This document shows positions 1-50,305 of a DNA stretch of 50,305 bases, piece after piece. The stretch covers positions 1-50,305 of IMG/VR virus record IMGVR_UViG_3300033388_003879. The stretch is one strand, 5' to 3'. The notes beneath the pieces are model-generated. The model was given only the letters and a program-made list of their open reading frames with translations. It made no database searches and was not told the origin of the DNA. The stretch's first letter is position 1, and the number at the start of each line of letters is the position of its first letter. The translations under genes and the position numbers were made by a program. This DNA is from a virus. Lineage: Duplodnaviria; Caudoviricetes.

Positions 1-425
1 TGAATACGTCTGTATATTTTATTTTTTATATCCCGCATAGGAGTTGACTCACCATCTTTTACCTTAGATGGTATTATAAATCCAGTTTCAGGAAATTCTC
101 CCTGAAGAGTATATTCCGTATCAGTCCTATCGTGATGATCTCCTTTCAATACATCTTTAAAAAACTCTTCAATTTCAGAATAATACTCTTTAGGTATTCT
201 ATAAAAACATTGATTCTCATGTGGCCTTAATGTACAATCAGATTGCCTGACAAGAACACAATCACTACCAAAATCACCAGCCTCTAATCTTATTTGAACA
301 AGTTTTCCAAGCCTTGTTAGTGGGGTATTTTCCCCTGCAACAAGTCCGGTAATTATATATTCACCAAAATCTGAATCTTTCCATTCATTAATCATTTCAC
401 CCATATATTCGTTTTTAAGTTCCAT
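1..425 (-). CDS. hypothetical phage protein, 3' end outside window
   Basis: Manual translation MELKNEYMGEMINEWKDS..., open to base 1; GAGGG RBS upstream. Confidence 0.7.
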   Translation of the reverse strand, partial: MELKNEYMGEMINEWKDSDFGEYIITGLVAGENTPLTRLGKLVQIRLEAGDFGSDCVLVRQSDCTLRPHENQCFYRIPKEYYSEIEEFFKDVLKGDHHDRTDTEYTLQGEFPETGFIIPSKVKDGESTPMRDIKNKIYRRI

Positions 426-428
426 TAT

Positions 429-680
429 TTATCCCTCTTGATTTCTAGGAACCCATAAATGGAAACTACCACCACATGAATATTTTCCGCAATTCCCGTC
501 AATTAAATTCCCGCAATTACTACAAGATTTTGATCCTTTAAATTCATCCATATTCATTTTATTTTGAATAGCAATAAATCCATAGTTAGAAACAGATCTA
601 TGATCTTTTTTTGCAGCCTCTTCAACTTTATTTTTAAACTCTTTACTACATTTTATCTGTATTGTTTTATCTTCTGGCAT
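429..680 (-). CDS. ribbon-helix-helix (Arc/CopG-like) DNA-binding protein with C-terminal Cys cluster
   Basis: KTIQIKCSKEFKNKVEEAAKKDHRSVSNY fits RHH pattern; AGGAG RBS. Confidence 0.7.
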   Translation of the reverse strand: MPEDKTIQIKCSKEFKNKVEEAAKKDHRSVSNYGFIAIQNKMNMDEFKGSKSCSNCGNLIDGNCGKYSCGGSFHLWVPRNQEG

Positions 681-701
681 GATTTCTCCTAATATTATTT
701 A

Positions 702-769
702 ATAATATAACTTATATTATTAAATATCAATAGTAATATCTTGTATTATTATATTTTCACATATATAAT
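702..769. promoter_or_regulatory. divergent sigma70-like promoters
   Basis: Minus: TTGATA(730-725)-17-TATTAT(707-702). Plus: TTGTAT(741)-17-TATAAT(764). Confidence 0.6.
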
Positions 770-789
770 AAATTAAAGAGAGGTATTAA

Positions 790-1086
790 ATGAAACTGAA
801 TGAAAAGTATTCAATAGAAAAAGAAGCCAATGGATTTTCTTTAATAGAGAAAACATCTGTTGAAGTTACAAAAGACGGTAGGAAAACCGGAGAACTTAAA
901 GACGGTCAGGATAAGCGATCGTACGGGACTGTTTATCAGGCTCTGAAAGGATTCCTGAAGCTGTCAGTAGATGAAGCAGAAGAGGTCGATGAAATTACAA
1001 TTAAAGTAAAAAAGGCTGTTACAGAGATCGAAGAGGCTGCAGTTGAAATAGAAAAACGTTTTAGAATTGAAGTTTTGAGGTGTTAA
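790..1086 (+). CDS. hypothetical protein
   Basis: ORF with AAGAGAGG RBS. Confidence 0.75.
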   Translation: MKLNEKYSIEKEANGFSLIEKTSVEVTKDGRKTGELKDGQDKRSYGTVYQALKGFLKLSVDEAEEVDEITIKVKKAVTEIEEAAVEIEKRFRIEVLRC

Positions 1087-1437
1087 ATGAACAATATAGA
1101 ATTAGTTAAAAGAGCTGTTGAAGATTCAGAAAGATTTGAATTATGTGATTGCGGAAGATCTATAAAAAGTGTTCATAATAATATGGAATATCCGATCAGT
1201 GCATTTATTCTAAACAGAATTTTATATCCTGATTTTTTGCAATCAGCTATTGAGGGCATTAATAAAAAACACCTTAATGATAATAAATATCCTGTTACAA
1301 TAATTGATGCATGGGACATTGAAATAAGATTCTATTCTTCTGGATATAAAGATTTTGTGAAAGGGTTGGATAATTGGGATTCAATCGAAGAAGCCAAAGA
1401 AGAAGCTTTAAAACATATTTACGAGGTTATTTCATGA
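1087..1437 (+). CDS. hypothetical protein
   Basis: ORF abutting previous gene; GAGGTG RBS. Confidence 0.7.
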   Translation: MNNIELVKRAVEDSERFELCDCGRSIKSVHNNMEYPISAFILNRILYPDFLQSAIEGINKKHLNDNKYPVTIIDAWDIEIRFYSSGYKDFVKGLDNWDSIEEAKEEALKHIYEVIS

Positions 1438-1934
1438 AATACAAATTAACATCAAAAACAGGTCAATGCGGATATGAAGAATATGACAGAGAATATTTCG
1501 AGAAAACCAGTGAAATGAAAGCATGCGGGTGTGAAACGTCTATAAAAGCTGGTAATAAATTTGTCTGTATAAATCATCTACCGGCTGTTCTACTCGGAGA
1601 CAGTAAACCGGAAATGGAAGATCATAGACCGATTAAGAAAATCGTAAGCGGGACTATTTCCGGTATGAAATCAAATGAGAAAGATATCAAAAAAGGATTT
1701 AAAATTATTCCATTCAGAGAAGATTTTATTAAAATCGCGAAAGGTGAAAAAGTTAATATCCGGCAAATGAGCATGTTTGATAGTAAAGAAAATAGGCCGG
1801 ATAAAAAGGAAATGACTGAAGAGGAAAAGAAAATACGGCACTGTGATGGATGTACGGAAATAAATCCAACTGAAACACGGTGTAAGATCTGTAAAGGAGC
1901 TGATAATCAGCCAGTAACGATCAATGTCTTTTAA
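1434..1934 (+). CDS. hypothetical Cys-rich protein
   Basis: ATGA overlap at 1434 with GAGG RBS; C-terminal CxxC...CxxC. Confidence 0.7.
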   Translation: MKYKLTSKTGQCGYEEYDREYFEKTSEMKACGCETSIKAGNKFVCINHLPAVLLGDSKPEMEDHRPIKKIVSGTISGMKSNEKDIKKGFKIIPFREDFIKIAKGEKVNIRQMSMFDSKENRPDKKEMTEEEKKIRHCDGCTEINPTETRCKICKGADNQPVTINVF

Positions 1935-1937
1935 ATT

Positions 1938-1968
1938 AAAAATCCCTGCATTAAACAGGGATTTTTTT
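1938..1968. terminator. bidirectional intrinsic terminator
   Basis: AAAAATCCCTG/CAGGGATTTTT between convergent genes. Confidence 0.85.
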
Positions 1969-2086
1969 ATTTATACGATTTCTTTGCAATGCCTAAATGT
2001 ATTAGATTCTTAGCCATAAATACGGAAAGATTACGGATCTGACCTTTTATATGTTTACCATGGCTTTTTAGTATTTCGATTCTCAT
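1967..2086 (-). CDS. 39-aa protein resembling ribosomal L9 N-terminal fold
   Basis: MRIEILKSHGKHIKGQIRNLSVFMAKNLIHLGIAKKSYK; ATGA overlap with upstream gene. Confidence 0.5.
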   Translation of the reverse strand: MRIEILKSHGKHIKGQIRNLSVFMAKNLIHLGIAKKSYK

Positions 2087-2469
2087 GATGGTTCCGGTGG
2101 TTTTGATAATGGCTTCCAGTGAGTTGGTTGATTAGCTTTCTGGAAATATCCACTGTTACCAATACTTGTTACGAAATAAGCTATATCTTCCATTTTCCCA
2201 TCATTTGTACAATTCCCATAGACTGAGTATCTTCCCATATCTTCAGGCAGTTTGTCTTTTACGTTTATCCATTGTTTTACTGTTTCGTATTCGCATCGTG
2301 TATTCCATGTCTTGATAAGTTTTTCTTTATCCCATTCAATCATCAATAACCCACAGTTAGAACATGTATACGAATATTTTACACTTGATCCTGTTTTCCC
2401 ATAAATATTCATCATATTTAATTCTGGTAATTCTCCACAAAACGGGCACGGTTTCAATTTCTCACTCAT
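2083..2469 (-). CDS. Lar-family restriction alleviation domain fused to DUF551-like domain
   Basis: LKPCPFCG...CxxC...WNTR, then WINVKDKLPE...PTHWKPL. Confidence 0.75.
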   Translation of the reverse strand: MSEKLKPCPFCGELPELNMMNIYGKTGSSVKYSYTCSNCGLLMIEWDKEKLIKTWNTRCEYETVKQWINVKDKLPEDMGRYSVYGNCTNDGKMEDIAYFVTSIGNSGYFQKANQPTHWKPLSKPPEPS

Positions 2470-3083
2470 AATAACCAATCCTCCTTAATCCTTCCATTTC
2501 TCAAATCATCTTCATAGTTCTCATCATGCTTTTCACGAGCAGATAATACACAGCACTTACGGCATACACAGTCCTTACACATATTATCAACAGTCTTTAA
2601 ATAATATTTTCCATAGTCTCCGCACGATGGACCATATACACGAACTCCGTCACCTCTTTTATCCGGTTTATATAAACTGCATTCAAAACAATGTTCCTGA
2701 ACCATTTTTATATCAGACGGGAAACTATCGGGAGAATCCCAATTTATGACAGTTCCTGAAGTTGATCCACAAGCCGGACAAGCTTTAGAACAGAATGAAT
2801 ATTTTGTATTACAGTCCCTGCATTCCCACCAACCGCGAAATTTTTCATGATGAGTTCTGATTAAACCGGATTTTTCCGCACCTTCCCAGAATAGATTCAT
2901 CATAGGTGGTTTATCCCATGATTTATGAGTCTTTTTTATATGGTCATAGATTCCCTGGCAATCGGCATTATATTTTAATTTATCACAGAATGAATTTACA
3001 TCGTCTCGGAAAACATCGTTTGCAGCAAGATTATTTTGTTTATAGCTGACTGTTATTTTTTCTTGAAATTGGTCTATTGTCAT
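2466..3083 (-). CDS. Cys-rich zinc-finger protein
   Basis: Multiple CxxC pairs; ATGA overlap. Confidence 0.65.
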   Translation of the reverse strand: MTIDQFQEKITVSYKQNNLAANDVFRDDVNSFCDKLKYNADCQGIYDHIKKTHKSWDKPPMMNLFWEGAEKSGLIRTHHEKFRGWWECRDCNTKYSFCSKACPACGSTSGTVINWDSPDSFPSDIKMVQEHCFECSLYKPDKRGDGVRVYGPSCGDYGKYYLKTVDNMCKDCVCRKCCVLSAREKHDENYEDDLRNGRIKEDWLL

Positions 3084-3370
3084 GGTTGCTCCGACTCGAT
3101 AATACGATTCGCTTCTTCGTATTCCTTTAACCATCTCTCGTGAGAAGAATGGACGTTAACAGAATGTTGATAATCATCTTCATCATATCCATGACATCTA
3201 CGTCCATCTGAAGCAACATAAAATGCGGTGATTGATTTAAATTGTGCAGGCGTTGGGGTTTTTGATTTTAGAGCTAAATTATAGGCTTTTTCTAGATTAC
3301 ATGATTTTACTATTCCAGTTCTAAAATCATGACCTCTTCCTGTTTTAACATAAATATAATAATCTTTCAC
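3080..3370 (-). CDS. hypothetical protein
   Basis: GTGA overlap, GGGG RBS. Confidence 0.65.
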   Translation of the reverse strand: MKDYYIYVKTGRGHDFRTGIVKSCNLEKAYNLALKSKTPTPAQFKSITAFYVASDGRRCHGYDEDDYQHSVNVHSSHERWLKEYEEANRIIESEQP

Positions 3371-4191
3371 TTTAATTCCCCTTCTTTAATCCTATCAAAA
3401 AAATTCGTTTCCGTAGTCCCTTTTTTCTCTGTTCCCATATCTTTTTTATCAATCAATACAAATGTTTTAGCCTTAGCAAACGATCTATTCAAAATAATAT
3501 TTTTAATCTGCAACTTTATATAATCAGTTCCTAAATTACCGTTAAAATCTGTAATAATTAACAATTCCCTGGATTTATAGAAATCAATTATACCGTCAAT
3601 ATCTTTTTCAGCTGATCTTATTTTATTCATTAAATCAACGTGAGATATCAATTCAATTTTATCCATACCGGACATGAAAAATGAAAGTAAAATGCTATAA
3701 CCTATCCGGTCGATATCTTTTAAAGATAATTTCGCCCAGTATCCGTAACCGCCATAATCACTGATATCTATAGGTTTAATTTCAGATATTATACTTTTCG
3801 GTAATGTCTGGAAAAATAATCGTTCTCTATCAGATGCTTCTACCTGTATTTTCATTTCTTCAGTTTTTTTATGTTCTATGATGCGTTTTTCTGATTCTGA
3901 GGTGTCAAATATTTCTTGACAATCTGAGCACCGGATTATTACGGGATTTTTTTCAGGTGATATCAACTGATCTGGAAAAGATTTCTGTTTATCGCAATCA
4001 GGACATTTTTTAATCATAGGTTGTAATTCGGAAGATGAGTTTTTAATGTAATCATTTTTTAGTTTTAACCGCCTGAAAACTTCCTTAAGCCATAACGGGG
4101 TTTTATCTACGTCATCCTCAGAGCGTAGAGATAGACAGGAGGCGCGAGAATCGATTATGTCAGTGGCGGTCATGAATTGTGATGTTTTCAT
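3367..4191 (-). CDS. degenerate DnaC/IstB-like protein with N-terminal Zn finger
   Basis: CPDC..CSDC; Walker-B-like LLIITD and IILNR motif, but no GxxxxGKT. Confidence 0.5.
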   Translation of the reverse strand: MKTSQFMTATDIIDSRASCLSLRSEDDVDKTPLWLKEVFRRLKLKNDYIKNSSSELQPMIKKCPDCDKQKSFPDQLISPEKNPVIIRCSDCQEIFDTSESEKRIIEHKKTEEMKIQVEASDRERLFFQTLPKSIISEIKPIDISDYGGYGYWAKLSLKDIDRIGYSILLSFFMSGMDKIELISHVDLMNKIRSAEKDIDGIIDFYKSRELLIITDFNGNLGTDYIKLQIKNIILNRSFAKAKTFVLIDKKDMGTEKKGTTETNFFDRIKEGELK

Positions 4192-4892
4192 TTATTCTTC
4201 CACTCTTCATATATTTCTGATACACCGAGAGCGTATTCATCCTCACAGTATTTTACAAAGATTTCTATCTGTTTTTCTAGTTCTTCGATGCGGGATAGTT
4301 GATCATGGTTTATGTTGTATTGATCTTTAAATCCTTCAAGTTGGTATTTAAATACTGAAATCTCTGATTGTGCTTTTTGGGTGGCTGATTTATAACCTGA
4401 AAAATACCCTTCTCTATAGCTTGGATGATTTTTCGAGTGGTCAATAGTCGTGAAGGTTACCTTTTCCTTTTCAAAAGCCTCTCTTATCTCATCCTTTTTC
4501 TCTTCTGGCTCCATAATCAAGCTTGTTATTTCATCTTGCGATAGCTCCACCCCATCATCACCATAATTAACTCTATCATGAATTATCTCATCACTGGTAG
4601 ACTGCTGTACATCAAGTCTTTTCTGTACTGATTTTGATATTATTTCTGGCTCTTTGCCTGCTTCGAATCCATGGATATAAGCACCCACTACTTTGTTGGT
4701 TTTTGAAATAACTTCTTTACGTTTCTTTGGCTCTTTGCCTGTTCCGTTGCATTTAGGGCAAACTGATCTGACTACACAAAGGTTATGCTCCGATCCTTCA
4801 CAATCACCATCTATGAAGACGGGACAATTCCTGCAATCTGGATCTTTCTGAAAATAATCTTCTCCATAACACATTTTACACTTTTCACCCAT
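4188..4892 (-). CDS. hypothetical protein with DnaJ-like Zn motifs and coiled coil
   Basis: CKMCYG...CPKCNGTG. Confidence 0.65.
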   Translation of the reverse strand: MGEKCKMCYGEDYFQKDPDCRNCPVFIDGDCEGSEHNLCVVRSVCPKCNGTGKEPKKRKEVISKTNKVVGAYIHGFEAGKEPEIISKSVQKRLDVQQSTSDEIIHDRVNYGDDGVELSQDEITSLIMEPEEKKDEIREAFEKEKVTFTTIDHSKNHPSYREGYFSGYKSATQKAQSEISVFKYQLEGFKDQYNINHDQLSRIEELEKQIEIFVKYCEDEYALGVSEIYEEWKNK

Positions 4893-5019
4893 ATCATCCC
4901 ACCCACTTCGGAACAAAATCACAATTTATTCGAGTCGGAATTCCTAACATATAGTTATCTATGCGCTTTTTAGGTTTCGGCTGATTTTTCTTTATTTTTA
5001 TTATTGCTGGGTTTTTCAT

Positions 5020-5499
5020 TTAATCCTCCAAGTCGGATATTGTGGCGAGACGAATAGATTTCACATAAATATCAGATGACTCACCTTGAAAAACGGCAGT
5101 ATTGCTATCTACCCCGTATAATTTCCACTTATAGTTATTGTAGACTATAACCATTGGCCTTAATTTAGCAATCTCATCAGTTATTTCGATTTCGGATATT
5201 TCACGCCAAACACCTCTATTGTAGGTTAATTCTCCATCTACACTACTAATCTGTTTTTCTGGATCTTTGCTATTTGGGTCTATACAAAACAAATCTGTAT
5301 TAAATGATCTAGCTACCCAAGTATCACCACTCTTTTTAATAATCGGCTGTTCTGGTTCTGGTTTTCGAATATCAGCTTTGCAATAAAGACAATAATTAGG
5401 ATTGTCTTTATTGTCAGGAAGATCTCTTTCCAAAAATCTGCCATCAAACTTTTTACACGGGTCAAACTTTCCATCTTTCCATTCACATTTTTTACTCAT
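5020..5499 (-). CDS. hypothetical protein
   Basis: AAGAGAGG RBS. Confidence 0.75.
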   Translation of the reverse strand: MSKKCEWKDGKFDPCKKFDGRFLERDLPDNKDNPNYCLYCKADIRKPEPEQPIIKKSGDTWVARSFNTDLFCIDPNSKDPEKQISSVDGELTYNRGVWREISEIEITDEIAKLRPMVIVYNNYKWKLYGVDSNTAVFQGESSDIYVKSIRLATISDLED

Positions 5500-5751
5500 T
5501 TAATCCTCTCTTTTATATCTCATAATCTTAAATAATATCGGTGAAATTATTTTCCACAGTTTAAATATGCAATAAATAATTAAAAATATAGGGGCAACCA
5601 TAGGCCAAAATATTACCATTGGTACAAATGCCGCTTCTGGCATTCTATTTTCTTCCCTTCTAGTCGAATTGAATTTTAACAAGCATACATAAAAAATCAT
5701 TCCAATAATAATGTATGCAAAACAGTAAACTAAAATTATTAATCCTCTCAT
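5500..5751 (-). CDS. small membrane protein (2 TM)
   Basis: Two hydrophobic stretches, FWP motif; AAGAGAGG RBS. Confidence 0.7.
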   Translation of the reverse strand: MRGLIILVYCFAYIIIGMIFYVCLLKFNSTRREENRMPEAAFVPMVIFWPMVAPIFLIIYCIFKLWKIISPILFKIMRYKRED

Positions 5752-5764
5752 TTAATCCTCTCTT

Positions 5765-5974
5765 TTATTTGCTTAATACAATATCTTTAATAATTTTTCC
5801 ATTTTTAGTTATAGCCAGAGTGTGACCTTTATCTGATTCCTTCATTGCATAAACATAAAGCGCTAAAGCATTTCTGATAATTCCAACTTTAGTGCTACAT
5901 TCACCTGAAGATATAATATTATCCATGTGTTGATTCATTTTTTTAGATATTTCAATAGTCATGCGTTTTTTCAT
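5765..5974 (-). CDS. ribbon-helix-helix (CopG-like) regulator
   Basis: KRMTIEISKKMNQHMDNI...TKVGIIRNAL. Confidence 0.7.
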   Translation of the reverse strand: MKKRMTIEISKKMNQHMDNIISSGECSTKVGIIRNALALYVYAMKESDKGHTLAITKNGKIIKDIVLSK

Positions 5975-5997
5975 TTAATCCTCTCTTTTATTTGTAC

Positions 5998-6034
5998 TTG
6001 ACTAAATATTATATTGATATTAAGATAAAGTCAA
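5998..6034. promoter_or_regulatory. overlapping divergent promoters (switch region)
   Basis: Plus: TTGACT(5998)-17-TAAGAT(6021). Minus: TTGACT(6034)-17-TAATAT(6011-6006). Confidence 0.8.
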
Positions 6035-6057
6035 CACTTTAATAAAGGAGTTTTACG

Positions 6058-6234
6058 GTGGTCATAACAAAAGAAGAATTAGAAAAAATCTACAAAGAAA
6101 ATAGTAATGATGAAGCATCTAAGATTTTAGGTATCTCAATTCCTACTATGCTTAAATATCTTGAAAATAATGGTATTCCGTTAAAAGGTGCCGGAGCGCA
6201 TAACAATACTAAGAAAATTCAGGTGGTAGATTAA
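6058..6234 (+). CDS. small HTH (Cro/Fis-like) protein
   Basis: Not in ORF track; AAGGAG RBS, GTG start, SNDEASKILGISIPTMLKYLENNGI. Confidence 0.75.
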   Translation: MVITKEELEKIYKENSNDEASKILGISIPTMLKYLENNGIPLKGAGAHNNTKKIQVVD

Positions 6235-6731
6235 TGGACTACAAAGAACAATACCTTCATCCTAAATGGCAGAAAAAGCGACTTGAAATAATGAAGAGAG
6301 ACGGGTTTAAGTGTGTTAGTTGCGGTGATGGTGAATCGAAATTAAATGTACATCATAATTATTACATAAACAGTAAAGATGTTTGGGATTATCCACAAAC
6401 TGCCCTAATAACAGTTTGTGACATATGCCATAAAAATATTCACAAATCCATGGAAGACGAAGAACTAAACAAAAATATACCAATCTCAAGAATAGCTTTT
6501 TTAACTAGAACTACGATGGAAAAGTGTTTTTTCGACTACCAATTTTACATGGGTTTCATTTGTTCTGATTTAATAAACAGAAGTACAAGTAATGGCATTG
6601 TGTGCAACTTAGATGTTATAGACATTATAGAAAACGCAATACTAAACGGATTGAATGGAGATCAGTTTAGTACCTACTGGAACGCCTGTGAAGATGCAGG
6701 ATCAATCTTAAATATAAATACAGAGGTATAG
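6234..6731 (+). CDS. HNH endonuclease
   Basis: WQKKRLEIMKRDGFKCVSCG...LNVHH...LITVCDICH. Confidence 0.85.
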   Translation: MDYKEQYLHPKWQKKRLEIMKRDGFKCVSCGDGESKLNVHHNYYINSKDVWDYPQTALITVCDICHKNIHKSMEDEELNKNIPISRIAFLTRTTMEKCFFDYQFYMGFICSDLINRSTSNGIVCNLDVIDIIENAILNGLNGDQFSTYWNACEDAGSILNINTEV

Positions 6732-6737
6732 ATTAAT

Positions 6738-7772
6738 ATGGCTTATACAACATTCCAGAAAGAATTTTGGTCAGATGATTATGTTCTAGAACTCACACCG
6801 ATTCAAAAACTCATTTATGCATATATAATTACAAATGAAAAAACAACCCAATGCGGGATATATGAACTTCCTCTAAAAAAGGCTACTACTGAATTATCAA
6901 TAAGTGCTGAAGAGTTTTTAATCCATCTTAAAAAATTTAACGATGATAAAAAGATATCATACAGCTTAGAGACTCAAGAAATATGTGTAATCAACTGGCT
7001 GAAACACAATGAAAATAGTTCATGGAAAACTATGGAGCGAGTAAAGAAAGAATTAACTAAAATAAAGAACCCTAATCTTGTTGTTCTTTTATATGATCCA
7101 AGAAAACCACTATTTGACGGCACAAGAAAAAAAAGGCAAGGCAAGGATTATATAGAAGAGCAATATATAATAAATAATCCATGGAATGAGTTATTTCAGG
7201 GATTATCAGATGAAATATTGATGGAAATAAGAAAACCTTTCCTAAAGTATGCCCCATTGATGCCCCTTCTATGCCCCATTGATGCCCCTTCTAAGGGCTA
7301 TTTACCATATACAAATACATTACATAACATAACAAATTCAGAATCATATACAAATACAAAAGCAGAAACAGATACAGTGGAACAAAGCCCCACCGAGAAA
7401 GAATTTTCTCCTCCCCCTCCGTACATCCAAGATCCTAAAGAAAAGTTTAAAAGTTTTCTAAACTTCTGGAATGAAACTATTCCTCAAGAAGCGATACCGA
7501 TAGATTTGAACATCAGCTTAGAGACAGCGCAATTGAACTTTATATCTACTACAGATTTTGAGCACTACAAAAAATGTGTAACACACTACAGCAAAGCATA
7601 TGATTTTAACACCACAAGGATCGGAGGATTTAAAAGTTCTCTTACTCCTAATTTTATTATGAACTGGTATAGTGAATCAGCTATAGAAAATTGTAGGCAG
7701 AGATCCGAAATAGGGAAATCTAAAAAAACGAATACTGCAGTAACATTCGAAAACGACGATAGAACATTTTAA
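6738..7772 (+). CDS. phage replication initiator (replisome organiser-type N-terminus)
   Basis: FWSDDYVLELTPIQKLIYAYIITNEKTTQCGIYEL; internal iterons. Confidence 0.75.
   Translation: MAYTTFQKEFWSDDYVLELTPIQKLIYAYIITNEKTTQCGIYELPLKKATTELSISAEEFLIHLKKFNDDKKISYSLETQEICVINWLKHNENSSWKTMERVKKELTKIKNPNLVVLLYDPRKPLFDGTRKKRQGKDYIEEQYIINNPWNELFQGLSDEILMEIRKPFLKYAPLMPLLCPIDAPSKGYLPYTNTLHNITNSESYTNTKAETDTVEQSPTEKEFSPPPPYIQDPKEKFKSFLNFWNETIPQEAIPIDLNISLETAQLNFISTTDFEHYKKCVTHYSKAYDFNTTRIGGFKSSLTPNFIMNWYSESAIENCRQRSEIGKSKKTNTAVTFENDDRTF
7249..7292 (+). repeat. iteron array, probable replication origin
   Basis: 2 x ATGCCCCATTGATGCCCCTTCT, i.e. 4 x ATGCCCCWT at 11-bp period, followed by an A/C-rich tract. 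Confidence 0.75.
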
Positions 7773-7784
7773 GAGAGGTGAAAG

Positions 7785-8321
7785 ATGAGAGAGAAGATAG
7801 AAGCGTGTTTGATTGATACTGATTACCCGATGTGTATTGAATCAGAAGTCAGAAAACTAGAATCAGATTATAAAGAGCTCCAAAACAAATACAGAAAAGA
7901 TATTTTGAATAACGATATAATCCATAGGTCTGACATAGCAGAACTTGAAAACAAAATAGACGACGTGATACTACAAGAAAATCAATCCCTTAAAGAACAA
8001 ATAAAAATATTAGCTCATATCACATACACATACAATCCAGATGTAGATATAAGTAAATATCTGCATAATCTATCAACAGAAGATTACCAGTTGTTTCTTG
8101 AAAATAATAAAACAGAAGATTATGAAAAACTTGAAAACAAACTAAAGATTGCTGTTGAGGCTTTGGGAAACGTAAAGGAATCGTGGGAATATCTGAAAGG
8201 TGGTAGGAGCTATTCATCTACAGAAATAGATAATTGGTTGTCTTATCCAATGAAACAATCAATCGATAAAGCTCGTGAAGCTATCTTGCTAATCTCCAAC
8301 ATACCGGAGGAATCAACATGA
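7785..8321 (+). CDS. coiled-coil hypothetical protein
   Basis: AAGAGAGGTG RBS. Confidence 0.7.
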   Translation: MREKIEACLIDTDYPMCIESEVRKLESDYKELQNKYRKDILNNDIIHRSDIAELENKIDDVILQENQSLKEQIKILAHITYTYNPDVDISKYLHNLSTEDYQLFLENNKTEDYEKLENKLKIAVEALGNVKESWEYLKGGRSYSSTEIDNWLSYPMKQSIDKAREAILLISNIPEEST

Positions 8322-8475
8322 AATCAAAATGGCAGAAAAAACAGATACATAACTGGAAGCATCATAAACCAATGACTAAAAAAGAAGCTACTCAGATCCA
8401 GACAATGATCTGTATGATTTTATTCGTAGTGATAATAGTAGGGCTTATCGTTAAAGAAATTATTGTTAAGGAGGT

Positions 8476-8697
8476 TTGGTTTTGAGTGTGGCAATGATAA
8501 TTTTCCTCGTATTACTCGGGATTATTTTGCTTTCTTGTTTAATTACTTATTACATTGATTTCGACGTAAAAGAAAGACAAGCTGATGCAGAAACTAAAAA
8601 AGAGTTTTTGCTAGGCATGATCCCTTTTTATTGGTGGTATGTAGATCTATTGGAATGGATTGAAAGCTTAAAAGAAAGATGGAGAAAGTTAAAATGA
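8476..8697 (+). CDS. small membrane protein
   Basis: Hydrophobic N-terminus; AGGAGG RBS; exact start uncertain. Confidence 0.6.
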   Translation: MVLSVAMIIFLVLLGIILLSCLITYYIDFDVKERQADAETKKEFLLGMIPFYWWYVDLLEWIESLKERWRKLK

Positions 8698-8866
8698 GCC
8701 AGCGCCGGTCATCCAAGAAGGTAAAAGCCATAGATAAGTTTATCATGGAAAATTACCCGATACATGGAGCTAAATTATACTCTCAGAGCTTCACATTGCT
8801 TCTCTAGCGTATTTTATACTAAAAGATGTCAATTATATGGTTGATGATAGTACAGGCCGATTATGA
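8694..8866 (+). pseudogene. probably frameshifted or internally deleted small gene
   Basis: Frame 0 reads MSQRR...YPIHGAK; -1 frame opens right after TAA at 8771 and ends at TGA 8866. Confidence 0.35.
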
Positions 8867-8871
8867 GGCTA

Positions 8872-9039
8872 TTGCTATTATCTGGAATATCTGTTATTAT
8901 GTTGTTATCAGTTGGTACCTGATAACAACCAGATATAATCCAATATAGATTATGAAGCCTGTTAAGGCATTGAGAGAATATTTAGTTTTATCTGGGACTA
9001 TTTTATTCGTACCAACTCGATGTTTTAACAGGCTTTTTT
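8872..9039 (+). ncRNA. a/b antisense-attenuator RNA element 1 with its promoter
   Basis: TTGCTA-17-TATTAT; loop TTGGTAC complements GTACCAA; CCAGATA complements TATCTGG; 20-bp terminator stem plus U-tract. Confidence 0.7.
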
Positions 9040-9051
9040 ATTGGAGTTTTT

Positions 9052-9621
9052 ATGAATAGATCTGATTTAGTGTCAAAATATAACTTTTTGTACAAGACAA
9101 TTATTCCATACGATAAAAGATATCATGATACTTGTTTTTACTGCGGAGAAGTTCAAGATGTTATTGATCATTATCCAGCTCTAGCTACTACCGAAAAGAT
9201 GTATGGTCTGTATTATGGAGATTATTTGCTTATACCGTCCTGTAGATCTTGTAATTCATTTTTATCAGACTCTTATCAAAACAACATTCATGACAGAATA
9301 AAATACGTAAAGAAATTGATTTTCAAGAAAAATAATAGAATAATAATCAATGGCTTTAAATGGTTTCCAGAAGAAATTGAGGAATTAGAAAAAGGCCATT
9401 TAATGGATATCGTTTTGAAAATGAAATATAAATCCACAGTCATGATAGATAGGCTGACATACAAGCCTTATGATTTTTATATCAAAAAAGAAAAAGAAAA
9501 GATTCTATATGCAATATCAGAAGACGTAAATAAGGATTATTACTATCTCATAGAATCGCTAGAAGAAGAGAAAGAAGATTTACAAAAATTGTTTAGAGAA
9601 AATTTATATTTGAAAGTTTAA
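9052..9621 (+). CDS. HNH-type endonuclease
   Basis: CFYCG...IDHYP...CRSCN. Confidence 0.75.
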   Translation: MNRSDLVSKYNFLYKTIIPYDKRYHDTCFYCGEVQDVIDHYPALATTEKMYGLYYGDYLLIPSCRSCNSFLSDSYQNNIHDRIKYVKKLIFKKNNRIIINGFKWFPEEIEELEKGHLMDIVLKMKYKSTVMIDRLTYKPYDFYIKKEKEKILYAISEDVNKDYYYLIESLEEEKEDLQKLFRENLYLKV

Positions 9622-9670
9622 CATTCCAAACTTCACGCTAAAACATTTATATTATTTGTATATTATCTTC

Positions 9671-9699
9671 TTGACATACTTTAATAGATGTATTAGATT
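9671..9699 (+). promoter_or_regulatory. early-type promoter with ACATACT motif
   Basis: TTGACA-17-TAGATT, then AAGAGGTGA RBS. Confidence 0.75.
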
Positions 9700-9729
9700 A
9701 GAGATAGATTGAAATTAAGAGGTGATGAG

Positions 9730-9888
9730 ATGACAAAAACTTATAATAATTTAAATGATATTGAAAAGAACATAATTAGAGAATATAGAAGCTGGTGTAA
9801 ATCTGATTGTGATTTAAACTATAAAATAGCCATGGCTACACAATGGAGAGAAAGAGCAGTTTCCGAAAATATCCAGCATTTATTATAA
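9730..9888 (+). CDS. 52-aa hypothetical protein
   Basis: Not in ORF track; GAGGTG RBS directly after promoter. Confidence 0.65.
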   Translation: MTKTYNNLNDIEKNIIREYRSWCKSDCDLNYKIAMATQWRERAVSENIQHLL

Positions 9889-9954
9889 TAATCATCTTAC
9901 AGCCGTCTTCATCACTGGAGGCGGTCAGTAATTTTATTATTAGAGAGGTATGAA

Positions 9955-10140
9955 ATGAGAACATTTGAAGGTCAACAGATTGTTAGGTATCATAAAAACT
10001 TATCACCGGACGTTTTGCCATTAACAATAGATTGTGAAAATGAAAAAGAATTAGTTGCAGAACAGAAACGAATTAAAAAATGTAGAATCGATCTTGATGG
10101 TGCAATTATGGTAACGTTTAATATGAGCGAAAGATTATGA
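9955..10140 (+). CDS. hypothetical protein
   Basis: GAGAGG RBS. Confidence 0.65.
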   Translation: MRTFEGQQIVRYHKNLSPDVLPLTIDCENEKELVAEQKRIKKCRIDLDGAIMVTFNMSERL

Positions 10141-10415
10141 GCAAATTAAATCCTGAAGAATTCCTGAAAAAATTAGCTGATAAGTTGCAGCATGACAGAG
10201 GTGATATTACAACTGTCATTGAAGATTATTTAGACGATGAACATGAAACCATTGATGATTTATTCGATGAGCGTTACGTCTCCGCTAAAATTCCTGGAGA
10301 AAATAAAATCGATGTGGAATATGATACTTTTACCGGTACATTGCATTATCGAAAATTATCCGAAGAATGGAATGAGTGTGAAGATTATGAAACCAGAAAA
10401 GATGAGGTGATTTGA
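10137..10415 (+). CDS. acidic hypothetical protein
   Basis: ATGA overlap. Confidence 0.65.
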   Translation: MSKLNPEEFLKKLADKLQHDRGDITTVIEDYLDDEHETIDDLFDERYVSAKIPGENKIDVEYDTFTGTLHYRKLSEEWNECEDYETRKDEVI

Positions 10416-10681
10416 TGAAGATAGGTGATTTTGTAAAAGTTAGAAAAATGAGGAAGTCTCATAAGTGGAATAATTCTTTTGGTGTTTTATTCACAGGATT
10501 AATAGGAAAAATAGAAGCAGACCATGAGGCTTATGATGGAAGGTGTTTATTTGTATGCTTTGAAGGTGAAGTAGGAACAGGTCAATCAAGCCATTTTTAT
10601 GAAAAAGAATTAAAGCTTGAATTTGAAAATCCTATTTGTAAAAATATGAAGCCGTTAAAAAATCCAGAGGCCATAAAATGA
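10412..10681 (+). CDS. hypothetical SH3/KOW-like protein
   Basis: MKIGDFVKV N-terminal motif. Confidence 0.6.
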   Translation: MMKIGDFVKVRKMRKSHKWNNSFGVLFTGLIGKIEADHEAYDGRCLFVCFEGEVGTGQSSHFYEKELKLEFENPICKNMKPLKNPEAIK

Positions 10682-11055
10682 AAACAATATCAGTACGCCA
10701 GCCATACGCGACTTTAATTTGCGCCGGAGTAAAACCAATTGAGAATCGTTCCTGGAGAACTAAATTCCGAGGTAGGATTTATATCCATGCTCCTGCTAAA
10801 AGTGAAGTTGGAGATATTGTTTTTTCTGATGATCAATTGTTTGACATGAAGGAAAATAATTTTAGTTATGATGGTCTTGAGACTTCCGCTATTATTGGAT
10901 ATGTAGAAATTGTTGATTGTATTCGTGATAGTAAATCAATTTGGGCTGAATATGATTTTTGGCACTGGGTTTTAAAAGATCCTATTTTATTTGATGATCC
11001 TATTTTGAATGTAAAAGGAAAACTAAGTTTATGGGATTTCCAGATTCCGGCCTGA
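10678..11055 (+). CDS. ASCH domain protein
   Basis: ISVRQPYA...GVKPIENRSW...RGRIYIHA...KGKLSLW. Confidence 0.9.
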   Translation: MKTISVRQPYATLICAGVKPIENRSWRTKFRGRIYIHAPAKSEVGDIVFSDDQLFDMKENNFSYDGLETSAIIGYVEIVDCIRDSKSIWAEYDFWHWVLKDPILFDDPILNVKGKLSLWDFQIPA

Positions 11056-11105
11056 TCTTGAAATAATTTTACTTCAGGATTATTATTAAAGTGTGGAGAC
11101 GAACA

Positions 11106-11750
11106 GTGCCTAAGAAAAATGAACCAGATAAATTAAACCCAAAGCAGAAAGCTTTCTGCCATGCTCTTATAGAACTTGACTGGAATCAAACACAGGCAGC
11201 TATTAAAGCCGGATATGCTAAAAAATCAGCTCATGTGACTGCTTCAAGATTGCTAAAAGATGATAAGGTGATCAAATATCTCGATGAGTGCGTTGATAAG
11301 AGCCTAGGAGCGATGAAGTCACAAATCAGGCATAAAGTCTTATCTGAGTTAATACCGATAGCTACACAGAACAGCACTGAGATTGTGAATGTACTTACTA
11401 AGACATACGAGAAGCCTATTTTAAATAGTGAAGGTGAACCAACCGGAGAGACTGAAACTAAAGAATATCAAACAGTAGAAATAGCTGATACTACAAACCT
11501 TACACCTCAACAGCAAAAGACAATTTCCAGTATTAAACAGGATTCAAAGGGCTGTATTGAAATAAAGTTCCATGATAAAAAATCTGCTCTTGAATTGTTG
11601 GGGAAGCATGGTGGCTTGTGGAATGATACAAATAAGGTTGAACTTTCTGGAAAGCTTGAAACTGAGAATACAAATATAAATGTAGATGTTTCTAATTTAA
11701 CTGAAAGTGAAGCAAAAGAATTATTCTTTCAGACTATTAATAAAGATTGA
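11106..11750 (+). CDS. terS: terminase small subunit
   Basis: KQKAFC...NQTQAAIKAGY...ASRLL; EIKFHDKKSALELLGKH; GGAG RBS before GTG 11106. Confidence 0.9.
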   Translation: MPKKNEPDKLNPKQKAFCHALIELDWNQTQAAIKAGYAKKSAHVTASRLLKDDKVIKYLDECVDKSLGAMKSQIRHKVLSELIPIATQNSTEIVNVLTKTYEKPILNSEGEPTGETETKEYQTVEIADTTNLTPQQQKTISSIKQDSKGCIEIKFHDKKSALELLGKHGGLWNDTNKVELSGKLETENTNINVDVSNLTESEAKELFFQTINKD

Positions 11751-11924
11751 AATTATTTGTAATAAATGTTATCCTTAATTAAGGTCGTTGGCCTACTTCT
11801 TTGACGGGGAGTTTTATACATAAGTTCAGGGTTAAGAAGGCTGCTTCAGCTTCCTGCCCTATATAGTTTGCCTGAACTGACTATCTACGGGACGTCACAG
11901 GAAACTGAAGGAGTCTTTTTTTTT
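11747..11924 (+). ncRNA. a/b antisense-attenuator RNA element 2 with its promoter
   Basis: TTGAAA-17-TATCCT; TGACG/CGTCA and AGTTCAGG/CCTGAACT pairings; terminator 3' arm contains the RBS. Confidence 0.7.
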
Positions 11925-12617
11925 ATGCATAAAATAGATATTGGAGATGTATTTGGTGATCTTGTTGTTTTGGATGTTTTTTCAAATACTAAAAAATGCG
12001 GGAATAAATATAGAGCTGCTAAATGTCGGTGCGTAGTGTGTGGAGCTACTGGCCATACTGACGTATGGAAACTTGTTAAGAATAAAGTAAAATCGTGTAA
12101 AGGATACAAAAGAAGAGTAGAAGATTTTACTAATTATTCTGTAGCATATACTCATAACCTGGAAAAAGTTTTTGTGTCCAAAGAAGATAAAGATATTCTT
12201 GAAGTTTCTTCTCTACATACTGATGAAGCTGGATATTTTATTACAAAACTAAATAGCAAGAACAAGAGAATCCATTTAATTATTTCTGAAAGGATTTACG
12301 GTGAGTTTGAGATAATCGATCATAAAGATCGAGATAAAAGCAATTGCCGTAGAAATAACCTTAGAAGATCTACAAGAAAGCAAAATAATAGGAACATGCC
12401 ACTAAAAAAAATGAAAACCAAAACAAGTAAATATAAGGGAGTTTATTATTCCAAAGAAACAATAAACAAGTGGCAATCCTCAATAACAGTGGATGGTGAA
12501 AAAATATTATTAGGTAGGTATGATTCAGAAATGCAAGCGGCAATAGTTTACGATGAATATGCTTTGATTTATCATAAAGAATTTGCATGCACTAATACTA
12601 TGCTGGGTCTTTTATGA
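11925..12617 (+). CDS. HNH homing endonuclease with AP2 DNA-binding domain
   Basis: IDHKDRDKSNCRRNNLR; SKYKGVY...LLGRYDSEMQAAIVYD; likely start ATG 11925. Confidence 0.9.
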   Translation: MHKIDIGDVFGDLVVLDVFSNTKKCGNKYRAAKCRCVVCGATGHTDVWKLVKNKVKSCKGYKRRVEDFTNYSVAYTHNLEKVFVSKEDKDILEVSSLHTDEAGYFITKLNSKNKRIHLIISERIYGEFEIIDHKDRDKSNCRRNNLRRSTRKQNNRNMPLKKMKTKTSKYKGVYYSKETINKWQSSITVDGEKILLGRYDSEMQAAIVYDEYALIYHKEFACTNTMLGLL

Positions 12618-14025
12618 AAATCCCATGGACTGAAAGGGCAAAAATAATAACAGATCCAGAACAAATAAAAAAATATTACAACGCTTACCATATTCAATCA
12701 GTGGAGTCTGTTATAGATTTTATTGACCGATTCTGTATAACTGTTGATCCAAGAAAAACAGATAATAGAGAATTACCTTTTGAACTTTTTGAAAAACAAA
12801 TTTCCTATATTCGATGGCTATGGAAGCAATATACGGATAGAAATGATGGTGTTGTAGATAAGTGTCGTGGGATTGGTATGTCATGGATGAATGCTGCTTT
12901 CTCTACCTATCTTTTACTCTTTCAAAAGCAGGTTACTATCTCTATGTATACCTATAAGGCCGATGAATGTCACGAAAAGGATAATCTTGATACCCTTATT
13001 GAGACTCTCCTGGTCGTGGAGGCCGTAGCTCTATTTATTTCTTAGATGAGTGTGCATTTTATCCCAGAGCTGATTCAATAGAAGCCGCCGTTTCCCGTAA
13101 TGCCGATTGTAAAATATGGGGTAGTACTCACCACGGCACAAATACTTTATTTTACAGAAAATGCACTTCTGGGATAAATAGCGTTTTCACTTTCGACTGG
13201 TGGGAATTGGGGGAAATGTATACTCAAGAGTGGTATGATTCAGAAAAAGAAAAAGCAGAGGCAGAGGGAACCTTGCATATTTTTCAGCAGGAAGTAGAGC
13301 GAAATGCAGCTGCCTCCCTTGAATCTGTTTGCTGTCCTCCTGAATGGGTAGCATCTTCCAAGAGAAATGAAACTATTCTGAATGGGCTTAAAATAGCGGC
13401 TCTTGATCCAGCTAATGAAGGCGGTGACACTCATGGGTTTGTTGTAGTTGATGGAAATCAAATTATACATGCCGATGAATCAGGGGAAGGTGACCCAGGA
13501 GAAGCTACAGATAAATACTTTTGGCGTGCCGTCAAAATGGAATGTGACGAATTTCGTTATGATCCAATAGGGATTGGTGCCGCAGTTTCTTCACGGCTGA
13601 AGGAAATTTTAAAACATCTAGCTGCTGATGATCCAGGCAAGAAGATAAAAATAAGGCCATGGAATGCCGGTGCTGCTGTGATTAGGCCAAATGAAAAAGA
13701 TTATGCAGAGACTAAAAACGAAAAGTTTTTTAAGAATAGTAAATCTCAAGCGTGGTGGAAAGTCAGGCATGAATTTTTACAGACATATAGAGCCGGTAAT
13801 GGTAAAGAATATAAGCCTGATGAAATTATTTCAGTTGGTGAAATAACAAGGAAAATAGAAAAGTTATTCCTTGAACTATCACAACCTCAATATATTATGT
13901 CGGTAGATGGGAAATTATTGATTGACAAGAAACCGAAAGGAACAAAATCACCAAATATCGCAGATGCTTATATAATGTGTCGAGCTGAGGTTAAACAAGG
14001 CTTCCAACCATGGACTGTCATATAA
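12614..14025 (+). pseudogene. terL: terminase large subunit, split by apparent deletion and frameshift near 13002
   Basis: Walker-A-like DKCRGIGMSW in first frame; -1 frame from 13003 gives GRGGRSSIYFLDE (Walker B) and nuclease motifs ALDPA...SPNIADA. Confidence 0.85.
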
Positions 14026-14029
14026 TCTC

Positions 14030-14059
14030 TTGACATACTACGTAATATAGATATAATAT
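14030..14059 (+). promoter_or_regulatory. early-type promoter with ACATACT motif
   Basis: TTGACA-16-TATAAT; AGATTAAATTAAGAGGTG leader. Confidence 0.75.
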
Positions 14060-14088
14060 AGGTAAAGATTAAATTAAGAGGTGAGAAG

Positions 14089-14259
14089 ATGAAGAAAACA
14101 ATATTAACAATGGGGATTATCTACTTTGTAGTAGGCGTTGTAGATTTATATCTGGATTATGATAAATGGACTATCCTGTGGCTTTCTAGCGGAATATTTT
14201 TTACTTTGATCGGATTAGGTATTTGGGCTATAGGCGAAATAAGGAAGATATCAAAATGA
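14089..14259 (+). CDS. 56-aa two-TM membrane protein
   Basis: Not in ORF track; MKKTILTMGIIYFVVGVV...WLSSGIFFTLIGLGIWAI. Confidence 0.7.
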   Translation: MKKTILTMGIIYFVVGVVDLYLDYDKWTILWLSSGIFFTLIGLGIWAIGEIRKISK

Positions 14260-14543
14260 ATCAAATTGACAAAATATTACCGAGTAAAGAAGAGGTTGAT
14301 GAATTGTTAGGTGAGGATAAACCGAGAGTTTATATAGTAGATGGAACAACCATGGGGCTAACTGATATAGAATTAGCGGCTCTTTCTGCAGTATGTTTAA
14401 AAGCCTCAGACGCTGCATTGATGTTTAAAAATTCTTCTGATAGATCTGAAGTAAATATATTTATGAAAGAGGAACCTAAAAAGAAAAATAAATTCTTTAA
14501 TCTGCCGTCAGTTCCATCGAATAAACGGAGGTTCGGAAAATGA
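14256..14543 (+). CDS. hypothetical protein
   Basis: ATGA overlap. Confidence 0.65.
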   Translation: MNQIDKILPSKEEVDELLGEDKPRVYIVDGTTMGLTDIELAALSAVCLKASDAALMFKNSSDRSEVNIFMKEEPKKKNKFFNLPSVPSNKRRFGK

Positions 14544-14848
14544 AACTCTGTAAAAAATGTCATCAACAAAATCCCGATATCGTTATGATAAAAAATACCT
14601 GTTATATCTGCGTATTAAAACAATGGCCGCCTAAAACTAAAAAGCAGTACCGGAGATATGAAAATGCTGTAGCTGTACGGTTATTGCTATCTACTCCTAT
14701 AAGCAGCCAGAAAAGCGCAATGGATATTGTCCGGAAAATAGGACTTGATAATTTATTAAAAGTTCAGAGTGTTATTGATGGTAAGATTGTTAAACATATG
14801 CCTAGAAATACTTTTGAGCAGAGATTGATTGAGGTGTTAGATGAGTAA
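14540..14848 (+). CDS. hypothetical Zn-finger protein
   Basis: CKKC...CYIC; GGAGG RBS. Confidence 0.65.
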   Translation: MKLCKKCHQQNPDIVMIKNTCYICVLKQWPPKTKKQYRRYENAVAVRLLLSTPISSQKSAMDIVRKIGLDNLLKVQSVIDGKIVKHMPRNTFEQRLIEVLDE

Positions 14849-15116
14849 AAATAAAGTCAGTAGATTTTGCAAAAGATGTATATTTCTTGACTGTGGAGGA
14901 TGCAATAAAACTATAGAATGTTCTGGTAGTTCTGAATTTATAATGGATCAGTTGCCAGCTGTTAAAGATTCATTATCCCTAACAGATATTCTATGGCGTG
15001 AATTGAAAGAATATTATTTCTCTACTCGCGATTTAGAAGGATTTTCAGAATCAGAAATAAAATTACTATGGCAAAATAATCAGCTAAGATTAATTCATGA
15101 AAGTCATGGTAATTAA
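14841..15116 (+). CDS. hypothetical protein
   Basis: GAGGTG RBS. Confidence 0.65.
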   Translation: MSKNKVSRFCKRCIFLDCGGCNKTIECSGSSEFIMDQLPAVKDSLSLTDILWRELKEYYFSTRDLEGFSESEIKLLWQNNQLRLIHESHGN

Positions 15117-15363
15117 TATGAAAAATAATTGCCCTGATTGTATGAAATGTGGTCAAAGAAATGATGAATATTGCCGTAATTGTAATTGGTTGATTAAGTG
15201 GAAAGATCAAATAGAAGAAAAAAATATCACCAAATTAGCTCAAAAATTATATCATTCCTCAGATTTAGGAGAAGATATAGACCATGTTATCTTTGAAAAC
15301 ATTTTCGAAGCTGCTTACATTTCTGGTAAAAATCGAGAAGGTAGAACCAATGGACTGGAATAA
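15097..15363 (+). CDS. hypothetical Cys-rich protein
   Basis: ORF in cassette; start may be 15118. Confidence 0.6.
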   Translation: MKVMVINMKNNCPDCMKCGQRNDEYCRNCNWLIKWKDQIEEKNITKLAQKLYHSSDLGEDIDHVIFENIFEAAYISGKNREGRTNGLE

Positions 15364-15514
15364 ATTAAAAGATTCCAGAATTAAAACACCTGATAATCCA
15401 GGCCGGTATATGTGGTGGTCTCGGTATCTAAAATACATTCCTGTTAAATGGGATGGTGAAAACTGGCGTTTATTGAATGGTGATATGATTAATACAGTGA
15501 GGTATTGGAGATGA
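15350..15514 (+). CDS. small Trp-rich protein
   Basis: MDWNKLK...PDNPGRYMWW; likely ATG 15350. Confidence 0.55.
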   Translation: MDWNKLKDSRIKTPDNPGRYMWWSRYLKYIPVKWDGENWRLLNGDMINTVRYWR

Positions 15515-15716
15515 CTGATAAAGAATTGCACGATAATTACTGTGATAAAGGGATGTTAGATAATTGCGCAGCGACACAAGAAGAGCATAAAAAAGAAAAT
15601 CTGTGTGATAGCTGCAATGATATAGCCAATTGCTTAATTGGCACACCTTGCCCTGTGTGTCATCCTCATCCTGTTGATTCTTGATAAATAACCTAATTCG
15701 TTTTATCATGTAGTCT

Positions 15717-17057
15717 ATGGGAAGAATCAAAGATTATATAAACCGTAAAAGAGAGGCTTCAGAGCCTATACAAGAAAAATCAAATAACAATATGAGTCAG
15801 AAATCAGATAGTTTCCAAGGATTTTCGAACTATGTATTGAGTCAGCTTTCCGGTGGTTTGGGTGGTGGCTACTTTACCGATCAAGAAGCTTTCTGGATGT
15901 TCGAGAAGTCGGCAGTCGTCAAGGATGCTATTGAAAAAATAGCTCTTCCATTTTCTGATATTTCTCCTGCTCTTCAGGATAAAAAAACCGGCGAATTTCT
16001 CACTAAGCCGGATGATCACCCATTGCTGAAAAAACTATCAGAGCCGTCTTTTAATTTCGATTCTACTAAATTAAAATATTCTCTAATGGTTTCATATCTC
16101 GTTTCAGGCGCTGCTTATCCGGTATTAGGTGGTAATGTCAATTTTGAACCATCGCAAATAGAATCTATAATGTCAAACAGAGTTACGCTGCAGCCAGGAA
16201 GAATTGATGAGTTGGGAAAAATCCAATTTACCAGTACTAATCAGAATGTCTATGACCGTCAAGAAATCCCCAAACGGAAAACAGTTGTATTCCAGACCCA
16301 AACGCAATTATCTGAAACTATGCAGATTTGTTTAATGCACAAATCATCAGGCATACAGCCACTATCTCCATTAGAAAGTGTTTATTTTCAGGCTCTTACT
16401 AAATATTTCGGAGATAAGCACAATTATGGCCTTGTTAAAAATGCAGCACGTCCAGGTGGATTATGGTCATCCATGGAAAAGGAAGGTATGACCCAAGAAC
16501 AATGGGAAATATTAAAAAGTGAAGTTGAAAAGTTCGTAGCTAATCCAGGTAAAGATATTGTTGCTGCTTCTGGAGTTAAATATGAAAATTTCCTATTAAA
16601 ACCAACTGACATGGATTTTGTCAACTTGATTGATGCCTCCAAGCCGGATATTTATAATATTTATGATATACCTCTGGCATTAACTACGGTTGGTGCAATG
16701 ACTCAAAGCAACTACGAAAATTCGATGATCGCATTATACGATAACGGTGTTTGTCCAAGAGCTTCATATGTTTTTAATAGACTTGGGGAGATGGCTTTAC
16801 CCAGATACAAAGATGGAGACAAATATATTCTCACTTATGATAAAAAATCTATCGATGCTTTGAAATCAAGAATGCTTGCTCAATCTAAAGAAATGCGAGC
16901 AATTGGAAGCTTTGAAGAAAATGAAATCAGAAACGTTGCAGGATATGAGAATCTCGACGATAAAGAAGCAGGTGAAACTATTTATAGACCTGCTAATTTA
17001 GTGAATGGTGAAGAAATTGATGAAGGATTAGACGAAGGATTGGATGGTGATCTTTAA
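15717..17057 (+). CDS. portal protein (HK97 family)
   Basis: Size, position, and motifs LSPLE, NAARPGG, DMDFV, ENEIR. Confidence 0.9.
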   Translation: MGRIKDYINRKREASEPIQEKSNNNMSQKSDSFQGFSNYVLSQLSGGLGGGYFTDQEAFWMFEKSAVVKDAIEKIALPFSDISPALQDKKTGEFLTKPDDHPLLKKLSEPSFNFDSTKLKYSLMVSYLVSGAAYPVLGGNVNFEPSQIESIMSNRVTLQPGRIDELGKIQFTSTNQNVYDRQEIPKRKTVVFQTQTQLSETMQICLMHKSSGIQPLSPLESVYFQALTKYFGDKHNYGLVKNAARPGGLWSSMEKEGMTQEQWEILKSEVEKFVANPGKDIVAASGVKYENFLLKPTDMDFVNLIDASKPDIYNIYDIPLALTTVGAMTQSNYENSMIALYDNGVCPRASYVFNRLGEMALPRYKDGDKYILTYDKKSIDALKSRMLAQSKEMRAIGSFEENEIRNVAGYENLDDKEAGETIYRPANLVNGEEIDEGLDEGLDGDL

Positions 17058-17908
17058 TGCCAGGATTGTCCCGTAAACAAAAAATACACGCCTTAAAAAT
17101 CGCACGTAAATATGTAGCCATAAAACAAAAACTAGAATCTCCATTTAGAACAGAACTCCGTAAATATTTCGCAATCCAAAACCGTAGAATTGCTGCAGGT
17201 CTCGAAATTCAGACAATTGCGCCCGTCTTAGATCATCAGTACAAACGTATAGTCAGAAAATTAACCGGCATAAGATTAAAACAAGATGACCAGGAAACCG
17301 AAGACAGAATATTATTAATCCTCTTCGGTCGTGCCGGACTTCAAGCCCAGAGAATCGATAAAACAACTAATAAATATTTACGCCGGTCGATAGAGCTTGC
17401 ACGTGCTGAACTAGCCGAATCAGGTGATATTCTTCCCAGTATATTAACTATCAATCTAATAGCTGCAAACATTATGCGTGGATATAATAAAAACCGCGTC
17501 GGTGGAATATCTGTATTCGAGACTCAGGCGTTAACTGAAAAAATACGCGATGAATTAACAAATATAGCAACCGAAAAAATGAATATAGCAATATTTGAAG
17601 AAAATCAGGCACTTGCTCAAGAGGCTGCAGATTTAGCGGAGTCTATCAGATTTCAGAGTATAGCCGATGATATTGGAAAAGTTCCAATAGGTGAATTATT
17701 TCTAGCTGTGAAATTGTTGATGAAGACATGGGTCACTATGGGTGACAAAAAAGTGAGGCCGACACATAATGTAGCTAATTTTCAAACGATACCGGAAAAT
17801 GAGGCTTTTGTAGTTGGTGGGTTTAGATTAATGTTTCCTGGAGATAGTAGTTTAGGCGCTCCGCTTAAAGAAACGGCTGGATGTCGGTGTACTAAGGTTA
17901 ATTTGTGA
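17057..17908 (+). CDS. head morphogenesis protein (Mu gpF/SPP1 gp7-like)
   Basis: KTWVTMGDKKVRPTH...FPGD...GCRC. Confidence 0.85.
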   Translation: MPGLSRKQKIHALKIARKYVAIKQKLESPFRTELRKYFAIQNRRIAAGLEIQTIAPVLDHQYKRIVRKLTGIRLKQDDQETEDRILLILFGRAGLQAQRIDKTTNKYLRRSIELARAELAESGDILPSILTINLIAANIMRGYNKNRVGGISVFETQALTEKIRDELTNIATEKMNIAIFEENQALAQEAADLAESIRFQSIADDIGKVPIGELFLAVKLLMKTWVTMGDKKVRPTHNVANFQTIPENEAFVVGGFRLMFPGDSSLGAPLKETAGCRCTKVNL

Positions 17909-17915
17909 GGTAGAT

Positions 17916-18089
17916 ATGAAAGAGAAAATGAATTGTGATAGAGGGGACATTTACTATTCAGGGTACTGGAAACCCAAAGGTAAATATTGCAAAAGATGGA
18001 TACACAAATTAGCGAGAAGAAGTAAAAACCTAGATACTGGCAGAAAGGGAATATACAATAGAATTGGTGTTAATTGGGAGTGGTCATGA
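17916..18089 (+). CDS. 57-aa basic hypothetical protein
   Basis: Not in ORF track; GAGGT RBS. Confidence 0.55.
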   Translation: MKEKMNCDRGDIYYSGYWKPKGKYCKRWIHKLARRSKNLDTGRKGIYNRIGVNWEWS

Positions 18090-18292
18090 TGAAATTATGG
18101 GTTGTTGGTAAGTTTTTATGTGAAACCGAAAAAGGTAGAGCGTGGGATATATTAGGTATTTACGATTCAGAAGAAATAGCCGTAGAAAATTGCCTTGATG
18201 AATGCTGTTTTGTCGGCTCTGTTATTCTTAATGATAAATCTTCTCTTGAGCAGAAAGAATGGAAAGGTGCTTATTATCCTCTATCGCTCTGA
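18086..18292 (+). CDS. hypothetical protein
   Basis: ATGA overlap; ILGIYDSEEIA motif common in small phage proteins. Confidence 0.6.
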   Translation: MMKLWVVGKFLCETEKGRAWDILGIYDSEEIAVENCLDECCFVGSVILNDKSSLEQKEWKGAYYPLSL

Positions 18293-18345
18293 AAGTTGAC
18301 ATATTTTTTAATCAGCATTATGATTATTTTTAAGTGAGGGAGATA

Positions 18346-19365
18346 ATGCCTAGAAAACATGCACCGTTTATTATTTGTAAATTTGAAATTAAAGCGGTTG
18401 ACGATAAAACAGATCCAGACAATTTTATTATCGAAGGTTTAGCTTCTCCTTACGGGAATATCGATTCCTATAGAGATGTTGTTATGCCTGGATCATTTAC
18501 GACAGACATTATTTCAAAAGGTGCCGGTCGACCTATCTTATGGCAACACAACAGAAGCGAGCCAATTGGAAAGGGTGAAATGACAGATCAGACAGCCGGT
18601 CTTGCATGTCAGATAAGACTACCGAAAGCTGATACTTTTGTTAGTGGTAGGGTAATGCCTCAAGTAAAAATCGGTTCTGTTACAGGTTTGTCTATTGGAT
18701 ACCGGACGATTAAAGAAGAATGGGACGATGTAGCTAGAGTGAATAGACTTCTTGAACTTGAATTAAAAGAGGTATCACTGGTTACTTTCCCAGCCAACGA
18801 TAACGCTAGAATAACAGCAGCTAAAGAATATATAAAAAGTTTCGGAGAAAATCCTGATTCAGAAACATCTTTCAAAGAATATCCATTGGCCGATGATAAA
18901 ACAGATTTCAACGCTGTAGATTCTATGGTTTCCCTTAAAGAAACCTTAACACTCGAATCTCCAAATTATGAAAAATGTTTCCTCATTCAGAACGGTGAAA
19001 AATCACAGCTTCCATATGCTGATTTTGTTAAAGGTGATTTAAAAATTATTCCAGGTGCTATTTATAGTTCTGCTGCTCAGTTTATAGCCAGAAAATCAGA
19101 TGATATTGAAGCCAAAGAATTCATAAATAAAATATATGCTAAAATGGGTCAGGAAATTCCTTTCCAGGAAAATAATGTTTATGTAGACCATAAAACCTAT
19201 GAGGCATTGAAAAAACAGGATCTAACCGCTATTTTTAATAGCGATGTTATATTAAGTAATTCAGTAAAAAATCTTATTGTCAAAGAGCTTGGTTCTAATC
19301 AGGGTTCGGTTCAACCTACCGATAAAAGCGATTTACTGGATGAATTAAAAGAATTAAATAAATAG
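18346..19365 (+). CDS. HK97-family prohead protease with C-terminal extension
   Basis: ILWQH, GLSIGY, EVSLVTFPAN; own promoter TTGACA(18296)-17-TATGAT. Confidence 0.92.
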   Translation: MPRKHAPFIICKFEIKAVDDKTDPDNFIIEGLASPYGNIDSYRDVVMPGSFTTDIISKGAGRPILWQHNRSEPIGKGEMTDQTAGLACQIRLPKADTFVSGRVMPQVKIGSVTGLSIGYRTIKEEWDDVARVNRLLELELKEVSLVTFPANDNARITAAKEYIKSFGENPDSETSFKEYPLADDKTDFNAVDSMVSLKETLTLESPNYEKCFLIQNGEKSQLPYADFVKGDLKIIPGAIYSSAAQFIARKSDDIEAKEFINKIYAKMGQEIPFQENNVYVDHKTYEALKKQDLTAIFNSDVILSNSVKNLIVKELGSNQGSVQPTDKSDLLDELKELNK

Positions 19366-19375
19366 GAGCGCAATA

Positions 19376-20716
19376 ATGCCCGAAGTAATCACTAAAGAAG
19401 AAGCTGTTGAGTTCGCTCAATTAGCTAAAAAAATGCAGACTGTCGTCGAAAAAAGCGGTACTGATTCTGTCGAATATAAAGCACTCACGGAAAAATCCGC
19501 GAAAGATTTCGAAGATTTTGTAGAAAAAAATGAAGAGCTCGTAAAAGAATATGAGCTTACAAAAAAGACTTCTGAAGAAAACGCAGAAAAGGTTAAACAC
19601 CTTGAAATGCTTTTTGAGAGAGGAAACGCCGGAAGTAAAGCAGATCCTGAACAGGCAAAACTTGATGCCTTTGAAGTATACGGTAATTTACTGAAAGGTG
19701 ATTTCGCCGGTGCTATGGCAGGGGATGAGTTCAAAGCCAAAGCAACAAAAGTTTTTTCCAATATGGCGAAAATGGATTTCACAGATCAGGAACATCTTGG
19801 CGTTAAATCCATGATGGCTAACATTAAAACCCTCGGTCAAAAAGCTGATGCCGGCGTACTTCGTTCTGATATCGGCGAACTCGGAGGCTATTTAATGGCT
19901 CCCGAAATCTCAACAGAACTGAATAAGCTCATCGTTGAAATGGGTCCGGTAAGAAGTTTCGCCAGAATTAAAAGCACCTCTGCAAAAACTTATACTGAGT
20001 GGATCAGAACTGGAATTCCTATAGCAAAGCGTGCGGGAGAATTAAGATCCGGTGATAAATCCGCTTCAAAATATGCCGAACAACAGTGGAATCCTCTTCG
20101 GATGACTAACACTATTCCAATATCTTCAGATCAGCTTTTATTCAGCCCTGTTGATATGGTTTCAGAACTCATCCAGGATAACGCCCAAGCGTTCGCACTT
20201 CTTGAATCTCAAGAATTCTATAATGGTGACGGTGTGAAAGGTTCTCAAGGTTTCAGTAATGATGGTAACGTTCCAGAGTTTGAAACAGCCACAAGCACCC
20301 TTGCTATGGATGACTTGAGACTGATGATCGGGGAACTTAAGCGTGGATACAATCCTCTGTTTATGTTCAATAGAAGAACTCTTGCTCAGTTGATGGTTCT
20401 TAAAGATGATTATGGACGTTACCTGTGGAATCCTCCTTTTGGAGATGCTGCAAGCGGTGCTCCTGCTACGATTGCCGGTGTTCGTTATTCAGCTGACTTT
20501 ATCGAGTTCCCAGATATCGATGTTGATAATGCATTTCCTATTCTTCTAGCTGATATGTCAAAATTTTATCAGATTGTTGATAGAACTGATATCACAATGA
20601 TTCGTGATCAGTACACCGAAGCCCAGGAAGCAGCCGTGAATTTCACAATGCACAAATGGTCTTATGGTAAGCCTAAACTTCATGAAGCCGGAATAAGACT
20701 TAAAAAGATTTCTTAA
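19376..20716 (+). CDS. major capsid protein (HK97 fold, N-terminal delta domain)
   Basis: Coiled-coil N-terminus, GGYLMAPE, FYNGDG, LKDDYGRYLW. Confidence 0.93.
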   Translation: MPEVITKEEAVEFAQLAKKMQTVVEKSGTDSVEYKALTEKSAKDFEDFVEKNEELVKEYELTKKTSEENAEKVKHLEMLFERGNAGSKADPEQAKLDAFEVYGNLLKGDFAGAMAGDEFKAKATKVFSNMAKMDFTDQEHLGVKSMMANIKTLGQKADAGVLRSDIGELGGYLMAPEISTELNKLIVEMGPVRSFARIKSTSAKTYTEWIRTGIPIAKRAGELRSGDKSASKYAEQQWNPLRMTNTIPISSDQLLFSPVDMVSELIQDNAQAFALLESQEFYNGDGVKGSQGFSNDGNVPEFETATSTLAMDDLRLMIGELKRGYNPLFMFNRRTLAQLMVLKDDYGRYLWNPPFGDAASGAPATIAGVRYSADFIEFPDIDVDNAFPILLADMSKFYQIVDRTDITMIRDQYTEAQEAAVNFTMHKWSYGKPKLHEAGIRLKKIS

Positions 20717-20772
20717 TATATTTAGCCCTGAGATTATTCAGGGCAATATTTTGATTTTAGGAGAATATTAAA

Positions 20773-21270
20773 ATGATAAAAGAACAATTTTCATGCAGTA
20801 AGCCAGTTCTGGCAATAGCTGCAACAGAAACAATAAATAGCAATACCACAACTTACGGGGCGTGGATTGATACTCAGAACTATAGAAGCTTAACAGTTCC
20901 TATAGATGCTGATTGGACAACTGACGGACAGATTGATTCAATAGGATTTCAGGAATCTGCAGTAGTTGGGCACGGTGATGCCGCAGATATACCAGAAGCA
21001 GAAAATCTTTATTATCCAGGTTCTTTCCCGATTGTAGCCGACGCGTTAATTCATGTAGGGTGCGTTGCAAAAGAAAGATGGGTAAGACTGAAGATCGTTA
21101 CAACCGGATTTTCTTCTGGAAATATTGTTATTCCGAAAACTGCCGGATTGCTTCAGGATTCAGTAATTAAGCCACAGGTAAAAGAATCTTCTGTTGTTGC
21201 TGATGCTGATATGATTATGCCGTCAAGCACAGCTGATGCCGTAACAACACCGCCTAAACGTACAGCGTAA
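20773..21270 (+). CDS. probable capsid decoration/auxiliary head protein
   Basis: Follows capsid gene; beta-rich, RWVRLKIV. Confidence 0.55.
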   Translation: MIKEQFSCSKPVLAIAATETINSNTTTYGAWIDTQNYRSLTVPIDADWTTDGQIDSIGFQESAVVGHGDAADIPEAENLYYPGSFPIVADALIHVGCVAKERWVRLKIVTTGFSSGNIVIPKTAGLLQDSVIKPQVKESSVVADADMIMPSSTADAVTTPPKRTA

Positions 21271-21280
21271 GGGGGATTAG

Positions 21281-21655
21281 ATGCAGATAATTTTTGATAA
21301 AGCCGGAAAGAGAATGAATAATTTTCATATCCTGTCAGTAACTGAAAGTCAGGTTGAAGACGGGGCTGTCTTTGAAGTCGATGAGAAAAACGCCAGAGAT
21401 TATATCAAGGCTAAAAAAGCTCATGAATATAAAGAGCCTGTCAAACCTGAACCTCCGAAAGATACCGGAGACGGTGAAGAACTTGGAACTGACATTGATA
21501 AAATGACTGTTCCTCAGCTCGAAGAGTTCGCAGCTTCTGTTGAACCGGTCATTGATATCAGTGAAGCTAAAAATAAAGCTGAAAAGCTGGAAATTATCAG
21601 CACTGAAATCGCTGTGAGAAAAGCAGCTCTTGAAGAGTTAAATAAAGACAATTAA
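21281..21655 (+). CDS. head-associated protein with C-terminal Rho-N/HeH-like motif
   Basis: DKMTVPQLEEFA...AKNKAEKLEII. Confidence 0.55.
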   Translation: MQIIFDKAGKRMNNFHILSVTESQVEDGAVFEVDEKNARDYIKAKKAHEYKEPVKPEPPKDTGDGEELGTDIDKMTVPQLEEFAASVEPVIDISEAKNKAEKLEIISTEIAVRKAALEELNKDN

Positions 21656-21660
21656 AACTT

Positions 21661-21678
21661 AAGCCCTTCGGGGCTTTT
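21661..21678 (+). terminator. intrinsic terminator
   Basis: AAGCCC-TTCG-GGGCTTTT. Confidence 0.85.
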
Positions 21679-21814
21679 GTTATTTAATAGTGGGTGTTTG
21701 GTCGTATAATCCCTTGCTTGTAATAGCATAAATGAGATGGACTCAATCAGAGGAGCTGATGAATAAAGGCAAGCCGGAGCCAGTCTGACAAATCCGGCAT
21801 TTTAAGGGGAAATT

Positions 21815-22510
21815 ATGTATTCAGTAAAGCCATTAATAACCAGAAAAACAGAGATAGTTCAAGATCCAATCTTAACCAAAGAAGAGGTTGGATTATGGCT
21901 CAATCTCCCCGCTGGAATTATCGCAAAAAATACTTTATTGATTGAATCCCTGGTTAAAACCGTCACTGATGTTGTTCAGAATTATACATGGTTAAGATTA
22001 CAGAGAACTACTTTTGAAGCAGAATTTTCACTCGATTATTGCTACTGGGGTTATTTTATATCCGGTAATTTAAAACTAATGCTTGAAAGATCCCCTATTA
22101 TCGCACTTTCAGATATAGAAAAAATAGAATACTTGAATGAAGACGGTGTTTATGTAGAATTTGACCGTGGAGCGATGACGACCGCCGGACTATATGAAAA
22201 CACCACCGAGAAACAGGAACAGCGCGGGTGGGCTTCTGTGTATACCCGAGAGGCTATTCCATTTGACAATACAAGATATAATGCCTACAAAATCCGTATA
22301 ACGTTCGTAGCAGGATTTACTATTGACGATGATCCGGTTACAGATATCCCGCCGGCTTTAAAAACTGCTATGTTGCAGATAATCGCGAGTTATTATACTA
22401 ATCGTGGTGATTGTGCGGAGCGTGGCTGTAATTTGAATGGGTTTCCAGTGCCGTGCGAAGCGAAAGGAATTATGGATCAGTATACACTTGCACGGACTGT
22501 TTTGTGTTAA
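21815..22510 (+). CDS. head-tail connector (gp6-like)
   Basis: IRITFVAGF...IPPALKTAMLQIIASYYTNRG. Confidence 0.85.
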   Translation: MYSVKPLITRKTEIVQDPILTKEEVGLWLNLPAGIIAKNTLLIESLVKTVTDVVQNYTWLRLQRTTFEAEFSLDYCYWGYFISGNLKLMLERSPIIALSDIEKIEYLNEDGVYVEFDRGAMTTAGLYENTTEKQEQRGWASVYTREAIPFDNTRYNAYKIRITFVAGFTIDDDPVTDIPPALKTAMLQIIASYYTNRGDCAERGCNLNGFPVPCEAKGIMDQYTLARTVLC

Positions 22511-23028
22511 ATTAATAAATTTCTTACTTTTTCAACTGTCTCAACAGCAACTATAGAAGTTGTTTCTTTTGAATCAAAAAGTGTAATCATGATCGGTTGC
22601 ATCTCTGGAATAGTTTCAATAAGTTGTTTTTCTGTATTACAACTATTCATAACATTCCATAACATTTCTTTTGCTTCATCTCTATTTTTTTCTAGAACTT
22701 TTTTACCTTTAGCAATTTTCATCAACTCTGTGTTTTTCTCACCAGAGAAGTACCAGTTTTTATGCTTAGGGTCTGGCACTCTATTTACCTTTACAGAGAA
22801 AACCTCTCCACTTCTATAAGATTGAGATTCACCGAAACCATAGTGTGCGTAAGTCGTGAATGATATAAATTTTTCACATGCTTTATATGGAACGCCAGAA
22901 AGCTCTTTCGATATCAATGATTCAACAAGAGAAGACGCTAATTGATTTAACGCTTCATCTTTATCATCAAACTTTCTCTTTAAAACTTCATTTACCAATC
23001 TCTCTTTCTTCGATTTGCTTAATTTCAT
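22507..23028 (-). CDS. hypothetical protein
   Basis: AAGAGAGG RBS; C-terminal TEKQLIETIPE. Confidence 0.7.
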   Translation of the reverse strand: MKLSKSKKERLVNEVLKRKFDDKDEALNQLASSLVESLISKELSGVPYKACEKFISFTTYAHYGFGESQSYRSGEVFSVKVNRVPDPKHKNWYFSGEKNTELMKIAKGKKVLEKNRDEAKEMLWNVMNSCNTEKQLIETIPEMQPIMITLFDSKETTSIVAVETVEKVRNLLI

Positions 23029-23049
23029 TCTCTACCTCTCTTAAAATAT

Positions 23050-23235
23050 TTATTTTTCTGGATATGTAGCTTTTAATGCTTGCTCAAATACAGAAACTAT
23101 TTCTTTTACTGTTGTTTCTCCAGTATTTATAGATTTATTTAAATCCTCAACGCTTAAATCTTCATCTTCTTTTCTGTCATAAAAAACAAAACCTGTTACC
23201 AAATCTTTTACAGTATTTCTTATTTCTTCTGTCAC
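23050..23235 (-). CDS. hypothetical protein
   Basis: YDRKEDEDL motif; GTGA overlap. Confidence 0.65.
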   Translation of the reverse strand: MTEEIRNTVKDLVTGFVFYDRKEDEDLSVEDLNKSINTGETTVKEIVSVFEQALKATYPEK

Positions 23236-23432
23236 GCCTCTACTCTCCTTTTCTTCTGTTCTCTGACTTCAAATTTCCAGTCAGGATTATCTATATTCAA
23301 ATGTTCACACTTTTTATCTGCATGTGATTTATCTTGATACATTACTGCATGGATCAATCTATTTACTAATCCAATTTTTCCTAATGCACTGAATTTTTTA
23401 CAGGTCGGTGATTTTCCGTAGATTATGTGCAT
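23232..23432 (-). CDS. hypothetical protein
   Basis: GAGG RBS. Confidence 0.65.
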   Translation of the reverse strand: MHIIYGKSPTCKKFSALGKIGLVNRLIHAVMYQDKSHADKKCEHLNIDNPDWKFEVREQKKRRVEA

Positions 23433-23433
23433 A

Positions 23434-23688
23434 TTAATATCCTCTTCGAATTTTTCTAGCTTCTCTTTTGATCGAATTAGAAACTGTTCCGTTATATTTT
23501 CTTAACTGATTAAAGGCATTATCATAATTAGACTTAGCTCTTTTGTATTCAGTGCTATTTTTAGTTTCATCATTTACCATACCGGTATCTGTCAAGTTTC
23601 CTTCTCTTATTTTATTAAGCTTTTCACTTGTAATATCAACCAGCTGATTGTATTTATTACTTGCATCTATAAATTCGTTGACTGTCAT
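23434..23688 (-). CDS. hypothetical protein
   Basis: GAGGTG RBS directly after promoter. Confidence 0.7.
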   Translation of the reverse strand: MTVNEFIDASNKYNQLVDITSEKLNKIREGNLTDTGMVNDETKNSTEYKRAKSNYDNAFNQLRKYNGTVSNSIKREARKIRRGY

Positions 23689-23716
23689 TCTTCACCTCAT
23701 CCTCAATCTACTACCT

Positions 23717-23828
23717 ATTATACAGGTATATTTAACCATGTCAATAAGATACTATAAAATAATAGATAATAAAAATAATCACTAATTTGTTTATATTCTC
23801 TTGACATACTATAAATACTGTATATAAT
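23717..23828. promoter_or_regulatory. divergent early-type promoters
   Basis: Minus: TTGACA(23744)-16-TATAAT. Plus: TTGACA(23801)-16-TATAAT with ACATACTAT. Confidence 0.75.
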
Positions 23829-23859
23829 TAGAGGTAGATTAGAGAGAAGAGGTGATGAG

Positions 23860-24021
23860 ATGAGCGAAAAAAGATTTGAACTTAGAGAAGAAATAACCAA
23901 ACATACCATTCAGTATTTTGATAATTTGGAAGAAGCTCAGGAAGAACAAAATCTTCTAAATAAAATAAATACAGAAGTTTACGATATAGAATGGAAGGAA
24001 ATTAGACTTCCTATGTTCTAA
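23860..24021 (+). CDS. 53-aa hypothetical protein
   Basis: Not in ORF track; GAGGTG RBS. Confidence 0.65.
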   Translation: MSEKRFELREEITKHTIQYFDNLEEAQEEQNLLNKINTEVYDIEWKEIRLPMF

Positions 24022-24034
24022 GAGGAGTTAGAAT

Positions 24035-24172
24035 ATGAAAGATTCAAAGCAATGTGATATATGCATCCATGATCCTTTAGATCCATCACCTGATACATAT
24101 TGTGATGATTGTGATAATGGAAGTGAATATATTGAGAACAGTATTAAAGTAGAAATTCTTCGAAATAAATAA
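24035..24172 (+). CDS. 45-aa CxxC...CxxC protein
   Basis: Not in ORF track; GAGGAG RBS. Confidence 0.6.
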   Translation: MKDSKQCDICIHDPLDPSPDTYCDDCDNGSEYIENSIKVEILRNK

Positions 24173-24235
24173 TACATTTATAGCCAGCATTTTAAAAAGT
24201 GCTGGTCAGTAAATTGATTATTAAGAGAGGTGAAC

Positions 24236-24421
24236 ATGTTAGATAAAGAATGTCGTAAGTGTGGACCAGACAATAGAGATTTCAATAAACTATTCGAAGA
24301 TTTTTGTGAAAAGTATAGTCTTGTTTATGACTTTACAAGACTTGGAGTTTGCGGTTACAAATCGAACGAAACACACAGAGCTTTCATTGTATGGTCAAAG
24401 GCTTCAGGTATTGGAAAATGA
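24236..24421 (+). CDS. hypothetical protein
   Basis: AAGAGAGGTG RBS. Confidence 0.65.
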   Translation: MLDKECRKCGPDNRDFNKLFEDFCEKYSLVYDFTRLGVCGYKSNETHRAFIVWSKASGIGK

Positions 24422-24564
24422 AAAAACGATTTATCAAAAGAAAACTTAACCGGATCAATGAGAAAATTCTCAACACTGAAATCGGAAAAGACGGTAGATT
24501 GATGCAGCTATGCAAGGAAAAGAACCAACTGGAAAATGCTTTTTATAGAGAGGTGCGGAAGTGA
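24418..24564 (+). CDS. hypothetical basic protein
   Basis: ATGA overlap. Confidence 0.55.
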   Translation: MKKRFIKRKLNRINEKILNTEIGKDGRLMQLCKEKNQLENAFYREVRK

Positions 24565-24743
24565 AATGTAATTGCCAGTACTGCCAACAAAAAGAGCAGA
24601 TTGAAAAACTCGAAGTCCAACTCGATGCAAATAAAAATTGTCTGAATTGTACTAATTATATTTTCATTCCTGCCGATGTCTTAGGTTGCAAGATACATCA
24701 TAGAGAATACCGGAAAATATGTGATAAATGGAGTCAGTTGTGA
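24561..24743 (+). CDS. small Cys-rich protein
   Basis: GTGA overlap; GAGAGG RBS. Confidence 0.6.
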   Translation: MKCNCQYCQQKEQIEKLEVQLDANKNCLNCTNYIFIPADVLGCKIHHREYRKICDKWSQL

Positions 24744-25075
24744 AATGCAATACTAAAAAATGTAAATCGGAATGTTGCGGAATTGTTCCTATTGAAAAAG
24801 TAATTGTTGATTTGCATAGGAATAAAATAAATCCAAAGGCTCAAATAATTGAAGCGACAGAATCTACAAATATTGTTTTTATTCCTGAATCTGGTAGATG
24901 TGGATTTTTAAACTCTGATCACGGATGCAAAATTTACAATGATAGGCCATTGGTTTGTAGGATGTTCGGCGAAAAAGGAAATATCAATCCGCTGTTGAAA
25001 TGTCCGCATTTAAACCAGTTAACCGAAACCGATAAAAAGATTGTAGATAGCAAGTTTAAAAACTTAGGACTATAA
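24740..25075 (+). CDS. YkgJ-family cysteine cluster protein
   Basis: C..KCKSECC...CGFL...CKIYNDRPLVCRMF. Confidence 0.85.
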   Translation: MKCNTKKCKSECCGIVPIEKVIVDLHRNKINPKAQIIEATESTNIVFIPESGRCGFLNSDHGCKIYNDRPLVCRMFGEKGNINPLLKCPHLNQLTETDKKIVDSKFKNLGL

Positions 25076-25080
25076 TATCC

Positions 25081-25107
25081 AATCCAGCTTAACCGCTGGA
25101 TTTTTTT
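25081..25107 (+). terminator. intrinsic terminator
   Basis: AATCCAGC/GCTGGATT plus T-run. Confidence 0.85.
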
Positions 25108-25130
25108 ATCTCTCAGGTTTACAATAAATC

Positions 25131-25541
25131 ATGAGCTGTATTAAAACACAATATACCAGACAAATTATCTGCGCCGGTGCTATGAAAGATTTTATAGAAA
25201 TCTATAGCCGGACTATGCCAGGAACTAATCCAGGTAAAACAATTCAATCAGAACCTACATTCAGCAAAATATCTGACTTTGCCGGTCTACTGGAAGCTGT
25301 CAGAGCAACACCACGTCAAGAAGGTGTGAATCCTTCAGATGCAGATACACATGTCTGCTACATTCCATATGATCAAACCGTATTTGAAATGGATAAGAAT
25401 AAATTCTTCATTAAAATCACTCGCACTCGATCACGGTATTTTAAATTTACTGCTGTTATGGACTGGGGCGAACAGGAACAATATTTACAGATACGATTGA
25501 ATGAAACAGGGTTTTCAGATTTGGAGGCTAGCGGTGGCTAA
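25131..25541 (+). CDS. head closure / head-tail adaptor
   Basis: Position and pattern AGAMKDFIEI...THVCYI...YLQI. Confidence 0.65.
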   Translation: MSCIKTQYTRQIICAGAMKDFIEIYSRTMPGTNPGKTIQSEPTFSKISDFAGLLEAVRATPRQEGVNPSDADTHVCYIPYDQTVFEMDKNKFFIKITRTRSRYFKFTAVMDWGEQEQYLQIRLNETGFSDLEASGG

Positions 25542-25950
25542 TAATCCGAGTGCTAATTATACTCAAGAAATAATGATTAGAGAATTAGAAAAACATAAAG
25601 ATAATATACGGCTCGCTTTAAAAGTTCATGGTAAAAAAGTCACTGTGAAATTAAAAAGCACTATTAAAACAGCCAGAGGAACCGGTACTAAATACCCGAA
25701 TCTACCCAATAGATCATCTGCACCGGGAGAAATTCCCGTTAGTCAGTCCGGTAAATTAGAACGCGGTTTCGGATATAAATCGAGAGTTAATGAATTGCTG
25801 GTATTTAATAAAGCCACGAGCAGCGGTGCGCCATATCCTTTATTTTTGAATGAAGGTACAAGTAAAATGAAACCACGGCAATATTTTGATAATACAATTG
25901 AATCTATGAATATGCTGTTATATGTCGATTTACAGAATATATTTCATTGA
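25534..25950 (+). CDS. HK97 gp10-like tail/neck component
   Basis: SAPGEIP..SGKL; YPLFLNEGTSKMKPRQY; GGAGG RBS before GTG 25534. Confidence 0.8.
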   Translation: MANNPSANYTQEIMIRELEKHKDNIRLALKVHGKKVTVKLKSTIKTARGTGTKYPNLPNRSSAPGEIPVSQSGKLERGFGYKSRVNELLVFNKATSSGAPYPLFLNEGTSKMKPRQYFDNTIESMNMLLYVDLQNIFH

Positions 25951-25980
25951 TAAAATTTTGGATGTGGATTATATTTAAAT

Positions 25981-26148
25981 AGTCCTAGTCGAGGCTAGGA
26001 CAGCACGGCTGGAGAGCTTAGACCGAAAGGTGGATACTTGAAAAATGGGTGATACGCTACCCTGAGTGCGAGATTGAAAAACCTATTTTTAGGTTAATCC
26101 GATTTGATCACGGATTATTTAAAGCTTCTCAGACGAGAGGCTTTTTTA
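25981..26148 (+). ncRNA. structured ncRNA of unknown class
   Basis: TTGATA(25947)-17-TATATT promoter, five hairpins, terminator, no ORF. Confidence 0.65.
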
Positions 26149-26177
26149 TTCTAATCATAAAATAATTAAATATTCTC

Positions 26178-26206
26178 TTGACATACCATGATATAAAGAT
26201 TAGATT
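26178..26206 (+). promoter_or_regulatory. early-type promoter with ACATACCAT
   Basis: TTGACA-17-TAGATT. Confidence 0.7.
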
Positions 26207-26223
26207 TAGGTAGATTAAAGAGC

Positions 26224-26385
26224 TTGATAATGTAGATTATCCATATTATATTTAACGTATCTGAACTAACCACTCAGGTGCATAGAACATGGAATTTTTT
26301 AAAAGCATTGAGCGCTTTTTATGTCAGATCTTCCATGTGTCTGGCTCCCTATGTGGTGTAGGGGAAGCGCTGAGTGCTTTTCTTA
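26224..26385 (+). ncRNA. a/b antisense-attenuator RNA element 3 (orphan) with its promoter
   Basis: TTGATA-17-TATATT; ACCAC/GTGGT and ACATGGAA/TTCCATGT pairings; long hairpin ending TTTTCTT. Confidence 0.65.
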
Positions 26386-26537
26386 TTGTTCAGCTCGTGT
26401 TTTGTAACGGTTTGACGTAATAGTAGTCTATCCACCGTAGTACAGGTAAAGGTGAGTAGGAGCACTGCAAGTAGAGATAAATGTATCTTGACAGGTTCGG
26501 TATAGGTGGGTTTTAAAAAAAAAAGAGAGGATAGAAT

Positions 26538-26762
26538 ATGAAAGGAGGGAGAGGTAACAAGAGAATGAGGAGAGTGTGCCGAAAGAAAAGGACATTCCAC
26601 TCTTTGCAAGATGCTTATGATTCATCTTTTGCCTTAAATAGAAGAGGCTTTATGTTGAAGCCTTATGCTTGTGGGAACCATTGGCATTTATGTAAAAGAT
26701 CAAAAGAAGAACGATTGATGATAATATTTGATAAAATCGAAAATGAAAGGAAGAATAGATGA
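26538..26762 (+). CDS. small basic protein with Y-x-C...HWHL motif
   Basis: AAGAGAGG RBS. Confidence 0.7.
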   Translation: MKGGRGNKRMRRVCRKKRTFHSLQDAYDSSFALNRRGFMLKPYACGNHWHLCKRSKEERLMIIFDKIENERKNR

Positions 26763-26995
26763 AAATATTTACAAAAAAGAATTTTATGAGATTTATGGGA
26801 ATAGCATTTATGTATATCCCAGTATGGTCGGCTGTTAAGTTGTATCAAATATATAGCGGTACTGTTTCCTTTTCTGGACTAGACATGATAATGTTGGTTG
26901 GGTACATAGGGGCAAGCTTTTTTATAAAGGCTGTAGATCTTATTATTACCGGAAATTCTGGCACATTGACAATTGAGTTAAACAAACGTAGTTAA
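26759..26995 (+). CDS. small membrane protein (2 TM)
   Basis: ATGA overlap, hydrophobic segments. Confidence 0.65.
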   Translation: MKIFTKKNFMRFMGIAFMYIPVWSAVKLYQIYSGTVSFSGLDMIMLVGYIGASFFIKAVDLIITGNSGTLTIELNKRS

Positions 26996-27000
26996 TATAG

Positions 27001-27028
27001 AGCTTCTCTTCGGAGAGGCTTTTTTTTT
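27001..27028 (+). terminator. intrinsic terminator
   Basis: AGCTTCTC-TTCG-GAGAGGCT plus T-run. Confidence 0.85.
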
Positions 27029-27038
27029 AGGAGGCATT

Positions 27039-27188
27039 ATGAATAATTTAGAAATATATAATCTACTGGAAATTATTAAATCTAAAACTAAGGAAATAAA
27101 AGCTAATCCTGAAGTCTCTAGAAAACTATTGATAAACGCCGGAATATATAATACTGATGGAACTCTGACTGATAATTATTCCATATAA
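27039..27188 (+). CDS. 49-aa hypothetical protein
   Basis: Not in ORF track; AGGAGG RBS; SRKLLINAGIYNTDGTLT. Confidence 0.65.
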   Translation: MNNLEIYNLLEIIKSKTKEIKANPEVSRKLLINAGIYNTDGTLTDNYSI

Positions 27189-27232
27189 CTGAGAGGCTTT
27201 TTTTTTATTCCATCCTGATCTATAATTACAGC

Positions 27233-28312
27233 ATGGCAACATTCTACAGTCCAGTAGCAATTCAAGAGCACTTAATGAAATATCTCCCACGTCTAACCTC
27301 CCGATTTTCAGACAACGCAGCTGTCAGTGCTGAAATAGTCGCCGGTGATCCTCAAGTATTAAGAATTACAGATAATAGCCACGGCTTAGATGTTGACGAT
27401 CAAATAATTTTAGTTGACGGTTTAATTGATAATGTCATAACAAATGTAGTTGATAATAACGATGGATCATTCAGATTTACAACTGCTGAAGAACATGATT
27501 TAACTCAGGATTATACAACTGAAATTGAACTAGCCGGTTTTACAGATAGTCAATTTAACGGAAAATTCCCACTACTGGCAGTTCCCAGTCGTAATTTATT
27601 CGAAATAGAATTACCTTCCCTTCCAGCTTTAACCGGAGATCCGGTATTGAGAGAAGACAGAGAAATCGGAATAAACGGAAATTTTAAAATTACCACTATA
27701 ATAGACACAGATATTTATGAAATAGAGTTAACCGGAAAACCTTTCTTTACTCCTCAGACAATACCGATTTTAATAAGAGCAAAAGATTTTAATATTGATA
27801 TTGTCGCAAATGCGGAAAGGGCAACTGATAAATATCAGACAGATGGAGCCGGTAAAAACTGGATCTTTATTATAATGGGAGTTTCCAATATTTCAAAAGA
27901 TCAGGATATTACATCAGATGCAATTCAACAGAACGGGGCAGGAACTGAATCAAGGCCATTGAATATGAATAACTTTTCCTTAAATGTATATATCGATACA
28001 ACAAAAGATATCGGTGGAGCAGAGGCAATACAACTGGCATATGAGGAAATTTATCAGATATTACTTGCTGTGTGTTCTGGAATCAGGTTTGATGATTTCG
28101 GTGAATCAAGATATCTAACAACACTGATAAATCATGAGCTTGATTTATATAAGAAATCCTTTTATTCCCATATGTACACATTTGAATATAATTTTGAAAT
28201 TACTCAGGAAGAACAGTTCTTAACTAAATTTATTGAGTCCAGAAGATTTAATGATTCTGATTTAAGCTTTTCAGAACAACAGGACGGCTCAACTCAGGAT
28301 TTAGACGGTTAA
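27233..28312 (+). CDS. probable tail terminator/completion protein with inserted beta domains
   Basis: Position before sheath; HGL..D and FNG.F motifs. Confidence 0.55.
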   Translation: MATFYSPVAIQEHLMKYLPRLTSRFSDNAAVSAEIVAGDPQVLRITDNSHGLDVDDQIILVDGLIDNVITNVVDNNDGSFRFTTAEEHDLTQDYTTEIELAGFTDSQFNGKFPLLAVPSRNLFEIELPSLPALTGDPVLREDREIGINGNFKITTIIDTDIYEIELTGKPFFTPQTIPILIRAKDFNIDIVANAERATDKYQTDGAGKNWIFIIMGVSNISKDQDITSDAIQQNGAGTESRPLNMNNFSLNVYIDTTKDIGGAEAIQLAYEEIYQILLAVCSGIRFDDFGESRYLTTLINHELDLYKKSFYSHMYTFEYNFEITQEEQFLTKFIESRRFNDSDLSFSEQQDGSTQDLDG

Positions 28313-28374
28313 TATAGAACCTTGAAATATTTATTAAACGGTTATACAATTAAATTATTGATATAGGAGTCGTT

Positions 28375-28617
28375 ATGGCGAAGAAATACATAGTGATTAA
28401 GCCTTTCGGAAATCACAAAGAGGGCGACATACTGGAAGAGTCCAGAATTGTCCGCAGGAAATTGCAGGAGGGTGGCACTGTGGAAGAGTTGACAGACGAG
28501 CTTCTGAAGAAAAAAAAGACAGAAAAAGAAAAACGAAATAAGAAATTCCAGAAAATGCAGAAACCTGTGAAAAATAAAATGGAATTCGACGATTCAAAAA
28601 ATAAGGGAGATAAATAA
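28375..28617 (+). CDS. small pre-sheath protein (Mu gp38/DUF2635-like)
   Basis: Position; RRKLQEGG.V motif; promoter TTGAAA-17-TACAAT. Confidence 0.6.
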   Translation: MAKKYIVIKPFGNHKEGDILEESRIVRRKLQEGGTVEELTDELLKKKKTEKEKRNKKFQKMQKPVKNKMEFDDSKNKGDK

Positions 28618-30191
28618 TGGGTACAACTTCCCTACCTTCAGTTCAACAGCAATTACTTGCAGCAATAGCAGCAATAGCAGCTGAACCATTTAGAGTTATG
28701 ATTAATGGCCAGATCGGAGTCGGTGGAACCGCCGTATCCGGCCAGACATATAAAGAAGTCCAGGATTTGACAAATGATGAAGTTTTCACCTTATTCGGTG
28801 CAAACAGTTATCTGTCAAATACGATCCAGAAAAAAAGAGCTATCTGTAAGAAAAGATTTTCTATATGGGTAATCGCTCTTGATCCTGCCGCCGGGGATGC
28901 TGCAGAACTTGCTCTTACATACACCGGAACCGGTGCAACCGAAGCGAAAATAATGAAAGTTAAAGCGATTTCTGAAAAAGAATTCACTTTTAACATTTCT
29001 ATAGCTGTCGGGGATAGTGCTAATGATGTAGCTCTAGCAGTAGAAGCCGCTCTTGATGCATTACCTGCTTATTTCCCTGCTTCAAATGTTGTTGCCCTCG
29101 ATGTTGTAACTTTAACAGCCTCAGACCTCGGAACTCTCGGAAATAAATATACTGTTGTTCATGAAAATATTCCCGACGGAATAATTGTAAATGGGAACAT
29201 AACAGAAGATAGAGCGCAGTTTGCCGGTGGTGCAACTGATCCGGTTGTTACTGGAATATTCGATAATGTCCAGGCTACAAGATTTCATCAGATTTTATGG
29301 CCATGGGAATTAACTTTTTCAACTCCTAATGATTTTCTCAGTCCTAGAAACATTATTAATAATGCATTTCTACAGGGTGTTTGTTATATCGGGCTTGATG
29401 GAACAGAAGCAGAAATTAAAGCTGTTGTAAACGGTGTAACTCCATTAAATAGTTTAAATCTATTTTTCATGGGAAACAGGACAATATCCGGTGTATCTGG
29501 AATCATAGAACCGGCTGACTGGCGCGTGGCAGAGTTTGCAGCAATTGAAGGTCTAAGGCTCACCGATGGCGCATCTATTAGTCAGTATGTCACTGTAGAC
29601 GCTCCACTTGATAATGTCGGGGGATCTGCTCTTGCTTCTCTTGGTTATTATGCAACTCCTCTTGCAAATACTTCTCCTGTACCTCCTGATTTACTTTTCG
29701 ATGAACAGGAACAGAAGAATCTTAAGGCAGATGGTTACACAATAATCGGTGTAAATGAAAGCGCTGATAGTACTATCATGGGTGAAGTGGTAAGTACATA
29801 TAAAAAAGACGATGCCGGTAATGATGATCCTAGTTTTAAGTTTTTAAACTATATTAGAACTGGATGGTTAATACTTGAGATTTATTTCAGAACTGTTAAG
29901 ACATCGTATAAACAATTTAGATTGACTGAAGGTGCTTTAGTTCCCCGTCGTGCAATGGCTAACGCCGGAAGCGTAACAGGTAAATACTTAGGGATCTTTA
30001 AAGAACTAGGTGGACCTGATTTTGTATTAACTCAGGCGGGAGTTGCAGCTGAAAAGAGATTTTCCGATGCGCTTGTAGTAAATACTGATTTATCGGTTGG
30101 TAAAGTTTCCAGTTCTGGAGTATTACCGATAGTGACACAGACAAGAGAATTTGACATGGTATGGCAGATAGCCTTTACCATCGGAGGGTGA
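28617..30191 (+). CDS. tail sheath protein (Mu gpL-like)
   Basis: LFGANS, FAGGATDP, VSTYKKDDAGNDDPSF; 524 aa. Confidence 0.9.
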   Translation: MGTTSLPSVQQQLLAAIAAIAAEPFRVMINGQIGVGGTAVSGQTYKEVQDLTNDEVFTLFGANSYLSNTIQKKRAICKKRFSIWVIALDPAAGDAAELALTYTGTGATEAKIMKVKAISEKEFTFNISIAVGDSANDVALAVEAALDALPAYFPASNVVALDVVTLTASDLGTLGNKYTVVHENIPDGIIVNGNITEDRAQFAGGATDPVVTGIFDNVQATRFHQILWPWELTFSTPNDFLSPRNIINNAFLQGVCYIGLDGTEAEIKAVVNGVTPLNSLNLFFMGNRTISGVSGIIEPADWRVAEFAAIEGLRLTDGASISQYVTVDAPLDNVGGSALASLGYYATPLANTSPVPPDLLFDEQEQKNLKADGYTIIGVNESADSTIMGEVVSTYKKDDAGNDDPSFKFLNYIRTGWLILEIYFRTVKTSYKQFRLTEGALVPRRAMANAGSVTGKYLGIFKELGGPDFVLTQAGVAAEKRFSDALVVNTDLSVGKVSSSGVLPIVTQTREFDMVWQIAFTIGG

Positions 30192-30194
30192 TAA

Positions 30195-30575
30195 ATGAAG
30201 ACTAGAAGTGATCCAACTATAATTGTAAATGATATTCCTTACTCATATGTTCCTGGTTCATTAGAACACAATTTTGGACTGGGAGAAGAAACAGTGGATT
30301 CAGCGACCGGTGGAAATGGTGCCGTAGAAACGGTAGTGACTGTTAATGCAGAAACGAAAGTATCTGAAATTAAGTTCAAGATGAATACTACCGAAGAAAA
30401 TGAAGAGGCGTATAAGATCTGGAAATCTACTCCTGGGAAAAATACAGTAGTAGAGGAAGAGTCGGGATTAAAACCGATTACAGGAACTCAGATGACTTGT
30501 GTAAGTAACCCGAGTTGGGCAGTTGGACCAAGTGGTCAGGTTGAAATGCTGTTTAAAGGTGCTCCTTTAACGTAA
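30195..30575 (+). CDS. tail tube protein
   Basis: Follows sheath; 126 aa; GQVEMLFKG C-terminus. Confidence 0.8.
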   Translation: MKTRSDPTIIVNDIPYSYVPGSLEHNFGLGEETVDSATGGNGAVETVVTVNAETKVSEIKFKMNTTEENEEAYKIWKSTPGKNTVVEEESGLKPITGTQMTCVSNPSWAVGPSGQVEMLFKGAPLT

Positions 30576-30582
30576 ATTTTAT

Positions 30583-30604
30583 ACCGCCTTTCGGGGCGGT
30601 TTTT
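30583..30604 (+). terminator. intrinsic terminator
   Basis: ACCGCCT-TTCG-GGGCGGT plus TTTT. Confidence 0.85.
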
Positions 30605-30644
30605 GCTTCATGCTGGATCGAACAATCTAAAGTGAGGTGATTAT

Positions 30645-30890
30645 ATGGCTACTTCAATGGTGCCAGTTCCTGCGAAAGCATGGACAGAGGTGTCTGATGT
30701 TACAGTTAAATTCCAGATACCGGAGCAGAACTCAGCATATATAGTTGAAGCTGCAAGCATTCCATCCGATTTGAGTATCAGAGTTAAAGCACACCCAGGG
30801 AAAATATATACTTTTAATCAAATCGGCACTGATAAACTCTATATCTATAGCGATTCCGCAATAAAAGTTGCTAAATGGCCGGTGGCATAA
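30645..30890 (+). CDS. small beta-rich, possibly virion protein
   Basis: GAGGTG RBS; composition. Confidence 0.6.
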   Translation: MATSMVPVPAKAWTEVSDVTVKFQIPEQNSAYIVEAASIPSDLSIRVKAHPGKIYTFNQIGTDKLYIYSDSAIKVAKWPVA

Positions 30891-31385
30891 ATGAGCATTT
30901 CAGAAGACAGCGCGGGTGTATCTACTGCTGAATTAGAGTTAAGACTCGGAGCCTATGGAGAATACGGCGAATTGTTCATTCAGGATTCAGACGGTTATTC
31001 AAAATCAATCCCAGCTACTGACTGGACAATAATTGACGATATGAATGATGGTATTTTCGGTGGCTCGGTCGCACTAGATGGGGCAACCGGGAAAATGACT
31101 TTTAATAAAAAGGGAGTTTACCGAGGGATCTTTTCTACTTCATTCGGTCTGAATAACGGTGCTGTAGTACGTGGCGGTGTCTTTATTAACGGCGTTCTAT
31201 CTGACAAATCAGAGTTTACAAGAACAATAGCAAATCCGAACGATTTCGGAGCTGCTACTATCACAAGTATGTCCGACATTGTTGTTGGAGTCCTCCCGGT
31301 AGTGGTAGAATTTAAAGTTTTTTTTGACACTGCCAGAACAATATCTATCGAAAACATGAACATCAATATTGCGGGGATCTCATGA
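30891..31385 (+). CDS. beta-sandwich protein (C1q/BclA C-terminal-like)
   Basis: GKMTFNKKGVYRGIFS pattern. Confidence 0.55.
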   Translation: MSISEDSAGVSTAELELRLGAYGEYGELFIQDSDGYSKSIPATDWTIIDDMNDGIFGGSVALDGATGKMTFNKKGVYRGIFSTSFGLNNGAVVRGGVFINGVLSDKSEFTRTIANPNDFGAATITSMSDIVVGVLPVVVEFKVFFDTARTISIENMNINIAGIS

Positions 31386-31942
31386 TAACAGATACTGAAG
31401 GGCTTGCTAGAAGTATTCTAGGTGGTATCATAACTCAGAATACTGCAAATTATCTTATAGAAAAGGGGTTAATGTATTCTATTAGAATAGTAAAAACTAT
31501 TCCGGCAGGTTTGTCGAATATTATTTTTGACTCTTCGGCAATACCAATATACCCATTGCCAGGGTCTAAATTCGTAGTAATCCAGCCTCCATCGTTCACA
31601 GCAGTTGGTGGAGACCAAGTTATAATTTCACTCTTTAATGGCAGCACTTATACCCTAGGAACAATAGAAAGTGCGGTTAATAGAGACGAAGAATCTGGAG
31701 CAAATAATGATTCTTTTATTGTTTCTTTCCCTGCGACAGTGCCGGTTGCCGGAGTTGATACAGGTATTAAATTTTTAATACCATCAGCAGCTCAAGGGAA
31801 TGTTACAGCTGGGGGAACTGCATCGTCTCCTTTCCCATTTGTATCTATCCCTGGAATAAAACGGTTTGAAATAAATAATACAGGGCTTACGGCTCAGTAT
31901 CTGGAACTTGTATTTACATGGGTAGAAATACCTAGATCATAA
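31382..31942 (+). CDS. beta-rich hypothetical protein
   Basis: ATGA overlap; ends LVFTWVE. Confidence 0.6.
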   Translation: MITDTEGLARSILGGIITQNTANYLIEKGLMYSIRIVKTIPAGLSNIIFDSSAIPIYPLPGSKFVVIQPPSFTAVGGDQVIISLFNGSTYTLGTIESAVNRDEESGANNDSFIVSFPATVPVAGVDTGIKFLIPSAAQGNVTAGGTASSPFPFVSIPGIKRFEINNTGLTAQYLELVFTWVEIPRS

Positions 31943-31962
31943 AAAACAAATAAGGAAGAACA

Positions 31963-32301
31963 ATGAAAAAATTACTCATGAAAATTAAAAGCTACATATC
32001 TATATTGATATTAGTAAACGTATTGGTTAAATCATTCAAGAAAGGAATTAAAGCCGTATTACTCAGAGAAGAAAAAGAACCGGGATATCTGGCACAAAAT
32101 CAATTTGAGTCTTGTATGGATCGAGCGAAAGCAATCATCATGGAGGCTATAAATAAACCTCTCCATATTTTAGCATTAGCTATAGCTTTACATCGGGAAA
32201 AGTTCCACAAAGAATCTCATCTTAAAGAAAAAGCAGATTTAAGTAGGCAAATGACTGCAAAAGAGGTTAAGATAAGTGCAAGGGGTTTCTGGAACCTCTA
32301 A
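31963..32301 (+). CDS. hypothetical protein with N-terminal hydrophobic segment
   Basis: AAGGAAG RBS. Confidence 0.6.
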   Translation: MKKLLMKIKSYISILILVNVLVKSFKKGIKAVLLREEKEPGYLAQNQFESCMDRAKAIIMEAINKPLHILALAIALHREKFHKESHLKEKADLSRQMTAKEVKISARGFWNL

Positions 32302-32315
32302 TTAAAGGGGTTGAG

Positions 32316-32996
32316 ATGAGGATCGAACAAAAACTCGCAATTCCATTGTTTTTAATATCGGTGGGAAATCTTATTAAAGTATTATCAAAGGCATACCCTC
32401 TATGGTATATATCAATATGGGTTTTGCCTTTTTTGGTTATAGCTATAATTCTTGCAGCTATAAAGATAAAAATAAACTACAGAATTTTATCTATCTTCCT
32501 GCTGTTTTTATCTTTTTTCTCTATAGCGTATTCAGAAAAAGATTCAATGGAAGGAATATTTTATTTATTTTATTCCTTGTATATTTCAACTAAGAATAAA
32601 AGAACATATCTTATTTATGGGATAATGTCATCTATAGCAGTGATGCTGAGATTTTATATTTTAAACATGGGATCATCTTCTACTATAAATTACATTGCTG
32701 GTGGCTTATTTATCTCTTTATTCTACTTCCATTTTATACACCCAAAACCAAAATCTAAAACTCTCTACAGAAACCCAGATAAAGTACCTTACGTAGTCGT
32801 GGACATCATGGAACTAAGAATAAAAGGATTCAGGAATAAAGAAATACCAGACAAATTAGGCATAAAATTAACAGAAGCCGGTGTAGGTCAAAAACTAAAG
32901 CGGTGTCGTGATGATCTCGGCATTGCAAGTAACGAAAAATTGGCCTTATACTTAGATAAGAATAATTATATATGTTTAGATAATGACAAATATTAA
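32316..32996 (+). CDS. multi-TM membrane protein with C-terminal LuxR-like HTH
   Basis: 5-6 hydrophobic segments; IMELRIKGFRNKEIPDKLGI...VGQKLKRCRDDLGI. Confidence 0.7.
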   Translation: MRIEQKLAIPLFLISVGNLIKVLSKAYPLWYISIWVLPFLVIAIILAAIKIKINYRILSIFLLFLSFFSIAYSEKDSMEGIFYLFYSLYISTKNKRTYLIYGIMSSIAVMLRFYILNMGSSSTINYIAGGLFISLFYFHFIHPKPKSKTLYRNPDKVPYVVVDIMELRIKGFRNKEIPDKLGIKLTEAGVGQKLKRCRDDLGIASNEKLALYLDKNNYICLDNDKY

Positions 32997-33037
32997 TTTA
33001 TAGCTAATTTCATGCTAGATTACAGACGTTCGATCCT

Positions 33038-33079
33038 TCCGGTCAGTCTGTACTTTGTGCAACTGGCCGGATTTTTTTT
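33038..33079 (+). terminator. terminator/attenuator before lysis genes
   Basis: TCCGGTCAGT/ACTGGCCGGA plus T8. Confidence 0.8.
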
Positions 33080-33103
33080 GGTCTAAAAGGATTGAACAAC
33101 TAT

Positions 33104-33571
33104 ATGGCTAAAGGGAAAAATATGGATTCTGAAACTAGAACCGCTCTTGATACTATAGAAGGAAAACTGGAAAATCTCATTAGGAGTCTGATCGATAATG
33201 GATTTAAGGGAGTTAAGGGGATAATTACAGAGTTATTCAATAAAGACATTGACCATATAAATGAACACCTTACGAGACTTGATAAATACTCTGAAGAGCA
33301 TTACAAGGAAGATAAAAAAATATGGAAAGAAATTGATCTTCTTAGGGCTTCGATGCCCACTGAAATAGACAGAAAACTAAAACCCCTTATTGATGATATT
33401 GAAATGTTGAAAGAAAAACAGATTACAGCTTTTGTATCCCACGAAACAGAGGATAAAATCGAAGATAAGCAGGATAGAAAAAAAGAATTATCATATGGAA
33501 AAGTTGGAGCACTTGTGGCTATTGCCTCTCTTATTAGCGGGGGAATTGTATTTTTAATTAATTATATTTAA
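33104..33571 (+). CDS. coiled-coil protein with C-terminal TM (lysis-associated)
   Basis: Precedes endolysin; C-terminal hydrophobic helix; start uncertain. Confidence 0.6.
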   Translation: MAKGKNMDSETRTALDTIEGKLENLIRSLIDNGFKGVKGIITELFNKDIDHINEHLTRLDKYSEEHYKEDKKIWKEIDLLRASMPTEIDRKLKPLIDDIEMLKEKQITAFVSHETEDKIEDKQDRKKELSYGKVGALVAIASLISGGIVFLINYI

Positions 33572-33592
33572 TATTTGCAAAGGAATCGAACA

Positions 33593-34219
33593 ATGAAAGT
33601 GCAAAGAAAGTATTTTGAGAGATCGGAAAAACGATTACTAAGAGAAATTAAAGCAATTGTCATTCACTGGCCTGGACCCAAAAAAACAATTGACGGGTAC
33701 AGGACGCAAGATATTAATTATCTATGGAAATGGATGAATACCGGTACTGAAAATTCCTATCATTTCTTAGTTTCTCAAGACAAAATTATTCAATGCAGAC
33801 ATACCAGCTATAGAGCAATTCATTGTGGCCATGTTTCATACAGAAAAAAAGCAAAAGATTTTTTCGGCGGCAATATTTGTTCTCCTAATGATTCCCCGAA
33901 TAATTATACTATTGCTGTCTGTATGCTCCATGATTTTGAAACCGGTGGGTATGATACTAAAACTATTAATACTTCAGTTGATCTACTGGCTCACTTGTGT
34001 ATTGATAATAATCTATCACCTGAAACTGATTTATTGAGACATTCGGATATTACTAATGAAAAGAAAGTACCTTGTCCTTTAGGATTCTTCGAAGATGACG
34101 ACGATCCAGATGATTTATGGAATTCTTTTAAAAGTTGGGTAGCTGCGAAGATAACACAGATATATCGGGATATTGGTATAGTGGAAAATAAATTTGATAA
34201 AGGACATATGGAGAGGTGA
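33593..34219 (+). CDS. endolysin, N-acetylmuramoyl-L-alanine amidase (Amidase_2, T7-like)
   Basis: IVIHW, SYHF, AIHCG, IAVC, RHSD...KVPCP. Confidence 0.9.
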   Translation: MKVQRKYFERSEKRLLREIKAIVIHWPGPKKTIDGYRTQDINYLWKWMNTGTENSYHFLVSQDKIIQCRHTSYRAIHCGHVSYRKKAKDFFGGNICSPNDSPNNYTIAVCMLHDFETGGYDTKTINTSVDLLAHLCIDNNLSPETDLLRHSDITNEKKVPCPLGFFEDDDDPDDLWNSFKSWVAAKITQIYRDIGIVENKFDKGHMER

Positions 34220-34222
34220 AAT

Positions 34223-34390
34223 ATGAATGGTAGAAAGGTTCCATGGACACATTCAAGAGCTATTGCTTTTATGTATCAAAATGTTCCATCAAATAGATGT
34301 ATGCCATATCTGAAAAGACAGGCATCAAAAGAGAGTCGAAGATATCTTAAAAACGAGCTTAGAAAAGAACTTATCAATTTAGAGGAGTAA
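34223..34390 (+). CDS. 55-aa basic hypothetical protein
   Basis: Not in ORF track; GAGGTG RBS. Confidence 0.55.
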   Translation: MNGRKVPWTHSRAIAFMYQNVPSNRCMPYLKRQASKESRRYLKNELRKELINLEE

Positions 34391-34393
34391 TTT

Positions 34394-34621
34394 ATGTCAA
34401 AATTATTAGAAGATAAAGATGGAAATCCTTCAAGCAAAAGAGTAGCAGGATTTGTAACTCTTGGAATGGGTATTTTTATGTTAGCTATGGGTGGCTTTAT
34501 ATCGATGAAGTGGGAGCTTAAAGACTCATTGACATTTATAGAGGTTGGTAAAGTTTTGTGTTTGACTGGTGGCGGTTTACTCGGTATCGGCGTAGCTGAA
34601 TTTTTTGGTAAAAAATCATGA
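34394..34621 (+). CDS. holin (2 TM)
   Basis: GNPSSKRV followed by two TM helices; in lysis cassette. Confidence 0.65.
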   Translation: MSKLLEDKDGNPSSKRVAGFVTLGMGIFMLAMGGFISMKWELKDSLTFIEVGKVLCLTGGGLLGIGVAEFFGKKS

Positions 34622-34935
34622 CAACATTTGTGATAATCTTAATATCTATTGCAGTTGCCGGAGTCGGTGGTGGTATCATATACCTTAAACGCCGTCTGAA
34701 AAAAGGTGATATCGGTATTGCTGAATCAAAAACTCTCAAGAAACAAAAAAAGAAAACAGCCGAAGTCGAGAATAAAAAAAATAGAATCAGGGAGAAACAC
34801 GATGAAATCGAAAATAATATTATTAACGATCCTGGTAATGATCATGGTGTCATGCCAGTCAATACCAAAAGAAAGCATAATCATACCCATGGTCGTCCCT
34901 GTGGAGTCAGCTGCCCTTCTTACAGTGATGATTGA
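34618..34935 (+). CDS. i-spanin (Rz-like)
   Basis: N-terminal TM, coiled coil, C-terminal Cys. Confidence 0.6.
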   Translation: MTTFVIILISIAVAGVGGGIIYLKRRLKKGDIGIAESKTLKKQKKKTAEVENKKNRIREKHDEIENNIINDPGNDHGVMPVNTKRKHNHTHGRPCGVSCPSYSDD

Positions 34936-35056
34936 AGACGAATATACAGATGGTGTATTTCTTTTGATTAATGAATGGGGGAAAGTGAAAATCAATTACT
35001 CTCGTTATCAGAAAGAAATTGATTTACTTAGAGCTGAATTGGAAAAGTTTGAATAG
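34802..35056 (+). CDS. o-spanin lipoprotein (Rz1-like), overlapping in another frame
   Basis: GGGAGA RBS; MKSKIILLTILVMIMVSC lipobox. Confidence 0.7.
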   Translation: MKSKIILLTILVMIMVSCQSIPKESIIIPMVVPVESAALLTVMIEDEYTDGVFLLINEWGKVKINYSRYQKEIDLLRAELEKFE

Positions 35057-35063
35057 ATAAATC

Positions 35064-35121
35064 ACTTCCTGCCATCGGAGTGAGACCGCACGTATTACAA
35101 GGATACATGGCGGGAAGTTTT
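35064..35121 (+). terminator. branched terminator hairpin
   Basis: ACTTCCTGCCAT/ATGGCGGGAAGT plus TTT, with two internal hairpins. Confidence 0.65.
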
Positions 35122-35160
35122 ATATTTGACATACTATGATAAATAAGCTATATTTCTATT

Positions 35161-35257
35161 GAAGCAAGTCAACAGCAATTCCCGTTCTGGGAAACTTTTC
35201 ATTTGCCTCGAATTTAATCTACTAGCTACCGTTGGCCTCTCTTCGGTAGCTTTTTTT
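35161..35257 (+). ncRNA. small RNA with anti-RBS loop
   Basis: TTGACA(35126)-17-TATATT promoter; AGCTACCG/CGGTAGCT plus T-run terminator; no plus-strand ORF. Confidence 0.7.
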
Positions 35258-35318
35258 ATTGTATTTTTATTCATGGTATGTTAAAGTAATAGTAAGATTA
35301 AATTAAGAGAGGTGAAGA

Positions 35319-35759
35319 ATGATAATAGTTGATATTGACGGAACGATTGCAAAAGTAGGCGATAGATTGAAATATTTACAACAGTCTCCGAAAGACTGGG
35401 ATTCATTTTATGCTTCATCTTTTGACGATGAGCCAATAAAAGATATAATTGATTTAGTCGTTTGCTTATTCAATAAAGGGCATTCAATCGTCTTCTGTAC
35501 CGGTCGCCGTGAAAGTTGCAAATACGACACTATAGAATGGATTAAAAAGCATTTTCCTGTTCATTTTACCTATCATAAATTATTAATGAGACCGAACAAC
35601 GATTACAGGCATGATACAGAAACAAAAATAGAAGCCTGTTCCAATGCTGGAATAATGCTACAGGATATAAAAATGGTTTTAGAAGACAGGAATTCTATGG
35701 TTGAAAAATGGCGTTCGCTAGGAGTTCGATGTCTTCAAGTTGCCGATGGAGATTTTTAA
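35319..35759 (+). CDS. HAD-family phosphatase (polynucleotide kinase phosphatase domain-like)
   Basis: VDIDGT, CTGR, LLMRP..D.RHD...K, EDR. Confidence 0.9.
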   Translation: MIIVDIDGTIAKVGDRLKYLQQSPKDWDSFYASSFDDEPIKDIIDLVVCLFNKGHSIVFCTGRRESCKYDTIEWIKKHFPVHFTYHKLLMRPNNDYRHDTETKIEACSNAGIMLQDIKMVLEDRNSMVEKWRSLGVRCLQVADGDF

Positions 35760-35760
35760 A

Positions 35761-36243
35761 ATGAACCCCTACCACCCCCTAATCGACTACGCAAAAACAG
35801 AACATATCCGTTTATTAATCGAAACATACAAAGATGGTTTCACAATTATATATTGCGATAAAACAGAAAAGCGGAATATATTAAAACAGATCAGGTTAAA
35901 TAAAATTAAATCCAGAGCTAAAATTATTGCCCATGATTATAATACCGAGTTCTTAGAAGAGCCTAAATTATTCGAATTAAATTTTGTCAGAAGTAGAATA
36001 TTGAGACGGTTTATTAAGAAGCGGGAGATTCATACATATAAAAATTTCACTCCTCAAGAATTATTTAACATCGTATGTGTAGATTTTCCAGAATCAGATA
36101 GATATAATTTCATCATGGATATTAAGAATTTCTACTTCACTGATATTGAGAAATTAAAGAAATTCGCTTTGAAACATAAAATAGATTGCAGTATTAACCG
36201 TGATCGTAAAACTTTTATTATATATTACAAAGGAGTCGAATAA
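35761..36243 (+). CDS. hypothetical protein
   Basis: GGAG RBS before ATG 35761. Confidence 0.6.
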   Translation: MNPYHPLIDYAKTEHIRLLIETYKDGFTIIYCDKTEKRNILKQIRLNKIKSRAKIIAHDYNTEFLEEPKLFELNFVRSRILRRFIKKREIHTYKNFTPQELFNIVCVDFPESDRYNFIMDIKNFYFTDIEKLKKFALKHKIDCSINRDRKTFIIYYKGVE

Positions 36244-36245
36244 AA

Positions 36246-36791
36246 ATGCTAACAAACGATAGATTACAGGGAATATTATCATTCAATATTAAAAATCCCT
36301 ATAAAATTACAGTGGATGGAGATTTTGAAGATCGGACAGAAATAATCTGTCATGAGTTCAATAATAAAGCCAGTGCAAATACTGCATGGGATCTTGAACA
36401 ACTTCTATTATCTGCATTCAGCAGCATAGAGCGTAAAGCGGAAAAGATGACAAAAAAGCAGATCCAGAAAGAAGAAAAAGAGGAAAATCTTTTCTATGAA
36501 AATAATAGTCCATCTGAAAAAGAAGTAGCTGAAAGATCCGACCAATTATTGTTAATGTTCAAAATGCAGAAAGAAGTCAAAATGTCTGAACTCATGGATT
36601 TATTTGAAGACATGGTAGCCGAAAAACTCTTATCAACTGCCGGAGATGTTAAGATGTTTGCCCCTGTATGGGATTCTATAAAGCCTAAAGACAAACTCGA
36701 TATCGTTTTCCGGTATATAGTTTTTTTCGTCAATCCCTTGCAGTCACTACAGCAGATGGCTATAGCAGACAGCGAGGGAAATACAAAGTAA
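36246..36791 (+). CDS. tail assembly chaperone (gpG-like); -1 frameshift product extends to 36931
   Basis: Upstream of tape measure; slippery T TTT TTC at 36722-36728. Confidence 0.75.
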   Translation: MLTNDRLQGILSFNIKNPYKITVDGDFEDRTEIICHEFNNKASANTAWDLEQLLLSAFSSIERKAEKMTKKQIQKEEKEENLFYENNSPSEKEVAERSDQLLLMFKMQKEVKMSELMDLFEDMVAEKLLSTAGDVKMFAPVWDSIKPKDKLDIVFRYIVFFVNPLQSLQQMAIADSEGNTK

Positions 36792-36940
36792 GAAACCCTC
36801 AATTATTTTCAGATGCTTTAAAAGTGTCGGCTAATATGAACGGTGGTATAAAGTTTGAAGAATTTTTATATTATCCATATACAATGAGACAGAAGATAAT
36901 AGAAGAGTTGAATAGCTGGAAAGATAAATAAGGAGCGATT

Positions 36941-37234
36941 ATGAAATATAGAAAAAAGCCGGTAGTTATTGAAGCAATTACATTTGAGGAAGTAGTTGAA
37001 TATGGAAAAGAGTATTGTAGAAAAAGAAACATTGCTCTTGTTGATGGAATGCCTTGGAGTTTTGAATATGAAGGACATCCATTAACGCATGAAAATAATG
37101 AGTGCTACTTATTCGATACTCTTGAAGGTTCTGAGCGTATGACTCCCAAAGATATGATGATTACTGGAGTTGAGGGTGAAATATATCCTATTAAGTTGAA
37201 TATATTTGAAAAAACCTATGAACTGGTCAAATAG
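36941..37234 (+). CDS. conserved phage protein (KYRKKPVVIEA family)
   Basis: TLEG...DMMITGVEGEIYP...IFEKTY. Confidence 0.85.
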   Translation: MKYRKKPVVIEAITFEEVVEYGKEYCRKRNIALVDGMPWSFEYEGHPLTHENNECYLFDTLEGSERMTPKDMMITGVEGEIYPIKLNIFEKTYELVK

Positions 37235-37251
37235 TGTTAAACACGTAAAAG

Positions 37252-37279
37252 AGTCCTCTTAAATGAGGGCTTTTTTTTT
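37252..37279 (+). terminator. intrinsic terminator
   Basis: AGTCCTC/GAGGGCT plus T-run. Confidence 0.8.
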
Positions 37280-37306
37280 ACTCAGAAAAGCTTTACAATA
37301 TAATCA

Positions 37307-39370
37307 ATGTTCTCAATTAATTATTTATATTCGATAATCGATAAATACTCTCCAATTCTCGATAAAATGGCTAGAGCCGGTGCAAAATTTGATAAATCTG
37401 TTTCCCGCATTCAAACCGGACTCGGCAGAATGGAAGATAAGTTTAAATCAGCCGGTGCTAAAATGGCTAATCTTCAGACAGGATTAGCTTCTCTCGGTGC
37501 GGGTGTATTCCTTAAATCCACTATAGATGAAGCGAAACAATTCCAACAGGCTTTAAATCTTACGAAAGCCGTAACTAAAGCCAACTCAGAGCAAATGGAC
37601 ATCATGAGGGCGAAAGCTCTTGAATGGGGAGCTAGTACCCAATTCAGTTCATTGCAAGTTGCTGGAGCTATGGCTGAACTCGGTAAAATGGGAAATGATA
37701 CAAATCAGATCCTTGATTTAATGCCTGGAACGATGGCACTTGCTGCAGCCGGTGAAATATCCATGGCTGAAGCTGCCAATTATACAATGGCTACAATAAA
37801 TCAGATGGGTCTTGAATTATCCGATGCCGGAATGGTTGCGGATGTTTTCGCCACCGGTGCCAGTAATGCAGCCACTACCGTTTCAGGACTTGCCAGTGCT
37901 TTCACTAATACCGGACTACAGGCCAAACTATCAGGATTAAGTGTCACTGATACCACTCAAGCGTTAATGGCTCTAGCCAGTGCCAATCTTGAGGGTGCTA
38001 TGGGTGGTACGATGATGATGAACGCCTTAAAAGATCTAGAGAAAATGTCAGGGAAAACCAGAGACGGTTTTGATGCTCTTGGAATTGATATAGATAATTT
38101 TAGAGATGCTACAACCGGTCAGATGACAGATTTCTGGGGTTTGATAGAGGCAATGAAAGCCGCCAATGTAACCGGTAAAGATTTAGGGGCTATGTTCGAT
38201 ATTCGTGGTAAAAAAGCTATGTCAGTTTTGATTGAAACAACTACTGAAAAAATGGACGGGTTCGCAGAGTCTTTAAGAGATACTACCGGAGCTTCTAAAG
38301 AAATGCAGGACACTTTATTAGAAGGTCTGCAGCCTTTCGTTGAATTCGAATCAGTTACTCAGAATCTTAAAGTAATTATGGGAACATTTGTTATGGAAGC
38401 ATTGTCTCCACTGCTTAATAAATTTAATGAGTGGCTTGGAAATATGCAGAAAAATAATCCTGAGACTCTTAAATGGATTACTTATCTACTTATGGGAGTA
38501 ACTGCACTTGGAGCAGTATTGATTCCTCTTGGTCTTTTTATATCCGCTCTCGGGTCTCTTTTCGGAGCCTTGAAACTTGCTCTTGGAATAACTAAAATAT
38601 TCGGACTCGCTCAAGCTCTTCTTGCCGGAGTAATGGGAACTTCAGGGGCTTCAATTGCCATAACAACGGCCTCTACGAAAGCTTATGTAATCGGTACAAA
38701 AATTGCAGCCGTAGCAACTAAAGTATGGTCTGTTGTTCAGATCGCTTTTAATGCTGTCATGAGTGCAAACCCTATCGCATTGGTAATAATTGGAATTGCT
38801 GCATTAGTCGCTATAATCATACTTGCTGTTAAATACTGGAAACAGATAACAGCTGCGGTAAAAGCTGCATGGGAATGGATTGTAAATTTTTATGATGCAA
38901 TGAAAGGATTGATTGTAATATTTGCGCCGTTTTTAATTCCTTTATTAACTACAATTGAAGTTATTCGAGAATTGGTAAAATCTTTCGCAGATATAAAAGC
39001 CGCTTTTACTGATGAGGGGTTTATTGCTGGAATCCTATCTATAGGACAGGCGATATTTAAAGGACTCATAGAGCCGTTTAAGGGTGTTCTTGATCTTGTG
39101 ATAGCCGTTAAAGATAAAATAGGCGGTGCGTTCGTAGCTGTTAAGGATTTCTTCACAGGTGGCGAAGAGCCTGGATCATATACAGGTAACCCCAGTGGCC
39201 GGATGAGACAACAAGAAGCCCCAACCCCTGGAGATGGGAGAAGAGGAGCAAACGCCACTGCTAACGCCACTTTATCTGTATACACTGAAAAGGGAATGGG
39301 CGTGAAACCATATGAAGCTTCTGGGGATCTCGGTTATAATATGTCTAATAATTATTCGAGAGGTATGTAA
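37307..39370 (+). CDS. tail tape measure protein (TP901-type core)
   Basis: TQFSSLQVAGAMAELGKMG; Ala/Gly-rich; NAVMSANP. Confidence 0.92.
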   Translation: MFSINYLYSIIDKYSPILDKMARAGAKFDKSVSRIQTGLGRMEDKFKSAGAKMANLQTGLASLGAGVFLKSTIDEAKQFQQALNLTKAVTKANSEQMDIMRAKALEWGASTQFSSLQVAGAMAELGKMGNDTNQILDLMPGTMALAAAGEISMAEAANYTMATINQMGLELSDAGMVADVFATGASNAATTVSGLASAFTNTGLQAKLSGLSVTDTTQALMALASANLEGAMGGTMMMNALKDLEKMSGKTRDGFDALGIDIDNFRDATTGQMTDFWGLIEAMKAANVTGKDLGAMFDIRGKKAMSVLIETTTEKMDGFAESLRDTTGASKEMQDTLLEGLQPFVEFESVTQNLKVIMGTFVMEALSPLLNKFNEWLGNMQKNNPETLKWITYLLMGVTALGAVLIPLGLFISALGSLFGALKLALGITKIFGLAQALLAGVMGTSGASIAITTASTKAYVIGTKIAAVATKVWSVVQIAFNAVMSANPIALVIIGIAALVAIIILAVKYWKQITAAVKAAWEWIVNFYDAMKGLIVIFAPFLIPLLTTIEVIRELVKSFADIKAAFTDEGFIAGILSIGQAIFKGLIEPFKGVLDLVIAVKDKIGGAFVAVKDFFTGGEEPGSYTGNPSGRMRQQEAPTPGDGRRGANATANATLSVYTEKGMGVKPYEASGDLGYNMSNNYSRGM

Positions 39371-40680
39371 TGTCAGAATTCACAGATTCCCAACTGCAGG
39401 GTAAATATAAAAATATACCGTTTTTAGTTCACAGCGAATCTCTCAATGATGTCGGACAGGCTATAGTTATACATACCTATCCAAAATCAAGCGTTCAATA
39501 TCTTGAGCCGATGGGAGAAAATCCATTTGATGCTACTGTTTCTTTATTTTTCCATGGAGACAAAGCAAAAGACCAGTTTGAATCTTTTAAAAAAGCAATT
39601 CAAGATCCTGCACCAGGAAGATTATATCTTCCTTCGTTCGGAATATTTGACAATATTAAAGCTCATCCAACCGCTTTTTTATCTGATCAGAAAACACTCG
39701 GTAAAATTTCCGCTTCTGTCAGATTTTCATCATCCATAGACAGGCCTTCTCCTATTGATTCTGAAATATCAGAACAGGATGTTGCCAGTAAATCGATTGA
39801 AGCAATGGCAGAACTGGAAGAGACATTTAAAAAAGAATATGTTGAACCTGAAACAGAAAAGAATTTTTTAACTGCCCTTACCGATGCTCTTGGAATATCA
39901 GATGATATAAAGAAAATTACAGGTCTGATTAAAGAGGCAAGGAATTTTGCAAGAAAAGTTGATAGATCAATCAGAGAAGTAGATAAATACGCAGCTCTTT
40001 TATTAAATCCCGGTCAACCGTTGGGATATCTTCAGTCAATTATATTAGGTACTAGAAATACAGGTGCATTTTCATTGTTTACTAGAATTGCAAATATCGG
40101 AAAGAATCAGTCAAACTCTATAAACGATATAGATGCCGGTATTTCACCTAACCCATCAACTGTGTTCCCTGATGAACCTTTAAGTCTTCAGGTAGATGTT
40201 AATATCAATCTATGGGATAACGACACAACGGAGAGAATAGAGCGAAACGTAAACAGATTAGCAGTAATAAACACATTTAGAATTACCGGATTGATAGGTA
40301 TGTTCGAAAGTGCTTCAAACGCAAATTATACAACTACAGAAGAAATTGATAAAACGATTTTAGTATTAGAGGATTACTATACAGCCCTTGTAGAAAATGA
40401 TGCATCGTGCGTGATTATATGTTCTATGAAATCTATAATTGATGAATTAAAAAATCTAACTGATAAAGTGTTGGAAAAGAAACGGCAGCAATCATATGTC
40501 GTTATTGAAATAAATGAAGTCAGGCCGATTTCAAGCGTATTGCTGGCCTATAAGTTATATGGTGAACTGATAAATAAAGAAGTTAATTTATTCTTTATGG
40601 CCTCTATTATTGCCGGACTGAACAGAAATCAACCGGCTCACGCTCTTGAGGGCACCGTAAGGGTGGTTGAAATTGCTTGA
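39370..40680 (+). CDS. Mu gpN-like DNA circularisation/tail protein
   Basis: GKYKNIPF...HTYP...PGRLYLPSFG; LAYKLYG. Confidence 0.85.
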   Translation: MSEFTDSQLQGKYKNIPFLVHSESLNDVGQAIVIHTYPKSSVQYLEPMGENPFDATVSLFFHGDKAKDQFESFKKAIQDPAPGRLYLPSFGIFDNIKAHPTAFLSDQKTLGKISASVRFSSSIDRPSPIDSEISEQDVASKSIEAMAELEETFKKEYVEPETEKNFLTALTDALGISDDIKKITGLIKEARNFARKVDRSIREVDKYAALLLNPGQPLGYLQSIILGTRNTGAFSLFTRIANIGKNQSNSINDIDAGISPNPSTVFPDEPLSLQVDVNINLWDNDTTERIERNVNRLAVINTFRITGLIGMFESASNANYTTTEEIDKTILVLEDYYTALVENDASCVIICSMKSIIDELKNLTDKVLEKKRQQSYVVIEINEVRPISSVLLAYKLYGELINKEVNLFFMASIIAGLNRNQPAHALEGTVRVVEIA

Positions 40681-41932
40681 AGTAAGAGTTAACGGGAAAA
40701 CTTTTAACAGGTTTAAAGAGGCTGGTGGTTTATTTTCAGATGATACTTTCGCCGGTGAATTTTCAATAACTACGTCACCTTCCCCGAATAATAATTCATT
40801 TTTAAAACTAGGTGATTCAGTAGAAATACTTCTTGATGGGATTCAAAAACACACCGGATATCTAGAAGATGTAGAAGATTCTGAAGCAAGAACAAATCAT
40901 GATATAAAATTCGTTGGTCGTGATATTGTCTCAGATCTAATAGATTCTTCAGTCCCTGAAAATGTGAAATCTTTAGAGGATGTTTCTAAATTTTCTGAAT
41001 TGGTTCAATTGTGTATTGACGGGTTGGGGTTAACAGATAAAATAAAAGTTATTGATGATGTCGGTGCGACTTTCGGAGATAGTACGAAATTAAAAGCGGC
41101 ATCAACAGGTCAGACAGTTGGTGATTTTTTAGCAGAAAATTCCCGCATAGTTCAAGTATTTTTAAATACTGATGGTTATGGCAATGTTTTAATACGTAGG
41201 CTTGGTGGAAAACTAAAGACAACCCTTCAGTTAGTACCCGGAGCCATAAACAATAATATAAAATCATCTAATCTGAAAATAAATTGGAGAGAAAGGTTTT
41301 ACAAATATACAGTTTATAGTAACTCCTCTCTTGCCAGTGATAGTGCTACAGTGAATGATATAAACAATTCTGGAACTGCTTTTGACAATGCAATAAGAAA
41401 ATCGAAAGTGTTGGAAATTATTGCAGATAAACCAATGACTTCTGATCAATGCAAAAGAGCAGCCGAGGAAGAGGCAAATATAAGGCGTGGGCGATCATTT
41501 AATTATGATTGCGATGTAGCTGGATTTTCTGCTAATGGTGAACTATGGGAACCAGGACTAATAGTTCCGGTAAAAGATGAAGATCGGAAAGTCAAAGGAG
41601 AGTTTCAGATTTCAACTGTTCGTTGGGGTTGGTCTGGTTCTGGTGAAGTAGTAAATATATCAGTTACTTATCCAGATAAAGGATTTGTAGAGCCAGAATT
41701 AAGGCCAGCTATCGAAAAGACAGTTGAGGATAGCAGGACATATATTAAAAAAGAAAATGAGCCAGAACCGGAGCCGGAAACAAAAATATTCAACAGTTAT
41801 GCAAGAGCAGATCAGGTGCCATATATAATAGAGCCTCCTGTAACAGAAATTAAAACCCCTGTAGTACAAGTGGCAGAGGGGGAATTTAACAGCTTCGCAA
41901 AAGCTAATGAAAACCCATACGGAGGGTCTTAA
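40667..41932 (+). CDS. baseplate hub (Mu gpP/gp44-like)
   Basis: GRDIVSDLIDSS, ERFYKYTV, LWEPG. Confidence 0.88.
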   Translation: MKLLEVRVNGKTFNRFKEAGGLFSDDTFAGEFSITTSPSPNNNSFLKLGDSVEILLDGIQKHTGYLEDVEDSEARTNHDIKFVGRDIVSDLIDSSVPENVKSLEDVSKFSELVQLCIDGLGLTDKIKVIDDVGATFGDSTKLKAASTGQTVGDFLAENSRIVQVFLNTDGYGNVLIRRLGGKLKTTLQLVPGAINNNIKSSNLKINWRERFYKYTVYSNSSLASDSATVNDINNSGTAFDNAIRKSKVLEIIADKPMTSDQCKRAAEEEANIRRGRSFNYDCDVAGFSANGELWEPGLIVPVKDEDRKVKGEFQISTVRWGWSGSGEVVNISVTYPDKGFVEPELRPAIEKTVEDSRTYIKKENEPEPEPETKIFNSYARADQVPYIIEPPVTEIKTPVVQVAEGEFNSFAKANENPYGGS

Positions 41933-42430
41933 ATGATAAACCCATTCAAAATAGGAATATTTAAAAAAATGCTCTCTTCTCGATTAGGTAGAGTTTTATT
42001 TGAAGGGAAAGAACAGCCAGGAGTAGTTTATATTCCGTATGGAATGTTTGCAAATATACAGGAAGATATACCTTCAGGAATATTACTTGATCAGGGAAAT
42101 GAAGAATCTCTTTTATTTATTCCTTTTGATATAAAAAACCGTGAAGAATTAAATAAAAATGAAATAGGTTTCGGAATACCTAGTGAAAAAAATAGGATGT
42201 ATTTTAGGGAAGGGAAAATTACTTTTAAAATAGAGGATACAGAGGGCGGCGACTTTGCAGTACGATATCTTGAACTGAAATCCGCATTTGATGAACTGAA
42301 GAGTGATTTTAATTCATTTTTAACTCATGTCCATGGATTTAGTGGAACGCCTCCAGTACCTCCCGCGATTCCATCTACTGCAGACATGTCAGATGCAAAG
42401 ATTGATAAAATAGAGCTTCCCGAGCTATAA
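41933..42430 (+). CDS. baseplate spike (Mu gp45-like)
   Basis: PYGM motif, C-terminal HxH (THVH). Confidence 0.8.
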   Translation: MINPFKIGIFKKMLSSRLGRVLFEGKEQPGVVYIPYGMFANIQEDIPSGILLDQGNEESLLFIPFDIKNREELNKNEIGFGIPSEKNRMYFREGKITFKIEDTEGGDFAVRYLELKSAFDELKSDFNSFLTHVHGFSGTPPVPPAIPSTADMSDAKIDKIELPEL

Positions 42431-42448
42431 TGATGATAAGGGGATTAA

Positions 42449-42595
42449 ATGAAGATTATTAAAAAATGCGTAGCATGGAGATATAATTTACCTCTTTTTT
42501 ATTTTACAGGATGGAGAGTCAAATATCCATGGTTTAGATTTTTCGTATATAAAGTTTATTTTATATGTCCAGAAACTTTAAAGGGATTAAATTAA
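42449..42595 (+). CDS. 48-aa aromatic-rich hypothetical protein
   Basis: Not in ORF track; GGGG RBS. Confidence 0.45.
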   Translation: MKIIKKCVAWRYNLPLFYFTGWRVKYPWFRFFVYKVYFICPETLKGLN

Positions 42596-43033
42596 ATGAA
42601 TATCCAAGACATTAAAGCAGTCCAATCAAATATAGGGCAATATGATTTTGAAATAGACACCGATACAAGAGACATTGCTACAGTTCAAGGTTTTGAATCA
42701 GTTGTATCTGTACAGCTTGATACTGATCAACGCGCCAACAGAGATGAACGGTCGGACGCTCAGAATAGGCAGGGATGGATTGGAGATATATATAATGAAG
42801 GATATAAAATCGGCTCTAAATTACATTTAAAACAACAGGCCAGAGATACACCGTTAGATAAAAATGAAATTGCAGCTGAAGCAAAAAACGCACTGGAATA
42901 TCTGGTAAAAATCAGAGCTGCTAAAGAGATTACAGCCGCTTTTCTAGGTAACACAATTGATGGTAAAATAATTGTAGATGCAAATAATGTGAGTAGATAT
43001 AATAGACTATGGAGAAATACAAGTGGCAATTAA
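42596..43033 (+). CDS. baseplate wedge protein (Mu gp46-like)
   Basis: RQGWIGD...GSKLHL...ALEYL. Confidence 0.85.
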   Translation: MNIQDIKAVQSNIGQYDFEIDTDTRDIATVQGFESVVSVQLDTDQRANRDERSDAQNRQGWIGDIYNEGYKIGSKLHLKQQARDTPLDKNEIAAEAKNALEYLVKIRAAKEITAAFLGNTIDGKIIVDANNVSRYNRLWRNTSGN

Positions 43034-44360
43034 ATTAAAATCATTTGCAGATTTTGTTAATCTCATGATCGGGAAAGGATATAAAGCATTACCCGGAATA
43101 GATCCGACAATAAAAGCCTCAATTATAAACGCTTCTATTGTATCTAATGCCGCCGGGATGGTGTCATGTCAGGAAGGCATTAAAGATGCTGTTAATCAGT
43201 CTTTTCCACAAACCGCCGATGAAGGTTTTTTAGAACTTCATGGTGAACCGAATAACGTAGTGAGGTTTTCACCTCAAGAGGCAATCGGTCAAGGGGCGGC
43301 ACCTGGGATTTTAGGAACTGAAGTTGATATCGATTCACCTATAACATTTAACGGAAATTCTTATATAAATACAATCGCCTCAGTTGTTCAAGCATATTCA
43401 GGATCACTGTCATTATCTTTTTCTTCTGGCTTAGTAACTGTAGTCACAACTATAAATCATACACTGTCTACAGGTTTAGAGGTGACAATATCAGACGCTG
43501 TTCAGACAGAATATAACGGTACATTTGAAATAATAGTTTTATCAGATAACTCTTTTACTTATGAGTTGGTAGCTGGAGTTTTAAATGTAGATACCGGGAA
43601 TTATTCCAGTGAATATGCATTATTACAGATTGAATCAGTCGAAGCAGGATTAAATAAAAACGCCGGAGCCGGTTCTTTAATGACTATAAATGAAACTGGA
43701 TTAACTGGTTTTGTCAGTGTTGGATTCGGTGGTTTAGTTCTCGGAAGAGACTTAGAAGATTTCGAAGCCTTGAGAGTACGGGTTATGGACGCAAATAGTT
43801 TAACTCCCGGTGTTGCTACACCACCAATGGAAGTATTTTCAGCTAAATCTATTACCGGAAATACAAGAGTTTTTATACAGAGAGCAACGGCCACGGCTTC
43901 GGGAACTCCTGGACAACCGGGATATATCCCAGGGGTAGGTGAAACTGTAATTTATATTGTAAGGGATGATGATCCGTCAATAATCCCTAGTGCTGCGATT
44001 CTGGACGCTACGAAAGCGCAATTAATAGCTGATGGCGTGTGGCCGACAATGGTGCCGGATGAACATTTATACGTTATTGCGGCTACTTTAAAAACCCAAG
44101 ATTTTAATTTTACGTCGATTACGCCGAATACAATTACAATGCAGAATGCCATCAATAATCAACTTCCTGCATTTTTTCAGGACAATACAACTACCCTCGG
44201 CGGTACTATTTTACTGACAACAATAAATAAATTCCTTGATCAGGTTCAAGATCCTGATACCGGAAAAATATTGACAGCATATGTCTATGATATACCTCCA
44301 GGTGATATAGTTCAGCTTCCAGGGGAATTGTACACGAGAGGAGAGGTAACCTTTGGATAA
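43023..44360 (+). CDS. baseplate J / Mu gp47-like protein with inserted beta domain
   Basis: FPQTADEGFLELHG; GRDLEDFEALRVR. Confidence 0.88.
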   Translation: MAIKLKSFADFVNLMIGKGYKALPGIDPTIKASIINASIVSNAAGMVSCQEGIKDAVNQSFPQTADEGFLELHGEPNNVVRFSPQEAIGQGAAPGILGTEVDIDSPITFNGNSYINTIASVVQAYSGSLSLSFSSGLVTVVTTINHTLSTGLEVTISDAVQTEYNGTFEIIVLSDNSFTYELVAGVLNVDTGNYSSEYALLQIESVEAGLNKNAGAGSLMTINETGLTGFVSVGFGGLVLGRDLEDFEALRVRVMDANSLTPGVATPPMEVFSAKSITGNTRVFIQRATATASGTPGQPGYIPGVGETVIYIVRDDDPSIIPSAAILDATKAQLIADGVWPTMVPDEHLYVIAATLKTQDFNFTSITPNTITMQNAINNQLPAFFQDNTTTLGGTILLTTINKFLDQVQDPDTGKILTAYVYDIPPGDIVQLPGELYTRGEVTFG

Positions 44361-45030
44361 ATCCATTTTATCATTTCAACCATTAAATGAAACTCAATCC
44401 GAACATTACGCAGCCGATCATTATCCAAAAGGAAGATTATGGTCTAAGCGTCACGTAAAAGATACAATTATATATAATTTCATATTGGTTTTATCAACTG
44501 TTTTTAAGTTATTTTTCGGTGATTTATTTACACTGGTAAAAAATAGAGATATAAATCAGGCAAATGAATTACTTGAAGAATGGGAAACATCCTTAAGAAT
44601 TCCAGAGCATATACCCAGAAGAACTACCATTGAAGGACGGCGTGAAGCAGTCAGGTGTAAAAAATCTAAGATTCCGGTATATAATATAGATAATGGAATT
44701 GTTCCAATTGAATCGACATTTGAACATTATATTGAATGCTTGACAGGAATTGAAGTTAATATCAGAACTGCACAAGTTGAGGGTACTGGTTCAGTTTTTC
44801 CAATGGAATTTCCTGTAGAGTTTGGAGTAGGTGCGGCTTCTGGAAGTTTCATTTTTATTATAGGAGTTCCGGTAATAGGTGATTTTGCAAATAACTTTTT
44901 CCCTATGTCGTTTGCAATAAACTTTTTTGATCCTTCGGTACCGGATGCGACTATTGAATTATTAGATTTAATTTTAGACGATGTTATACCTAGTTTTTGC
45001 TATTGGGTATATGAAGCAATACAAATATAA
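44353..45030 (+). CDS. baseplate wedge protein (Mu gp48/YmfQ-like)
   Basis: YPKGRLW; ELLEEWE..L.IP; RREAV. Confidence 0.8.
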   Translation: MDKSILSFQPLNETQSEHYAADHYPKGRLWSKRHVKDTIIYNFILVLSTVFKLFFGDLFTLVKNRDINQANELLEEWETSLRIPEHIPRRTTIEGRREAVRCKKSKIPVYNIDNGIVPIESTFEHYIECLTGIEVNIRTAQVEGTGSVFPMEFPVEFGVGAASGSFIFIIGVPVIGDFANNFFPMSFAINFFDPSVPDATIELLDLILDDVIPSFCYWVYEAIQI

Positions 45031-45041
45031 GGAGTATTTAA

Positions 45042-46064
45042 ATGCAAGAAATACCGAGTAAAAGCGATTCAACGGCTGGAGCTAATGGAGTTTTACCAGC
45101 TGCTGAATATAACGATAGAAATGTAGAAATAGAAAAAGTTATAACTAAATCAAACCAGACATTAAGCGCTGGAATAACAGACCAGTTCTCAAAAGCGATT
45201 TTCATAAATGCGATTGGTGCTGCTTCGATGATTGATAGTGGTTCAGGTAATACAATTACTCTTGCACCTGTAACCGGAGGCAGTGGCTTAACACCCCCCG
45301 GAGACTATACGCATTTCAACGGTGGTGTAGTCTGCTTTAATAAAGCTGATCCCAACACTGGAACTGCGGTGACAATTTCACCGTGGGGATTGAGTGCTAA
45401 ATCTCTTGTCAGAAAAGATCTGTCTTTACCTCTTGCCGGGGATATAATCGGTACTTGTTTTGTTAAATGGGATAATGGAGAAGATAAATGGATATTGTTG
45501 AGGAATGAAACAGATACCTATGGATATTTCATAGATGCCTCGGGTCCGGTTGTTCCGAAATTTTCTAATAATGTAGTAGAGATGGATGTCAGTTTAGGGA
45601 ATGTAGATATTGACGCGCTAGATTTATCTGATTTCATCGGTCAGCATGTTCATTTCTACGCTGTAGGTTCTGGTATCGGATCAATTGCCGGTGGTAATGG
45701 TGTTTATGTGAATGATATTTTTATTACTACTAATACTGGTGGTGCTCATGGGTATGGCGTTAGTGGCGGATTGTGGAAATTTGATAATGGGGTTACTGCT
45801 GATTATTTCAGCGCTTTACGGATTAGACAGCATTCAAATGGCTATATGATTCAAACCGGAGCAGGGTCAACAACAACAACTTCATGGACTGGAAATTTTC
45901 CTATCCCGTTTTTGATAGAACCGGTTAAAGAGGCATCTTTTACAACAGATACAGGTGGGTTTTTATTTCAGCTACGCCCAACTCCACTTACTGACAAATG
46001 GAGCCTCTCATCATCTCAAGCAGGAGCTAATATCTATCACTTAGAAGCGCAGGGAGATTATTAA
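45042..46064 (+). CDS. tail fibre / receptor-binding protein
   Basis: Position; NTGTAVTI..WGL.AK.L; NGYMIQTG...FPIPF. Confidence 0.75.
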   Translation: MQEIPSKSDSTAGANGVLPAAEYNDRNVEIEKVITKSNQTLSAGITDQFSKAIFINAIGAASMIDSGSGNTITLAPVTGGSGLTPPGDYTHFNGGVVCFNKADPNTGTAVTISPWGLSAKSLVRKDLSLPLAGDIIGTCFVKWDNGEDKWILLRNETDTYGYFIDASGPVVPKFSNNVVEMDVSLGNVDIDALDLSDFIGQHVHFYAVGSGIGSIAGGNGVYVNDIFITTNTGGAHGYGVSGGLWKFDNGVTADYFSALRIRQHSNGYMIQTGAGSTTTTSWTGNFPIPFLIEPVKEASFTTDTGGFLFQLRPTPLTDKWSLSSSQAGANIYHLEAQGDY

Positions 46065-46115
46065 AATGAAAATAAAAGCAACATTCAATAAAAATCAAAT
46101 ATCCGAGGCAATAAG

Positions 46116-46706
46116 ATGACATATAAAACAATACCAACAATGAATAAAAAGAATCATGATGATTTCTCAATATCTGGAAATATTATTACAATCAATGACA
46201 CTGATTACGATCTGGAAAATCCACAAGTACTGCAAGAAATCGGTAAAGATGAGGAAGACAATCCAATCCTTGAATCATATGAAAATCAAAGAGTCTACCT
46301 TGAAAATGATATCTGCTATGTCAGGTTGATTGTAGATTTTTTACAGTTTCATTTATTTGCTAATAGCGGATATCTCATTTTTCATGATAAAGATTCTAAT
46401 GGTGAATTGGATTTATTGGAATATATGAATTTTTTAGGTTGTCTGTTAAACTCGGATTCTGAGCGTAGAGAAGAACATAGACAAGTAATAACTGAGTTTT
46501 GCTTAAAGTCAGTCTCTGAAAAGAACCCCGATAAAGCAAGGGAATTTTACAACAGTAGAACACCTGGAACTTTAAGAGCAAATTACACGAGGACTTTGAA
46601 ACAGTTTATTGCTGATAACAAACTTGATGAAGTTTTTAAAGCTGAAGTTATGAGCGGTTATGAGGCATGGTTGAAACATGTTAAGGATTGCATGGAAGTG
46701 AAGTAA
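46116..46706 (+). CDS. post-fibre tail-associated/assembly protein
   Basis: Position; SGNIITINDTDYDL motif. Confidence 0.55.
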   Translation: MTYKTIPTMNKKNHDDFSISGNIITINDTDYDLENPQVLQEIGKDEEDNPILESYENQRVYLENDICYVRLIVDFLQFHLFANSGYLIFHDKDSNGELDLLEYMNFLGCLLNSDSERREEHRQVITEFCLKSVSEKNPDKAREFYNSRTPGTLRANYTRTLKQFIADNKLDEVFKAEVMSGYEAWLKHVKDCMEVK

Positions 46707-46814
46707 AAAAAATGGCCGGAGTATTATTCCGGTCAAGGTGTCATCTTTAGATATCGTATAAATTGCTTTGCAAATAAATAGTACTGATTATTCAATGATA
46801 AGTCAATAAAAAGA

Positions 46815-46831
46815 GGGGCGGTTAAGCCCCT
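46815..46831 (-). terminator. intrinsic terminator
   Basis: GGGGC/GCCCC hairpin followed by T-run on the minus strand. Confidence 0.65.
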
Positions 46832-46931
46832 ATTAATCAACTGAACAAATCAAAACCTTGCTGTGATTCTTCACAAGTCCCATTATTTTCACTTTCAGAA
46901 AACAACCATTTAATAAATTCTATAATCTTTT

Positions 46932-47723
46932 TCATTGTGGATAATCCTTCCATAAATCAGGAATAGTTTCTTCAGGATACCGATTTAAAATATCAGCAGC
47001 AATAATCAAATCGTCAAAACTCATATCTGTAAAATCAATACCGAAAAACTCATACATATTATTATTGATAAACAGAAAACTATCACTACTATTTATCTGC
47101 ATATCAATCATTATTTTCCTAACGTCGCCACTATAAACTTTATTCATTTCTTCCCAGAAATTGACGATACCACCGATCATAATACTATCCTCAGAAACTA
47201 TCAGTTGATCGCTCACAGCTCCACCATGTCCCGATAAATGATATCTAGTCTCCGAGTATTCCGGTATTTCCGGCTCAGGTGGCGGATAAATAAAAGTTAA
47301 CATTTCCTGAAATTCTTCACCATTCATATTTTGCGGATCAATATTTTTTATATCTATCATATTGTTATTGATGAAATAAAACGACGTGTAACTATCAATT
47401 GTAATTTGTACCGATATAATTCTCTCGGTATCTGTATATGATGTTTTAACAGGTAATCCGTTTACATCAGGAGTCATCGTCTCGATATTATATTCTGTAC
47501 CGTCAAAATCAATAATAGGATCTGATAATTCCAGTGCCGTTGTTTCTGATCCACTGTAACCGGAAATTTTGAAAATATTTTGAAATATAATTATTTCAGG
47601 CTCGACAGTTATCTCATCCTCTACCGGTGGTGGATCTGTTACCGGCATATCTGGAAGATATTCTAAAGCCGGTTCACAGCTGAAGAATAAAATTGTTAAT
47701 AATATAAATAATAATTTTTTCAT
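46932..47723 (-). CDS. lipoprotein with two internal repeats
   Basis: MKKLLFILLTILFFSC lipobox; FINNNM occurs twice. Confidence 0.8.
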   Translation of the reverse strand: MKKLLFILLTILFFSCEPALEYLPDMPVTDPPPVEDEITVEPEIIIFQNIFKISGYSGSETTALELSDPIIDFDGTEYNIETMTPDVNGLPVKTSYTDTERIISVQITIDSYTSFYFINNNMIDIKNIDPQNMNGEEFQEMLTFIYPPPEPEIPEYSETRYHLSGHGGAVSDQLIVSEDSIMIGGIVNFWEEMNKVYSGDVRKIMIDMQINSSDSFLFINNNMYEFFGIDFTDMSFDDLIIAADILNRYPEETIPDLWKDYPQ

Positions 47724-47778
47724 TTAATCTCTCCTAATCTATATTTTATCACAGCCCTGAATAAACAGGGCTTAAATG

Positions 47779-48141
47779 CTAAAAAGGAATGTCCGAGTCA
47801 TCGAAAGATTCACAACTATCATATGGCGGTGGCGGTGTGAATGGCTTACTTTCCGGCTCTGGCTTATTCTCCTGCTCACTAACAGTTAAATGCCAGATCT
47901 TAACATCTATATACCATTTCTCATTATATTTTCTCTGGAAAATCTGACCGGATGTAATTTCAATCACGTCACCCTTTACTATTTCTTTTTCCGAAGCTGA
48001 ACCCAAAAGCAGACAGTCAAACCATGTGCAATATTCGGTTTCTCCATTTTTATCCTTTCTACCGTCTCCAAGGTCAAGTTTAGTGTATCCATTAGATTCT
48101 TTTACTTCCCAGACCTTCATGAATTTTCCTTTAATATCCAT
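47779..48141 (-). CDS. ssb: single-stranded DNA-binding protein
   Basis: TWFDC, KGDVIEITSG, acidic tail DDSDIPF. Confidence 0.85.
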   Translation of the reverse strand: MDIKGKFMKVWEVKESNGYTKLDLGDGRKDKNGETEYCTWFDCLLLGSASEKEIVKGDVIEITSGQIFQRKYNEKWYIDVKIWHLTVSEQENKPEPESKPFTPPPPYDSCESFDDSDIPF

Positions 48142-48170
48142 ATATTACCTCTCTTTATTGATCTACTATT

Positions 48171-48199
48171 ATATTAACATACTATAATAGTAGATGCAA
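48171..48199 (-). promoter_or_regulatory. promoter with inverted ACATACTAT motif
   Basis: TTGCAT-17-TAATAT with extended TG. Confidence 0.7.
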
Positions 48200-48210
48200 G
48201 TATTTATTTT

Positions 48211-48465
48211 TTATAAATCCGTATCGTGCCACAATTCCCAAAGCCAGAATTTACCTTTTCTGGTTAATTTGTATTTACTGGTGATCAATCCTAATTCTAT
48301 TAAAATGGTTTCAGAAGTGTGACCTTGAGAATATCCAGAAGCACATTTTAAAATCCCGTTCCTGACTACTTGAGTTTTAGTTAGACTTCCGAAATTAGCG
48401 TTACCCCAAACTTTATTTACTTCTATATTAAAATCGTATAGAGTTTGGCTGAATTTTTTCATCAT
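48211..48465 (-). CDS. hypothetical winged-helix-like protein
   Basis: LIELGLI...YKLTRKG. Confidence 0.6.
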   Translation of the reverse strand: MMKKFSQTLYDFNIEVNKVWGNANFGSLTKTQVVRNGILKCASGYSQGHTSETILIELGLITSKYKLTRKGKFWLWELWHDTDL

Positions 48466-50305
48466 TCCCCTCCCATGAAAAAATCTTCTACATTAACGGT
48501 ATTCAATCCCATTCCTTCAGCTATTTCACTATGACTGACAGATATCAATTTTCTCTTTCCATCCATAGCCTGTATGAGCATATTATAGAAGTCAATCATT
48601 GCCTCTTTATCCAAAGATCCATCGGCTTCATCGATAATACTCCACAAATATGTTCTACCTGATCTTTTAGATCTCACATAACTAATAGCTTCCTGTATGG
48701 CTTTTATGCCCCAAAGTGACTGACTACCGGATAAATTAGGTAAGTTCTTAGGTTCAAATCCTTTGGCATCATGAATCATTATAGCAAATTTTTCCGCTAT
48801 CTGATTTTTACTGTCCAGATCCTGCGTAATTATATCAACAGAAAATCGGTTATTATAATCAGATAAAAATTCATTTGCTTTCTGATTTATAGCCGGAGCA
48901 AGTAAAGATAACTCAAGAGCAGGAATTCCTTTAGAATTAAAAGTAGATTCCACTATCTCCCATTCAGTTAAATCCGCTTGCTGTTTATTGAGGCTGTCAG
49001 TCAACAGTTTGATTTTCTCTTCCCTCTCTATGTTTTTCTGCAGTTGTTTCTTTAGAGCTTCAATTTCAGCGGTTAAACGGCCTATTTCAGATGAATCCAG
49101 GTTGATTTGACCTTCGATTGTCTGAATAATCAGTTTAATGGAATTGTATTCTTTAATATCTACCGGCTTAATCTCTGATTTTAAAGTTTCAACCTGTTCT
49201 GATATTTCAGATATCCGATTATTTTTCTGATTTATTGATGTTTCAAGTTCTGTTTTTCTGTCTTCAGAAGATTTCAAACCGTTGATAATCGTTTCCAGTT
49301 CTGAAATTTTGGAAGGATCGGGCTTAAATAAATCCATTGACTTTTTAAATTCTGCTATTCCTTCCGGTTTAACCGGTTTTGGGAAAATTGAATCCTGTAT
49401 TATTTTATAATCGTCGCGGAGATTTTGGAGATCTGTAGCACCAGTGGCTATAAGCTTGCCATTAGAAAGAATATTTTTAGCCAAAATTTCTATATTTTTA
49501 TTAAACTCAGATATCTCTTTTTCGGCTGTTGTAGATAGTTTCTTACAGTGTTCACATGGCTTATTCAGAAATGATACCGAAGTTTTCATTTTTTCTACAT
49601 CATTTTTAAATCCAATGTTCAAGTTTTCATTTTTATCGATTTCTTTTTTTATCGATTCCGCTTGTCCTTTAATAACTTCCAGCTTCTCATCTTCAATATC
49701 TTTTTCACTCTGCCAGTCCTCAACCTTCTTGTTAAATGCTCCCTGAGCCTCAAAATAAGCCCGTGATGCATTACCGTGACTTTCCTGTACAGTTTTAAGG
49801 TTTTCAAGTTCAGAGCGTGTGCTATCGATATTTTTAAGGCTGTGGCTTATATTCCGTAGCTCGTGGTCGAGTAATGCATTATCTGAAGTAAGGTTTGTTG
49901 CCTCACTCATGATAGTTGATATCTGAGAATCTATATTGCTATTTTCTAGAACGGTTTTTTCATAGCCGGAAAGCTCAGTTTTTTTATCAGTCAATGACGA
50001 TTTATTATTAGATAATGAGACTTCTTTGCCAGTTATTGATATTTTACATCTTTCAATTTCTGTTTTTATGTCACCAACCGATTCCTCAACAGCTCCCAAC
50101 ACTTCTACTTCACGATTATCAAGAGCAATATTACTTTTCAATTTCTTAACTTCAGAGTTCGCATAGTTTTTAATAGGAGTCCTGTCTATACCTGAAAGCT
50201 CTGTAAAAATCTGTCTCAAATCTGCTTCTTTCGCATTTTCTAACGACGGCATTTTTAAATTTTCTTTCTGAGCTTTTAAAACAGTAGCCATAAACATTTT
50301 AACAG
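48462..50305 (-). CDS. SbcC/Rad50/SMC-like ATPase, N-terminus outside window
   Basis: Coiled coil with central CEHC zinc hook; LSGSQ signature; IIDEADGSLD; VSH. Confidence 0.88.
   Translation of the reverse strand, partial: VKMFMATVLKAQKENLKMPSLENAKEADLRQIFTELSGIDRTPIKNYANSEVKKLKSNIALDNREVEVLGAVEESVGDIKTEIERCKISITGKEVSLSNNKSSLTDKKTELSGYEKTVLENSNIDSQISTIMSEATNLTSDNALLDHELRNISHSLKNIDSTRSELENLKTVQESHGNASRAYFEAQGAFNKKVEDWQSEKDIEDEKLEVIKGQAESIKKEIDKNENLNIGFKNDVEKMKTSVSFLNKPCEHCKKLSTTAEKEISEFNKNIEILAKNILSNGKLIATGATDLQNLRDDYKIIQDSIFPKPVKPEGIAEFKKSMDLFKPDPSKISELETIINGLKSSEDRKTELETSINQKNNRISEISEQVETLKSEIKPVDIKEYNSIKLIIQTIEGQINLDSSEIGRLTAEIEALKKQLQKNIEREEKIKLLTDSLNKQQADLTEWEIVESTFNSKGIPALELSLLAPAINQKANEFLSDYNNRFSVDIITQDLDSKNQIAEKFAIMIHDAKGFEPKNLPNLSGSQSLWGIKAIQEAISYVRSKRSGRTYLWSIIDEADGSLDKEAMIDFYNMLIQAMDGKRKLISVSHSEIAEGMGLNTVNVEDFFMGGE

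Follow-up and report, generated by a model that had tools for sequence, protein, structure and literature searches.

Could a short RNA leader, acting without any protein, limit the output of a phage nuclease gene? Homing-type nucleases behave selfishly and may do harm to the phage that carries them; terminators, hairpins covering the ribosome site, and a single protein autorepressor are the controls known to act on them. The question was raised here by element 1, which lies within the 244 nt that separate small ORFs of the early region from a 189-aa ORF (9052-9621). The window, namely the whole stretch of DNA that was analyzed, is the complete IMG/VR virus record IMGVR_UViG_3300033388_003879 (50,305 bp, 35% G+C) and represents a tailed phage, with genes for a sheath, a tape measure, and a baseplate. 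A preliminary description of the locus had proposed a self-antisense attenuator gating an HNH nuclease, and had named a promoter, a 5' hairpin, two pairs of complementary sites, and a terminator as its parts.

Inspection of the sequence confirmed all of these parts, which lie on the plus strand, and refined several of them. The predicted promoter P1 (8872-8900) consists of TTGCTA (8872-77), a 17-nt spacer, and TATTAT (8895-8900), and a TG at 8892-93 makes it an extended -10 promoter as judged by consensus match. It is followed by hairpin 1 (8901-8929), which proved to be an 11-bp perfect inverted repeat (8901-11/8919-29) with a 7-nt loop, site a (TTGGTAC, 8912-18); the repeat occurs only once in the window, and 0/100 shuffles matched it. 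Directly 3' of the inverted repeat lies leader site b (CCAGATA, 8929-35), and then a small hairpin, H2 (ATAATC/GATTAT, 8935-8953). The stem of the terminator was verified as 20 pairs (8955-74/9016-35), of which 17 are Watson-Crick and three G-T; its 5' arm holds a mini hairpin of its own (GCCT-GTTA-AGGC), and its 3' arm leads into a T-run (T6 at 9034-39, then ATT, to 9041). In the minimum-energy fold of element 1 (-52.4 kcal/mol, z -7.85, equaled by 0/200 shuffles), b' (TATCTGG, 8989-95) indeed occupies the apex of the interior hairpin, and a' (GTACCAA, 9009-15), which is complementary to loop a, forms a 7-nt 3' bulge. The a:a' complementarity was found to be longer than claimed, extending over 9 nt (8910-18/9009-17), 2 nt of which reach into the terminator arm. 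The ribosome site of the 189-aa ORF (GGAG, 9043-46; ATG, 9052) begins 8 nt beyond the stem and takes part only in weak outer pairing in the predicted fold, so that the Shine-Dalgarno sequence is not enclosed in a stem as it is in element 2 of the same window (see below). Two such complementary 7-mers between leader and interior were found in 4.7% of 2000 shuffles, and the significance of the complementarity, judged within the window alone, is modest.

Relatives of element 1 were sought with a DNA pattern taken from both ends of the terminator stem; an exact stem was required, and the family is thus of at least seven copies. In viral contigs, the stem-end pattern found L015, and a looser pattern found L025 and L026 (10 loci in total, of which three belong to the family, two share the stem only, and five are unrelated). 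In metagenome contigs, the pattern found L017 and L020 among five loci, one of which was L015 again and two of which were unrelated. A covariance model built from four relatives (model R1) then revealed a second copy in the L015 contig at 80 bits; this copy lay out of register in the MAFFT alignment and was counted by script. All six copies beyond the window are in uncultured phage contigs. The seven fall into two subtypes, one comprising the window and L020, and the other L015, L017, L025, L026, and the second copy of the L015 contig. The layout common to the seven copies consists of an extended -10 (a variant in L025), a leader, a long-stem terminator of about 20 bp, a T-run, and an ORF 14-25 nt farther on. 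The stem followed by a T-run, i.e., the feature of a predicted intrinsic terminator, is present in element 1 and throughout the seven copies, with the lower stem nearly the same in all of them. In addition, the L015 subtype has an extra side hairpin capped by GCAA, GAAA, or GTAA, which we take to be GNRA-type loops.

The reach of model R1 itself was limited. It scored the window at 26.3 bits and L020 at 27.2 bits, no better than the unrelated L019 (25.6 bits), and its matches to these two thus reflect the stem only. The preliminary description had envisaged a covariance model built from three elements of the window; model R1, derived from the relatives instead, did detect one further copy, and neither of the other two window elements was matched by it at E ≤ 10. 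Furthermore, none of five cultured-phage loci with homologous HNH genes gave a match to R1 (5/5 without), and the leader is therefore not a general companion of such nucleases. The pattern matches L018, L019, L022, L023, L024 (= L028), and L029 were judged unrelated, and L027 (= L030) was rejected as a family member, with the stem as the only part in common and a TerL-like ORF following. The latter locus (L027, 1195-1362, minus strand), in a 43.6-kb phage with terminal repeats, is an observation in its own right, in that a terminator with the same lower stem directly precedes the TerL-like ORF; R1 gave it only 22 bits. Another separate observation was made upstream of a homologous HNH gene in Aeromonas phage 62AhydR11PP (L042, 505-597), where an extended -10 (TGaTATAAT) is followed by a long-range 7-bp stem without a T-run and without an R1 match, and which may be a different kind of leader.

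Searches by other routes were mostly negative. No relative was obtained from viral contigs through the proteins of 9052-9621 or 7785-8321 or through the HNH_3 protein, and none from metagenome contigs through neighboring proteins; the neighboring-protein search of genomes gave one weak match (L009), and the protein database gave two relatives only, at 60% identity and both on short contigs. Element 1 has no homologue in L002-L004, the relatives by small terminase (TerS), and neither element 1 nor the L015 copy gave a blastn match when compared with GenBank phages, E. coli genomes, and plasmids.

The pairing of b with b' proved to be kept across the family. In 7/7 copies, the apical loop of the hairpin nested inside the terminator is perfectly complementary to 6-7 nt of its own leader, and five different sequences are used for this purpose: CCAGATA/TATCTGG, ATGCAA/TTGCAT, CTGATAC/GTATCAG, CTGACC/GGTCAG, and CTCGCAC/GTGCGAG. 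Against leaders of the other types, the best complement was 5 nt or shorter, the exception being the L015/L017 loop, which matches 6 nt of the window leader. The p values from loop shuffling ranged from 0.012 to 0.093 per copy. Between the window and L020, b is identical at 2/8 and b' at 1/7 positions, whereas the terminator arms are identical at 40/40 (20/20 in the 5' arm); the complementarity is nonetheless kept in each, and 3/5 counted b:b' pairs are changed on both sides. A similar distribution was seen for the two copies in one contig, in which the apical hairpin (10/23 identical) and the leader hairpin (16/29) differ far more than the other parts of the terminator (29/33 and 15/19). In the alignment of four L015-type sequences, 98.8% of 170 cells were paired, as compared with at most 49% in slid controls, and 6/43 pairs were changed on both sides, one of them within the loop-loop helix; this helix also shows a matched one-base deletion on both sides, adjoining the doubly changed pair. 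Shuffles of this alignment never reached the paired share or the covariation score (0/500 each), and 22/500 reached the count of doubly changed pairs.

These figures derive from seven copies in two subtypes with five pairing codes, and because several of the seven are close relatives, the shuffle controls overstate their independence. The statistics for b:b' are thus indicative and not proof, and the pattern would be hard to explain without a functional b:b' contact. On this comparative basis, the data support element 1 as a real RNA-level feature in which the complementarity between the leader and the terminator interior appears to be under selection. The preliminary description had named a lack of covariation in homologues as the result that would speak against it; for b:b', covariation was found across all seven copies. 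Its own argument, that the complementarity covaries among three elements of the window, did not hold, since the three are unrelated in sequence and the positions compared are not homologous.

The same cannot be said of the a:a' contact. It is conserved between the window and L020 (a' is 7/7 identical) without compensatory change, one of its pairs is lost in L020, and it has no counterpart in the L015 subtype; for these reasons, the contact is unproven, and the covariation expected of a:a' in homologues was not seen between these two copies. Hairpin 1 gave a mixed picture, with 2/11 pairs changed on both sides and one pair broken in L020. A transcript from P1 would start near 8907, about 7 nt after the -10, and would keep only the inner 5 bp or so of the 11-bp hairpin; it is also this inner portion that L020 preserves best. 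The extended -10 (TGnTATnAT), assessed by consensus match only, stands at the aligned place in 6/7 copies of the family, and L025 has TGaTATAAC there, plus a TGcTATAAT farther upstream.

We also examined the genes that follow the leader. An HNH gene had been placed at 9052, directly after element 1; an ORF does follow directly, and its HNH identity is a lead only. Namely, the 189-aa protein has a CxxC...DH...CxxCN motif (Cys4 plus DH) and weak Atlas leads to HNH clusters, and it matched nothing in Pfam, PHROG, or NCBIfam; its profile aligned with an HNH alignment at a probability of 0.3%, a sequence search of the PDB gave nothing below E 0.19, and its AlphaFold model was unusable (mean pLDDT 41.6). 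Among the ORFs behind the other copies, those of L015 and L020 contain HNH_3 above the Pfam cut-off, those of L026 and of the second copy in the L015 contig match PF01844 just below the cut-off, and those of L017 and L025 are 46-57% identical to these four. The L026 protein matched 104 GenBank phage records, and among the matches listed, most were annotated as HNH or endonuclease VII and some as hypothetical protein. As a separate observation, a 165-aa ORF elsewhere in the window (6234-6731) matched PF01844 (HNH) weakly, at 9.9 bits and under the cut-off.

The genes upstream of the cassettes vary and include those for small terminase, NrdB (nrdB), integrase, and a DUF932 protein, as would be expected of free-standing homing-type cassettes. 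In L020, a leader of the window type lies directly after the small-terminase gene and before an HNH_3 gene, a place taken in the window by element 2. Over about 165 nt, from near the -10 box to the start codon, the leaders of the window and L020 share about 90% DNA identity, whereas the TerS and HNH proteins of the two are only 40% and 32% identical, respectively; the leader module thus appears to move on its own.

According to the preliminary description, the layout of element 1 recurs at 11747 and 26224 with different a/b sequences. What recurs is the architecture with one loop-leader contact and not a common sequence. Element 2 (11747-11925, plus strand) begins with TTGAAA-17-TG-n-TATCCT and carries the leader site AGTTCAGG (11823-30) and the apical-loop site CCTGAACT (11871-78) within a compound terminator (11834-11920); GGAG (11910-13) lies inside the 3' arm, and the likely start codon (ATG, 11925) opens an HNH_3 gene as assigned by Pfam. 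Element 3 (26178-26384, plus strand) has a consensus promoter (26178-26206), the leader site ACATGGAA (26287-94), and the inner-loop site TTCCATGT (26331-38) within a compound terminator (26303-26384); only small unassigned ORFs, and no HNH gene, lie behind it. The terminators of both are compound and long-stemmed, whereas the ordinary terminators of the window are short, and in each, one inner hairpin loop is complementary to the leader over 8 nt, seven of which lie inside the loop and one next to it (loop-shuffle p about 0.012). A second contact of the a type was looked for in element 2 and not found. On the evidence of their sequences, elements 2 and 3 are best described as architectural analogues of element 1, not copies of it.

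Several features near these two elements deserve mention in their own right. The consensus promoter of element 3 is one instance of a promoter-ribosome site cassette repeated at 9671, 14030, 23801 (+), 23744 (-), and 26178 of the window; the layout is tcTTGACAtac, a -10 (TATAAT or TTAGAT), about 6 nt, TAGATT, then AAGAGGTGA and ATG, and the TAGATT box, being -10-like, might be a pause or recognition site. Behind element 3, a 74-aa very basic ORF (26538-26762) contains a Y-x-C-x4-H-W-H-L stretch and has no Pfam match at E ≤ 1. In L003, a relative with 66% identity, the gap after the small-terminase gene (4652-4741) is likewise structured and has GGGGAG..TTTTA in common with the element 2 leader (window 11751-11830); a C5-methylase-like gene comes next, instead of an HNH gene. 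The large terminase gene of the window (12614-14025) is split: 12614-13045 corresponds to residues 1-131 and 13207-14025 to residues 239-514 of a relative's TerL, the stretch in between continues in a different frame, and no counterpart exists for about 57 residues. Possible explanations are a misassembly, a deletion, or the phage being defective.

Comparison with catalogued RNAs gave no identification. No family of Rfam 15 matched the window at the gathering score, 8400-14200 at E ≤ 10, or the six relatives at E ≤ 1, and 25900-27400 at E ≤ 10 gave nothing beyond terminator-like chance matches; a group I intron or HEARO-type RNA around the HNH genes was rejected for want of an Rfam match. The preliminary description had likened the element to the P4 CI and P1 C4 RNAs, which act through two target sites. 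There was no match to C4 antisense RNA (RF01695) or c4-a1b1, and a search of 9036-9200 for a second a/b target pair found no b-like site and a single a-like site with one mismatch (9087, inside the ORF). Element 1 is thus not a known member of the c4/CI group, having neither a model match nor a second target pair at the ribosome site. A full-text literature search, judged by titles and abstract openings, returned no description of such a leader.

Partial likenesses to described systems are nevertheless evident. In phage P4, according to the part of the source available, an RNA derived from the leader of the operon that it controls pairs with complementary sites in transcripts of the same family and governs premature termination (PMC4825925). 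The P4 CI RNA (seqA/seqC) and the c4 RNA of P1/P7 share with element 1 the two-site a/b logic, and the feedback idea developed below resembles the P4 CI RNA; however, the P4 sites described in that part lie both upstream and downstream (seqA, seqC), whereas those of element 1 (a, b) lie upstream only (PMC4825925). The P4/P1 systems serve prophage immunity, whereas element 1 belongs to nuclease cassettes of lytic-looking phages and has no known processing. The zipper-type attenuator of pLS20 is also a leader attenuator with an upstream complement: as far as the available part of its report describes, a sequence upstream is complementary to the terminator region and produces an antiterminator fold (PMC13401043). 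There, however, the complementarity extends into a long stem and consumes the terminator arms, whereas the partners in element 1 are an interior loop and a bulge, and the arms stay free (PMC13401043).

The order of promoter, terminator, and gene is that of an attenuator, and element 1 was interpreted as such on this ground. Structure predictions for the nascent transcript, cut before the 3' arm, are in line with an active part for the pairing. Closure through a:a' was predicted in both the window and L020, and b:b' was present in the minimum-energy structure of L020 and in the centroid of the window; in these predicted folds, the 5' arm lies in an enclosed loop, partly as the GCCT-GTTA-AGGC mini hairpin. 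For the full-length RNAs of both, the predicted fold is the terminator, and the minimum-energy folds of both transcripts include H2, for which there is no covariation. The nascent folds as modeled thus fit an antiterminator-like role of the pairing.

We are inclined, at somewhat better than an even guess, to regard element 1 as a member of an uncatalogued family of promoter-proximal leader RNAs of phage cassettes with HNH-type, homing-endonuclease-like genes, acting as an attenuator in which the pairing delays the terminator, with the feedback part less certain. Judging from the sequence comparisons, element 1 is probably a real, uncatalogued switch that limits nuclease production. In the mechanism proposed here, b:b' would form on the nascent RNA ahead of the 3' arm, joined in the window subtype by a:a' (hairpin loop to bulge). 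The 5' arm would thereby be trapped within a closed loop, and the two-turn terminator stem would zip up more slowly next to the T-run. Because stem closure would be delayed by the pairing, a fraction of polymerases would read into the nuclease gene, and the pairing would, in the best reading, be the antiterminator. The pairing crosses the terminator stem, and their combination would be a pseudoknot built about a helix of two turns. Since the pairing leaves the terminator arms free, both may coexist in such a pseudoknot, in which case the pairing could stabilize the terminator instead of opposing it.

For a switch, the pairing would have to be modulated, and the simplest candidate for the modulator is the leader RNA itself. 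In this less certain step, the finished leader RNA, folded as the terminator hairpin, would leave b and b' accessible and would thereby attach to these sites in newly made transcripts. Such binding in trans would restore termination and constitute a protein-free negative feedback, with b/b' as its specificity code. Feedback in trans by accumulated leader RNA is plausible from the sequences, with the two copies of one genome having different codes. Selection against cross-talk fits the observation that codes differ within a genome and that change is concentrated in b/b', which compensated drift could also have produced.

The most serious competitor of this attenuator is a constant throttle or insulator, in which the terminator would block most transcription into the nuclease gene, both from outside and from its own promoter, and the pairing would only compact or stabilize the terminated RNA or the fold of the terminator, with neither a switch nor an action in trans. 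It would account for the strong stem and T-run of all seven copies and for the terminator arms left untouched by the pairing. It also has precedents, as terminators and hairpins of great stability beside the ribosome site keep the expression of homing-endonuclease genes of the T4 family low, one such hairpin being that of seg43(25) just upstream of its ribosome site, as far as the available part of the source relates (PMC2988022). Element 1 resembles these controls of the T4 family (I-TevI/II/III, segB, mobE, seg43(25)), with a covarying long-range contact added, and element 2 has its GGAG inside the terminator arm in a comparable manner; the cases as given in that part are described without a covarying long-range loop contact, and the ribosome site of element 1 stands outside the stem (PMC2988022). 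A plain terminator, however, needs neither a 41-nt interior nor a leader contact maintained over 6-7 nt, the divergence concentrated in both interacting sites suggests specificity over a merely structural function, and the pairing is already present in the predicted nascent folds, at a point where the 3' arm has yet to be made. We therefore consider a throttle of this kind unlikely, although it keeps some weight. Improbable in our estimate is that the terminated RNA works mainly between genomes, as an incompatibility-type regulator that would silence cassettes of the same code in co-infecting phages, or that would target another RNA. The codes, which differ between both copies of a single contig and among the three elements of the window, as well as the mobility of the module (leader about 90% identical vs 40% for TerS and 32% for HNH), would suit such a function; both partners, however, are always in the same RNA, which points to a contact in cis first, and neither a second a/b site near the ribosome site nor any other target was identified.

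The guanidine-IV riboswitch has conserved loop letters and, as a ligand sensor, offers a different model, in which a small molecule would stabilize the kissing loop. The topology is the same as that of element 1: in the mepA motif, a 5' element makes a loop-loop contact with the hairpin of the terminator, and the kissing loop has been proposed, without an atomic structure, to aid terminator dissociation and read-through, at least in the part of the report available (PMC11611296). That pairing needs guanidine, whereas the loops of the family of element 1 show plain, fully Watson-Crick complementarity over 6-7 nt in five unrelated sequences with no conserved pocket apparent. The gene context, moreover, is one of nucleases and not of transport or metabolism, and no Rfam match was obtained at E ≤ 10, all of which makes a ligand-sensing function very improbable. 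No more credible is a feature of the DNA, with the 11-bp inverted repeat as an operator overlapping a second promoter and the complementarities as by-products. A candidate second promoter does exist inside element 1 (TTGGTA, 8912-17; 16 nt; TATAAT, 8934-39), scores 10/12, and is followed by TAGATT as in the repeated promoter cassettes of the window, and the inverted repeat is unique in the window. In L020, however, this -10 reads AAATAA while the upstream extended -10 stays, and the second-promoter reading was dropped for this reason. Furthermore, the exact inverted-repeat pattern had no match in viral contigs, and compensatory changes between sites about 60 nt apart are not explained by DNA binding.

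The attenuator with feedback can be carried one step further. The leader may be a self-antisense, code-bearing autoregulator that acts in trans on nascent transcripts with a matching code, within the same genome and in co-infecting phages, with b/b' resembling plasmid incompatibility determinants under diversifying selection, and with the module of about 165 nt swapped among unrelated nuclease genes; we put this forward tentatively, as possible but doubtful. A portable, protein-free leader that sets or self-limits nuclease output, if true, would explain how the cassette can land in so many surroundings, here after terminase, nrdB, integrase, and DUF932 genes. Sites that change and yet remain matched, as b and b' appear to do, would moreover be natural orthogonal RNA-RNA switches, relevant to RNA regulation and to synthetic biology.

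Follow-up and report, generated by a model that had tools for sequence, protein, structure and literature searches.

The window analyzed here, that is, the whole stretch of 50,305 nucleotides (nt) of Caudoviricetes DNA, carries on its + strand the gene for the small terminase subunit (terS, 11091..11750; Pfam Terminase_2, 1.4e-28; phrog_51), a free-standing endonuclease gene of the HNH_3 (HNH-AP2) type (11925..12617; Pfam HNH_3, 1.5e-10; phrog_99, 2.9e-35) and terL (12614..14025), whose start overlaps the stop of the HNH_3 gene (ATGA). Compared with its relatives, terL is interrupted, with approximately 37 residues missing and a frameshift near 13003-13045, and the relatives of the HNH_3 protein, which are at most 45% identical to it, carry an AP2 domain. 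A preliminary description of this DNA had placed an RNA element (element 2) between terS and terL, which agrees with the Pfam assignment of terS and with the identification of terL downstream; every feature that it assigned to element 2 was found in place by direct reading of the sequence. A paralogous element (element 1, 8872..9051, +), located here, sits 2 kb from the terminase genes and is followed by a probable HNH-like nuclease gene (9052..9621, +), whose motif CxxCG..DHYP..CRSCN is kept in two homologues and whose best named cluster in the ESM Atlas is HNH (score 0.94). The product of this gene had no Pfam match, a PDB sequence search gave no result, and its AlphaFold model was unusable (pLDDT 41.6). 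Among the other ORFs scanned, no further HNH gene was detected by Pfam. Both HNH-like genes of the window, and no other gene in it, have such an element on their 5′ side.

Element 2 opens with a promoter-like site (11747..11775, +) composed of TTGAAA (11747-52), a 17-nt spacer and TATCCT (11770-75), preceded by TGT as in an extended -10; its -35 hexamer overlaps the terS stop codon. A 5′ hairpin (hp1, 11795..11812; 6-7 pairs including G-U in RNAfold) follows, which aligns with hp1 of element 1 under model R1 and holds segment a (TGACG, 11802-06) in its loop. Segment b (AGTTCAGG, 11823..11830), the exact 8-nt complement of b′, lies in a single-stranded linker and does not recur exactly anywhere else on the window's + strand. 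The long hairpin comes next. Its lower stem of 20 pairs (5′ arm 11837..11856, prolonged to 11834 by RNAfold; 3′ arm 11898..11917) shows 17 Watson-Crick pairs, one G-U pair and two mismatches over the 20 positions in a manual count. The 41-nt interior (11857..11897) contains a CCC/GGG helix, an inner helix conserved in element 1 (TAGTT 11864-68/GACTA 11879-83) that closes the apical loop, segment b′ (CCTGAACT, 11871-78) in that loop, and the unpaired segment a′ (CGTCA, 11893-97). After the stem end at 11917-20 comes T9 (11916..11924), which abuts the ATG at 11925, giving the hairpin and U-rich tract of an intrinsic terminator. As proposed earlier, the Shine-Dalgarno-like AAGGAG (11908-13) is contained in the 3′ arm; it is paired in the minimum-energy fold, and the ATG lies 11 nt further 3′. 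This minimum-energy fold in RNAfold is the long hairpin itself (-44 kcal/mol, z -2.0), and 8 of 200 shuffles fold equally well, so that the whole-element fold only modestly beats shuffled sequence.

Element 1 repeats this anatomy on the same strand. It includes an extended -10 promoter-like site (TTGCTA, 17 nt, TGT-TATTAT), hp1 (8901-29) with loop segment a (TTGGTAC, 8912-18), segment b (CCAGATA, 8929-35) as the upstream complement of b′ (8989-95), a stem of 21 pairs (8954-74/9016-36) and again a 41-nt interior, with b′, a′ (9009-15) and the same TAGTT/GACTA helix. Its stem stops at 9036 and T6ATT follows, so that here too a hairpin is joined to a U-rich tract; the fold has a z of -6.9. A GGAG (9043-46) is placed 3′ of the T-run, and the ribosome site is therefore outside the hairpin. 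A second promoter match in element 1 (TTGGTA, 16 nt, TATAAT; 10/12) would start transcripts just 5′ of the long hairpin. On the + strand, predicted RNA is more stable than on the - strand (element 1, -33.7 versus -21.0 kcal/mol; element 2, -34.6 versus -30.0 kcal/mol), and the large difference in element 1 is due to four G-U pairs in the stem, whose arms as DNA are only 85% complementary.

In a scan of the window for long hairpins with a T-run, elements 1 and 2 were the only strong cases. They depart from the compact, G+C-rich, small-loop type of terminator known from T4 and E. coli, the hairpins spanning 81-87 nt around a 41-nt structured interior, and a simple terminator scan did not list such a hairpin. 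Ordinary terminators of this phage are 8-9-pair hairpins (26117-50 and 26995-27028). The length of the element hairpin (about 83 nt) far exceeds that typical of intrinsic terminators. Within 11837-11917 and 8954-9036, no sigma-70-like promoter was listed on the + strand, by a consensus that may not be that of the host.

The common architecture of the two elements, suggested previously, is supported by several tests against chance. Because MAFFT failed to align elements 1 and 2 structurally, single-sequence covariance models were used. The model built from element 1 alone scored 19.7 bits (E 0.0076) on element 2, and the one from element 2 alone scored 29.3 bits (E 0.0009) on element 1; in either case this was the best non-self match on both strands of the window. 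In the lower stem, 7 of 20 pairs are compensatory between the elements and 8 of 20 are identical. Over the whole model-fitted alignment, in which 94% of cells are paired, 12 pairs have changed on both sides, compared with 6.1 +/- 1.8 in shuffles (1 of 500 reached 12), and the double-sided changes drop to 0-4 when the partners are slid; these values rest on two sequences from one genome on a structure-fitted alignment. Only two firm copies of the element exist, both in this genome, and nothing is conserved between them as a core beyond the 5-pair TAGTT/GACTA helix.

The a and b complements were examined in a similar way. A nested pair of matches per element has a probability of about 0.004 in interior shuffles, and an 8-nt match with a nested 5-nt match occurs in 0.6-1.2% of windows of the same geometry genome-wide. 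In both elements, interior position 15 is the first base of b′, and the last interior base is the final base of a′. The position of b within the 24-nt linker differs between them, and the a:a′ pairing of element 2, at 5 nt, is weak taken alone, so that chance could account for one pairing out of the four. Long-range pairings that have changed in sequence and kept their complementarity, as these appear to have done, are the hallmark of a functional RNA structure.

Accessibility and stepwise folding point in the same direction. In both elements, the a/b sites of each domain can be opened at little cost (0.2-0.6 kcal/mol), and their pairings are the best accessible inter-domain duplexes, with b:b′ of element 2 at -9.5 kcal/mol. 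When minimum-energy folds were computed for growing transcripts, b:b′ was found in element 2 at ends 11878-11890 and 11898, being absent at 11894, and in element 1 at ends 8995-9007. The a:a′ pairing enters at 11898 (element 2) and 9019-9027 (element 1), and the lower stem prevails from 11910 and 9031, respectively. By stepwise folding, the a/b pairings are thus predicted to precede the terminator stem and to give way to it. The alternative pairings spare the arms of that stem, and their mutual exclusion with it is argued from geometry. The full terminator fold beats the forced alternative by 10-15 kcal/mol, which implies that the alternative fold may be only fleeting.

Comparison with related records shows that element 2 and its HNH gene have been inserted between terS and terL and are missing from four of them: terS overlaps terL directly in L128 and L130/L141, and a methylase gene lies between the two in L003. 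An HNH gene that is situated between conserved genes and missing from relatives has the layout of a free-standing homing endonuclease cassette. The proposed tie between element and nuclease stands as far as both are absent together, which was the case in all four records (4/4); it does not extend to the relative G001, where a 36%-identical HNH gene has no such leader, or to L141, where a candidate element occurs apart from a nuclease. Model R1 had no match in four related records, and what model R2 picked up in L132 is a short terminator of the ordinary kind. The candidate in L141 (candidate element 3) is borderline (E 0.02), has a T-run directly after its stem, lacks the TAGTT/GACTA helix and precedes a SLOG gene and capsid genes. 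Its 9-13-pair helix between upstream and interior segments lasts in stepwise folds until the 3′ arm is nearly complete, so that it behaves like elements 1 and 2. The extended -10 TGTTAT is identical in element 1 and candidate element 3, and element 2 likewise has TGT-TAT; a promoter scan gave 69 promoter-like sites versus 65 +/- 9 in shuffles, and hexamers alone are not above chance.

No known RNA family accounts for these leaders. Rfam 15 searched against the whole window gave no match at gathering score, and relaxing the cutoff to E up to 5 yielded only mir-316, DdR11, SIB_RNA and Trp_leader, all at chance level and scoring far under gathering. No tRNA or tmRNA genes were found in the window. 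Leader-peptide attenuation was rejected since the short ORFs that cross the leaders have no ribosome site on sequence reading, and a riboswitch was rejected since nothing is conserved past the 5-pair helix, which candidate element 3 does not even have, and no core resembles a ligand pocket. A group I intron, a retron and IS200-type ends were discarded as well, there being no split host gene, reverse transcriptase or transposase nearby.

The explanation that we favor, with a probability of roughly 0.45, is that element 2, like element 1, may be a cis-acting leader with a conditional intrinsic terminator (attenuator) at the head of an HNH cassette. The sequences themselves show how the elements are built, that they are paralogues with compensatory changes between them, and that element 2 is part of an insertion; that termination occurs, and that the alternative fold delays it, we infer. 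A leader of approximately 140 nt would be made either from the local extended -10 promoter or by transcription running on from terS. During transcription, a in the hp1 loop and b in the linker would pair with a′ and b′, respectively, of the emerging hairpin, and with the a:a′/b:b′ fold in place the 20-pair lower stem would be unable to close. Once the 3′ arm has been transcribed, the far more stable long hairpin could displace that fold and, together with U9, end transcription just 5′ of the ATG; in RNA that reads through, the same hairpin would bury the AAGGAG ribosome site of element 2. The OFF state would then combine termination and occlusion, and the ON state would be the a:a′/b:b′ fold with the 3′ arm free. 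Candidate inputs are the speed or pausing of RNA polymerase, a protein recognizing the TAGTT/GACTA helix, or an RNA acting in trans. As judged from sequence, the leaders most likely keep both mobile nucleases off unless the RNA refolds.

Partial precedents exist among known systems. In a review that covers T4-like phages (PMC2988022), I-TevI, segB and mobE are described with terminators and hairpins that sequester the ribosome site, and seg43(25) with a very stable hairpin just 5′ of it. The likeness extends across the genes covered there (I-TevI, I-TevII, I-TevIII, segB, mobE of Aeh1, and seg43(25)): a stable hairpin lies directly 5′ of an endonuclease gene that is free-standing or carried by an intron, the ribosome site is buried as in element 2 or the hairpin is just upstream as in element 1 (like seg43(25)), intrinsic terminators limit read-through, and essential, conserved genes flank the insertion. 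A Shine-Dalgarno sequence paired inside the hairpin, the T4-type arrangement, is present in element 2 and absent from element 1. The T4-like hairpins are short and bypassed by a late promoter inside them, whereas the hairpins here are about 83 nt long with a T-run and have no sigma-70-like promoter inside, and only here does a 5′ domain carry two segments complementary to the hairpin interior.

Attenuators offer a second comparison. The plasmid pT181 has a countertranscript-driven attenuator, and infC of Bacillus subtilis a protein-controlled one. Both share with our elements a promoter-proximal leader, a terminator just 5′ of the start codon, upstream sequence able to pair with part of the terminator region and so pre-empt it, and a fold that also affects the ribosome site. 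They differ in that the pre-empting segments here pair with loops inside the hairpin rather than with an arm, through two separate short pairings, and in that the elements show no evident antisense promoter, ligand pocket or leader peptide equipped with a ribosome site. The c4 antisense RNA of phages P1 and P7 (PMC5320573) is likewise a structured phage RNA that exposes two segments, a′ and b′, varies in these segments among paralogues and relatives with complementarity kept, and is co-transcribed with its partner sites. Unlike our elements, c4 is an RNA of about 77 nt that RNase P excises and that covers the ribosome site of a gene further downstream. Our elements gave no C4 model match, have their partner sites 5′ in the same leader, and finish with a terminator.

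Other explanations were weighed against the conditional terminator. The hairpin and T-run may simply be a fixed terminator or insulator that ends upstream transcription and shields the nuclease, with read-through by a polymerase-modifying antiterminator or by leakiness and with functionless complementarity, a possibility that we regard as real and clearly weaker. A hairpin with a U-run needs no extra assumption, the terminator fold has an advantage of 10-15 kcal/mol, and the hairpins and terminators at T4-type homing endonuclease genes look alike (PMC2988022). It would leave unexplained, however, why both elements have nested accessible complements, differing in sequence, at matching interior positions, why candidate element 3 shows them too, and why a phage with ordinary 8-9-pair terminators should use a fixed 83-nt geometry (20-21/41/20-21). 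A promoter with a short leader and a strong terminator is also the layout of late operons controlled by antitermination, such as the lambda late promoter with tR′, and the layout of the elements matches it. It is rather unlikely that each element is a small RNA gene, whose stable product of ~95-140 nt would act in trans through loops a′/b′ in the manner of the two-loop c4 RNA, for instance by pairing with a and b on nascent or read-through transcripts and forcing termination, a dose-sensing feedback comparable to that of the pT181 attenuator. The loops are open, each element has its own extended -10 promoter-like site and terminator, the better second promoter match of element 1 starts just before the long hairpin, and c4 specificity is set by the a′/b′ loop sequence (PMC5320573); yet Rfam C4 matched neither element at E up to 5, and the complements (11802-06, 11823-30; 8912-18, 8929-35) lie upstream in the same leader and not over the ribosome site of the gene that follows. 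Moreover, no exact second site is found near either start codon and no convincing second target in the window, the only near-match (26412/26439) having a chance expectation of ~0.2 by our own estimate.

A role in processing or at the DNA level seems the least probable of all, with the hairpin serving as an RNase III site that splits the terS and HNH-terL messages, or as a cruciform, nuclease-recognition or packaging inverted repeat. RNase III needs about two helical turns of duplex, which a near-perfect duplex of 20-21 pairs would provide, and element 2 adjoins the terminase genes. Against this, neither role needs the T-run, which stands directly behind the stem in elements 1 and 2 as well as in candidate element 3, the G-U pairs indicate a strand-specific RNA structure (with the element 1 arms only partly complementary as DNA), element 1 lies away from the terminase genes, and relatives without element 2 package their DNA. 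An extension of the conditional terminator is a long shot, in which the elements would be members of one family of RNA switches, self-addressed and programmable by sequence, with private a/a′ and b/b′ on a shared scaffold. A terminated leader, its loops still open, would act in trans on nascent copies of its own kind, strip the anti-terminator fold and force termination, so that a cassette could count its own copies or sense the same cassette in a co-infecting phage, independently of the other cassette. Such a switch would follow the same logic as P1/P7 c4 immunity, applied to homing nucleases.

Homing nucleases need near-silence to avoid harming the phage that carries them, and to our knowledge almost nothing is known about how they are silenced outside T4-like phages. 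In this uncultured phage, a leader RNA whose geometry is fixed, and which no RNA family covers, stands before two HNH genes that are unrelated to each other. If it is a conditional terminator, it would represent an expression switch that is compact and can be re-addressed, would account for the presence of a nuclease cassette between terS and terL without loss of terL expression, and would supply a search image for similar leaders in further phages: a 20-pair stem, a ~41-nt interior, a U-run, and upstream complements of the loops.

Blastn of the element against cultured phages gave no match. A degenerate core motif was present in at least 119 stretches of viral contigs, with no flanking stem and T-run among the matches listed; the exact apical 20-mer of element 2 had 0 matches, and an exact 18-mer of element 1 had six, all in unrelated contexts. 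By eye, the upstream regions of two Enterocloster phage HNH genes (~31% identical) show no similar leader. For the HNH_3 protein, no relative was found in viral contigs, and the best relative in a large protein collection (45% identical) comes from a Logan assembly. Searches based on terL recovered six viral loci, two distant genome loci and four metagenome loci, and the gene behind element 1 has two homologues of 60% identity in the large protein collection, both from Logan assemblies.

Direct reading of the sequence recovered every feature that the preliminary description had listed for element 2, the RNA leader at 11747-11925. A promoter-like site (TTGAAA 11747-52, 17 nt, TATCCT 11770-75, with TGT preceding TATCCT) is followed by a small 5′ hairpin carrying segment a, TGACG, in its loop (11795-11812), by segment b (AGTTCAGG, 11823-30), and by a stem of 20 positions (11837-56/11898-917) with 17 Watson-Crick pairs, one G-U pair and two mismatches. 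The 41-nt interior holds a TAGTT/GACTA helix closing a loop with CCTGAACT (b′, complementary to b, 11871-78), and an unpaired CGTCA (a′, complementary to a, 11893-97) adjoins the 3′ arm. AAGGAG (11908-13) lies within this arm, and nine T's (11916-24) abut the ATG at 11925. The hairpin is the minimum-energy structure in RNAfold (-44 kcal/mol), but the 151-nt stretch has a z score of no better than -2.0, with 8 of 200 shuffles folding equally well. The promoter hexamers alone carry no weight, since a scan found 69 promoter-like sites as against 65 ± 9 in shuffles.

The window is an entire IMG/VR virus record (50,305 bases) with an estimated completeness of 93%. Element 2 stands between the small terminase subunit gene terS (11091-11750; Pfam Terminase_2, 1.4e-28) and an HNH_3 endonuclease gene (11925-12617; Pfam 1.5e-10, phrog_99 2.9e-35); terL, for the large subunit, begins at 12614, and portal, protease and capsid genes lie downstream of it. 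Set against terL of three relatives, the gene is missing about 37 residues at 12990-13050, just before a Walker B-like LDECAF motif, and is frame-shifted, so that it reads as two ORFs (12614-13045, and one in frame 1 from about 13021); either the phage is defective or a short repeat caused an assembly error.

A search for the inner helix common to both elements located the paralogue, element 1, at 8872-9051. It has a TGT-TAT extended -10 promoter-like site as in element 2, an 11-pair hairpin with TTGGTAC (a) in its loop and CCAGATA (b) directly after it, a long stem of 21 pairs (four of them G-U) with an interior of exactly 41 nt, and then T6, GGAG and the ATG of ORF 9052-9621. The loop TTGGTAC is complementary to GTACCAA, an unpaired stretch that forms the interior's 3′ end, and CCAGATA to an apical TATCTGG. 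The element folds far better than its shuffles (-53.9 kcal/mol, z -6.9). It also contains a good promoter match at 8912-8939 (TTGGTA, 16 nt, TATAAT), of which element 2 has no counterpart; segment a coincides with its -35 hexamer, segment b abuts its -10, and its start would fall just before the long hairpin. Although a Pfam search gave no match for ORF 9052-9621, its product is probably an HNH-like nuclease, judging from a CxxCG..DHYP..CRSCN motif that both of its 60% homologues keep unchanged and from the nearest named cluster in the ESM Atlas, which is HNH (score 0.94, 170 shared features); the AlphaFold model was of too low quality for use.

The a/b architecture previously ascribed to both elements is borne out by reciprocal model matches and by the positions of the interior sites. 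On rough E-values from a short calibration, a covariance model that uses only element 1 has its best match outside its own locus at element 2 (11795-11927, 19.7 bits, E 0.0076), with the small hairpin, 24-nt linker, lower stem and inner helix in register. With a model that uses only element 2, element 1 scores 29.3 bits (E 0.0009) and the next unrelated match 15.9 bits. When the model aligns the two, 94% of cells are paired and 12 of 34 pairs differ on both sides; shuffles give 6.1 ± 1.8 such pairs (1 of 500 reaches 12), and sliding the partners gives 0-4. The comparison is of two sequences only, and their alignment was fitted to the structure. Within the lower stem, eight pairs are identical, three changed on one side, seven compensatory and two mismatched in element 2, and the model alignment and a manual count agree on these classes. 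Plain global alignment gives the pair of hairpins a score of 4 (shuffles -12 ± 4.3, P 0.0015), a value reached by 16 of 4528 other windows of the record. The TAGTT/GACTA helix is invariant and, as the sole conserved piece, would be the obvious candidate for contact with a protein.

The nested upstream/interior matches comprise 7+7 nt in element 1 and 8+5 nt in element 2 (P about 0.004 each by interior shuffling), and an 8-nt match with a nested match of at least 5 nt occurs at 0.6-1.2% of same-geometry positions across the window. In both elements b′ begins at position 15 of the interior, and the final base of a′ is also that of the interior. Within the ensemble of its own domain each of the four sites is essentially unpaired, with an opening cost of 0.2-0.6 kcal/mol. 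For element 1 the best accessible duplex between 5′ domain and hairpin is a:a′, at -7.2 kcal/mol, and for element 2 it is b:b′, at -9.5 kcal/mol. Weak points are that a:a′ in element 2 spans only 5 nt and that the linker position of b differs between the elements.

When growing transcripts are folded step by step to minimum energy, in computations that ignore pseudoknots and kinetics, b:b′ enters the fold once b′ exists (element 2 at ends 11878-11890 and 11898, not 11894; element 1 at 8995-9007), as does a:a′ once a′ exists (11898; 9019-9027), and the lower stem displaces them only from 11910 and 9031 onward, respectively. Forcing the alternative pairs to persist costs 10-15 kcal/mol relative to the full terminator fold. 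On geometry alone, b:b′ in element 2 should be unable to coexist with the closed 20-pair stem, because just 6 nt separate b from the stem foot.

We tentatively read the elements, with a probability of roughly 0.45, as promoter-proximal leaders with a predicted conditional intrinsic terminator. The long hairpin and U-run would terminate transcription just before the start codon and, in element 2, would also bury the ribosome site; the 5′ domain would pair first with the hairpin loops and could postpone stem closure, so that polymerase would read through and the ribosome site would stay free. Expression of terL would require a degree of read-through, since terL overlaps the HNH gene stop to start and only weak promoter-like sites lie between. 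A less likely account is a fixed terminator or insulator, in which the complementarity would be incidental or read-through would come from polymerase modification; it would leave the nested matches and their shared interior positions unexplained.

A trans-acting, c4-like small RNA is less probable still. The two-loop a′/b′ logic recalls the c4 RNA of P1 and P7 (PMC5320573), from which the elements differ in having no model match and in the placement of the partner sites. RNase III processing or a role at the DNA level is the least probable reading; the strand comparison favours action as + strand RNA rather than DNA, given that stability is strand-specific (element 1 hairpin -33.7 on the + strand vs -21.0 kcal/mol on the - strand, element 2 -34.6 vs -30.0 kcal/mol), owing to the G-U pairs, and that the arms of element 1 are 85% complementary as DNA.

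Relatives were retrieved via terS, portal and terL. Similarity to the window breaks off at the stop codon of terS and returns shortly before terL begins, so that 11751-12613, with element 2 and the HNH gene, is an insertion peculiar to this record. Related records L128 and L130/L141 have a 150-153-residue terS-like gene directly overlapping the terL start, and L003/L131 a C-5 methylase between terS and terL, which in the closest relative, L003, fills the gap as a C-5 cytosine methylase gene at 3652-4838; with this gene in place of the HNH cassette, the terS-terL junction is a cargo-gene hot spot.

It had been proposed to check whether relatives lacking this HNH gene also lack the element, and they do: the element 1 model has no match in four related records, two of them at least 95% complete. 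The tie to the nuclease holds within the window, where the elements precede the only two HNH-like genes, these two sites alone stand out in a scan for long hairpins, and no further HNH was found among the ORFs scanned; beyond it the tie is less secure, as the HNH homologue in record G001 (36% identity) follows a small ORF without such a leader and a borderline third candidate has no adjoining nuclease. This candidate, element 3, was the one further match of the two-sequence model (L141 18589-18715, 24.0 bits, E 0.022 in 141 kb; 18.5 bits with the element 2 model alone). Most of its score is due to a stem of 20-23 pairs, an interior of about 46 nt, and a U7 run with AUG after it. Folding of the region is good (z -4.45); TGT-TATTAT stands upstream, and TAGTT/GACTA is lacking. 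A 9-nt leader segment pairs with the interior hairpin apex (accessible duplex -10.4 kcal/mol), a helix that in stepwise folds persists over 18652-18696 and then gives way to the lower stem. It follows a divergent methylase gene and lies about 290 nt before SLOG-domain and capsid genes; this noncoding stretch (18711-19000) carries a repeated CTGCCAGGG/CTGGCAGGG motif. If element 3 is a true member, the element would be a general transcription-control device of the phage group and not a nuclease accessory.

The nearest documented parallel is the homing endonuclease genes of T4-like phages, which are controlled by ribosome-site-sequestering hairpins and terminators; seg43(25) has a stable hairpin just upstream of its ribosome site. 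Those hairpins differ from elements 1 and 2 in being short and bypassed via internal late promoters (PMC2988022). No description of such a leader at homing endonuclease genes was found in the open-access full-text library searched, and the element type is currently known from one genome and one borderline relative.

Several other features of the record were observed. About 570 nt are noncoding at 25975-26150 and 26215-26540, without a match in Rfam; the first 176 nt (z -4.25) end in a short terminator, after which come a consensus promoter, 326 nt more (z -2.5) and a small ORF, possibly representing one or two unknown RNAs. At 26412-26446 lies a site like segments a and b of element 2, with a 6-nt match and, 27 nt from it, a match at 7 of 8 nt, a likeness expected by chance about 0.2 times by our own estimate. 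The head module includes an Nmad5 (nucleotide modification associated) gene on the opposite strand (22507-23028, -), and the tail region a gene with a PNKP-type phosphatase domain (35319-35759, +). Three tandem 11-base units (TATGCCCCATT/GATGCCCCTTC) occur at 7248-7291 within ORF 6738-7772. Four rightward gene clusters begin with copies of one promoter block (TCTCTTGACATAC..., containing a -10 and a GAGGTG ribosome site; 9664-9733, 14023-14092, 23794-23863 and 26170-26212), one copy directly following the element 1 gene and another terL.

Follow-up and report, generated by a model that had tools for sequence, protein, structure and literature searches.

The window analysed here, the whole 50,305-nucleotide stretch of a virus of the Caudoviricetes (IMG/VR record IMGVR_UViG_3300033388_003879), carries at positions 35126–35257 what looks from its sequence like a real promoter-to-terminator RNA gene, the ~97-nt product of which is probably a small regulatory RNA. 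The reading preferred here, which is put forward tentatively, is that the RNA is directed against the translation-initiation region of the adjacent phosphatase gene, on which it would act in cis and perhaps in trans as well. The RNA gene would be built into one of the repeated early promoter cassettes of the phage, with a strong host-type promoter starting a transcript at ~35161 and with most transcripts ending at the terminator to give the ~97-nt RNA. The 3′ half of this RNA would form an antisense image of the initiation region of the phosphatase gene (35319), with GCCUC and a single-stranded linker (35205–35223) as the counterpart to the leader and the GAGG core, and the terminator loop (35236–43) as the counterpart to the extended Shine-Dalgarno (SD) sequence AAGAGAGG. 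When a transcript runs past the terminator, or comes in from upstream, the pieces would pair in cis with 35291–35313 and bury the SD, so that the phosphatase, it is proposed, would go untranslated from that transcript, while the free 97-nt RNA could form the identical duplex in trans with phosphatase mRNA that is not masked. Since other early genes have the leader in common, weaker and secondary effects in trans are possible.

A putative RNA gene within a repeated early cassette

A sigma-70-type promoter, TTGACA-17-TATATT, is present at 35126–35154 on the plus strand, as the original prediction had claimed. It matches the consensus at 11 of 12 positions and was the top-scoring site of the promoter scan in 33000–38000, an interval that is overall no richer in promoter-like sites than its shuffles are (17 vs. 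19.7 ± 4.5). Alignment of the cassettes places it among five promoters carrying the phage-specific word TTGACATAC, of which there are 5 copies against 0.49 expected (none of 100 shuffles reached 5), all on the plus strand and ahead of a −10 box. From the promoter spacing, transcription is predicted to start at ~35161. The same alignment revealed an early cassette of promoter, leader and SD that is repeated in the phage, with leaders common to several genes, and an inverted pair of such cassettes is found at 23744(−) and 23799(+). The terminator end GAGAGGCTTTTTT occurs in three copies, and neither TAGTAGAT nor TAGGTAGATTA was enriched as a stand-alone motif. Directly before the promoter lies a stem-loop followed by TTTTATATTT (together 35066–35125, plus strand), with an 11-bp stem (35066–76/35108–18) and a structured 31-nt loop. 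Its 69-nt fold has a predicted energy of −22.3 kcal/mol (z = −3.76), equalled by none of 200 shuffles, and the hairpin alone (35066–35118) one of −17.7 kcal/mol; it is likely a terminator or insulator that closes the lysis cassette.

The predicted 97-nt RNA (35161–35257) folds at −26.7 kcal/mol (z = −3.43), with 1 of 200 shuffles folding equally well. It opens with a hairpin (35161–35209, plus strand; −11.5 kcal/mol) having an apical 5-bp stem, TTCCC/GGGAA, and a 3′ base, GCCTC (35205–09), which is the first anti-SD word. Overlapping this is an anti-leader segment, TTGCCTC-G-AATTTAATCTACT (35203–35223, plus strand), the reverse complement of the consensus early leader plus GAGG. The intrinsic terminator that had been proposed is also present (35224–35257, plus strand), with coordinates slightly revised here to a stem at 35224–35231/35244–35251, a loop at 35232–35243 and a T-run at 35251–35257. 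The hairpin (−13.0 kcal/mol) has an 8-bp stem with four G-C pairs and is directly followed by seven T residues, the arrangement of a G+C-containing stem and U-run by which intrinsic terminators are recognized. Its loop, TTGGCCTCTCTT, is atypically large at 12 nt, the other clear terminators from these scans having loops of 4–6 nt, and the terminator was not listed by the scan because of the scan's loop limit of 8 nt. The 3′ eight nucleotides of the loop are CCTCTCTT (35236–43). The loop together with the start of the 3′ arm, GGCCTCTCTTCGG, closely resembles AGCTTCTCTTCGG of the terminator at 26999, and the 9-mer TCTCTTCGG is confined to these two terminators (2 copies vs. 0.25 expected; 2 of 100 shuffles reach 2). 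Both the linker (35210–35223) and the terminator loop are unpaired in the 97-nt fold. This anatomy suggests that the RNA is made and that it ends at the terminator.

No Rfam family reached its gathering score anywhere in the window, and a search of 34900–35500 at E up to 10 returned four chance-level hits, none of them to C4 and none inside 35126–35312; ARAGORN found no tRNA or tmRNA gene in the window. On these results a known RNA family, a tRNA or a tmRNA was rejected as the identity of the element. The transcript had been described as ORF-less, which holds insofar as it contains no credible ORF; a 41-aa frame with a TTG start (35159–35284, plus strand) and a 46-aa frame (35274–35134, minus strand) do exist, both without an SD. 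A leaderless 41-aa peptide was also considered and rejected, its non-AUG start lying 5 nt past the −10 box with no internal Met before its hydrophobic end.

Complementarity to leaders and predicted masking of the phosphatase ribosome site

The loop CCTCTCTT is exactly complementary to AAGAGAGG, which occurs in 15 copies in the window against 1.88 expected, a number reached by none of 100 shuffles. The ten copies singled out originally (776, 5505, 5757, 5980, 7771, 23035, 24223, 26523, 35305, and 48148) all exist and lie 5–7 nt ahead of a start codon, and the other five are the loop itself and four non-ribosome sites (4478−, 15749+, 33525−, and 41325−). The linker AATTTAATCT is, as had been stated, exactly complementary to the leader motif AGATTAAATT, the 3 copies of which (vs. 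0.82 expected) are weak evidence alone, with 6 of 100 shuffles also reaching 3.

Directly downstream, at 35319–35759 on the plus strand, is a gene for a HAD-family phosphatase of the polynucleotide kinase-phosphatase type, possessing the phosphatase domain only (PF25109, E = 1.2e-28; phrog_415). Its leader and SD, AGTAAGATTAAATTAAGAGAGGTGAAGA (35291–35318, plus strand), are a copy of the early-cassette leader, and no other target suits the upstream RNA as well. This is the sole leader perfectly matched by both segments, 35211–20 pairing with 35295–304 (10/10) and 35236–43 with 35305–12 (8/8), such that 18 contiguous target nucleotides are covered, which indicates a local relation. Two separate perfect complements of at least 8 nt to the adjacent 37-nt initiation region were obtained in 25 of 20,000 shuffles of the 97-mer, and in 14 of 4,980 natural segments of 97 nt sampled at 20-nt steps. 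An assignment of the neighboring region 35740–36243 as a homing endonuclease was rejected, its LAGLIDADG_2 match being below threshold (E = 0.0053; 17.2 bits with a cut-off of 25) and without a PDB relative.

The phosphatase gene has a standard early leader and no recognizable −35 or −10 box of its own, and therefore most of its mRNA should bear the upstream RNA in cis. For the read-through RNA (35161–35345), both the MFE and the centroid structure contain a nested helix in which GCCUC and 35211–23 pair with 35291–35313. This helix (35205–23 with 35291–35313) encloses the intact terminator hairpin, and the fold has a z of −2.35 (1 of 200 shuffles). The earlier suggestion of a cis pseudoknot over the adjacent ribosome-binding site is thus right in spirit, the pseudoknot itself being unneeded where a nested long-range helix suffices. 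In the predicted folds of the long transcripts both the SD and the start codon are paired. The energy predicted for opening the SD-to-AUG region is 5.96 kcal/mol in a transcript from 35161, 3.96 kcal/mol in one from 35000 and 0.38 kcal/mol in one from 35290, with mean unpaired probabilities of 0.40, 0.35, and 0.91, respectively, a masking of moderate predicted energy. The complementarity and the folds together suggest that such pairing would lower translation. What speaks against the local reading is this moderate energy and, further, that all read-through RNA would be masked, which makes the route to phosphatase expression puzzling. The sole candidate for an internal promoter is a weak extended −10 element, TGGTATGTT (35274–35282, plus strand), read from the sequence, lacking a −35 box and unlisted by the scan, from which a short unmasked mRNA could possibly start near 35290.

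Relatives and alternative explanations

Among cultured phages, no near or distant DNA relative was found for 34000–37000, and the sheath protein had a single match, in Agrobacterium phage Milano (28% identity over 36% of its length). Sheath alignment identified six related phage loci, 57–62% identical, among them G001. The RNA element and the phosphatase are absent from all six, including every one that covers the syntenic site, with three sheath loci (L020, L024 and the 5 kb downstream of the sheath in L021/L025) stopping before or diverging at that place. Relative to these phages, 35057–35318 and the phosphatase gene constitute an insertion. Homologs of the phosphatase were found at 10 loci, and in the closest two of these (L002 and L003, 78 and 68% identical) a coding gene lies directly upstream, with no intergenic region and no such RNA. 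Exact and gapped DNA patterns of the element detected nothing in viral contigs but one unrelated generic promoter, and in metagenome contigs their one match was a chance match to C-rich sequence. Neither the lipoprotein (34802–35056) nor the sheath as a lone probe had a relative in viral contigs, and alignments of the sheath and terminase revealed no prophage relatives in species genomes.

It is conceivable, if doubtful, that the element has no regulatory role and is a by-product of mobile regulatory modules, with a terminator and an early promoter insulating a recently inserted accessory gene and with antisense pieces that are fossils of an inverted copy of a leader or ribosome site and of a decayed terminator of the same family. 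The phage is full of repeated modules, including the five TTGACATAC promoters, the common leaders and the three GAGAGGCTTTTTT ends; the inverted cassette pair described above already exists, the terminator shares its 9-mer only with that at 26999, and the entire block 35057–35759 is missing from relatives. The arrangement also fits the promoter-early stem-loop (PeSL) cassettes that flank variable genes in T4-type phages (PMC2839356). A full scan of both strands found that the other places with two close segments of at least 8 nt are only the antisense strands of other ribosome sites. Linker and loop are collinear with the antisense of AAGAGAGGATTAAATG-type ribosome sites, and the linker is a near-consensus early leader reversed; its complement, TAGTAGATTAAATT, resembles the leader-family consensus more than it resembles the adjacent phosphatase leader, in which there is an extra A. 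The loop, for its part, is closely similar to the 5′ arm plus loop of the terminator at 26999. It is plausible from these sequences that descent could account for the complementarity of linker and loop alike. A fossil would not, however, be expected to retain two perfect matches to the neighboring gene specifically, to hold both of them in unpaired parts of a well-folded RNA, or to keep a 12-nt terminator loop, and in its present context there is no minus-strand promoter with which the inverted leader could once have served as the start of a gene.

The original prediction had proposed a global silencer acting in trans, and we consider this unlikely. Early genes would have in common a leader and an AGAGAGG-type SD, and a single antisense RNA from the same promoter family, arising through inverted duplication of its own target sequence, would accumulate, pair with the leader and SD of many early mRNAs and shut off translation of the early class, late genes being spared because they are leaderless or use GGAG. 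The contrast in ribosome-binding sites on which this was based is real, GAGAGG-type sites occurring in 12 of 40 non-structural genes and in 2 of 44 structural or lysis genes (Fisher p = 0.0025). Initiation regions of non-structural genes also pair better with the loop seed (mean duplex −9.96 vs. −7.05 kcal/mol for structural genes, p = 1.3e-4) and with the linker seed (p = 0.0098). These comparisons draw on an ORF-based list of 84 initiation regions, which leaves aside the gene at 48462–50297, whose upstream region lies beyond the window's end, and which in the seed, cofold, gene-class and whole-RNA duplex tests places two starts slightly off (9721 for 9730, by 9 nt, and 14090 for 14089, by 1 nt). 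The duplexes predicted between the anti-leader segment and six cassette-type leaders have energies of −17.7 to −27.2 kcal/mol, compared with −12.7 to −19.0 kcal/mol for AAGAGAGG-type sites and −8.9 to −13.0 kcal/mol for four late GGAG-type sites; RNAduplex energies for the entire 97-mer were discarded as inflated by huge interior loops. That the linker complement lies nearer to the family consensus than to the adjacent leader also speaks for this reading.

In the seed-only test, loop and linker each outperformed all 300 shuffles when the ten best targets were averaged. In the cofold of the whole molecule with all 84 regions, the five best targets were exactly the five cassette-leader genes, yet there was no excess over controls: 15 of 84 targets were bound at −8 kcal/mol or better against a control mean of 35.8, and the top-ten mean was −13.6 against −14.7 ± 2.2 kcal/mol, with the reservation that the shuffles of 35203–23 and the loop broke up the base of the 5′ hairpin as well, so that the control is not a clean null. 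The seeds fit the leaders of non-structural genes preferentially, and the silencing of early genes as a class is not demonstrated. The motifs that the targets have in common stem from their being copies of a single promoter-leader-SD cassette, and for that reason any antisense copy of one leader matches them all. With such leaders and an anti-SD-like loop, the enrichment is automatic and gives no sign of selection for many targets. One small RNA would in addition need to suffice for titrating a dozen early mRNAs, all of them abundant, and no relative carries the RNA, although G001 likewise uses AGAGAGG ribosome sites.

A further reading is a leader controlled by antitermination, for which the PR′-6S RNA-tR′ region of lambda provides a precedent. 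Here the short RNA would be an aborted product, and a phage factor would permit read-through into the phosphatase and the tail genes. Such an explanation suits a strong promoter followed by a short terminated leader and genes in the same direction, and is nonetheless improbable: the ribosome site is still masked in the predicted fold of the read-through RNA, the downstream tape-measure gene is served by a terminator and a promoter of its own, nothing resembling a Q or N gene was recognized, and the complementarity is left unexplained. The type I toxin-antitoxin pair offered as an alternative, in which the plus-strand RNA would be antisense to a minus-strand mRNA for a toxic peptide of 22 codons (MKSFPERELLL...), was rejected as having almost no likelihood, for while this frame (ATG at 35202, with GAGG upstream) does lie entirely beneath the plus-strand RNA, the peptide is hydrophilic and lacks a membrane-spanning segment, the GAGG is just 3 nt from the ATG, the scan found no minus-strand promoter and the terminator stem sits at its −10 position, and the longer 46-aa frame has no SD.

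Significance and comparison with known systems

To our knowledge, the target has been established for few of the small RNAs that phages encode, and those which regulate phage genes are mostly true antisense RNAs or of the c4 type. The locus is a candidate that is fully specified and cheap to test, consisting of a 97-nt RNA and an 18-nt target for which the compensatory mutations are obvious. Should the local reading hold, an accessory gene from a mobile promoter cassette would be kept silent by an RNA derived from that cassette. A global silencer would instead represent an RNA-only early-to-late switch, a counterpart to the early shut-off by RegA/RegB of T4, and a clear case of a regulatory RNA born from an inverted copy of its target. 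Even as a fossil, the element would be evidence of modular, PeSL-like cassettes among phages of a group not related to T4.

The c4 RNA uses two complementary stretches and is co-transcribed with its target. In phages P1 and P7 (immI region), c4 is described as pairing around the ribosome site through complementary stretches that are likely in loops, thereby blocking translation (PMC12197685). The candidate resembles c4 in being a small RNA of a phage, encoded a short way upstream of its target and in the same direction, and in having short complementary stretches, unpaired in the 97-nt fold, which jointly cover the ribosome site of the target. It differs from c4 in having no homology in sequence or structure (the Rfam search of 34900–35500, taken to E = 10, gave none to C4), in that it would be freed by an intrinsic terminator where c4 is freed by processing, and in having as its proposed target a phosphatase and not an antirepressor operon, with no immunity role apparent.

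For e, soc, 49, and I-TevI of T4 and for mobE of Aeh1, the long transcripts, which come from upstream promoters, contain a segment that forms a helix with the SD and start of the gene and thereby silences it, and short transcripts begun inside the structure are translated (PMC3014915). The helix predicted between 35205–23 and 35291–35313 and the opening energies fit the same logic. Unlike the T4 cases, the masking arm here lies 70–85 nt upstream with a complete terminator hairpin within the loop, and there is a second anti-SD in the loop of that hairpin. The T4 cases are further defined by an internal promoter, for which there is here just the weak extended −10 candidate.

In the PeSL cassettes of T4-type phages, a repeated unit combines a strong sigma-70-like promoter with a stem-loop terminator and ends in the SD and first part of a small variable gene; they adjoin accessory genes, are thought to drive modular shuffling and are described as regulatory and recombination cassettes at the DNA level, not as sources of regulatory RNA (PMC2839356). 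Five or six PeSL-like units are found in the window, and the RNA candidate is located in one of them, which by sequence has the repeated TTGACATAC promoter (five copies), the stem-loop 35066–35118 upstream and a gene absent from relatives, the activities of these parts being predicted. This copy is unlike PeSLs in having ~130 nt between the −10 box and the leader, and the phage that carries it is not T4-like, unlike the phages in which PeSLs were described.

With regard to other antisense regulators, bacterial small RNAs with C-rich, anti-SD loops pair through an unpaired pyrimidine-rich loop with the SD of their targets, and the sar RNA of P22 and the oop RNA of lambda are phage antisense RNAs. 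These are either host-encoded or true cis-antisense RNAs, whereas the RNA proposed here would be encoded by the phage and on the same strand as its targets.

Genomic setting and relatives

The record of 50305 bases (completeness estimate 93%) belongs to a contractile-tailed phage, in which PHROGs and Pfam scans placed the small terminase (11091), portal (15717), protease (18334), capsid (19376), sheath (28617), tape measure (37307) and baseplate genes (39370–45030). The non-structural genes occupy both genome ends and short minus-strand blocks. No tRNA was found in the window, no Rfam family reached its gathering score across it, and scans of species genomes with sheath and terminase alignments gave no prophage relative that would point to a host. 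The large terminase is represented by two ORFs (12614–13045 and 13207–14025) directly after an HNH endonuclease gene (11868–12617), all within 11868–14025; it is also in two pieces, 61 and 59% identical, in the related phage record G001 (44762–46297).

The element sits within a 262-base gap (35057–35318). Upstream is a lysis cassette comprising an Amidase_2 endolysin (33575–34219), a small membrane protein (34394–34621) and a lipoprotein (34802–35056), and the gene downstream (35319–35759) encodes a HAD phosphatase of 146 aa that belongs to the polynucleotide-kinase-phosphatase type (PF25109, E = 1.2e-28; phrog_415). The lysis cassette and accessory genes (33092–37234) lie inside the tail module, flanked by the tail tube region on one side and the gene for the tape-measure chaperone on the other, and lysis genes are similarly placed in the relatives G001, L021 and L025. 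The gene at 35740–36243 overlaps the phosphatase end and matches LAGLIDADG_2 only below threshold (E = 0.0053; 17.2 bits, cut-off 25). No PDB relative was found, and by eye the N-terminal part resembles an 88-aa ORF at the syntenic place in G001.

There was no close relative of this phage in any collection searched. Synteny is seen with G001 (50679 bases), for which 32 of 85 proteins could be matched (32–70% identity). Immediately after the lysis cassette of G001 come a small gene and a homolog of 36246–36791, the phosphatase gene and the intergenic unit being absent. The phosphatase and RNA sequence are also absent from five further loci found by sheath alignment (57–62% identity), of which only L022 covers the syntenic stretch, its genes there being tightly packed. 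The block 35057–35759 is therefore taken to be an insertion specific to the window phage. The nearest phosphatase homologs (78 and 68% identical) have coding sequence directly upstream, although in one of these loci, L002, a similar leader (TTAGATTTAATGTAAGGAG) is kept inside the end of the upstream gene. Scans with the element pattern gave chance matches only.

The candidate RNA element and the repeated leader cassette

The promoter, putative transcript, terminator and complementary words of the original prediction are all present in the sequence. The promoter, TTGACA-17-TATATT (35126–35154), matches at 11 of 12 positions. The terminator has an 8-bp stem (35224–35231/35244–35251), an unusually large 12-nt loop (TTGGCCTCTCTT) occupied by an anti-SD, and then seven T (fold energy −13.0 kcal/mol). 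In the predicted fold of the 97-nt RNA (35161–35257), a 5′ hairpin is joined to the terminator by a linker of 14 unpaired nt (z-score −3.43; 1 of 200 shuffles equally good). Judged from its sequence, the element has the full anatomy of a predicted RNA gene.

The window has 15 copies of the word AAGAGAGG (1.88 expected), and ten of them are ribosome sites 5–7 nt upstream of a start codon. Of the other five, one is accounted for by the terminator loop and four lie outside ribosome sites. There are three occurrences of AGATTAAATT (14066, 35295 and reversed at 35211), a count that is weak alone, 6 of 100 shuffles also reaching three. When the 97-mer was shuffled 20000 times, 25 of the shuffled sequences contained two distinct stretches of 8 nt or more that perfectly complement the 37-nt initiation region of the neighboring gene.

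The phage has a repeated early cassette. Five copies of TTGACATAC (9671, 14030, 23801, 26178, 35126) were found where 0.49 would be expected, a number reached in none of 100 shuffles, and each is followed by a −10 box. In the cassettes at 9669, 14028 and 23799, and at a related minus-strand promoter at 23744, a leader (G)GTAGATTAAATT-AAGAGGTGA-N-ATG follows within ~10 nt of the −10 box and leads into a small gene. The phosphatase leader is of this type (AGTAAGATTAAATTAAGAGAGGTGAAGAATG), and no −35/−10 is recognizable directly before the gene, the sole internal promoter candidate being a putative extended −10-like TGGTATGTT at 35274–35282. Because the cassette genes and the phosphatase carry the same leader, AGATTAAATT and the AGAGAGG-type SD are parts of one cassette copied genome-wide. 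This family of early promoter–leader cassettes, TCTTGACATACTA ... TATAAT/TAGATT ... (G)GTAGATTAAATT ... AAGAGGTGA ... ATG, has members at 9669–9732, 14028–14091, 23799–23862, 26176–26225, 35124–35160 and 23744–23686 (minus). In G001 (L014–L016), AGAGAGG-type sites at 35072, 27974(−), 40473 and 14558(−) follow consensus TTGACA/TATAAT promoters, but the leaders there are shorter and differ from those of the window. The variant SD is thus a lineage or host trait, whereas the TAGATTAAATT leader is confined to the window phage.

The 60-aa ORF cut-off had missed small genes at 9730–9888, 14089–14259 and 23860–24021 (52, 56 and 53 aa), each behind a cassette promoter, and at 24035–24172 (45 aa), whose product is Cys-rich. 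The product of 14089–14259 resembles a membrane protein with two helices; the minus-strand ORF 23718–23909 is probably spurious. Two long, ORF-poor, strongly folded stretches are candidate non-coding RNAs: 25982–26150 (z = −3.65, 0 of 200 shuffles), ending in a terminator (26121–26144), and 26213–26510 (z = −2.63, 0 of 200 shuffles), which begins at the cassette promoter at 26176 with the standard leader start and has neither SD nor ORF. Rfam gave only sub-threshold terminator-like matches.

The proposed contrast in ribosome sites between gene classes is real: the GAGAGG type was found at 12 of 40 non-structural and 2 of 44 structural/lysis genes (Fisher p = 0.0025), and the GGAG type at 7 of 40 and 13 of 44 (p = 0.21). 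Several genes that come first in their structural block look leaderless. Start codons of such first genes (15717, 25131, 27233, 37307) lie 5–7 nt past a −10-like box (TATCAT, TACAAT, TATAAT, TACAAT), often directly following a terminator, which suggests leaderless late mRNAs; TTTACAAT is common to 25131 and 37307.

Predicted pairing and possible functions

The phosphatase leader is the only one perfectly matched by both segments, 35211–35220 pairing with 35295–35304 and 35236–35243 with 35305–35312 (18 contiguous target bases). For the read-through transcript 35161–35345, the minimum-energy and centroid structures contain a nested long-range helix in which GCCUC (35205–35209) and 35211–35223 face 35291–35313, with the terminator hairpin enclosed intact and the GAGG core covered. 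Predicted opening of the SD-to-AUG region (35305–35321) costs 5.96 kcal/mol in a transcript starting at 35161, 3.96 from 35000 and 0.38 from 35290 (mean unpaired probability 0.40, 0.35 and 0.91). A cis pseudoknot over the ribosome site at 35295–35312 had been suggested; masking in cis is predicted, but the nested helix would suffice, loop–SD pairing merely adding a pseudoknot to it.

Our best reading, held tentatively, is that 35126–35257 encodes an anti-initiation-region RNA whose target is the neighboring phosphatase gene. A regulatory RNA is favored by the RNA-gene anatomy of the unit and by the large terminator loop with its anti-SD. Both complementary pieces, moreover, fall in unpaired parts of a predicted well-folded RNA, no leader but that of the neighboring gene is matched perfectly, and this gene apparently lacks its own promoter. 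In cis, the RNA would target phosphatase transcripts that read through the terminator or come from upstream, and the free 97-nt form could act in trans too.

It is also possible, with somewhat less probability, that the RNA is an inert by-product. The reverse complement of 35203–35224 is a near-consensus leader with GAGG and ATG, and linker and loop are collinear with the antisense of AAGAGAGGATTAAATG-form ribosome sites (5497–5512, 5749–5764, 5972–5987), with ~16 nt, the present terminator 5′ arm, inserted between them. Loop and 3′-arm start (GGCCTCTCTTCGG) closely resemble the 5′ arm and tetraloop (AGCTTCTCTTCGG) of the terminator at 26999, and TCTCTTCGG is restricted to these two places (2 vs. 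0.25 expected, a count matched by 2 of 100 shuffles). GAGAGGCTTTTTT forms the end of three terminators (26135–26147, 27013–27025, 27191–27203; 0 expected). In two of them, which are nearly identical, it is the 3′ arm and GCTTCTC the 5′ arm; the partner arm of the third (27191) is not obvious. Given these leader-, ribosome-site- and terminator-like matches, the pieces can be inherited modules, which could fit an RNA that arose from an inverted copy of its target, as plant microRNAs arise by inverted duplication, or a fossil alike.

A global translational silencer of early genes, the role originally predicted, is unlikely. Linker region and loop each gave a ten-best-target mean beating 300 of 300 shuffles over 84 initiation regions, and pairing was stronger with non-structural than structural genes (loop p = 1.3e-4, linker p = 0.0098). 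Predicted duplexes were −17.7 to −27.2 kcal/mol at six cassette-type leaders, −12.7 to −19.0 at AAGAGAGG-type sites and −8.9 to −13.0 at four late GGAG-type sites. Whole-molecule cofolding went the other way, with 15 of 84 targets at ≤ −8 kcal/mol against a mean of 35.8 in 40 controls (top-ten mean −13.6 vs. −14.7 ± 2.2), although shuffling linker and loop also broke the 5′ hairpin base, so that this null is not clean. The five cassette-leader genes nevertheless took the first five places among the cofold targets. Such preferences are expected because the leaders are copies of one another and the loop resembles an anti-SD, so pairing tests do not separate a global from a local regulator.

An antitermination leader is quite improbable. 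A type I toxin–antitoxin pair, also proposed, can be dismissed, the peptide being hydrophilic, the spacing wrong and a promoter lacking.

Comparison with known systems

Systems for comparison include lambda 6S/Q, P22 sar and lambda oop, and c4 RNA with its a′/b′ segments. Among the papers listed by a thin literature search, which does not imply absence from print, no title or abstract opening described a phage RNA directed against a leader common to early genes. The window cassettes resemble the promoter-early stem-loop (PeSL) cassettes which PMC2839356 describes for T4-type phages, but sit in a myovirus unrelated to T4. For the anti-initiation-region RNA, the logic of the proposed cis action is that of T4 e, soc, 49 and I-TevI and of Aeh1 mobE (PMC3014915), and that of trans action is found in P1/P7 c4 (PMC12197685), although the element, having no Rfam match, would follow c4-like logic without being a member of the C4 family.
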